NCBI RefSeq assembly: GCF_042847045.1
Contig: NZ_AP035783.1
Span: 3,138,937 to 3,162,936 of the forward strand
Origin: Acidovorax sacchari
Lineage (GTDB): Bacteria > Pseudomonadota > Gammaproteobacteria > Burkholderiales > Burkholderiaceae_C
Direction: 5' to 3'
DNA: 24,000 nucleotides
Below are positions 1 to 24,000 of the stretch, piece after piece (position 1 is the stretch's first letter; every line of letters starts with the position of its first letter). Both the position numbers and the translations under genes were made by a program. The notes under the pieces are model-generated. The model saw nothing but the letters and a program-made list of their open reading frames with translations. It was not told the DNA's origin and made no database searches.

Positions 1-1
1 C

Positions 2-223
2 TGGGTGGTGCAGGACGACCTGCGCGCGGGCCGCCTGGTGCATGTCGTGCCGGGCTGGACGGCCGCCCCCCTGCCCGTGCATCTGGTCTATCCGCCCACC
101 CGCCACCCGCCGGCGCGCCTGCGCGTCTTCCTCGAGGCGATGCGCGAAGCGATTCCGTCGATCGCCGGCATGCAGGCGCGGCGCGTGGCACCATCCGGCC
201 CATCCTTGCGACCACGACGATGA
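2..223 (+). CDS. LysR-family transcriptional regulator, C-terminal fragment (5' end outside window)
   Basis: Open frame from the window edge to a stop at 221-223. The tail DDLRAGRLVHVVPGW..LPVHLVYPP.RH.PARLRVFLEAM is typical of a LysR substrate-binding domain C-terminus. Confidence 0.6.
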   Translation, partial: WVVQDDLRAGRLVHVVPGWTAAPLPVHLVYPPTRHPPARLRVFLEAMREAIPSIAGMQARRVAPSGPSLRPRR

Positions 224-274
224 GCCCCCCCCACACCGTCTCCCCTTCCCGACCTGGCCCCGCTGCGGGACCGG

Positions 275-1030
275 ATGGCCCAGTCCTCCCATGCCCCCGT
301 GCGCATCCTCATGGTCTGCATGGGGAACATCTGCCGCAGCCCCACGGCCCACGGCGTGCTCGAGAAAATGGCCGCGGATGCGGGCCAGGAGGGCAGGATC
401 GAGGTGGATTCCGCCGGCACGCACGACTACCACGTGGGCGAGCCGCCCGACGAACGCGCCCGGGCCCATGCGCGGCGCAGGGGATACGACCTGTCCGCCC
501 AGCGTGCCCGGCACCCAGGGCCTGTTAACGCTATGCAAGGGGATCGCGTTGCTTCGCGAAGGGGCTGGGTGCGAGGCGCCGGGGCGTAGCAAGGCCGGGG
601 CCTTGCAAGCACGGGCAACGCTGCAAGCGGCCCCTTCGTGAAGCAACCCGAAGGGAAGCCCATCACAGCCCGCCCCCCGGCGTTGCGCTCCTTGTACGTG
701 TGGACACACGCACGGCGTCGCGCGCCTTGATGGGCGGGCTGTGATGGGCTTCGCGACCCCTTGCATAGTGTTAACAGGCCCCAGGCCGCCAGGACTTCGA
801 GGATTTCGATCTCGTGCTGGTCATGGACGCCAACAATGAGGCCGTGGCGCGCGCACTATGCCCGCCTGCACGGCGCAGCCGCCTGCACCGCCTGACCGAT
901 TTCCGCCAGGCCCTGCCGGCGCACGAGGTGCCGGATCCGTACTACGGCGGGGCCGACGGTTTCGAGCACGTGCTGGACGTGGTGGAGGATGCATGCGCGG
1001 GCCTGCTGGCAGCGCTGCACCCCGGCCTGA
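275..1030 (+). pseudogene. Low-molecular-weight phosphotyrosine protein phosphatase (LMW-PTP), disrupted by a 260-bp insertion
   Basis: The N-half (275-519) carries the CX5R P-loop (ILMVCMGNICRSPTAHGV). The C-half resumes at 786 in another frame (RQDFEDFDLVLVMD...VPDPYYGGADGFEHVLDVVEDAC). Element plus duplication is 266 nt, not a multiple of 3. Removing it restores ...SAQRARHPGRQDFEDFDLVLVMD.... The 3' end is uncertain because there is no in-frame stop until 1497, inside the convergent OMF gene. Confidence 0.8.
520..779. mobile_element. 260-bp non-coding MITE-like element with ~28-bp terminal inverted repeats and a 6-bp target duplication
   Basis: TIRs are GCCTGTTAACGCTATGCAAGGGGATCGCG (520-548) and the reverse complement of 751-779 (1 mismatch, 1 indel). 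CCCAGG flanks both ends (514-519 and 780-785). Internal nested inverted repeats include a perfect 20-bp pair (655-674 / 733-752), 552-565 / 630-643 (1 mismatch) and hairpin 589-606. No ORF. Confidence 0.7.
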
Positions 1031-1078
1031 CGCGCCTGCGAGACGTCCTCCGCCCGTTGCAGCGCCCTCCTGCCGGTC

Positions 1079-2590
1079 TCAGGGCGCCGCGCCCCCGGGC
1101 TGCAGAGCGGCCACGGGCCAGGGCCCGCGTTCGGCCAGCCCGCCACCCAGCGCCTTGTAGAGCGCCACCGCATTGCCGAGCTCCGCGCGGCGCAGGTCCA
1201 GCAGCGCCTGTTGCGCCGCGTACTGCTGGCGCCGGGCGTCCAGCAGTTCCAGCCGCCCTTCCGTGCCCGCCCGGTAGCGCAGTTCCGACAGTTCCACGCG
1301 CCGGGCGGCGCTGGCCACGGTGCGCGCCTGGGCGTCGATCTGCCGGCCGTAGGTGGCCGCTCCCGCGAGCGCATCGGCCACCTCGCGGAAGGCGACCTGG
1401 ATCGCCCGTTCGTACTGGACCACCGCCTCGGAGCGCCGCACTTGGGCGAGGCGCAGTTCCCCGCGCAGGCGACCGCGGTCGAACAGCGGCTGGGTGATCT
1501 GCGGCGCGAAGCGCCAGGTGCCCCAGCCCGCGTCGAACAGGCCGCCCAGCGAATCGCTGGCACGGCCGACGGACGCGGTGAGCGCGATCCGCGGAAAGAA
1601 CGCCGCCCGCGCCGCGCCGACATCGGCATGTGCGGCGACGAGCGCCTGTTCGGCCTGCAGCAGGTCCGGCCGCGCCAGCAGCAGGCCGGAGGGCAGCCCT
1701 GCCGGCAAACGTGCGGCGACAGGCCGCGCTTCCAGCGACAGCGGCTCAGGCAGGCCTGCCGGAGGATCGGAACCCAGCAGCAGCCGCAGGGCGTTGTCCG
1801 CCTGGTCGAGCGCCCGCTGGCGGGCCTCCAGGTCGGCCTCCGCGGAGGCGACCTGCCCTTCGGCCTGCACCACGTCCAGCCCGCTGCTCTGCCCAGCCTG
1901 CCGCCACAGCCGCGCCAGTTCCAGGGACTGCCGCCAGTCGGCGAGCGTGCGCCCGGTGAGCCGGAGCTGCTCCTGCGCCAGCCGCTGGGCGAAATACGCG
2001 TCCGCCACCGCGCCCACCAGGGCGATCCGCGCGGCGCGGTGGCCATGCTCGCTGGCCAGGTACCGCGCCAGCGCCGCATCGGACAGCGACCGCACGCGGC
2101 CGAACAGGTCCAGCTCGAACGCGCTCACGCCCACGCTCAAGGCCGCCTGCCCGGAGACCGCCGCGCCTGCGGCTCCTGTGGATCCTGAAGATCCGGCCGC
2201 ATCGGCTCCAATGCCGGATCGGGCCCCGCGCTCGCGCGACGCGGAGGCGTCCAGCGCCACCTCGGGCCAGCGCGCGGAGCGCTGGATACGGTACTGCGCC
2301 TGCACGGCTTCGGCCTGCAGCGCCGCCAGCCGCAGGTCGCGGTTGTGCTGCAGCGCCGCAGCGATCAGCCGCTGCAGGCGCGGGTCTTCGAACATGTCGC
2401 GCCAGCCCAGGTCGGCAGCGGACACGTCCGAACGCCTGGAGGCACCTGGCGAGGGAGAGGCGGCGGCAACGGCATGGCCGCCGTAGTCCGGGAAGACCGC
2501 GGGCACCGGAGGGGCCGGCCGCTCCAGCGGAGGCGCCAGCGTGCAGGCCGACAGCAGCGCCAGGAGAGGCATCATCGCAAGGGTGCGCAT
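1079..2590 (-). CDS. RND efflux outer-membrane factor lipoprotein (NodT/OprM family)
   Basis: 503-aa ORF. Lipoprotein signal with lipobox (LALLSAC). Long coiled Ala/Leu/Gln/Arg-rich repeats typical of OMF proteins. The start lies 3 nt after the RND gene stop, in operon position 3. Confidence 0.9.
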   Translation of the reverse strand: MRTLAMMPLLALLSACTLAPPLERPAPPVPAVFPDYGGHAVAAASPSPGASRRSDVSAADLGWRDMFEDPRLQRLIAAALQHNRDLRLAALQAEAVQAQYRIQRSARWPEVALDASASRERGARSGIGADAAGSSGSTGAAGAAVSGQAALSVGVSAFELDLFGRVRSLSDAALARYLASEHGHRAARIALVGAVADAYFAQRLAQEQLRLTGRTLADWRQSLELARLWRQAGQSSGLDVVQAEGQVASAEADLEARQRALDQADNALRLLLGSDPPAGLPEPLSLEARPVAARLPAGLPSGLLLARPDLLQAEQALVAAHADVGAARAAFFPRIALTASVGRASDSLGGLFDAGWGTWRFAPQITQPLFDRGRLRGELRLAQVRRSEAVVQYERAIQVAFREVADALAGAATYGRQIDAQARTVASAARRVELSELRYRAGTEGRLELLDARRQQYAAQQALLDLRRAELGNAVALYKALGGGLAERGPWPVAALQPGGAAP

Positions 2591-2593
2591 GGC

Positions 2594-5500
2594 TCATTGC
2601 CCTCCCGTGGTGGATGGTCCGCCCGGTGCCGGCAGAAGCTCCGGCGGGTTGCGGCGGGCCCGCCACGCGGCCACCCGCTCCTGCAACCCCATCACGAAGA
2701 CGAAGAATACCGGCACGAAGAACACCGCCAGCACCGTGCCGCTCACCATGCCGCCGAACACGCCGGTGCCGATGGCATGCTGCGTCTCGGCACTGGCGCC
2801 CGAAGCGAGCATCAGCGGCACCACGCCCAGCGCGAAGGCCAGCGAGGTCATCAGGATCGGCCGCAGCCGCAGGCGCGCCGCGGTGACCGCCGCATCGAGC
2901 AGCCCCCTCCCTTCGGCATGCAGCTGCCGGGCGAACTCCACGATCAGGATCGCGTTCTTGGCCGAAAGGCCGATGATGGTGATCATGCCGACCTTGAAGA
3001 ACACGTCGTTGGGCAGGCCGCGCAGCATGACTGCCGCCACCGCCCCGACCAGGCCGAGCGGCACCACCAGCATCACCGCCAGCGGGATGGACCAGCTTTC
3101 ATAGAGGGCCGCCAGCACCAGGAAGACCACCAGGGCCGATAGCGCCATGAGCAACGGCGCCTGTGCGGCCGACTGCCGCTCCTGCAGCGACTGGCCCGTC
3201 CATGCCGCGGCGAAGCCCAGGGGCAGTTGCGCCACCAGGCGCTCCATCTCGGCCATGGCCGCGCCGCTGGAAACGCCGGGCGCCGCGCCGCCGGCGATGC
3301 GCGCCGCGGTGAAGCCCTGGAAACGCATCATCTGCTGGGGCGATTCGGTCCAGACCGGGGTGGTCACCTCGCCCAGCGGCACGAGGCCACCCGCGGCATT
3401 GCGCACGCGCAGCTTCAGCACATCGCCCAGCTGCATGCGCGCGGGGGCGTCGGCCTGCACGATCACCTGCTGCATGCGCCCGGCGTTCGGGAAATCGTTG
3501 ACGTAGGCCGAGCCCATCGCGGCCGAGAGCGTGGTGCTGATCGCATTGAAAGACAGCCCCATGGCCTCGGCCTTGCGCCGGTCGATGTCCAGGCGCACGC
3601 TGCCTCCCGGCGGCAGGCCGTCGGGATAGACGTTGCGCAGCAGCGGGCTCTGCGCCGCCAGTTCCATGAGCCGGGCCTGCGCGGCCGCCAGGGCCTCCGC
3701 CCCGCGGCCGGCGCGGTCCTGCAGGAACATCGTGAAGCCCGACGAAGTTCCCAGCTCGTCGATGGCGGGCGGCAGCAGGCTCATCACCGTGCCTTCCGGC
3801 GCATGGCGCATCGCCTCCTGGGCCCGCTCGGACTCATCGCGCGCGCTGGCGCCATCGCGCTTGCTCCAGTCCCTGAGCATGGTGAACGCCATCGCGGCAT
3901 TCGGCCCGGAACCCGAGAAGCTGAAGCCCTGGATCACCAGGTTGGACGCCAGGCCCGGGCGGGAGGCGACGTGCGACTCGAAGGCCTTCACCACGTCCAG
4001 CGTGCGCTCGCTGGTGGCACCCGTGGGCAGCTGGATGGAGGTCATGAAATAGCCCTGGTCCTCTTCGGGAAGGAACGATGAGGGCAGCTGGCGCGCCGCC
4101 AGCACGAGCACCGCGCAGACCAGCGCGAAGGCGACCATCATGCGGCCGCTGCGACCCGCCAGGCGCCCCACGCGGGCCGCGTAACCCTGCGACAGGCGCT
4201 CGAAGCCCCGGTTGAAGGCCCCGAAGAAACCGCGCCGTTCATGGTGGCCGGGACCGACCGGCCGCAGCAGCGTCGCGCAGAGCGCGGGAGTGAGCGTCAG
4301 GGCCAGGAAGGCCGAGAACAGGATGGACACGGCCATCGACAGCGTGAACTGCCGGTAGATGACGCCCACCGAGCCGGTGGCGAACGCCATGGGAATGAAC
4401 ACGGCCGTGAGCACCAGGGTGATGCCCACCACCGCCCCGGTGATCTCCCGCATGGCCCGTACGGTCGCATCCCGGGGCGACAGGCCTTCGGCGGCCATCA
4501 GCCGCTCGACGTTCTCCACCACCACGATGGCGTCATCGACGATGATGCCGATGGCCAGCACCATGCCGAACATGGTCAGCACGTTGATCGAGAACCCGGC
4601 CACCAGCATCACGGTGAACGTGCCCAGCAGCGCGATGGGCGCGACGATGGCCGGGATGAGCGTGTAGCGGATGTTCTGCAGGAACAGGAACATCACCGCG
4701 AACACCAGCACCATGGCCTCCACCAGCGTGTGGAGCACCTTCTCGATGGAGATCTTCACGAAGGGCGCGGTGTTGAACGGCACCGACATCTCCATGCCCG
4801 CGGGCATGGTGCGCGCCAGTTCGTCCAGCCGGTCCTGCACGGCCTGCGCGGTGCGCACCGCGTTCGCCCCGGGCGACAGCTGGATGGCGGCGCTGGTGGC
4901 CACCCGCCCGTTCTCGCGGTTGGCAAAGGCGTACGACTGTGCGCCCAGTTCCACCCGGGCCACGTCGCGCAGCACCACCTTCGAGCCGTCGGTGCCGGCC
5001 TTGAGCACGATTGCCGCGAACTGCTCCGGCGTGGACAACTGTCCCTGCACCGTGAGCGGCACGGTGACGCGCTGGCCCGGCAGCGTCGGCGCATCGCCCA
5101 CGCGCCCGGGGGCGACCTGGGCGTTCTGCTGCTCGATCGCCTGGGTGACGTCGCCCATCGCCAGGCCGTAGGACAGCAGCCGGGCCGGATCCACCCAGAC
5201 GCGCATCGCCTGCTCGGCGCCGAACAATTGCACGCGCCCCACGCCGTCGATGCGGCGCAGCTCCTGCACGATGTTGCGGGCCATGTAATCGTTGAGTCCC
5301 ACCTCGTCGTAGCGGCCGTCGCGCGAGGTCATGCCGACCAGCATCAGGAAGCCGGACGAGGCCGACTCCACCTGCAGGCCGCTCTGGCGCACGGCTTGCG
5401 GCAGGCGCGGCTCCACGGCCTTGATCCGGTTCTGCACGTCCACCTGCGCCAGTTCAGGGTTGGTGCCGGGCTTGAAGGTGGCGGTGATCTGCGCCGAACC

Positions 5501-5755
5501 CGAGGTATCGACCGACGACTCGAAGTACAGCAGGTTCCTGACGCCCGAGAGCTCGCGCTCGATCAGGCTGACCACGGAATCGTTCAGGGTCTGGGGCGTG
5601 GCGCCCGGATAGGACGCGAACAGGCTCACGGCCGGTGGCGCCACCGCCGGGTAGCGCGCAATCGGCAACTGCGGGATCGCGATGGCGCCGAACAGCACGA
5701 TGAACAGGGCGATCACCCAGGCGAACACCGGGCGGCGGATGAAGAACTGGGGCAT
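2594..5755 (-). CDS. RND multidrug efflux permease (AcrB/MexB/AdeB family)
   Basis: 1053-aa ORF. N-terminus MPQFFIRRPVFAWVIALFIVLFGAIAIPQLPIARYPAVAPP matches the AcrB-family signature. Size and 12-TM layout with two large periplasmic loops fit the HAE1 family. Confidence 0.95.
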   Translation of the reverse strand: MPQFFIRRPVFAWVIALFIVLFGAIAIPQLPIARYPAVAPPAVSLFASYPGATPQTLNDSVVSLIERELSGVRNLLYFESSVDTSGSAQITATFKPGTNPELAQVDVQNRIKAVEPRLPQAVRQSGLQVESASSGFLMLVGMTSRDGRYDEVGLNDYMARNIVQELRRIDGVGRVQLFGAEQAMRVWVDPARLLSYGLAMGDVTQAIEQQNAQVAPGRVGDAPTLPGQRVTVPLTVQGQLSTPEQFAAIVLKAGTDGSKVVLRDVARVELGAQSYAFANRENGRVATSAAIQLSPGANAVRTAQAVQDRLDELARTMPAGMEMSVPFNTAPFVKISIEKVLHTLVEAMVLVFAVMFLFLQNIRYTLIPAIVAPIALLGTFTVMLVAGFSINVLTMFGMVLAIGIIVDDAIVVVENVERLMAAEGLSPRDATVRAMREITGAVVGITLVLTAVFIPMAFATGSVGVIYRQFTLSMAVSILFSAFLALTLTPALCATLLRPVGPGHHERRGFFGAFNRGFERLSQGYAARVGRLAGRSGRMMVAFALVCAVLVLAARQLPSSFLPEEDQGYFMTSIQLPTGATSERTLDVVKAFESHVASRPGLASNLVIQGFSFSGSGPNAAMAFTMLRDWSKRDGASARDESERAQEAMRHAPEGTVMSLLPPAIDELGTSSGFTMFLQDRAGRGAEALAAAQARLMELAAQSPLLRNVYPDGLPPGGSVRLDIDRRKAEAMGLSFNAISTTLSAAMGSAYVNDFPNAGRMQQVIVQADAPARMQLGDVLKLRVRNAAGGLVPLGEVTTPVWTESPQQMMRFQGFTAARIAGGAAPGVSSGAAMAEMERLVAQLPLGFAAAWTGQSLQERQSAAQAPLLMALSALVVFLVLAALYESWSIPLAVMLVVPLGLVGAVAAVMLRGLPNDVFFKVGMITIIGLSAKNAILIVEFARQLHAEGRGLLDAAVTAARLRLRPILMTSLAFALGVVPLMLASGASAETQHAIGTGVFGGMVSGTVLAVFFVPVFFVFVMGLQERVAAWRARRNPPELLPAPGGPSTTGGQ

Positions 5756-5770
5756 GGTCCGGCTCCTGCT

Positions 5771-6943
5771 TCAGCGGCTGGCCGCGGGCGCGGGAGGCGA
5801 TGCGGGCGCCGATCCGGGTGCGGCCCAGTCGCGCTGCTGCACTTGCGCACCTTCGGTCAGGCGCTCGGCGCCCTCCACCACCACCCGCTGCCCTGCCTGC
5901 AGCCCGGCGGCGATGCGGTAGCGCCGATCCACCAGTTCCCCCAGCTGCACGGGCACCGCATGCGCGCGCCGCTGTGCATCGACCACCCAGACGCTGGCCT
6001 GCCCCTCAGTGCGCACCACCGCCTGCTGCGGCACCGTGAGCGCCCCGGCATAGGCCGCCCGCGGCACGCGTGCCTGCACGAACATGCCGGGCAGCAGGCG
6101 CCGCTGCGGGTTGTCCACCAGGATGCGCAGCAGCACCTCGCCGGTGCCGGCATCCACCGTGATGCCGGAAAACAGCATTCGCCCTTGCATCCCGGAGGGC
6201 TCGCCGTCGCCGCGCAGGATCTGCACGGCGGCCTCCTGCGGGCCGCGTTCCGGCCTGGCCGCCGCCCGCAGCCCATCCAGCGCCGACGCCGGCTGGCGCA
6301 CGTCCACATACACCTGTCCGATCTGCTGGATGCGCGCCATGGGCGAGGCATCGGTGGGCGAGACCAGCGCGCCTTCCGTCACCAGCGCCTGGTCCACCCG
6401 CCCCGCGATCGGCGCCTCCACCGTCGCGAACCGCAGGTCCAGCCGCCGGCGCGCGAGCGTGGCGCGGGCCTGGGCCACCTCGGCCGCGGCCTGGTCACGC
6501 TGCGACACCGCATCGTCGTAGGCCTGCCGGCTCACGGCATCGGCCCGCACCAGCGGCTCCAGCCGATCGGCCTGCAGGCGTGCCCGGGCCCAGGCCGCCT
6601 GCGCGCGCTGCAGTGCCGCCTCCGCCATGTCGGCATCGGCCTGGAACGGTCCGGGGTGGATCCGGAAGAGCGGCGCGCCCTGGCGTATCTCCGCCCCCTG
6701 CTCGAACAGCCGGCGCTGCACGATGCCCCCGACCTGCGGCCGGATCTCCGCCGTGCGCACCGCGGCCACCCGGCCGGGCAAATCGTCGGACACCACGAGA
6801 TCACCGGGCACCAGCGTGGCCACGGACACCTGCGCCGGCGGCGCGGGGGCGTCCTGCGCCTCGTCGGTGCCGCAGGCCGCCAGTACCAGCGTGGCCAGCG
6901 CCGCCGCCATCATCGCGGCCTGCCGCCGTCGGGGGGTGTGCAT
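5771..6943 (-). CDS. RND efflux membrane fusion protein (AcrA/MexA family lipoprotein)
   Basis: The start is taken at the internal ATG 6943-6941 (MHTPRRRQAAMMAAALATLVLAACG), giving a signal peptide and lipobox, with AAGGA about 9 nt upstream. Motifs RTAEIRPQVGGIV and LFRIHPGPFQA are typical of MFP proteins. The longer tracked ORF (to 7072) adds a non-signal N-terminus. Confidence 0.85.
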   Translation of the reverse strand: MHTPRRRQAAMMAAALATLVLAACGTDEAQDAPAPPAQVSVATLVPGDLVVSDDLPGRVAAVRTAEIRPQVGGIVQRRLFEQGAEIRQGAPLFRIHPGPFQADADMAEAALQRAQAAWARARLQADRLEPLVRADAVSRQAYDDAVSQRDQAAAEVAQARATLARRRLDLRFATVEAPIAGRVDQALVTEGALVSPTDASPMARIQQIGQVYVDVRQPASALDGLRAAARPERGPQEAAVQILRGDGEPSGMQGRMLFSGITVDAGTGEVLLRILVDNPQRRLLPGMFVQARVPRAAYAGALTVPQQAVVRTEGQASVWVVDAQRRAHAVPVQLGELVDRRYRIAAGLQAGQRVVVEGAERLTEGAQVQQRDWAAPGSAPASPPAPAASR

Positions 6944-6951
6944 ATGCAGGG

Positions 6952-7006
6952 AATCCTTCGCGTGCAAAAAAGGCGCCACTGTGGCGCTCCACGGCTGCGA
7001 AGGATT
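6952..7006. promoter_or_regulatory. Nested palindrome in the divergent efflux/two-component intergenic region (candidate operator)
   Basis: Outer 10-bp arms are AATCCTTCGC (6952-6961) and GCGAAGGATT (6997-7006). They enclose the inner hairpin GCGCCA-CTG-TGGCGC (about 6973-6987) preceded by an A6 run. The site lies between MFP start 6943 and regulator start 7027. Confidence 0.35.
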
Positions 7007-7026
7007 GGGCGTTGTGTGGAGATGCG

Positions 7027-7809
7027 ATGGAGCCGGAAAATCTCGGTAGAGTGCGCGGCGTGTCGATCCCACCCCATCGCATCTTCCGGGAATCCGCGAC
7101 CCAGGCGCTCGTGCTCATCGCGGAGGACGAGCCCGAAATCGCCGAGATCCTCGCCGCCTACCTCGCGCGCGGCGGCCTGCAGACCGTGCATGCGCCGGAC
7201 GGCCAGGCCGCGCTCGCGATGCACCGGGCCCTCAAGCCGGACCTCGTCCTGCTCGACGTGCAGATGCCCCGCGTGGACGGCTGGAAGGTGCTGAGCGAAA
7301 TCCGCCACCGCGGCGACACGCCCGTCATCATGCTGACGGCCATGGACCAGGACATCGACAAGCTCATGGGCCTGCGCATCGGCGCGGACGACTACGTGGT
7401 CAAGCCCTTCAACGCTGCAGAGGTCGTGGCCCGCGTGCAGGCGGTGCTGCGCCGCAGCCGGGGGGGTGCGGGTGGAGCGGGGGGTGAGAGCGCCCAGGCG
7501 GTGCTGCGCGCCGGCATCTTCCAGATCGACCCCGAGACCCACGAGGCCAGCGTGCACCTGGACGGGCAGCGCCACCTGCTGGAACTGACGCTCACCGAAT
7601 TCAAGCTGCTCGCCTGCCTCATGCGCTCGCCCCGCCGCGTCTTCAGCCGGCTCGAACTGCTGGAAGCCTGCCTGCCCGAGGGCGACGCCCTGGAGCGCAC
7701 GGTGGACAGCCACATCAGCAAGCTGCGCAAGAAGCTGGAGCCGCTGGGCGTGGAAGGCCTTCCCGTCAGCGTGCGCGGAGTGGGCTACCGCCTGGGGAGC
7801 GGCGAATGA
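7027..7809 (+). CDS. OmpR/PhoB-family response regulator
   Basis: Receiver domain (LVLIAEDEPEI...DLVLLDVQMPRVDG...ADDYVVKPF) plus winged-helix output (LTLTEFKLL...VDSHISKLRKKL...VRGVGYRL). The ATG at 7027 has GGAG 5 nt upstream. The stop overlaps the kinase start (ATGA). Confidence 0.85.
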   Translation: MEPENLGRVRGVSIPPHRIFRESATQALVLIAEDEPEIAEILAAYLARGGLQTVHAPDGQAALAMHRALKPDLVLLDVQMPRVDGWKVLSEIRHRGDTPVIMLTAMDQDIDKLMGLRIGADDYVVKPFNAAEVVARVQAVLRRSRGGAGGAGGESAQAVLRAGIFQIDPETHEASVHLDGQRHLLELTLTEFKLLACLMRSPRRVFSRLELLEACLPEGDALERTVDSHISKLRKKLEPLGVEGLPVSVRGVGYRLGSGE

Positions 7810-8864
7810 GCAGTTCTCCCGGCCTGCGCCGGCAGGTCATGCTGTCGCTCGGCATCATGGCGCTGGGCATCATCCTGATCTCGGTGATCGGCTCCTACGG
7901 CTTCTACGCCGTGCTAATGGCCTATTCGCCGTCGAGCATTTCCGAGACCTGGATGCCGTCCCGGGTGGAGCTGGTCTGGATTCTGGCGACCATGCTTGTC
8001 GCGCTGGCCATCGCCATCGCCGTCGCCGTGCGGCTCTCGCGCCGCATCCTCACGCCGCTGAACGCGGTGGCCGAAAGCCTGCGCAAGGTGGCCCAGGGCG
8101 ACCTGCAGGCCCGCGCCGCCACCGACGACCACTCCATGGGCGAGACCGCCCAACTGGTGCGCGACTTCAACGCCATGGCCGAACGCCTGCAGGCCATGGA
8201 AAAACAGCGCACCTTCTGGAACGCGGCCATCGCCCACGAACTGCGCACCCCCGTCACCATCCTGCACGGGCGCCTGCAGGGGCTGACGGAAGGCGTGTTC
8301 GAGCCGCGGCCCGAGTTGTTCCAGGGCCTGCTGCGCCACGTGCAGGGCCTGAGCCGGCTCATCGAAGACCTGCGCATGCTGGGCCTGCGCGACAGCGGGC
8401 ACCTGGAACTGGAGCAGATGCAGGCGGACCTGGCGCAGGAAGTCGCCTCCGTCGTGCATGCCTTCGGGCCCGACCTGCATGCGCGCGGCTTCACGGTGCA
8501 GGCCGACATCGCATCGCCCTGCACCGTCACCTGCGACCCGGTGCGCATCCGCCAGGCCCTGATCGCCCTGCTGGAAAACGTGCGCAAGCATGCCGACCCG
8601 GGCCGGGTGCGGATCCACGCGCACGTGGCGGACGGCCGGTGCCACCTCGGCGTGGAAGACGAGGGCCCGGGCATGACCGAGGAACTCGCCGCCCAGGTCT
8701 TCGAGGCCTTCCACCGCGGGGACCCCGGCCGCCCGCAACAGGCCGGCGGCAGCGGCCTGGGCCTGGCCGTGGTCAAGGCCATCGCGGAAGCCCACGGCGG
8801 CCACGCCACCTGCCAGGCCGCGCCCGGCGGTGGCTCCGTGCTCACCCTGCACTGGCCCACGTGA
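7806..8864 (+). CDS. Sensor histidine kinase (two TM helices, very short external loop, HAMP, HisKA, HATPase_c)
   Basis: H-box AIAHELRTPVT, N-box LLENVRKHA, G-boxes EDEGPGM and GSGLGLAVV. The two N-terminal hydrophobic helices are separated by only about 15 residues. Confidence 0.9.
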   Translation: MSSSPGLRRQVMLSLGIMALGIILISVIGSYGFYAVLMAYSPSSISETWMPSRVELVWILATMLVALAIAIAVAVRLSRRILTPLNAVAESLRKVAQGDLQARAATDDHSMGETAQLVRDFNAMAERLQAMEKQRTFWNAAIAHELRTPVTILHGRLQGLTEGVFEPRPELFQGLLRHVQGLSRLIEDLRMLGLRDSGHLELEQMQADLAQEVASVVHAFGPDLHARGFTVQADIASPCTVTCDPVRIRQALIALLENVRKHADPGRVRIHAHVADGRCHLGVEDEGPGMTEELAAQVFEAFHRGDPGRPQQAGGSGLGLAVVKAIAEAHGGHATCQAAPGGGSVLTLHWPT

Positions 8865-8911
8865 AAGTAGCGCTAGAATCCAGCCCGTCGTGCGCCGCAA
8901 TGGCGCCACGC

Positions 8912-8985
8912 GCGGGTGTAGTTCAATGGTAGAACGGCAGCTTCCCAAGCTTCATACGAGGGTTCGATTCCCTTCACCCGCTCCA
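8912..8985 (+). tRNA. tRNA-Gly (anticodon CCC)
   Basis: A 74-nt cloverleaf read by hand: acceptor GCGGGTG/CACCCGC, D arm GTTC/GAAC, anticodon loop TTCCCAA, T arm GAGGG-TTCGATT-CCCTT, encoded CCA. Very similar to the enterobacterial glyU type. One C-U mismatch in the anticodon stem. Confidence 0.9.
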
Positions 8986-10544
8986 CATTCCTTTCCCCCC
9001 TCTGCGGGCGCACCGCCCTCCTGCCGCTGGCCGCCCCGCCCCAGGCAGGCCCACACGGCCAGCGCCGTCACGGCCGTCACCACCGCCAGCCCCTGCGCCA
9101 GCCGCGAAAACGCCGCTTCGTAAGCCTCCACCAGCGCATGCGGGGCCACCGCCGGCACCAGGGCCATCGCATCCTCCAGCCGCCCCGCCCCCAGCAACTG
9201 CGCCACCGGATGCCCCTGCGCGGCGCCGGGCAGTCGGGCCTGGATCAGCCCCGCCAGCACGGAACCGACCACCGCCAGCGCCACGCCCTCCCCCGCCACC
9301 CGCGTGGTGCTGAAAATCCCCGCCGCCATGCCCGCGCGCTCCGGCGGCACCACGCTGACCGCGAGGCCATCCATCAGCCCCCAGGGCAGGCTGATGCCCG
9401 CACCGATCACCACCATCGCCGGCAGGGCCTGCACGCCCGTATGCGCCGCGGTCAGCCACAGCAGGCCGGCCGCGCAGGCCAGCAGCCCCACGCCACACAG
9501 CACGGCCGGCGACCACCGGCGTGCCAGCCGCCCTGCCACCAATGGCAGCACCAGCAGCGGCGCCGACAGGGCCACCATCATCCATCCCGCACGGCCCGCG
9601 CCCATCCCCTCGATGCCCGCGAAGCGCATCGGCAGCAGCACCAGCAGCACGACGAAGGCATAGGCCGGTGCAGCAGCCAGCAGCTGGATGCCGAGGAAAC
9701 GCCGGTAGCGCAGCAGCGACAGATCCAGCAGCGGCGCTACCCCACGCTGCTCGATGCGCGCGAAAACGCCGAACAGCAACCCTGCCACCGCGAGGCCGCC
9801 GATCACACCGGGATCGGCCCATCCCGCCTGCGCTGCCGCGAGCACGGCGCAGGTCAGCACGCTGAGCGCCAGCGTGAACGCCACCGCGCCGCCCGTATCG
9901 AAGGCGTGCGCCGCTGGCGCCCGGGTTTCCCGCAGCGCGCCCCGGCCCAGCAACACCGCCACGCCCATCACCCCCATCACCAGCCCGAAAATCGCCCGCC
10001 ACCCGAACGCCCCCGCCAGTGCGCCGGCCGTGACCGGCCCCAGCACCAGCCCGATGCCGAACGCCGTCCCCAGCCAGCTGAACGCGCGGGTGCGGGCCTC
10101 GCCGTCGAACTCCTGGGCCAGCGCGGCGGCGCCACCCGCGAACACCGCCGCACCCGCCAGCCCTTGCAGGCCGCGCAGCGCGTTGAACACCGCCATGCCC
10201 GTGGCGAACGGCAACGCCGCCGATGCCACGAGGAACAGCCACGCCCCCGCCATGAACACCCGGCGGCGCCCCATGCGGTCCGCCAGCGCCCCGGCCGCCA
10301 GCAGGCAACTGCCGAAGGCCAGCATGAAGGCATTCGTCACCCAGGCCAGGGACGCGGCGGACGCGTGCAGCGCGTCGGCGATGCCGCCCAGCGCCACGGC
10401 CGGCCCGGTAAACACCATCGGCATCGTCGCCGAAGCCATGCAGACGCAGGCGAGCACACGCAGGCGCCGGCCCCGCTCCGGATCGAGCGGGGTGCCGGGG
10501 GAAGCGGTAGAGAAAGTCGGGGTGTCGGAGGACAGTTGGGACAT
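8952..10544 (-). CDS. MFS transporter (drug:H+ antiporter-like, probably 14-TMS DHA2 type)
   Basis: Very hydrophobic Gly/Ala/Leu-rich ORF with MFS motif A (GALADRMGRRRVF). The start is taken at ATG 10544 (MSQLSSDTP...), leaving a ~208-bp divergent intergenic region to the LysR gene; the alternative start is 10658. The 3' end overlaps the tRNA-Gly gene on the opposite strand. Confidence 0.8.
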   Translation of the reverse strand: MSQLSSDTPTFSTASPGTPLDPERGRRLRVLACVCMASATMPMVFTGPAVALGGIADALHASAASLAWVTNAFMLAFGSCLLAAGALADRMGRRRVFMAGAWLFLVASAALPFATGMAVFNALRGLQGLAGAAVFAGGAAALAQEFDGEARTRAFSWLGTAFGIGLVLGPVTAGALAGAFGWRAIFGLVMGVMGVAVLLGRGALRETRAPAAHAFDTGGAVAFTLALSVLTCAVLAAAQAGWADPGVIGGLAVAGLLFGVFARIEQRGVAPLLDLSLLRYRRFLGIQLLAAAPAYAFVVLLVLLPMRFAGIEGMGAGRAGWMMVALSAPLLVLPLVAGRLARRWSPAVLCGVGLLACAAGLLWLTAAHTGVQALPAMVVIGAGISLPWGLMDGLAVSVVPPERAGMAAGIFSTTRVAGEGVALAVVGSVLAGLIQARLPGAAQGHPVAQLLGAGRLEDAMALVPAVAPHALVEAYEAAFSRLAQGLAVVTAVTALAVWACLGRGGQRQEGGAPAEGGKECGAGEGNRTLV

Positions 10545-10752
10545 GGTGGAAGAGCGCCCGAAGGCAGCACAGGAATGCGAGACGGCCAATAAGGGAAGGA
10601 CAAGGCCACGGCACCAAGCGGTACCAAGCCGGATGTGGCGAAGATAGAACTTCCGCATTCGATGAAAAACAGGCCCCGCCTCCGATCAATCCGGAAGAAA
10701 ATTCCGCAATCAACGCGCCCAGCGCAGTCCCACCAGAACCAGGCCACCACCC

Positions 10753-11736
10753 ATGGACACCCCCTCCAGCCTCTCCGCCCTCCTGGCCTTCGTGCGCACC
10801 GCGGAGCTGGGCAGCTTTGTCGCGGCCGGCCGCGCGCTCGGCATCTCGGCCTCGGCCGTCGGCAAGGCCGTCGCGAAGCTGGAGCAGGAACTGGGCGTGC
10901 GCCTGCTCCAGCGCAGCACCCGCCGCATCGCCCTGACGGAAGAAGGGCGGCAGTTCCACGAACGCTGCCGCCGCATCCTGGACGACCTGGACGACGCCCG
11001 CGCCATGGTGTCCCAGTCGGCCGCCGTACCACGCGGCCGCCTGCGGGTGAGCGTACCCATCGTCACCTACCACCTGCTCCTGCCCCTGCTGCCGGAGTTC
11101 CTGGAGCGCCATCCCCAGGTGGAACTGGACATCGACTTCAACGACCGCATCGTGGACCTGATCGGCGAAGGCGTGGACATCGCCATCCGCAGCGGCGACC
11201 TGCCCGATTCACGCCTCAGGAGCCTGCCCCTGCGGCACTACCGGTCCCTGCTCTGCGCATCGCCCGACTACTTGGCGCGGCGCGGCACCCCGGCCACCGT
11301 GGGCGACCTCGCGGACCACGACGGCATTGCGTTCCGCTATCCCAATTCAGGGCAGTGGCTACCCTGGCCGCTGCCGGGAACCGGAGGGGCCACGGTGCCA
11401 GAAGAGCCGCCTCCACCGCTGTCGATGTCGTCGGCGCCATCGCCATCCCCCCTGCCCCGCCTGCGCCGGGTCCTCGGGTTCAACAACATGGAGGCCGTGC
11501 GCGGCGCGGCGCTGGGCGGCCTGGGGATCGGGTGCATGCCGGATTTCCTGGTGGAGGGGCCTTTGCGGGACGGGGCCTTGCGGCAGGTGCTGCCGGATCC
11601 AGAGGGACGGCCGGCGGGACGGTTCCGGGCGGTGTGGCCGGCGAGCCGGCAGTTGTCGCCGAAGGTAAGGGTGTTTGTGGATTTTTTGAGGGGGAGGTTG
11701 GGGGATCGACAAAGAACCATTAAATCGATGGCTTGA
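10753..11736 (+). CDS. LysR-family transcriptional regulator
   Basis: N-terminal HTH (LLAFVRTAELGSFVAAGRALGISASAVGKAVAKLEQELGVRLLQRSTRR) and a LysR substrate-binding domain. Divergent from the MFS gene. Contains a Pro/Ser-rich insert (EEPPPPLSMSSAPSPSPLP). The last ~10 codons lie in AT-richer DNA. Confidence 0.9.
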   Translation: MDTPSSLSALLAFVRTAELGSFVAAGRALGISASAVGKAVAKLEQELGVRLLQRSTRRIALTEEGRQFHERCRRILDDLDDARAMVSQSAAVPRGRLRVSVPIVTYHLLLPLLPEFLERHPQVELDIDFNDRIVDLIGEGVDIAIRSGDLPDSRLRSLPLRHYRSLLCASPDYLARRGTPATVGDLADHDGIAFRYPNSGQWLPWPLPGTGGATVPEEPPPPLSMSSAPSPSPLPRLRRVLGFNNMEAVRGAALGGLGIGCMPDFLVEGPLRDGALRQVLPDPEGRPAGRFRAVWPASRQLSPKVRVFVDFLRGRLGDRQRTIKSMA

Positions 11737-11830
11737 ATTTGAAAAGCACGCCGATTACCGTCTGTGAAAGCGGGGCAACTTCAAATTCAGCTGCACTTCA
11801 GGTTTGAGACCGCCGCATGAAATGCTTTTT

Positions 11831-12301
11831 CTATTCATAGTTAGGCGCATAGGGGAATTTTTTTCTAAACTTATCAATCCACCCTCTCACAGAGGGATTA
11901 TCCCTATTTGACCCAACCTCTATCTCATTCCCATTTTTATCATACTTTACCCAATCAAGCACCCGGCCAAATTCGCAGTGAGACTTTTGAAAAACAAATC
12001 CATTTTCATACCACTCTATATTAGGACCGTGAGCCATCCCCGCAAATGACACCCACTCTTGGCTTTTTTTCCCATTCTCGTACCACCATTCACCTGGACC
12101 ATGGACCATACCATTCAAGTATGACCGCCGAGATTCCAAACGGCCATTTTTATAATAAGAAACAGCAATACCAGAAAATGGAATACCATTATACTGAAAT
12201 CCATAATGATCATCTTCCAGATCATCAATATGAACCTCTTTTTTTGGTGCCTCACGGCTCCAATCGTAAGAATCATCATGGCTGGACATAGTGGACACCA
12301 T
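11831..12301 (-). CDS. Putative immunity protein, YwqK-like MORN-variant repeat protein
   Basis: 156-aa ORF in AT-rich DNA. Repeats of the pattern G....YY.NG / NG..HG....WYENG (YYKNGRLE, NGMVHGPGEWWYENGKK, GMAHGPNIEWYENGFV). The start (12301 or 12289) overlaps the stop (12276) of the upstream deaminase-like toxin ORF. Confidence 0.6.
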   Translation of the reverse strand: MVSTMSSHDDSYDWSREAPKKEVHIDDLEDDHYGFQYNGIPFSGIAVSYYKNGRLESRRSYLNGMVHGPGEWWYENGKKSQEWVSFAGMAHGPNIEWYENGFVFQKSHCEFGRVLDWVKYDKNGNEIEVGSNRDNPSVRGWIDKFRKKFPYAPNYE

Positions 12302-14284
12302 TCAAGATATAGTCACAATGGGGGCATGCCGGCTTATACGTACCACGCATTGCAGCCGCTTTAGTCTCTATAGTAGAGACGGCTATTTCACTCAGTTTAG
12401 CACCAGGTCTCGCCAGAAGCAACTCATTCACAGCATAAATCTCCGAATGAGACCCCGCTGCAGCAGACTTTTGATAGCCTAAAAGAACTTCTTCCGGCAT
12501 TTTATCAAGCCGCGAAGTCAATGTTTCATCCATAACAGCTGGAATAGCTCCTCCCTTATTATTCAAGCCAAAACTAACCTGACCAGTCACCATATCTTGA
12601 GCGACAGTAAATGCAGGTTTCAGACTATTTAGAGATTTCCCAGCAGCTTGCATTTGCTCATAAGCCGCCACAGTCAGTTCCTTCAGAGCTTCTGCCTGCT
12701 GAAAAGTCATATCGGCTGCATTTGCATTTGACCGGAAGGCTTGAGACATCTTTATAAGAGCCCCCTCAATGCCTTCCCCAATAGCGCCACCAGCAGCTCC
12801 GAGATCTGCATTCCCAATACGCCCTAAAGCAATGCCAGCGACCACATTAAATTTGAGAGACCCGCCTGTTTGTGCTAAGTTATCGTTCTGAATTACCGGC
12901 GCCAGATTGTATACCTCACTCGATCTAAATCCTGCAAACTCTCCCTCAGCAACAACGCCTGATTTTTCTAGCAAGATGCTATAGCCATCAAGACTAGTTT
13001 TCAGCCCATTTACCGCACCATTAAATGCATCCACCCCAAAGTTAACAAAACCATTGCGAACACCTATCAATCCATCCTTCGGACTTCCAAAAACTGCAGA
13101 GCTCATACTACCAAGAGCGTATCCCACCCCCCAAACTCTGCGCTATACGAGCAGTTAAATACAGCGTTGGCGACTTAATATCAACAGCGTTATCCTGAAT
13201 ACTCTTCCAATATCGATTTATAGAATCTTGAAAAGATGATCCACTTGATTTACGAGGTCCCAAACTCCCAAAAATCGAAGCCAACGGATTAGTGATCTCT
13301 GGCTCTGGCTGTGCGGATTCCTCTCTCAGATTCGTCCGGGCTTGCTCTGCGCCCCCCGACGCCACCGCCCATGGAGCCAGCGCCGTGCCTACCGGCAGGT
13401 CATGTTGCAACACCTGGTTTGCCCGCGCTCCACTATCCCAGTCCGTATATTGCGACCACTCGTCTTGGTAAACCCCATTGCGCATTTTTCCGCCCCCCAT
13501 CATCTGCGAGTCTGCAATGAGCCAAGGTAAATAGGAACTCGCGGCTTGGTCACCGTAGTATTCCAGCGCATTACCGAATGTCATCGATGACTGGGGATGC
13601 GACTGCATGTAGTCGTATGCCGGCATGATCGGATCAACTCCGGCAGCTTGATAACGCTGCGCGATGGACTGGTTCGGATTGCCGCCGGGTTGCTGAGTCT
13701 GCGCACCTGCCAAGGCATTAGCGCCGGTATCAAGGATGGCGGCGCCCATTTGTTGTCCCAGGGCGTTCCCGAAAGCGTCCACAGCCACTTGCTGGATGCT
13801 CACCCGCCCGCCTCGCGCCACGGCCGCGGTCATACCCGCAGCCATCCCGCTGAGCGTCCCTCGGGCCCAGGCGGCTCCCGTCTGGCCAAGCCCATCGAGC
13901 CACGTAGCTCCCTGCAGCGCACTCCCGGCCGCGCTGCCCGCAGCCGCGCCCGCCGCGCTCGCGGCCACACCCCGCCAATCGAAGCGGTCTTGCAACCCCG
14001 TCGCAACGCCAATGCCCTGCGTAATCAGGTTCGTCGTGCCCATCTGCACAGCGGCGCCCTGCCAGCCCGCACTGGCTCCGCTGAAGCCCGATAGGTACTC
14101 CACTCCCGAGGCAACGCCTGCACTGATCGCCGACAACGCGAGACTCTTCCAACTGATGCCGTTCTGGGACCCCACCAGGTTGCCCATCATCTGCCCTGCG
14201 AGGTTGCCAATGACGGGGCCAGCAAAAATGCTGACCACGACACTGACGACGACCACAATGATCTGCCCGACGATCCCGCAGTCT

Positions 14285-14775
14285 CCCCCGTTCGCCGGCA
14301 CCGGCAACACCGGATCCATGCTCCCCATCGCCTGGCTCGGGTCGTACGGCTGGAACGTCTCCACGCTGTTCGCGTTCAGCGCCAGCTTGGGCACCGTCAG
14401 CGTCTGCCCCGCCGTCAGCGCCCCGTCGCCCGACACCGCCAGGCTGTTGGCGTCCGCGATGCGCCACCACAGGCTCGCGTCACCCAGCACGTTGCGCGCG
14501 ATGTCCTTGAGCGTCTCGCCACCCACTACCGTGTAGGCCACCGGGTCCAGGCTCTTGTGGCGCGGGCGGATCTGCGCGGCCTGCAGGCGGAAGTCCGCCG
14601 TGTCCACGTACGCCGGGTTGTTGGCCTGGGGCGTGTTCTCTTCCTGGGTGGGTGCGTCGCCGTAGCGCGCCAGCACCTCGCCGTTGGCGACCAGTTGGCG
14701 CTGCACGTGGCCGGGGGTCAGGGCACTGCCGGTCACCCCGCCCTGGTAGCCCGAGGCCGGGTTGGCGATGCTGCT
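14285..14775 (-). repeat. Copy C of a ~491-bp near-identical constant segment (LysM-coding region), in orphan 1
   Basis: Aligns without gaps to 17852-18342 and 22441-22931. About 10-20 mismatches per pair by hand count. Confidence 0.85.
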
Positions 14776-14873
14776 GTTCACCTCGCCTTGCGCGTTGAAC
14801 CCGCCCTGGTCGCCGCCGCGGCGCGTGAGGGCCGCGCTCTGCTGCCAGCTGCCGTTCAAGTACGTGTACTGGT

Positions 14874-14973
14874 GGGAACCTCTCAAAACCCCGATCCCGG
14901 GGACATCGTGCTCTTAAAAATCAACGAGTTACGGCGCTCCAGCCTGCGAATTCGGAGGTTTTGAGAGGTTCCC
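14874..14973. mobile_element. 100-bp MITE-like insertion with perfect 17-bp terminal inverted repeats and a 4-bp target duplication
   Basis: GGGAACCTCTCAAAACC (14874-14890) pairs with GGTTTTGAGAGGTTCCC (14957-14973). TGGT flanks both sides (14870-14873 and 14974-14977). The uninterrupted site in the main gene reads GTGTACTGGTAGGTCG (about 23203-23218). Confidence 0.7.
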
Positions 14974-15329
14974 TGGTAGGTCGTCGTGGTGGTACCGCCG
15001 TCTCCGTCCTGCCGCACGCCTTTCAGGTTGCCAGCCGCGTCGTACCCCAGGCCCGTCACGCCGCCGGCATCGTGGTACGCCACATCCGAGCGCTGCGACA
15101 CTTTCTGATTCCGACTCCTGAATTAGGGGTCGATCTCATGTTGAGCCTCCGGGGAACTCGAAGCGGCTTACACGGTGCTGGACTGCGCCCAAAAGGCGGT
15201 GGCGATAATCGCCCGCTCATCATTGCTGGACCAGCGATAACGTGAGGCGATCCTCAGGCTGAAGTGTGTATTGCAAAATTATCCGAGGCTCAGGCGTTGC
15301 ACTTCAAATTTGAGACCGCCCCATATATC

Positions 15330-15422
15330 CGGGGCGAAGGCGGAGCACCCGTTCCGGGTGATCAAGCAGCAGGTCGGTCACGCCAAGGTGCGCTATCGGG
15401 GGGCTGTCCAAGAACAAGGTCA
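15330..15422 (+). mobile_element. IS5-family transposase gene remnant (3' fragment)
   Basis: Translates to [26 protein letters not shown], against [29 protein letters not shown] in the intact IS5-family transposase at 18829-19791. There is no upstream transposase sequence. Confidence 0.6.
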
Positions 15423-15424
15423 GG

Positions 15425-15763
15425 TCACTTCGGCGCCAGTTTCGGGGGCAAAGAGTTCAACCAAGGAATTTCATCGTCTTCCTTGTCTTGCAGTATGGCG
15501 GCCATCTCAGCTGCGGTCAGCCAAACACCATGAGCATCTACATAGAATGCCTCTCCATTTACGAGAGATACCTCCTTGGAAATGGCTCGAAGATTTCTCC
15601 TAACAAGAAGTTCATTTGAGACCCTCTCCGTAAATGAAAACAATCCTTCGACCGTTGGCATCTCGCGCTCGTCCTGCAGAACGAAGCTTCGGGAACCTGT
15701 GGCTGACTGGATCAGAAGCAAACGATAGCGTTGGTCACTACAAATATCTGACGGCTTCCACAT
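15425..15763 (-). CDS. Putative immunity protein for orphan toxin 2 (no recognisable family)
   Basis: The start is taken at ATG 15763 (MWKPSDICSDQRY...) with a strong GAAGGAG 6 nt upstream, 12 nt after the toxin stop (15775-15777). 112 aa, AT-richer than the flanks. The longer tracked ORF (to 15823) would overlap the toxin. Confidence 0.6.
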   Translation of the reverse strand: MWKPSDICSDQRYRLLLIQSATGSRSFVLQDEREMPTVEGLFSFTERVSNELLVRRNLRAISKEVSLVNGEAFYVDAHGVWLTAAEMAAILQDKEDDEIPWLNSLPPKLAPK

Positions 15764-15774
15764 CTTGCGCTCCT

Positions 15775-18610
15775 TCAAAACCGGACACCAGGGAATGCCG
15801 AGGATTGCTCGCCAAGGCTCCAAGGCATACCAGAGTATACGGGTGTTCCGTCTTGGAAGGTCGCGGAACGAACGTCTCTAACAACACCGCGCATGGTCGA
15901 GAAATTAATCGCGCCACCTTGATGCTGAATCTCCGCCAAGCGCGCCAAGGCTTCTGCGCGTTGAGACCCAACCACGCCAAGCTCGTGAATCCCCTCATGA
16001 ATAGCTGTGGATGCAACCTCGGCATTCGATGAGTGCGCAGGCAAATATACCTTGGCCTTCGTCTCAAAGGCATAGCCCTTCATTCCAGTGTCGACTGTGC
16101 CGTTAACTCCTTGCTGGAAATAGCTCTTGGAAAACTCGAGCCTAAATCGATTGGTTTGTGCGGCATGGAGAACCTGCCTGCCAATTTCAGAAGTCGCCAT
16201 GTTGTCCAGCACAGCCTGCTGATCGAACCACGAAACATTTCGGCTGAGGCTTCCATCCCGCGTGACAATGGAGGCCGCAGTGTTTGTATTACCGAATTGC
16301 AGTTGAGGCCTAGTTTTAGCACCAAGGTCAACTGCAGAAGCCTCTGTTTGGACCAAAAAGCTCCGCGTAGCAGGCGTACGCGTAATCCCCATAGGAACAA
16401 CGGCCGCTCCCGCAAAATTTAAGCCGAGCCCGAGGCCCTCCCGCGTCAACCCACGCACATCACCGTTCATCGCGGCAGTGGTCAAGCCGTAGGCACCGGT
16501 GCCCGCGTGGTAAACCATCCCGAGCGGCGAGACATTGAAAACGTTCACTCCGGTGGCTTTGATACCTTCCCAGGTACCTGCATCTCCATTCACCACGCTG
16601 TCGGCATAGGAACTCAACGGGATTATTGGCTTGTAATCCCCTGTAACTGCGCCGTGCAACGCCTTCAAGCCGGTCTGCGCCAAATCGGCGAGCGGTGCGA
16701 CCGTGAGGTCCGCCAACCCCACTATCATCCCTGCCATAACATCACCGACACCGCCAGCGATCGCGCGCAACATCGGGGGAATCTCGATTGTGAAAGGCTC
16801 GAAGATCGGCGTCACGGTTTCGCGAATCACACTATTGCGGTTCAATGCCGCTGTTATTTCTTCATCGCGCAACCGATCAAGATCTTTCATGTCGGCTTTA
16901 GCCTTAGCCAGCATTGCATCAACGGAGGGCCCAGCCCCCTTTTCGGTGATGTATACCGTACGCCCACGCTGCTCGATCGAGACAGGGCCGCGTCCCATCG
17001 TGAATCCATCACCGGCTGCCAGCAGTACGTCATTGCTGCGATCCACCGGCGGCGTCGAGCCATCGCCGACGGCGCCCACGAACTACTGCATCTGCGGGAA
17101 GTTTGGCTCATACGGCTTGCCAAATACGATGTGTTCGCCGGTATCCGGGTCCACATACGGACTGGATCCAGTTCCTTGGCCTCGATAGCTGCCACCATTG
17201 CTTGCTGTCGCCAGAGAGTTCCCCAATGCATTCCCAAACGCATCAGTCGCCACCTGCTGCACGCTGACACGCCCGCCCTTCAGCACCGCCGTGGTCATCC
17301 CTGCAGCAAAGCCCGACACGGTTCCACGCGCCAACCCCGTCGCGAAATCGCTGCCCCAGCTTCCGAACGCGTTGGCTTTGTCCAGAGCGCTGCCTACGGA
17401 AGCTCCCACGCCGGCGCCGATAGCGCCAGCCACCACCCCCTTCCAGTCGAAGCGTGGCTGCAGGCCCAGCACGGTGCCGATGCCTTGGGAGATCGTGCCC
17501 GAGACAGCCTGCTTCATCGCCGCATTGCCGAAGGTGCCCAGGTCGGACAACCAGCTGGGGTTGCCCAATCCCGCGGTCACTCCGCTACTCACGGCTGCGA
17601 GCCCCACGCTTTTCCAATTGAAGCCCTTCTGCGCGCCAATGGCGATGCCAACAGCCTGGCTGGCGACCGATCCCACGGCCCCGGCGACCGCTCCTTCGGC
17701 GATGGTCATGCCTCCAGGCAACATGGCCTGGGCGCCGGCCACGAGCGTCTCGCCCAAGGCTCCGGAAGCCCCGGTGAGCAACCCCGCCGTGTAGATCGTC
17801 GCGACCACTGCGATGACGATCATGATGATCGCCCCGATCCCCCCGCACCCGCCCCCGTTTGCCGGCACCGGCAACACCGGGTCCATGCTCCCCATCGCCT
17901 GGCTCGGGTCGTACGGCTGGAACGTCTCCACGCTGTTCGCATTCAGCGCCAGCTTGGGCACCGTCAGCGTCTGCCCCGCCGTCAGCGCCCCGTCGCCCGA
18001 CACCGCCAGGCTGTTGGCGTCCGCGATGCGCCACCACAGGCTCGCGTCGCCCAGCACGTTGCGCGCGATGTCTTTCAGCGTCTCGCCCCCCACCACCGTG
18101 TAGGCCACCGGGTCCAGGCTCTTGTGGCGCGGGCGGATCTGCGCGGCCTGCAGGCGGAAGTCGGCCGTGTCCACGTACGCCGGGTTGTTGGTCTGGGGCG
18201 TGTTCTCCTCCTGGGTGGGTGCGTCGCCGTAGCGCGCCAGCACTTCGCCGTTCGCGACCAGCTGGCGCTGCACGTGGCCGGGGGTCAGGGCGCTTCCCGT
18301 CACCCCGCCCTGGTAGCCCGAGGCCGGGTTGGCGATGCTGCTGTTGACCTCGGTCTTCTTGTTGAACCCGCCCTGGCTCACGAACACCGCCGTGCCGTTG
18401 GCGTCGTTCACGAACATGCGGTCGTAGCGCGCGTCGTTGCTCGTGGCCTGCGTCGCCTGGTTCGTCAGCGCTGCCGCCAGGCTTCCGTCCGGGGCCTGCG
18501 CCGCGCTGCCCGTCACCTTCGGCTGGCGGATGCCCACCACGAAGCCGTTGGCGTCGCGCTGCGTGATCGTGCCCACCACGTCGCCCTGCCGGGTGATGGA
18601 GAGAAGCTGC
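15775..18610 (-). pseudogene. Orphan toxin cassette 2: 5'-truncated YD/LysM/TM/Gly-zipper module with an HExxH-containing C-terminal domain, split by an in-frame TAG
   Basis: ORFs 17083-18579 and 15775-17079 are in the same frame, separated only by TAG (17083-17085): ...NFPQMQ*FVGAVGDGS.... HEGIH lies at 15985-15999. The 5' end is cut by an IS remnant at about 18611. Confidence 0.75.
17852..18342 (-). repeat. Copy B of a ~491-bp near-identical constant segment, in orphan 2
   Basis: Same as copy C. Identity with the main gene extends further on both sides (about 17795-18440 against 22378-23030). Confidence 0.85.
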
Positions 18611-18757
18611 GGCTGGTTGACGAGGTTCCGCAGGCTCTCAAGGAACTATGAGCGGTTACCAGAGGTGCTTGGCGGACTGCATTTCTGGTCTTCGCAGTGC
18701 TCATGTTGCCCGCCGCCGTGAGCGTACTGGCTACTGCGTGAAGCTCATAACATGCTC
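18611..18757 (+). mobile_element. Remnant of a second IS5-superfamily transposase (C-terminal end only)
   Basis: Translates to GWLTRFRRLSRNYERLPEVLGGLHFWSSQ, matching the conserved C-terminal GWL.R.RRL..DYER.PE motif of DDE_Tnp_1-type (IS5/IS427/IS1031-like) transposases. It abuts the truncated 5' end of orphan 2. Confidence 0.55.
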
Positions 18758-18760
18758 TAA

Positions 18761-19938
18761 GGAAGGTCTGCATAAACCGCCCCACGACATGCTTGGCATT
18801 GTCGTGAAGCCCTGAGACGATACGTCGCATGAAACAGCACAGCTTGGGCCTGGGAATGACGGCGAAGCGAACGCGGCGGCGGGAATTCCTGGATGAGATG
18901 GAGAAGGTCGTACCTTGGGCTGAACTGGTGGCCCTGGTGTCGCCGTACCTGCCCGAAGGCAAGCGGGGGCGTCCTCCGTTCCCGTGCGAGACCATGCTGC
19001 GCATCCATTTCATGCAGCAGTGGTTCGCGCTGAGCGACCCGGCCATGGAAGAAGCGCGGCACGACATGCCGGTGTTCCGCGAGTTCGCAGGGCTCGAGGG
19101 CTGGGATGAGCGGCTGCCCGACGAGAGCACGATCCTGAGGTTCCGACACCTGCTGGAGAAACACAAGCTGGCGGCGCAAATCCTGCAGACCGTCAACGAT
19201 CTGCTCAGCGCCAAGGGCGTGATGCTCAAGAGCGGCACGGTGGTGGACGCCACCTTGATCGCAGCGCCCAGTTCGACCAAGAACAGCAGCGGCGAGCGCG
19301 ACCCGGAGATGAAGCAAAGCCGCAAGGGGCAGCAGTGGTACTTCGGTATGAAGTGCCATATCGGAGTGGACGCCGACTCGGGCCTGGTACACACCGTGCG
19401 CGGCACCAGCGGCGCGGTCAATGATGTGATCGAGGCCAACAGTCTAGTGCGCGCAAGCGACCACGATGTCTATGCCGATGCTGGCTACCAAGGTGCCGGC
19501 CAACGCCCTGATGCCAGGCGCGACGTGAACTGGCACATCGCCATGCGGCCGGGCAAACGTCGCCTGCTGGATCCGGCCAAACCGATCGAAGCCTTGACCC
19601 GGCAACTCGAGCGCGTGAAGGCGGGCATCCGCGCGCGGGTCGAACACCCGTTCCGCGTTCTCAAGCGCCAGTTCGGGCATGCCAAGGTGCGCTACCGAGG
19701 GCTGGCCAAGAACACGGCACAGCTGCACACGCTGTTTGCGTTGGCCAATCTCTGGCTGGTGCGGCGCAAATTGCTGGCTGCCTTGGCATGAGTGCGCCCG
19801 CAGTTCGCCAAGCAGGCCACCTCGGCTGCCAATCCGCAGCCGCGGACGCTTGAACTGGGGTGAAATAGGCCTTTGCCGCGTTGCAGATCGATAGGTTTAG
19901 ACGTCAGCACGCTTATGCGTGTGTTGTGCAGACCTTCC
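18761..19938 (+). mobile_element. Intact IS5-family (IS5 group) insertion sequence, 1178 bp
   Basis: IRL is GGAAGGTCTGCATAAACC (18761-18778); IRR is the reverse complement GGAAGGTCTGCACAACAC (19921-19938). A 4-bp CTAA target duplication sits at 18757-18760 and 19939-19942, fitting the IS5 YTAR target preference. Single transposase ORF. Confidence 0.9.
18829..19791 (+). CDS. IS5-family DDE transposase
   Basis: 320 aa, collinear with E. coli IS5 InsH motifs: ETMLRIHFMQQWF.LSD.AMEE, VDATLIAAPSSTKN, RDPEM.Q..KG.QW.FGMK.HIGVDA.SGL, ADAGYQGA, RARVEHPFR..KRQFG..K.RY.GL.KN. Confidence 0.9.
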   Translation: MKQHSLGLGMTAKRTRRREFLDEMEKVVPWAELVALVSPYLPEGKRGRPPFPCETMLRIHFMQQWFALSDPAMEEARHDMPVFREFAGLEGWDERLPDESTILRFRHLLEKHKLAAQILQTVNDLLSAKGVMLKSGTVVDATLIAAPSSTKNSSGERDPEMKQSRKGQQWYFGMKCHIGVDADSGLVHTVRGTSGAVNDVIEANSLVRASDHDVYADAGYQGAGQRPDARRDVNWHIAMRPGKRRLLDPAKPIEALTRQLERVKAGIRARVEHPFRVLKRQFGHAKVRYRGLAKNTAQLHTLFALANLWLVRRKLLAALA

Positions 19939-20475
19939 CTAAGGTGTGCCACCCTTATTGCGTTTGAGCCAATAGTCAATTGCTTGTTGTTGGTATTTTT
20001 TGAAACTAACAAACATTTGATTAAAATCTTCGAACTCTTCAACCAATTCATTAGTAACCCACAGGACCTTGGGCTGCACCTGTCCGCGCTCCCGAATCAT
20101 TAGCAATAAGTCGGTACTAGAAGAACTCTTTGCAATGGGCAGCATGCTAGAGCGCTGCTTTGCGTAGCTGCCTAGTGCTCCTCTATGCATCATATTTACC
20201 CACTCCTGCGCTTGTCGAAATCGATTGGAGCCGCAGAAATCAGGAGTACCAAACAAATCTATGTCTGCAGAGAAATTATTCCATCCATTTGCATGCAGCA
20301 AGAAATCAACATGTTGACAATCAAACCTTCCCGCAATAGCTCTTTCTGCCGCGTCGATATCGACTGGCATAGCATGAGCTTCGAATGGTAGTGCTTTAAT
20401 GACTCCATTAGACGCAAGCTCCTCTTCTTTGTGCAATCGATCAAAATCCAATAACTCAACTGCCCAATTAATCAT
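19939..20475 (-). CDS. Putative immunity protein, SUKH/SMI1-KNR4-like
   Basis: 178 aa in AT-rich DNA. The start overlaps the toxin stop (TAATG at 20473-20477). SUKH-like pattern: AERAIAGRFDCQHVDFLLHANGW, then LPIAKSSSSTDLLLM and VLWVTNELVEEFEDF. Confidence 0.65.
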   Translation of the reverse strand: MINWAVELLDFDRLHKEEELASNGVIKALPFEAHAMPVDIDAAERAIAGRFDCQHVDFLLHANGWNNFSADIDLFGTPDFCGSNRFRQAQEWVNMMHRGALGSYAKQRSSMLPIAKSSSSTDLLLMIRERGQVQPKVLWVTNELVEEFEDFNQMFVSFKKYQQQAIDYWLKRNKGGTP

Positions 20476-23400
20476 TACATCCCCTTGAGAACAAAACCAC
20501 TTGGCTTAAATCCTATTGGATAACGTCCTGCCTGCCCGCCAAGAGAGCTATTTACGCGCCAGTCTTGATCTATCCAGCGGTAAGCACCTGGCTTACCAGT
20601 CCAAGTTGTATCTGGGCCGTGCCCAACAACACCTTGATATGGCCGCCCTTGCTGTTCCGCCAAAGCCCTCTCAGCAGCGATTGCTCGGTTGGCTTCCATC
20701 CGTAATGCCCCGTTTGTAGAAACCCTTCCCGTTGGCGACAAATAGCCTGCATTCAGGGCTTCATTTGCAACTTGGGTGTACAGATTATAGTCTGCTTTCT
20801 GTGCTGCGGTTGCCCAGAAAGGAACACGTACTTCGACTATGCCGGACATTTTCAATCCGGTTGGCACAAGTCCAGAGCCTAGCGTACCTGCCACACCTGC
20901 ATAATTATAATTAAATGGATTAATTAAGTAAGTGGCGCGATCAATAAAATTAGAAGCCTGAATTAATCCATTAAATGCCGAATCTGGCAACGCATTGACT
21001 GTATAGCGCATCCCTGCCCCAACTCCTTTTGCGCCAATGCCAACACCCCACCCCAAAGCGGCCCCGGCAACTTGTTCGCCCAAGAAGCCACCTTCCATTG
21101 CTCCAGCGGTAGCAAATTCGCCACGCCGGGAATTAACAAACATTTGGCGCACACTATTCTGCATACCATATGCAGCACTCTCTAGTGCCTCCAAAGGGCG
21201 TGTAGTCAAGCCATATAAATACTTTGGAATATTGGGTAAGGTTTCAGCAAAAAATCCCACAAAACCTTTGACCGCACCACCTACATAGTTACTTGAATAT
21301 TCCCATATTTGTGTGAACCCAAGCTCTGGACTTACACCTAAGCCCATCTGCGAAGACAAACGCAATTTGGATATTTCTAGCGAGTAATCAGCATTGACAC
21401 TGTAGTCAGAATTTGATTTATACGAAAATGGATTAGTCCCCACCTTAAGGCCCGACCCGGAAAGCCCTGCCTTGCTATTGAGCTTGAGCGACACTTCCTC
21501 AAGGCTCCAGTCATCACCATACCCGGCCTGCTGCATGCGGTAGGCCATCATTTCGGCGGGGGTGACTGAATCACTGATGGAGGAACCACCCCTAGCTAGT
21601 ATGTGTTCTTTCTGACGAGAGTAGTAAGCGTTGTCGCTCTCCAAATCTGAGCCATTGACGTAATCCCGTTCAGACCATGGTCCTATGCCCTGCAGCTCAT
21701 CGGGCTGCGTGCCGGGCTTGCTCATTACGTCCGCGAGTGAGTGTCCCAACGCATTGCCAAACGCATCTGTGGCTATTTGCTGAACGCTGATTCGCCCGCC
21801 TCTCGCCACAGCAGTGGTGAGTCCTGCAGCAACTCCACTCAACGTCGCTTTGCCAATAGATTCCAATCCGAACGACTGGTCGATCCGCACGCCGTTAGCG
21901 TCCGTCAAGCCAAACGCATTGTTCATGCCCCAGCCCACGCCGGCTCCCGCAGCGCTTGCCGCCACGCTCTTCCAGCTGAAGCTGCTCTGCAGGCCCGTGG
22001 CCACGCCGATGCCTTGCGCGAGCACACTGCTCGCAGCAGCCCGGGCCACCGTCACCCCGAGGGTCGTTCCACCCAGCAGGCTGGTGCCCGCCAGTCCTCC
22101 GGACACCCCTCCGCTCAATGCAGACAGCGCCACGCCCTTCCAGCTGAAGCCATCCTGCGCACCGATCGCATTGCCGACCGCCTGGCTGACGATCGACCCC
22201 ATCGCGCCGCCTGCCACGCCGGCAGCTATTCCTGCACCTATGCCGGCTCCGCCTCCCAAGACACTGGCCCCTGCGGCCATGGTGGCGGCAAACCCTCCAC
22301 CAGTAGTGGTGCCCGCCAATGTTGCTGCGCCCAGGGCATTCGAGCCCAGCGAGCCTGCGGCAGCCAGTGCGCCAGCCGTATAGATCGTCACCACCACGGC
22401 GATGACGATCATGATGATCGCCCCGATCCCCCCGCACCCGCCCCCGTTCGCCGGCACCGGCAACACCGGATCCATGCTCCCCATCGCCTGGCTCGGATCG
22501 TACGGCTGGAACGTCTCCACGCTGTTCGCATTCAGCGCCAGCTTGGGCACCGTCAGCGTCTGCCCTGCCGTCAAGACGCCGTCGCCCGACACCGCCAGGC
22601 TGTTGGCGTCCGCGATGCGCCACCACAGGCTCGCGTCGCCCAGCACGTTGCGCGCGATGTCTTTCAGCGTCTCGCCGCCCACCACCGTGTAGGCCACCGG
22701 GTCCAGGCTCTTGTGGCGCGGGCGGATCTGCGCGGCCTGCAGGCGGAAGTCGGCCGTGTCCACGTACGCCGGGTTGTTGGTCTGGGGCGTGTTCTCCTCC
22801 TGGGTGGGGGCGTCGCCGTAGCGCGCCAGCACCTCGCCGTTGGCGACCAGCTGGCGCTGCACGTGGCCGGGGGTCAGGGCGCTGCCCGTCACCCCGCCCT
22901 GGTAGCCCGAGGCCGGGTTGGCGATGCTGCTCTTGACTTCGCCGATATCGTTGTAGCCGCCCTGGCTCACGAATACCGCCGTGCCGTTCGCGTCGTTCAC
23001 GAACGTGCGGTCGTAGCGCACGTCGTTCAGCTTGGGCCGGTTCAGCTCTGCCATGATCCAGTCCGTTCCCCCCTGCGCTTCCGCCTTGGGCTGGCGGATG
23101 CCGACCACGAAGCCGTTGGCGTCGCGTTGCGTCACCGTCGCTACCTGCGTGCTGCCGCGGTTCGTCACCGCCGCGCTCTGCTGCCAGCTGCCGTTCAAGT
23201 ACGTGTACTGGTAGGTCGTCGTCGTGGCTCCGCCGTCCCCGTCCTGGCGTACGCCTTTCAGGTTGCCTGCGGCGTCGTACCCCAGGCCCGTCACGCCACC
23301 CGCATCGTGGTACGCCACATCCGAGCGCTGCGACACCTCCTGGTTGTCGCCCGTCTTGGAACTGCGCACCACGGTGTGCACGTCCTGCAGCTTGCCCGTG

Positions 23401-24000
23401 GCGTCATACTGGTTGTAGCGGTACTCGTAGCTGCCGCCGTCCTCGCCGATCAACGTGCGGGCTACCACCTGCCGGCCCGCGCCGTCGTACAGGATACGGT
23501 CCATTTGATCGCTCGCGCCATCGCCGCGGTAATAGTCGATGCGGTGCAGATCGTCATAGGTATAGGTATAGGTCTTCTTGAGCTTGCCGTCCGGAGACCC
23601 GGGGTTATTGTCCGTTTTCGGAATGGGTGGCCCGCTGTAGGTCTGGTCCATGATGCGGTTGCCCGCCAGGTCATAGCTGTACCTGTGGGTCTCGATGGCG
23701 CCAGTGACGGAGGACGTCTGCCGGCTCCAGATCTGCCGGTTCATACCGTCGTACAGGAAGTCCGTGGTGTCGGTATGCACCACCTGCCGCTCCTGCAGTC
23801 CGCCCTGGTCCGTGGTCGTGCGGATCGTGTTGATGACGTGCGTCGTCACCTTCTGGCGGTTGCCCCCCAGGTCATAGGTGATGCGCACGTCCGAGCGCCC
23901 GTCGAACACCGCCCGCAGCCGGTGCTGCGCGTCATACACCAGGTGGTTGTCCTGGTACACCACGTCGTCCAGCAGCCCGGAGGTGAGCAGCGTCTTCTGC
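20475..24000 (-). CDS. Large YD-repeat polymorphic toxin, 3' part (N-terminus outside window): YD repeats, LysM, TM helix, Gly-zipper region, variable C-terminal toxin
   Basis: The frame is open to the window edge. Repeated YD motifs (YDAQHRL, YDLGGNR, YDGMNRQ, YDLAGNR, YDDLHRI, YDGAGRQ, YDATGKL, YDAAGNL). LysM (YTVVGGETLKDIARNVLGDASLWWRIADANSL....GQTLTVP). TM helix GGIGAIIMIVIAVVVTIYTAG. GC content drops after the junction motif at 21744-21800. Confidence 0.85.
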   Translation of the reverse strand, partial: QKTLLTSGLLDDVVYQDNHLVYDAQHRLRAVFDGRSDVRITYDLGGNRQKVTTHVINTIRTTTDQGGLQERQVVHTDTTDFLYDGMNRQIWSRQTSSVTGAIETHRYSYDLAGNRIMDQTYSGPPIPKTDNNPGSPDGKLKKTYTYTYDDLHRIDYYRGDGASDQMDRILYDGAGRQVVARTLIGEDGGSYEYRYNQYDATGKLQDVHTVVRSSKTGDNQEVSQRSDVAYHDAGGVTGLGYDAAGNLKGVRQDGDGGATTTTYQYTYLNGSWQQSAAVTNRGSTQVATVTQRDANGFVVGIRQPKAEAQGGTDWIMAELNRPKLNDVRYDRTFVNDANGTAVFVSQGGYNDIGEVKSSIANPASGYQGGVTGSALTPGHVQRQLVANGEVLARYGDAPTQEENTPQTNNPAYVDTADFRLQAAQIRPRHKSLDPVAYTVVGGETLKDIARNVLGDASLWWRIADANSLAVSGDGVLTAGQTLTVPKLALNANSVETFQPYDPSQAMGSMDPVLPVPANGGGCGGIGAIIMIVIAVVVTIYTAGALAAAGSLGSNALGAATLAGTTTGGGFAATMAAGASVLGGGAGIGAGIAAGVAGGAMGSIVSQAVGNAIGAQDGFSWKGVALSALSGGVSGGLAGTSLLGGTTLGVTVARAAASSVLAQGIGVATGLQSSFSWKSVAASAAGAGVGWGMNNAFGLTDANGVRIDQSFGLESIGKATLSGVAAGLTTAVARGGRISVQQIATDAFGNALGHSLADVMSKPGTQPDELQGIGPWSERDYVNGSDLESDNAYYSRQKEHILARGGSSISDSVTPAEMMAYRMQQAGYGDDWSLEEVSLKLNSKAGLSGSGLKVGTNPFSYKSNSDYSVNADYSLEISKLRLSSQMGLGVSPELGFTQIWEYSSNYVGGAVKGFVGFFAETLPNIPKYLYGLTTRPLEALESAAYGMQNSVRQMFVNSRRGEFATAGAMEGGFLGEQVAGAALGWGVGIGAKGVGAGMRYTVNALPDSAFNGLIQASNFIDRATYLINPFNYNYAGVAGTLGSGLVPTGLKMSGIVEVRVPFWATAAQKADYNLYTQVANEALNAGYLSPTGRVSTNGALRMEANRAIAAERALAEQQGRPYQGVVGHGPDTTWTGKPGAYRWIDQDWRVNSSLGGQAGRYPIGFKPSGFVLKGM
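22441..22931 (-). repeat. Copy A of a ~491-bp near-identical constant segment, in the main toxin gene
   Basis: Same as copies B and C. Encodes SSIANPASGYQGGVTGSALTPGHVQRQLVANGE...LysM...DPVLPVPANGG. Confidence 0.85.

Follow-up and report, generated by a model that had tools for sequence, protein, structure and literature searches.

The closest described systems to the locus analyzed here are the Rhs orphan rhs-CT/rhsI loci of E. coli, Salmonella, Dickeya, and Serratia. In these a YD-repeat carrier ends in a variable toxin past a conserved junction with an overlapping immunity gene, IS elements lie between cassettes, and downstream 5′-truncated copies keep a constant stretch, their own AT-richer tip, and an immunity gene. 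CdiA-CT/CdiI arrays similarly line up orphan CT/immunity modules in tandem, each retaining part of the conserved sequence that lies upstream, and Willett et al. 2015 are said to have found the CdiA-CT cytoplasm-entry domains to be exchangeable. The YwqJ/YwqK pair of Bacillus subtilis is an LXG deaminase toxin with its antitoxin, of the COG2849 MORN-variant family. Proteins of the SUKH (SMI1/KNR4) group confer immunity in polymorphic toxin systems (Zhang et al. 2012, PMC3482391).

Overall Arrangement of the Locus

The window, the whole 24,000-nucleotide stretch analyzed, comes from the sugarcane pathogen Acidovorax sacchari and is read here, with a probability of roughly 80%, as the 3′ end of a polymorphic toxin locus. 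The original prediction of an orphan-array locus is supported, with every element it named located on the minus strand in the order given, from the main toxin to the YwqK-like immunity gene. One toxin/immunity pair is intact and two orphans are decayed as described, orphan 2 by a TAG codon and orphan 1 by a miniature element (MITE) and a frameshift; orphan 1 also has a deletion. The proposed resemblance to Rhs and CdiA orphan arrays is borne out by the shared truncated-copy/immunity architecture. Profile searches of the modules matched RHS_repeat, LysM, YwqJ deaminase, MORN_2 and, below its cut-off, SMI1_KNR4. The constant parts have a GC content of 0.67-0.70 compared with 0.41-0.57 for the variable tails and immunity genes, in agreement with the predicted AT-richer orphan C termini, and five IS or MITE pieces lie in the toxin/orphan region.

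The carrier differs substantially from those of the known systems, and the prediction that it is not a canonical Rhs protein is upheld. It has no match to the Rhs-associated core model, and its last 3,333 amino acids contain no PxxxxDPxGL aspartyl-protease junction or DPxG motif, the junction here running instead from LysM through a hydrophobic helix to a Gly/Ala-rich region ending in DAFGNALG. Unlike CdiA, the protein has no VENN motif, FHA repeats, or TPS domain. Complete relatives show no signal peptide or known secretion domain (the window does not reach the N terminus of the main protein), a complete Xylophilus relative has no PAAR or other secretion domain, and a compact Ramlibacter member has no adjoining secretion genes. 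No vgrG, hcp, or cdiB gene is present in the window or beside the Ramlibacter member, nor was any link to PAAR or VgrG apparent. The carrier would nonetheless be exported and delivered to other cells.

Main Toxin Gene

The main gene product in Acidovorax sacchari (AP035784.1) has 7,881 amino acids, a length absent from the original prediction, and comprises Big_3_5, RHS_repeat, TEN_YD-shell, DUF5648, and LysM domains; its length and the Big_3_5 and DUF5648 domains set it apart from the carriers of Rhs orphan loci. The features of its 3′ end and of the adjacent immunity gene are as follows.

20475..24000, minus strand: main toxin gene, 3′ end, last 1,174 codons (ORF, extending past the window)
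22372..24000, minus strand: constant region, YD repeats then LysM at 22545-22691 (Pfam RHS_repeat and LysM; blastn repeats)
21744..22427, minus strand: pre-toxin module (hydropathy and motif scan)
20865..21743, minus strand: variable "mid" domain of the C terminus (no Pfam match)
20478..20864, minus strand: toxin tip (family without a Pfam model)
19939..20475, minus strand: immunity gene of the SUKH-1 (SMI1/KNR4) family, 178 amino acids (Pfam, neighbors, alignment)

The constant region is the part copied by both orphans (blastn, 90-92% identity), which places their restarts inside the constant region of the main gene as predicted. The pre-toxin module is composed of a single strongly hydrophobic, transmembrane-like segment (22371-22427) and a Gly/Ala/Ser-rich region of ~210 amino acids followed by the junction motif DAFGNALG (21744-21767), and its copies are ~65% identical to one another at the nucleotide level. 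The full motif, GGRxSxQQxAxDAFGNALG, is present in 62 of 90 family proteins, and the variable tails begin directly after it. The YD-repeat giant ends in LysM, one hydrophobic helix, the Gly/Ala-rich region with its junction motif, and a replaceable two-part C terminus formed by a mid domain of ~250-300 amino acids and a presumably catalytic tip of ~125-180 amino acids.

The mid domains occur in proteins with different tips, as in two-domain CdiA-CT. That of the main protein shares ~30% identity with the corresponding portion of L006, a protein from Acidovorax sp. LjRoot129 that has a different tip. For orphan 1, identity of the mid domain reaches 77-80% in P. citrulli and P. avenae, where the tips are other ones, and for orphan 2 the first 250 amino acids of the tail reach 84% in Acidovorax sp. 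PRC11, again with another tip. The main mid domain is a putative entry or translocation domain.

The main tip has the conserved motif LSPTGRVST...GHxPDTTWTG...VNSSLGGQ and 67 homologues, some placed after PT-HINT, PAAR-like DUF4280, or RHS modules. The best PDB match to its AF2 model (pLDDT 89) is the NucB nuclease (E 0.11, prob 0.69), and the tip is possibly a ββα-metal (bba-Me) nuclease, an assignment based, as is the metallopeptidase assignment below, on motifs and on fold matches that are weak (E 0.1-2). The start of the SUKH-1 immunity gene overlaps the toxin stop. Its 178-residue product matches SMI1_KNR4 with E = 6.6e-4 and 20.7 bits, under the Pfam cut-off of 25.4, and differs in this, and in having a partner toxin family without a Pfam model, from the SUKH proteins previously described (PMC3482391). 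As with those proteins it directly follows a toxin, and it aligns end to end with its homologues, among them the products of SMI1_KNR4 genes found after main-type tips in Cupriavidus and Pseudomonas. A small immunity gene overlapping the toxin stop in this way would protect the producer.

Orphan 2

Insertion sequences separate the main pair from orphan 2 and lie beyond the orphan 2 immunity gene.

18761..19938, plus strand: complete IS5-family element (transposase 18829-19791, NF033581 327 bits)
~18596..18760, plus strand: second IS5-family remnant, transposase C terminus and end (translation ...LTRFRRLSRNYERLPEV)
15775..18595, minus strand: orphan 2, 5′-truncated copy (constant part, LysM, Gly-rich part, junction, mid, tip)
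15778..16206, minus strand: orphan 2 toxin tip (rare family, invariant TAIHEGxHxLGVxGSxRAEAxxRxxE)
15425..15763, minus strand: orphan 2 immunity gene, immO2, 112 amino acids, intact (homology to a 116-amino acid ORF)
15343..15419, plus strand: IS5 transposase gene fragment, 77 bp (82% identity to IS5 positions 882-957)
15169..15321, minus strand: decayed IS30-like element, 5′ fragment (73% identity to the IS30 transposase start in L091)

The complete IS5 element, with inverted repeats GGAAGGTCTGC as read from the sequence, is inserted exactly at the stop codon of the SUKH-1 immunity gene, and its 4-bp CTAA target duplication (18757-60 and 19939-42) regenerates the stop. The second IS5 remnant directly adjoins orphan 2 at its truncated 5′ end and shares 83% identity with the sequence that, in L091, lies immediately 3′ of the immunity gene of the orphan 2 type. 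The IS30-like fragment, whose translation contains stops, is missing from the original prediction.

Orphan 2 (LysM 17956-18102; junction 17221-17244) aligns at 18570-17783 with positions 23138-22372 of the main gene with 90.5% identity over 788 nucleotides, far beyond chance. It is a single reading frame interrupted by a TAG codon at 17080-17082, where intact relatives (L007; P0026/L091) have CAG (Gln). The dN/dS of the tail against an intact homologue is ~0.15 (0.148), indicating that the nonsense codon is recent. The tip has only 6 homologues among 5.8 billion proteins and contains an invariant HExxH...E motif, with a match to Pfam DUF6782 (E 0.0028). The predicted model is of low confidence and its weak fold matches are mostly zincins, consistent with a putative zincin metallopeptidase. 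The tip recurs alongside a co-conserved 116-residue neighbor; immO2 aligns over its full length, with 52% identity, to the ORF of that length following a 69%-identical tip in the metagenome contig L084, and an orphan-2-type immunity gene also follows P0026 in L091. The dN/dS of immO2 is 0.076.

Orphan 1

12276..15125, minus strand: orphan 1, 5′-truncated copy with three lesions (LysM 14389-14535, junction 13756-13779)
14875..14972, no strand assigned: MITE, 98 bp, breaking the orphan 1 frame (alignment to the main gene; repeat self-match)
13127..13132, minus strand: frameshift site, G6 homopolymer, C6 on the plus strand (three-frame translation; one-base shift)
11815..13258, minus strand: low-GC terminal cassette, deaminase and immunity gene (GC 0.41-0.46)
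11831..12301, minus strand: orphan 1 immunity gene, YwqK-like MORN_2 repeat protein, 152-156 amino acids, intact (Pfam MORN_2 31.9 bits)

Orphan 1 starts at ...SQRSDVAYHDAGG, a site identical to the start of the intact orphan in P. avenae, to which it is 94.5% identical in nucleotide sequence over 14809-13259. Two blocks align with the main gene, 14809-14234 with 22965-22390 (92.0% over 576 nucleotides, far beyond chance) and 15110-14973 with 23345-23208 (90.6%). Between them lies the MITE, whose 16-bp terminal inverted repeats (GGAACCTCTCAAAACC) match perfectly and whose target duplication is 5-6 bp long (ACCAG); its terminal repeat also occurs in P. cattleyae (L003). An in-frame deletion of 183 nucleotides had not been spotted in the original prediction. 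An independent read assembly likewise has the 283-residue ORF past the frameshift as a called gene. The dN/dS of orphan 1 is 0.40 compared with 0.10-0.13 for the flanks.

Homology to L082 ends at 13259 and restarts at 11814, on either side of the low-GC cassette. The tip (ORF 12276-13127, HSE...CPHC) matches the YwqJ-like deaminase family (PF14431, E 1.1e-13, 51.9 bits) with the HxE...CxxC pattern and is followed, as in B. subtilis, by a MORN_2 repeat protein of ~150 amino acids, whose start overlaps the deaminase stop and whose four closest homologues (149-151 amino acids, 43-50% identity) align end to end. In contrast to the LXG/T7SS protein of B. subtilis, the scaffold is a YD/LysM protein of a β-proteobacterium, and the deaminase is disabled by the upstream frameshift.

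Variation across Genomes

Comparison of the locus across relatives shows that the C termini vary. The polymorphism is real, since the tails past the DAFGNALG junction in the 62 family members that carry it fall into 53 different groups. In Paracidovorax avenae the flanks of the syntenic locus match the window at 98.6% identity, the main tip and its immunity gene are not those of the window, and there is only one orphan, intact, with a terminal cassette differing from that of orphan 1; because P. avenae carries different tips, the C termini are not fixed at this locus. Orphan arrays also occur in other family members (L083 and the metagenome contig L084), and the toxin tips are shared modules, the main-type tip recurring beside SMI1_KNR4 genes in other genera and after other modules, and the orphan 2 tip beside its 116-residue neighbor. 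The orphans would be older or horizontally acquired C-terminal cassettes downstream of the main gene, each keeping 0.6-0.95 kb of constant region along with a tail and an immunity gene of its own, with insertion sequences between them.

Alternative Explanations

All three immunity ORFs are intact as predicted, each being full length against its homologues. The further suggestion that this pattern fits selection for retained immunity is not established. The toxin parts (1.4 and 2.0 kb) are about 4-fold larger than the immunity genes (0.34 and 0.47 kb), and with one inactivating lesion per cassette both lesions hit toxin parts by chance with P ~0.65; the dN/dS values of immO2 (0.076) and the orphan 2 toxin (0.148) do not differ significantly (Fisher p = 0.34). 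Promoter-like sites are not enriched (8 observed versus 3.9 ± 2.1 expected), so that the idea of the orphan immunity genes being expressed is unsupported. These results, together with the raised dN/dS of orphan 1 and the five IS or MITE pieces, count toward neutral decay, in which the orphans and their immunity genes are leftovers of C-terminal replacements, nothing past the first immunity gene is functional, and the immunity ORFs are whole merely through small size. This explanation is possible but somewhat unlikely, given three full-length immunity proteins, the low dN/dS of immO2, and the protection by orphan immunity genes known in Rhs and CDI systems (e.g. PMC10539506). A reservoir of silent cassettes, recombining into the main gene through the constant region to switch toxins, would make the lesions incidental and reversible. 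It could draw on the homology blocks of 576-788 nucleotides (90-92% identity) upstream of each variable tail, and such exchange is established for Rhs orphans. Main gene positions 23345-22390 share 93% identity with the orphan of P. avenae but only 64-94% (mostly 64-84%) with the main gene of that species, which suggests a past orphan-to-main exchange. The orphan 2 TAG and the orphan 1 frameshift both lie downstream of the homology blocks, however, so that a crossover would carry them along and import a truncated toxin, and the same ORFs are present in both described strains (PMC11797039); this explanation is improbable.

It is more doubtful still that the orphan pairs are internally started toxin-antitoxin modules, neither delivery cassettes nor defense, as reported for a Salmonella Rhs orphan (PMC7043789). 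The deaminase ORF (12276-13127) does have its own GTG start past the frameshift and keeps HSE...CPHC, and the orphan 2 tail ORF (15775-17079) likewise starts with GTG, but a search found no promoter or ribosome-binding evidence, and in a gene whose frame has shifted such GTG starts may be artifacts of the way ORFs are called. The YD/RHS repeats, polymorphic C terminus, immunity gene, and orphans would also be shared by a conventional Rhs effector locus served by the T6SS, or by a CdiA/CdiB locus, and Acidovorax citrulli delivers Rhs effectors by T6SS (PMC10989746). For the visible part of the protein this identity is largely refuted, and it is highly improbable overall, given the missing Rhs core, junction, VENN, FHA, and TPS features, the lack of secretion domains in the Xylophilus relative and of vgrG, hcp, and cdiB in the window and the Ramlibacter surroundings, and a length far exceeding that of typical Rhs effectors.

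Implications for the Toxin Repertoire

The orphan-array layout is already well known, whereas the carrier protein family has so far been unstudied. Read as an orphan-array polymorphic toxin locus, the region would leave Acidovorax sacchari with a sole deliverable tip, that of the main gene, which is probably a nuclease and has the SUKH-1 protein as its partner, the metallopeptidase-like tip of orphan 2 having been severed by the recent nonsense codon and the deaminase tip of orphan 1 by the frameshift. The two orphan immunity genes may be the potentially useful remainder and, if transcribed, would protect against neighbors delivering those toxins.

Organization of the orphan array

The toxin locus occupies the minus strand at 11831-24000 and consists of a main gene with its immunity gene, followed downstream by two orphans, which are 5'-truncated copies of the main gene each having its own tail and candidate immunity gene. 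The features of the window are as follows.

1-11800: RND efflux operon, two-component system, tRNA-Gly(CCC), MFS transporter and LysR regulator; ordinary genes
8912-8985: tRNA-Gly (anticodon CCC), between the two-component system and the MFS gene and not beside the toxin locus
11831-12301, minus: candidate immunity ORF of orphan 1 (MORN_2 protein)
12276-15125, minus: orphan 1, with a 98-bp candidate MITE, a 183-nt in-frame deletion and a one-base frameshift in a G6 run
15425-15763, minus: candidate immunity ORF of orphan 2 (112 aa)
15775-18595, minus: orphan 2, one frame broken by a TAG at 17080-17082
~18596-18760: end of a different IS5-family element, after the complete IS5
18761-19938: complete IS5 element, DDE transposase (NF033581, 327 bits), inverted repeats GGAAGGTCTGC, 4-bp duplication CTAA
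20475 to beyond 24000, minus: last 1,174 codons of the main gene (AP035784.1)

Each orphan has a truncated 5' end, a retained constant part and a distinct tail and immunity gene, the architecture of an orphan CT/immunity cassette array. Homology of the constant parts to the main gene extends over 576-788 nt at 90-92% identity, and their GC content is 0.67-0.70, compared with 0.41-0.57 in the tails and immunity genes. Orphan 1 ends in a YwqJ-like deaminase followed by the MORN_2 protein. Orphan 2 is followed by the 112-aa ORF, a 77-bp IS5 fragment and a decayed IS30-like fragment, the last of these having been overlooked in the original prediction. The frameshift and the TAG are not assembly errors, as the annotations of two strains and a read assembly made independently all show the same broken ORFs. 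Because both inactivating lesions are downstream of the homology blocks, neither orphan can now donate a working tip.

Arrays of orphan toxin and immunity genes are a textbook feature of Rhs and CdiA loci. The original prediction had read the region as a polymorphic toxin locus with an orphan array, and its description and main interpretation prove correct. Tandem orphans are also present in Acidovorax sp. NCPPB 2350 and in one metagenome contig.

The carrier family and its variable C termini

The 7,881-aa product of the main gene contains Big_3_5, many RHS repeats, a TEN_YD-shell, three DUF5648 domains and LysM, the YD/RHS repeats being matched by PF05593 and TIGR01643. Homologues of this carrier are annotated only as "LysM peptidoglycan-binding domain-containing protein" and occur in Paracidovorax, Acidovorax, Variovorax, Xylophilus, Ramlibacter, Massilia, Duganella and other genera. 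The main genes of the family encode giants of 4,287 to 7,921 aa (loci L080 1-10001, L082, L083, L006 and L017), in which Big_3_5 Ig-like domains and repeated DUF5648 modules are seen among the YD repeats.

The constant part ends in the junction motif ...DAFGNALG in 62 of 90 family proteins, and the tails of these 62 fall into 53 groups by their extreme C terminus. Pfam toxin domains at the C termini of relatives include CdiA tRNase, EndoU, Tox-HNH and ART-HYD1. The joining of a constant part to highly variable C termini identifies the carriers, at the level of sequence, as a polymorphic toxin family. The orphan-cassette architecture is a known phenomenon and the carrier family is uncharacterized, with no description of this LysM/YD family found in the literature searched.

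Tips and immunity partners

The three tip/ORF pairs in the window overlap or are spaced by 12 nt, and a small predicted immunity gene directly follows each tip and co-varies with it. The tails after DAFGNALG are composed of two parts, a mid domain and a tip. P. citrulli and P. avenae have the mid domain of orphan 1 (77-80% identity) joined to other tips, and Acidovorax sp. PRC11 has the initial 250 aa of the orphan 2 tail (84%), again with another tip. This arrangement resembles the entry domain and toxin domain organization of CdiA-CT, and the functional parallel is one that we infer. The locus gives natural evidence for a modular mid domain, which could specify cell entry.

Pfam searches at E values up to 1 give no match for the main tip, the mid domains or the 112-aa ORF, and PDB searches with single sequences and profiles return nothing significant for the main tip, the orphan 2 tip, the deaminase or the MORN protein. 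The main tip family has 67 homologues and no Pfam model, with an invariant S/T/G/R/V...H...D...W pattern, and is also found after PT-HINT, DUF4280 and RHS modules. His-102 and Asp-105 are invariant and Asn-125 is near-invariant. The structural model of the main tip is confident (pLDDT 89), and its best PDB fold matches are weak (NucB at E 0.11, then Cascade HNH domains at E >1). A ββα-Me finger with a catalytic His and a metal-binding Asn/His characterizes the ββα-Me (HNH/NucB-like) nucleases; the main tip is, with moderate confidence, a probable nuclease and possibly one of this type. Its partner is a 178-aa ORF with a start that overlaps the main gene stop. This ORF covers 120 of the 125 positions of the SMI1_KNR4 (SUKH-1) model PF09346 at 20.7 bits, below the cut-off of 25.4, and its full-length homologues at L087 and L088 carry precomputed PF09346 matches. 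In Cupriavidus and Pseudomonas the main tip is followed by an SMI1_KNR4 gene that aligns over its full length with the window ORF.

The orphan 2 tip is very rare, with six homologues, and HEGxH...E is invariant in the seven sequences. Pfam DUF6782 matches with an E value of only 0.0028; the model has a pLDDT of 59, and matches to zincin folds are weak (E 0.2-2). Zincins are defined by HExxH with a third ligand on the following helix and by the zincin fold, and the motif and model hint weakly at a putative zincin metallopeptidase. The neighboring 112-aa ORF is conserved together with this tip over its whole length, a homologous ORF of 116/112 aa being present in a metagenome contig (L084) and a MAG contig (L091). 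Neither of the toxin-tip families represented by the main tip and the orphan 2 tip has a Pfam model; the first is widespread and the second very rare, and both are paired with a predicted cognate immunity protein.

The orphan 1 deaminase matches PF14431 at 51.9 bits (cut-off 25.9, E 1.1e-13) and has the H-x-E and C-x-x-C zinc motif, visible in the translation as SHSE...ACPHC. Alignments of the MORN protein that follows with the four homologues closest to it extend over the full length.

Insertion sequences and the candidate MITE

The IS5 element has all of the features that define the IS5 family, namely a DDE transposase, terminal inverted repeats and a 4-bp YTAR target duplication. It is inserted precisely at the stop codon of the putative SUKH immunity ORF of the main toxin, at the site CTAA/TTAG (duplication at 19939-19942 and 18757-18760). 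The CTAA target duplication recreates the stop, and therefore the immunity protein is unchanged. The insertion parts the main toxin/immunity pair from all downstream genes.

With the IS5 element removed, the IS remnant at 18596-18760 directly follows the main immunity gene. The same remnant is 83% identical to sequence immediately following a different immunity gene, of the orphan 2 type, in L091 (5941-6244), where its counterpart runs straight into the start of an IS30. The window counterpart of this IS30 start (15169-15321) is placed upstream of orphan 1, and the two IS pieces that are contiguous in L091 flank the orphan 2 cassette in the window. The two arrangements hint at a route of cassette insertion or at IS ends serving as cassette boundaries.

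The candidate MITE has perfect 16-bp terminal inverted repeats and a 5-6-bp target duplication. MITEs are short non-coding elements that occur in multiple copies per genome, and the window contains a single copy. A P. cattleyae contig with a family orphan (L003) ends in an element that also begins with the terminal repeat, GGGAACCTCTCAAAACC (4590-4605). This element matches at one terminal repeat only and is not a second copy of the candidate MITE; because its interior differs, it may be the parent IS.

Comparison with the Paracidovorax avenae locus

Acidovorax sacchari is the agent of sugarcane red stripe, with two strains in its description (PMC11797039). Its genome has a GC content of ~70%, and the genes at 1-11800 are syntenic with Paracidovorax avenae CP156079 at 98.6% identity. 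Within this flank, dS is higher in the LysR gene (0.08) than in the AcrB gene (0.02). A short insertion near ...PLPGTGGATVPEEPP... makes the LysR regulator (10753-11736) longer in the window (327 aa) than in P. avenae (320 aa). Numerous long antisense ORFs occur on both strands of 1-11800, for example 4241-7294 (+; 1,017 aa, no Pfam match), and these are rejected as genes, being the usual artefact of a 70% GC genome. Rfam and tRNA scans give nothing but the tRNA-Gly, which is located outside the toxin locus.

In the syntenic P. avenae locus (L082) the main gene encodes 7,921 aa; its tail differs from that in the window, and the immunity gene encodes 113 aa. Only one orphan is present; it is intact, encodes 928 aa and starts at the same SQRSDVAYHDAGG position as orphan 1 of the window. 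The two are 94.5% identical down to 13259, after which the P. avenae orphan has another tip and immunity gene, and the low-GC deaminase/MORN cassette of the window (11815-13258) is therefore a swap. The C termini at this locus are thus not fixed across genomes, in agreement with the original prediction.

The main genes of the two species show strongly mosaic identity, 50-99% in 150-nt windows. The stretch of the window main gene at 22390-23345 shares 93% identity with the P. avenae orphan but only ~64-94%, for the most part 64-84%, with the main gene of P. avenae (L082 9974-10920 and 5692-7351 compared). Recombination of orphan-type sequence into the main gene of one lineage would be expected to give such a pattern. 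Identity to P. avenae is patchy along the profile, and one simple breakpoint does not account for the mosaic.

Retention of the immunity genes

The original prediction had also taken intact immunity genes beside broken toxins as fitting selection for retained immunity. The pattern itself stands, but it does not reach significance. Under a chance model with one inactivating lesion per cassette and toxin versus immunity targets of 1.4 versus 0.34 kb and 2.0 versus 0.47 kb, both lesions hit the toxin part ~65% of the time. A MAG contains an intact cassette of the orphan 2 type (87.9% nucleotide identity to the window); relative to it, dN/dS is 0.148 for the orphan 2 toxin tail and 0.076 for its immunity gene, a difference that is not significant (p = 0.34). 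The value for the tail indicates that the toxin was under purifying selection until recently and therefore that the CAG-to-TAG change is young. Orphan 1 has a dN/dS of 0.40, raised relative to 0.10-0.13 in the flanks. A scan for promoters and terminators gave no meaningful enrichment.

The scaffold and a possible route of export

The identity of the scaffold was considered against the two systems in which such arrays are established. The YD/RHS repeats are shared with canonical Rhs proteins, but the Rhs-associated core ending in PxxxxDPxGL before the toxin is missing: Rhs-core NCBIfam models do not match the 1,174-aa C-terminal part of the main protein, and a motif scan finds neither PxxxxDPxG[LWF...] nor DPxG in its last 3,333 aa. 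The expectation that the scaffold is not a canonical Rhs is thereby borne out. A CdiA (T5SS) protein would have a TPS domain, FHA repeats and VENN, all absent from the last 3,332 aa of the main protein and from a complete relative, and no cdiB is present in the window. With the Rhs core and these CdiA features looked for and absent, the locus is read as neither a canonical Rhs nor a canonical CdiA locus. No T6SS genes are seen downstream of the main gene.

The region preceding the toxin is composed of LysM, then one hydrophobic helix, then a Gly/Ala-rich stretch. The N terminus of the main protein lies beyond the window; the complete Xylophilus and Ramlibacter relatives (L014 812-1100; protein P0048) have a common N terminus, MVAIVSG(N/S)SLGL..., followed by a ...NGNLVLQ.RD...RTYNSQG motif. 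Neither has a signal peptide or a known secretion domain, and Pfam identifies no PAAR or other known export domain in the Xylophilus protein, which starts MVAIVSGNSLGL... Secretion genes were not found near the compact Ramlibacter member. A fragment of an ABC-ATPase gene lies just upstream of the Xylophilus relative.

The LysM, the hydrophobic helix and the Gly/Ala-rich region that closes with DAFGNALG may together form a device for toxin presentation and translocation that has not been described before. Such a module would take the place of the Rhs core and plug. Its carriers would be giant (4,000-8,000 aa) YD-repeat proteins of Comamonadaceae and Oxalobacteraceae, having no signal peptide and no T5SS or T6SS link, and the two-part tails would combine an exchangeable entry domain with a catalytic tip. 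Taken jointly, these proposals are tentative, with a probability of roughly 0.3. If true, they would define a new class of systems for interbacterial toxin delivery, in which cassette exchange follows rules of its own; these might include IS-end boundaries, as one and the same IS remnant is found after two different immunity genes.

The locus shows the same evolutionary logic as Rhs and CdiA arrays on a different carrier, so that neither the Rhs core nor a known secretion adaptor is needed for cassette displacement. With flanks 98.6% identical, A. sacchari and P. avenae form a clean species pair in which cassette gain, swap and decay are datable. These bacteria are plant pathogens of sugarcane, rice and cucurbits, and such loci probably shape the coexistence of strains on a host.

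Follow-up and report, generated by a model that had tools for sequence, protein, structure and literature searches.

A conserved pre-toxin module in giant YD-repeat toxins of the Burkholderiales, with hints of a flagellum-derived delivery route

The stretch of Acidovorax sacchari DNA analysed here (24,000 nucleotides, hereafter the window) contains the end of one giant gene and two orphan cassettes, and each of these carries a copy of the same module on the minus strand. The elements that the original prediction had described, among them a LysM domain, a strongly hydrophobic helix, a duplicated motif and a conserved junction sequence, were all located there, at the following positions.

20475..24000, minus strand: C-terminal end of the giant gene, 1,175 codons (open reading frame and translation)
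22692..24000, minus strand: final YD/RHS-type repeats, without a Rhs-associated core (TIGR01643 YD_repeat match)
22545..22691, minus strand: LysM peptidoglycan-binding domain (Pfam PF01476, 23.3 bits, cut-off 20.9)
22437..22544, minus strand: acidic linker with an F.PYDPS...P.LP.P motif, conserved in alignments A3 and A6
22371..22436, minus strand: invariant Cys and strongly hydrophobic transmembrane (TM) helix CGGIGAIIMIVIAVVVTIYTAG (19-residue Kyte-Doolittle mean 2.6; predicted helix)
22074..22220, minus strand: glycine-zipper helical hairpin unit 1 SQAVGNAIGAQDGFSWKGVALSALSGG, homologous to unit 2
21906..22052, minus strand: glycine-zipper helical hairpin unit 2 AQGIGVATGLQSSFSWKSVAASAAGAG, homologous to unit 1 (pLDDT 75-86)
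21732..21800, minus strand: junction helix GGRISVQQIATDAFGNALGHSLA with a GxxxG (exact motif), the last conserved element
20478..21731, minus strand: variable C-terminal region of 418 aa, the presumed toxin (GC ~0.48; no family match)
19939..20475, minus strand: SUKH/SMI1-KNR4-like immunity candidate, 178 aa (weak Pfam SMI1_KNR4 and SUKH_6 matches; position)
18829..19791, plus strand: IS5-family transposase (Pfam DDE_Tnp_1 and DUF772)
17083..18579, minus strand: orphan cassette 2, with a YD fragment, LysM, TM helix, two hairpins and a junction at 17221-17277
15775..17079, minus strand: continuation of orphan 2 in the same frame past a stop, an HExxH metallopeptidase-like toxin region
13108..14886, minus strand: orphan cassette 3, with LysM, TM helix, two hairpins, a junction at 13756-13812 and a 215-aa variable region
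12276..13127, minus strand: YwqJ-like deaminase toxin open reading frame (Pfam YwqJ-deaminase, 1.1e-13)
11831-12301: MORN-repeat immunity candidate after the deaminase frame (Pfam MORN_2)

The giant gene extends well past the window, its start codon lying about 19.6 kb beyond, and an exact-protein match identifies its product as a YD-repeat toxin protein of 7,881 aa (Acidovorax sacchari, AP035784.1) with matches to RHS_repeat, Big_3_5 and TEN_YD-shell. The repeats expected of a canonical Rhs protein are present both in the window fragment (TIGR01643) and upstream of it, where eight RHS_repeat (PF05593) matches lie within 3,332 aa. The protein begins with MVANVSANGLGLSTGSLATLGQQG..., followed by DUF6531 and the RHS repeats; among relatives this leader is conserved over about 38 aa as MVA.VS.N.LGL.... 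Inspection of the N-terminus upstream of the window for PAAR, TPS or other secretion signals had been proposed. Neither PAAR, VgrG-binding, TcB-associated or TPS domains nor a Sec signal peptide was found at this end, and what stands there instead is the conserved leader, adjoined by a flagellar-type export cluster. To the eye the leader resembles the N-termini of axial proteins; it gave no match to the Flagellin_N or Flg_bb_rod profiles.

The module itself runs, in order, through LysM, a linker of ~35 aa, an invariant Cys, the hydrophobic helix, two hairpins marked by F.W[KR] and a terminal GxxxG helix. LysM scores 23.3-25.3 bits in all three copies against the PF01476 gathering score of 20.9, and it is detected in 28 of the 73 relatives whose sequence includes that region. 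The Cys before the helix is invariant in alignment A6, as is the Gly that follows it, and the stretch beyond the Cys is as hydrophobic as had been proposed, with a 19-residue mean of 2.6. This Cys was considered as a lipobox and rejected, since it precedes rather than follows the hydrophobic stretch and a signal peptide is absent. The 185-241 aa after the helix consist of 47-53% Gly, Ala and Ser with 12-16 charged residues, in keeping with the Gly/Ala/Ser-rich character first ascribed to them, and they include two [FI].W[KR] motifs per copy (at 22137-22148 and 21969-21980 in the main copy). The duplication is real: the profiles of the two units, each of ~48 aa, align with an hhalign probability of 98.9% (E = 2.9e-17), and in the structural model F.W[KR] sits in the loop between two predicted helices in both. 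That model is all-helical and of moderate confidence (pLDDT 63-67), hairpin unit 2 being the highest at 75-86.

The architecture had been called non-canonical, and the searches bear this out, in that no curated family accounts for it. Scans of the three copies with Pfam and NCBIfam returned nothing beyond LysM and a single YD repeat; PDB sequences, searched with a profile of the module, gave nothing below E = 0.04; and Foldseek against the PDB gave nothing below E = 1, its best weak matches being unrelated membrane proteins. Each copy has 30-47 [GAS]xxx[GAS]xxx[GAS] patterns, and no copy matches Gly-zipper_Omp, Gly-zipper_YMGG or Rick_17kDa_Anti at E <= 0.1; the term glycine zipper thus denotes here a sequence pattern and not membership of a Pfam family. 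A kinship with the DUF637 of CdiA, raised by one weak relative (P0098) that has PF04830, was dropped, the proteins of the window lacking DUF637 at E <= 0.1. A search of the full-text literature, motif string included, found no description of the module or of a flagellar-linked toxin, and LysM is mentioned only as a general adhesion domain by Zhang et al. (2012). Insertion into, or translocation across, a membrane by the TM helix and the glycine-zipper region is a plausible role for the module.

At its C-terminal side the module ends abruptly. The predicted motif GGR[VI]S[VI]QQ[VI]A[TV]DAFGNALG was found exactly at 21744-21800, 17221-17277 and 13756-13812, and the family consensus is ..QQVAtDAFGNALGxSLA, in which G-N-A-L-G forms the GxxxG. 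Among 73 homologues the D, F and G of this motif are invariant and A, N, A, L and G are conserved in at least 90%. Column conservation in 37 homologues falls from at least 0.95 at DAFGNALG to ~0.15 beyond position +12, and the consensus of the 73 stops at the same point. One relative (P0021) matches the main copy at ~90% identity up to the junction, beyond which the two are unrelated, and the C-terminal regions of 155 representatives have on average about one similar partner each. Alignment of homologues therefore makes the DAFGNALG helix the family-wide start of C-terminal variability, as the original prediction had it, but among the window's own copies divergence begins already at the TM helix. 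The shift in composition is equally clear, with GC falling from ~0.69 to 0.48 across the main-copy junction and similarly in the orphans. The 19 junction codons differ between the window copies by 8-11 synonymous as against 2-4 non-synonymous changes, and because the former outnumber the latter the junction appears to be under purifying selection; judging from these sequences, its conservation exceeds what chance or recent copying would give. The LysM block, with a nucleotide identity of 96-97%, shows homogenisation instead.

The demarcation motifs of other toxins are missing, as had been noted at the outset. DP.GL, P....DP.G[LWF] and VENN are absent from the three copies, from the final 3,332 aa of the full-length protein and from 36 of 37 giant relatives, and the last 1,162 aa of the giant protein do not match the NCBIfam Rhs-core. 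The F.PYDPS of the linker was considered as a degenerate Rhs DPxGL site and set aside, as it does not fit PxxxxDPxGL. Could the junction then be an autoprocessing site that replaces the Rhs aspartyl-protease core, with cleavage at or just after DAFGNALG? Such a site would be compatible with either of the delivery models discussed below; the junction is placed exactly as are the Rhs DPxGL and CdiA VENN motifs, its D, F, G and N are invariant or nearly so, and no HINT, ZU5, caspase or Rhs-core domain was detected that might serve as an alternative processor. We nonetheless regard this as distinctly improbable. The junction is predicted to be a regular helix with a GxxxG, in the style of the glycine-zipper helices before it, and is weakly similar by profile to the first helix of the repeat unit; a catalytic dyad or nucleophile is not evident, and helix packing together with use as a recombination boundary can account for the conservation. 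Since it is a predicted helix with GxxxG, the motif looks, in the model, more like a helix that closes the module than like a site for a protease. That it might be a third, truncated repeat unit was also considered and found weak support (hhalign probability 20%).

What follows the junction differs from copy to copy. The 418-aa region of the main gene matches no Pfam or NCBIfam family and is a mosaic: in a BLAST comparison with 238 relatives, its first ~90 aa (GPWSerDYvNGSDleSDN) and residues ~135-298 recur in a few of them, and its final ~120 aa in none. The start of the SUKH-like gene overlaps the toxin stop codon, and at another locus (L004) a SUKH gene follows the homologous toxin. The IS5-family transposase separates this main toxin/immunity pair from the orphan array. 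Orphan 2, whose product is identical to an A. sacchari protein (P0001), runs 45 aa past its junction to an in-frame TAG stop; the cassette is nonsense-disrupted. Its continuation has a weak Pfam match to DUF6782, and over the final 165 aa it shares 68% identity with the C-terminus of a full-length relative (P0107). In the third cassette the deaminase frame differs from that of the module, which makes it a frameshift-split cassette, and the N-terminal part of the deaminase frame matches an internal stretch of the C-terminal region of a giant protein (P0152). A block at ~22440-22935 that includes LysM has 96-97% nucleotide identity in all three copies and is a likely handle for recombination; as it is common to the orphans and the main gene, toxin ends could be swapped through it. 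The locus accordingly has the general attributes of a polymorphic toxin system, namely a conserved body, a hypervariable C-terminal toxin, an adjoining immunity gene and orphan cassettes.

The profile search proposed for the LysM-to-junction region brought in a large family, of 2,959 clusters at 50% identity (1,144 of them at E < 1e-30). These are mostly from the Burkholderiales, many of the proteins have 4,000-7,200 aa, and the module always lies a few hundred residues from the C-terminus. Beyond the junction come variable and mutually unrelated toxin ends of about 330-500 aa, then an immunity gene. Known toxin families account for only about a quarter of the C-terminal regions examined: Col/Pyo DNase, CdiA tRNase, ART-HYD1, Ntox46, GH-E, WHH and TNT domains occur among relatives, and toxins that act on the envelope are also borne by the module (Lipase_3 three times, a VgrG3-like C-terminal domain and SLT_4). 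The genes downstream (SUKH, MORN and others) change along with the C-terminal region. This repertoire bears on the proposal that the glycine-zipper module is itself a pore-forming or depolarising weapon, to which the variable region would be an accessory or specificity part. Glycine-zipper membrane toxins do occur in T6SS, T7SS and CDI systems, and the 30-47 zipper patterns per copy with few charged residues would suit one. A conserved module, however, would need a conserved immunity protein, whereas the downstream genes vary with the C-terminal region; many of these regions are recognised enzymatic toxins, and it is the C-terminal region that the orphan arrays vary, a variation that in polymorphic systems marks out the toxic part. 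We consider the proposal very improbable. The region first flagged is best read as the conserved pre-toxin delivery module and the cassette boundary of a giant YD-repeat polymorphic toxin.

The neighbourhood of the giant gene offers a possible route of export. In the same genome, 273 bp from it, lies a compact cluster of 26 genes of the flagellar hook-basal-body type, in the order FliQ, FliR, FlhB, FlhA, FlgF, FlgG, FlgA, FlgH, FlgI, FlgB, FlgC, FliE, FliF, a 220-aa gene, FliH, FliI, a 171-aa gene, a 386-aa gene, FlgD, FlgE, a FliM-like gene, FliN, FliO, FliP, a sigma factor and a TPR gene; after it come a divergent TPR196 gene and a 128-aa gene, and then the giant gene. The cluster has a FliA-like sigma factor of its own, and the TPR proteins show a similarity to LcrH/SycD chaperones that is weak, generic and below the family cut-offs. 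The ~38-aa leader is a candidate export signal, and the adjoining TPR196 and 128-aa genes are candidates for the chaperone. Synteny of toxin and cluster was seen in more than 12 genera (for example Collimonas, Variovorax, Noviherbaspirillum, Cupriavidus, Pandoraea, Trinickia, Achromobacter and Paucibacter, as well as a Rhodocyclaceae MAG and a sphingomonad). Of 62 giant loci whose upstream sequence spans at least 9 kb, 16 have FliP within 10 kb and 37 have some accessory gene; ~40% of those examined have no accessory gene within 10 kb upstream. The sequence GCTAAAC-N17-GGATGnATTG stands upstream of 64 of 80 giant genes, also at loci remote from the cluster, and does not occur inside the window; a CTCAAC variant precedes the A. 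sacchari gene. The spacing from TAAA to GAT, which we take to equal that of the sigma-28 consensus, makes this a promoter-like motif of apparent sigma-28 type.

The link between cluster and toxin is one of genomic association, and the cluster might simply be a neighbouring second motility flagellum, with the toxin leaving by some other route and the module still a pre-toxin element; filament, junction and stator genes could come from elsewhere in the genome. Several observations make this unlikely. The locus is flanked by Ku/LigD and, at its opposite end, by the toxin array, and within its 26 genes there is no flagellin, FlgK/L, FliD or MotAB; the usual domains are missing from the FliM-like protein and from the one that takes the place of FliG; the adjacency is kept in more than 12 genera despite orthologue identities of 30-77% and an inverted local order; and giant genes at distant loci bear the same sigma-28-like motif.

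We favour, with evenly divided confidence, a model in which a type III machine of flagellar descent exports a polymorphic toxin equipped with its own membrane-insertion or translocation module. The giant protein would be a late substrate of the cluster's export machine, passing out unfolded and N-terminus first, with the YD part folding outside the cell and the pre-toxin module leaving last. LysM would then grip peptidoglycan, and the hydrophobic helix and glycine-zipper hairpins would enter the cytoplasmic membrane of the target with the acidic N-flank outward and the loops bearing K/R inward, an insertion that would take the variable toxin region across as if by a translocator built into the effector. 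The junction helix would close the insertion module and serve as the boundary for recombination, and cleavage would not be required. Stated in its widest form, the proposal is that the giant YD/LysM toxins are dedicated late substrates of a flagellum-derived apparatus that lacks filament and stator genes at the locus, with the module as a fused translocator, in an unrecognised system of interbacterial or bacterial-fungal delivery widespread in the Burkholderiales; the apparatus would comprise an export gate, rod, L and P rings, hook, FliA-like sigma factor and TPR chaperones. To this wider version we lean a little less than evenly.

Certain difficulties are apparent. Adjacency and the shared promoter motif could mean mere co-regulation, and for a type III substrate a length of 4,000-7,900 aa and a very hydrophobic helix are unusual. 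The Lipase_3, VgrG3-like and SLT_4 toxins would need no passage of the inner membrane, and the passage of a Gram-negative outer membrane that lets LysM meet peptidoglycan is unexplained by the model. The helix might also act on the producer's side, as an anchor that arrests secretion in the manner of CdiA: export would halt when it meets the gate or inner membrane, LysM would bind the cell's own peptidoglycan, and the toxin end would stay cytoplasmic and bound to immunity protein until target contact. A mean hydropathy of 2.6 is enough for a true membrane anchor, and only ~45 residues separate the helix from LysM, which stands on the acidic flank, as is typical where an inner-membrane protein extends to the wall; the immunity candidates look cytoplasmic (by eye, no signal peptide being noticed), and a module that is present whatever the toxin type fits a general anchoring role. 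But a chain threaded inside a closed rod/hook channel is shut off from the periplasm of the producer, and this path would not bring LysM to its own wall; the alternative route lacks an N-terminal Sec signal, and two conserved hairpins and a GxxxG helix are left without a role. Producer-side anchoring seems to us unlikely.

Polymorphic toxins are today sorted by a few delivery routes (T5, T6, T7, Tc/PVC and others) and by motifs of the VENN, DPxGL or LXG type, and the giant family, which counts thousands of members among Burkholderiales from soil, from the rhizosphere and from plant disease, falls outside all of these classes. A flagellum-like cluster beside a giant toxin hints at a bacterial toxin-delivery route that has not been described. 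If the cluster does export the toxin, a flagellum would have become a weapon a second time, independently of the injectisome, and the "extra" flagellar clusters of many genomes would be explained; if the module is a self-inserting translocator, it would be a compact and portable device that moves varied enzymes across a bacterial membrane. The DAFGNALG boundary, for its part, would provide, if these readings hold, a rule by which hundreds of new toxin/immunity pairs could be found.

Among known systems, the Rhs/YD toxins (T6SS Rhs effectors, TcC and WapA, with the teneurins as eukaryotic relatives) share with the giant toxin the YD/RHS repeats, the DUF6531-type start, a hypervariable C-terminal toxin of lower GC, an adjoining immunity gene and downstream orphan cassettes. 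Unlike them, it has neither the Rhs-associated core with its PxxxxDPxGL autoprotease motif nor a PAAR, VgrG, TcB-type or Sec N-terminus; LysM, the TM helix and the glycine-zipper hairpins stand here between repeats and toxin; the variable ends of Rhs proteins have about 100-300 aa, as against about 330-500 aa in the giant family; and the proteins reach 4,000-7,900 aa, with the gene linked to a flagellar-type cluster. CdiA is likewise a giant toxin of the cell surface, and its conserved pre-toxin region also closes with a short demarcation motif (VENN as against DAFGNALG). Both have orphan cassettes and a C-terminal region built of modules, in which N-terminal sub-modules are shared before varied toxins, and one relative of the giant toxin even carries a CdiA-type tRNase domain. 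In contrast to CdiA, there is here no TPS domain, FHA repeats, DUF637/PT-VENN or neighbouring CdiB, TPR and flagellar genes lying upstream, and the pre-toxin region includes a true hydrophobic TM helix and LysM.

The T3SS translocators (YopB/D with SycD, IpaB/C with IpgC) and the T6SS prePAAR TMDs and Tde1 also have hydrophobic helices that are thought to insert and pass the toxin. The glycine zipper of Tde1 is reported to be required for translocation (PMC10240207). Systems with T3SS translocators and class II chaperones resemble the giant locus in that small TPR genes with a weak LcrH/SycD similarity adjoin its substrate gene, but the putative translocator is fused here in cis, immediately before the toxin and close to the C-terminus of a giant YD protein, and the export genes, to judge from their identity, are of the flagellar type (rod, L and P rings, hook) rather than that of the injectisome. 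Export of non-flagellar proteins and basal bodies without filament are familiar from Yersinia YplA, the Campylobacter Cia proteins and the hook-basal bodies of Buchnera, in which the flagellar gate, rod and hook are used, or suspected to be used, for secretion rather than motility. Those cases employ a motility flagellum or its degenerate remnant, whereas the cluster described here is separate and compact, has its own sigma factor, and is conserved beside toxin genes with immunity genes and orphan arrays.

Against a window GC content of approximately 70%, three islands of lower GC lie on the minus strand.

Features of the toxin locus and its surroundings (window positions)
20475-23963, minus strand: C-terminal 1,175 codons of the giant YD-repeat gene, running on to the window edge (main copy)
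19939-20475: SUKH-like immunity candidate, downstream of the main toxin
18829-19791: intact IS5-family transposase, between the main toxin/immunity pair and the orphan array
17083-18579: orphan cassette 2, going on in 15775-17079 and with a small ORF after it
14874-14973: insert of 100 nt, bounded by perfect inverted repeats of 17 nt (GGGAACCTCTCAAAACC / GGTTTTGAGAGGTTCCC), interrupting the 5' YD-repeat fragment of orphan 3
13108-14886: orphan cassette 3, going on in 12276-13127 and with a small ORF after it
11831-12301: MORN-repeat immunity candidate, after the YwqJ-like deaminase ORF
1079-8864 and 10753-11736: RND efflux operon (outer-membrane factor, AcrB-type pump, membrane-fusion protein), HAMP histidine kinase and LysR regulator

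The flanking RND operon, histidine kinase and LysR regulator have no evident tie to the toxin locus. By exact sequence match the window belongs to A. sacchari AP035784.1, where the whole giant gene encodes 7,881 aa with matches to RHS_repeat, Big_3_5 and TEN_YD-shell, and DUF5648 repeats occur within the preceding 3,332 aa of the protein.

All of the elements that the original prediction had assigned to the C-terminal module are present, and in place, in the three copies. In each, a LysM domain above the Pfam threshold is followed by a strongly hydrophobic helix (19-residue hydropathy 2.6) that comes directly after an invariant Cys (22434-22436 in the main copy; GCGxxG). The stretch between LysM and helix (22437-22544) contains a conserved F.PYDPS...P.LP.P motif; it does not fit the Rhs DPxGL motif, nor does the Cys fit a lipobox. 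Gly, Ala and Ser make up approximately 50% of the 185-241 aa that follow the helix; these include no more than 12-16 charged residues and hold 30-47 small-xxx-small-xxx-small patterns per copy together with two [FI].W[KR] motifs (3/3 copies). The presumed duplication of the F.W[KR] unit is genuine, since the family profiles of the two units align with an hhalign probability of 98.9% (E = 2.9e-17). The junction motif ending in DAFGNALG matches exactly at 21744-21800, 17221-17277 and 13756-13812, and across it GC drops from 0.69 to 0.48; that GC changes at this point had been noticed. The reported lack of a DPxGL-type or VENN motif extends to the three copies, the last 3,332 aa of the protein and 36 of 37 giant relatives.

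The mismatch already noticed with the known Rhs, CdiA and LXG layouts extends to the curated families: the region from the transmembrane (TM) helix to the junction is without a match among the Pfam 2025 models, NCBIfam release 20 and, by profile, all PDB sequences. AlphaFold models from alignments of 15 and of 32 sequences (pLDDT 63.5 and 66.5) are both all-helical. In each, the TM helix is followed by a glycine-rich linker of poor prediction quality, two helix-loop-helix hairpins that carry F.W[KR] in their loops (pLDDT 72-86), one more helix and the junction helix. A Foldseek comparison of the module model with the PDB returned nothing significant. Relatives are named in the databases only as "LysM peptidoglycan-binding domain-containing protein", "hypothetical protein" or, wrongly, "YgaU". 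No description of the junction motif string or of the family came up in the full text of open-access papers and preprints; Zhang et al. 2012 name LysM only as one of the general adhesion domains of polymorphic toxins. The module is real, and it lies outside every curated family.

A word-indexed search yielded 98 relatives, all under 600 aa, the giant proteins evidently not being returned by the index. A module profile searched against 1.84 billion cluster representatives retrieved 2,959 proteins at E <= 0.001 (1,144 at E <= 1e-30), many of them 4,000-7,200 aa long and always with the module a few hundred residues before the C-terminus. Family-wide, variability starts after DAFGNALG, and the idea of a demarcation motif holds: in 37 motif-anchored sequences the frequency of the commonest residue is 0.95-1.0 over DAFGNALG, 0.68-0.84 over the next SLA and 0.11-0.30 from about +12 onward, and the consensus of 73 further relatives stops at the same point. 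Breakpoints run in both directions across the junction. The relative P0021 matches the main copy at approximately 90% through G[QH]SLA and then not at all; conversely, a GPWSdxDYrNGSDiqSDN segment follows differing pre-junction variants in the main copy, P0037, P0048 and P0056. Among 155 representatives, the post-junction regions average about one detectable relative over their whole length. They are mosaics of sub-modules, and their length is tightly clustered at 330-500 aa in spite of their unrelated sequences (P0001-P0238), which together suggest several sub-domains rather than a bare toxin. The organisation is that of a polymorphic toxin, and recognisable toxin domains occur in about 20 of the 73 relatives. 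One group has cytoplasmic targets (Col/Pyo DNase, CdiA tRNase, ART-HYD1, Scabin-like, TNT, GH-E, WHH, Ntox22 and Ntox46), and another acts on the envelope (Lipase_3, a VgrG3-like C-terminal domain and SLT_4).

The three window copies have diverged unevenly. The SSIANPASG-LysM-PVPANGG block retains 96-97% DNA identity and looks recently homogenised; it is the likely homology arm in cassette exchange. Identity is down to about 55-72% in the glycine-rich part, whose divergence had been noticed. Over the 19 junction codons, 8-11 synonymous changes have accumulated while the protein sequence has been kept, and the junction has hence been kept by selection on the protein. Neither orphan is intact. 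In orphan 2 an in-frame TAG (17083-17085) interrupts the cassette, and the ORF at 15775-17079 resumes in the same frame with an HExxH (HEGIHELG) toxin region; over its final 165 aa this ORF shares 68% identity with the C-terminal end of an undamaged relative. A frame change (13108-13127 / 12276-13127) splits orphan 3 from the YwqJ-like deaminase, and the deaminase ORF has an N-terminal part that is similar to an internal stretch of the C-terminal region in another giant. The 100-nt insert looks like a MITE. A short ORF (about 15271-15603) resembles the C-terminus of this locus's transposase (RVEHPFRVIKQQVGHAKVRYRG), which suggests a second, truncated copy of an IS5-family transposase.

At the other extremity, the giant proteins carry a conserved N-terminal leader, MVAIVSGNSLGLSLTSLATLGQRG...VNxxTGNLVLQ...VRTYNSQG, with which 26 of the 43 relatives that exceed 1,900 aa begin, the others being fragment-like. 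The first ~38 residues have no domain match; from about residue 40 onward DUF6531 and then RHS repeats follow. In two divergent metagenomic loci the giant gene adjoins FliI, FlgD, FlgE, FliN, FliO, FliP, sigma factor and TPR genes, with orthologues 30-77% identical and the local order inverted. A scan with the N-terminal alignment over one genome per species gave 324 loci, 80 of which were fetched (L006-L085). A recurrent order (FlgD, FlgE, x, FliN, (FliO), FliP, sigma, TPR390, a divergent small gene with TPR200, sometimes ATP-grasp, giant gene) is seen in Collimonas, Variovorax, Noviherbaspirillum, Paracidovorax, Paucibacter, Cupriavidus, Achromobacter, Pandoraea and Trinickia, and also in a Rhodocyclaceae MAG and an alphaproteobacterium. 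Among the 62 loci with at least 9 kb upstream, FliP was found in 16, TPR200 in 24 and at least one accessory gene in 37. Many genomes contain several giant paralogues. Many giant toxin genes have, as their immediate divergent neighbour on the upstream side, an ATP-grasp-like gene of 340 aa with an EMNxNP motif and a weak YheC/D match (L004:8682-9704, L005:8777-9799 and another 12 of 62 loci); the A. sacchari locus lacks it.

The start of the A. sacchari giant gene lies at ~3,183,056 of the record (MVANVSANGLGLSTGSLATLGQQG).

Genes beyond the start of the A. sacchari giant gene (AP035784.1)
273 bp from the giant gene, divergent: 196-aa TPR gene and 128-aa gene
L090:9729-20591, L091 and L092 (~3,183,057 onward): this divergent operon and a compact 26-gene hook-basal-body cluster (FliQ to FliP, a FliA-like sigma factor and a TPR gene), directly upstream of the giant gene

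The 128-aa gene is followed by a TPR gene of 398 aa and a sigma factor of 276 aa (best matches FliA/WhiG, under family cut-offs), then FliP, FliO, FliN, a FliM-like protein whose sole domain is FliMN_C, FlgE, FlgD, a 386-aa protein, a 171-aa coiled-coil, FliI and FliH. A 220-aa protein at the FliG position, after FliH, has no FliG match; FliF, FliE, FlgC, FlgB-like, FlgI, FlgH, FlgA, FlgG, FlgF, FlhA, FlhB, FliR and FliQ follow, and past FliQ lie unrelated genes (a 187-aa gene, Ku and LigD). Taken together, these genes specify a complete export gate and ATPase complex as well as the MS ring, the rod, the P and L rings and the hook. The locus has no genes for flagellin, FlgK/L, FliD, MotAB, FliL, FlgM/N or FliS/T. 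Collimonas fungivorans has the same arrangement, and the linkage of the giant gene to a hook-basal-body cluster lacking filament and stator genes in the locus is conserved. The A. avenae group swims by a polar flagellum with a well-studied flagellin; the toxin-linked cluster would hence be a second flagellar-type system.

A promoter-like motif precedes the giant genes. Within 250-300 nt upstream, GCTAAAC occurs in 37 of the 80 loci, versus about one expected, and GGATGTATT in about 20; the form CTAAA[CGT]-N17-GGATGnATTG (consensus GCTAAAC-N17-GGATGnATTG) is present in 64, at a median of 116 nt ahead of the start codon, including giant loci without a nearby cluster. The sigma-28 consensus is TAAAGTTT-N11-GCCGATAA, and its TAAA-to-GAT distance, 18 nt, is that of the motif. 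A position-weight matrix made from the aligned sites identified one strong site upstream of the A. sacchari giant gene, a CTCAAC variant (L090:9821-9859, minus strand; score 37, the median being 32), and a second, weaker site oriented towards the TPR196 operon, with no further sites in ~60 kb of cluster sequence and none in the window. This pattern fits giant genes that may be late genes under the cluster's sigma factor.

How could such a protein reach its target? We infer that it is exported N-terminus first by the flagellum-derived machine, in which case module and toxin would come out last. Between LysM and the helix the linker is acidic and contains no K/R, and K/R residues lie in the loops after the helix. 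This charge pattern would set the helix N-out/C-in in an energised membrane, with LysM towards the wall and the toxin towards the cytoplasm. Because of this orientation we favour the module as a fused translocator that would grip peptidoglycan and enter the target's inner membrane. Against this, envelope-acting toxins bear the module too, and passage of the outer membrane is unexplained. The main rival is a CdiA-like arrest in which the producer keeps the protein anchored; either model would be compatible with a cut at the junction. The adjacent small TPR proteins recall, by a weak and generic likeness, the chaperones of hydrophobic type III translocators. If functional, the link of the toxin to the flagellum-derived cluster would mean a new delivery system.
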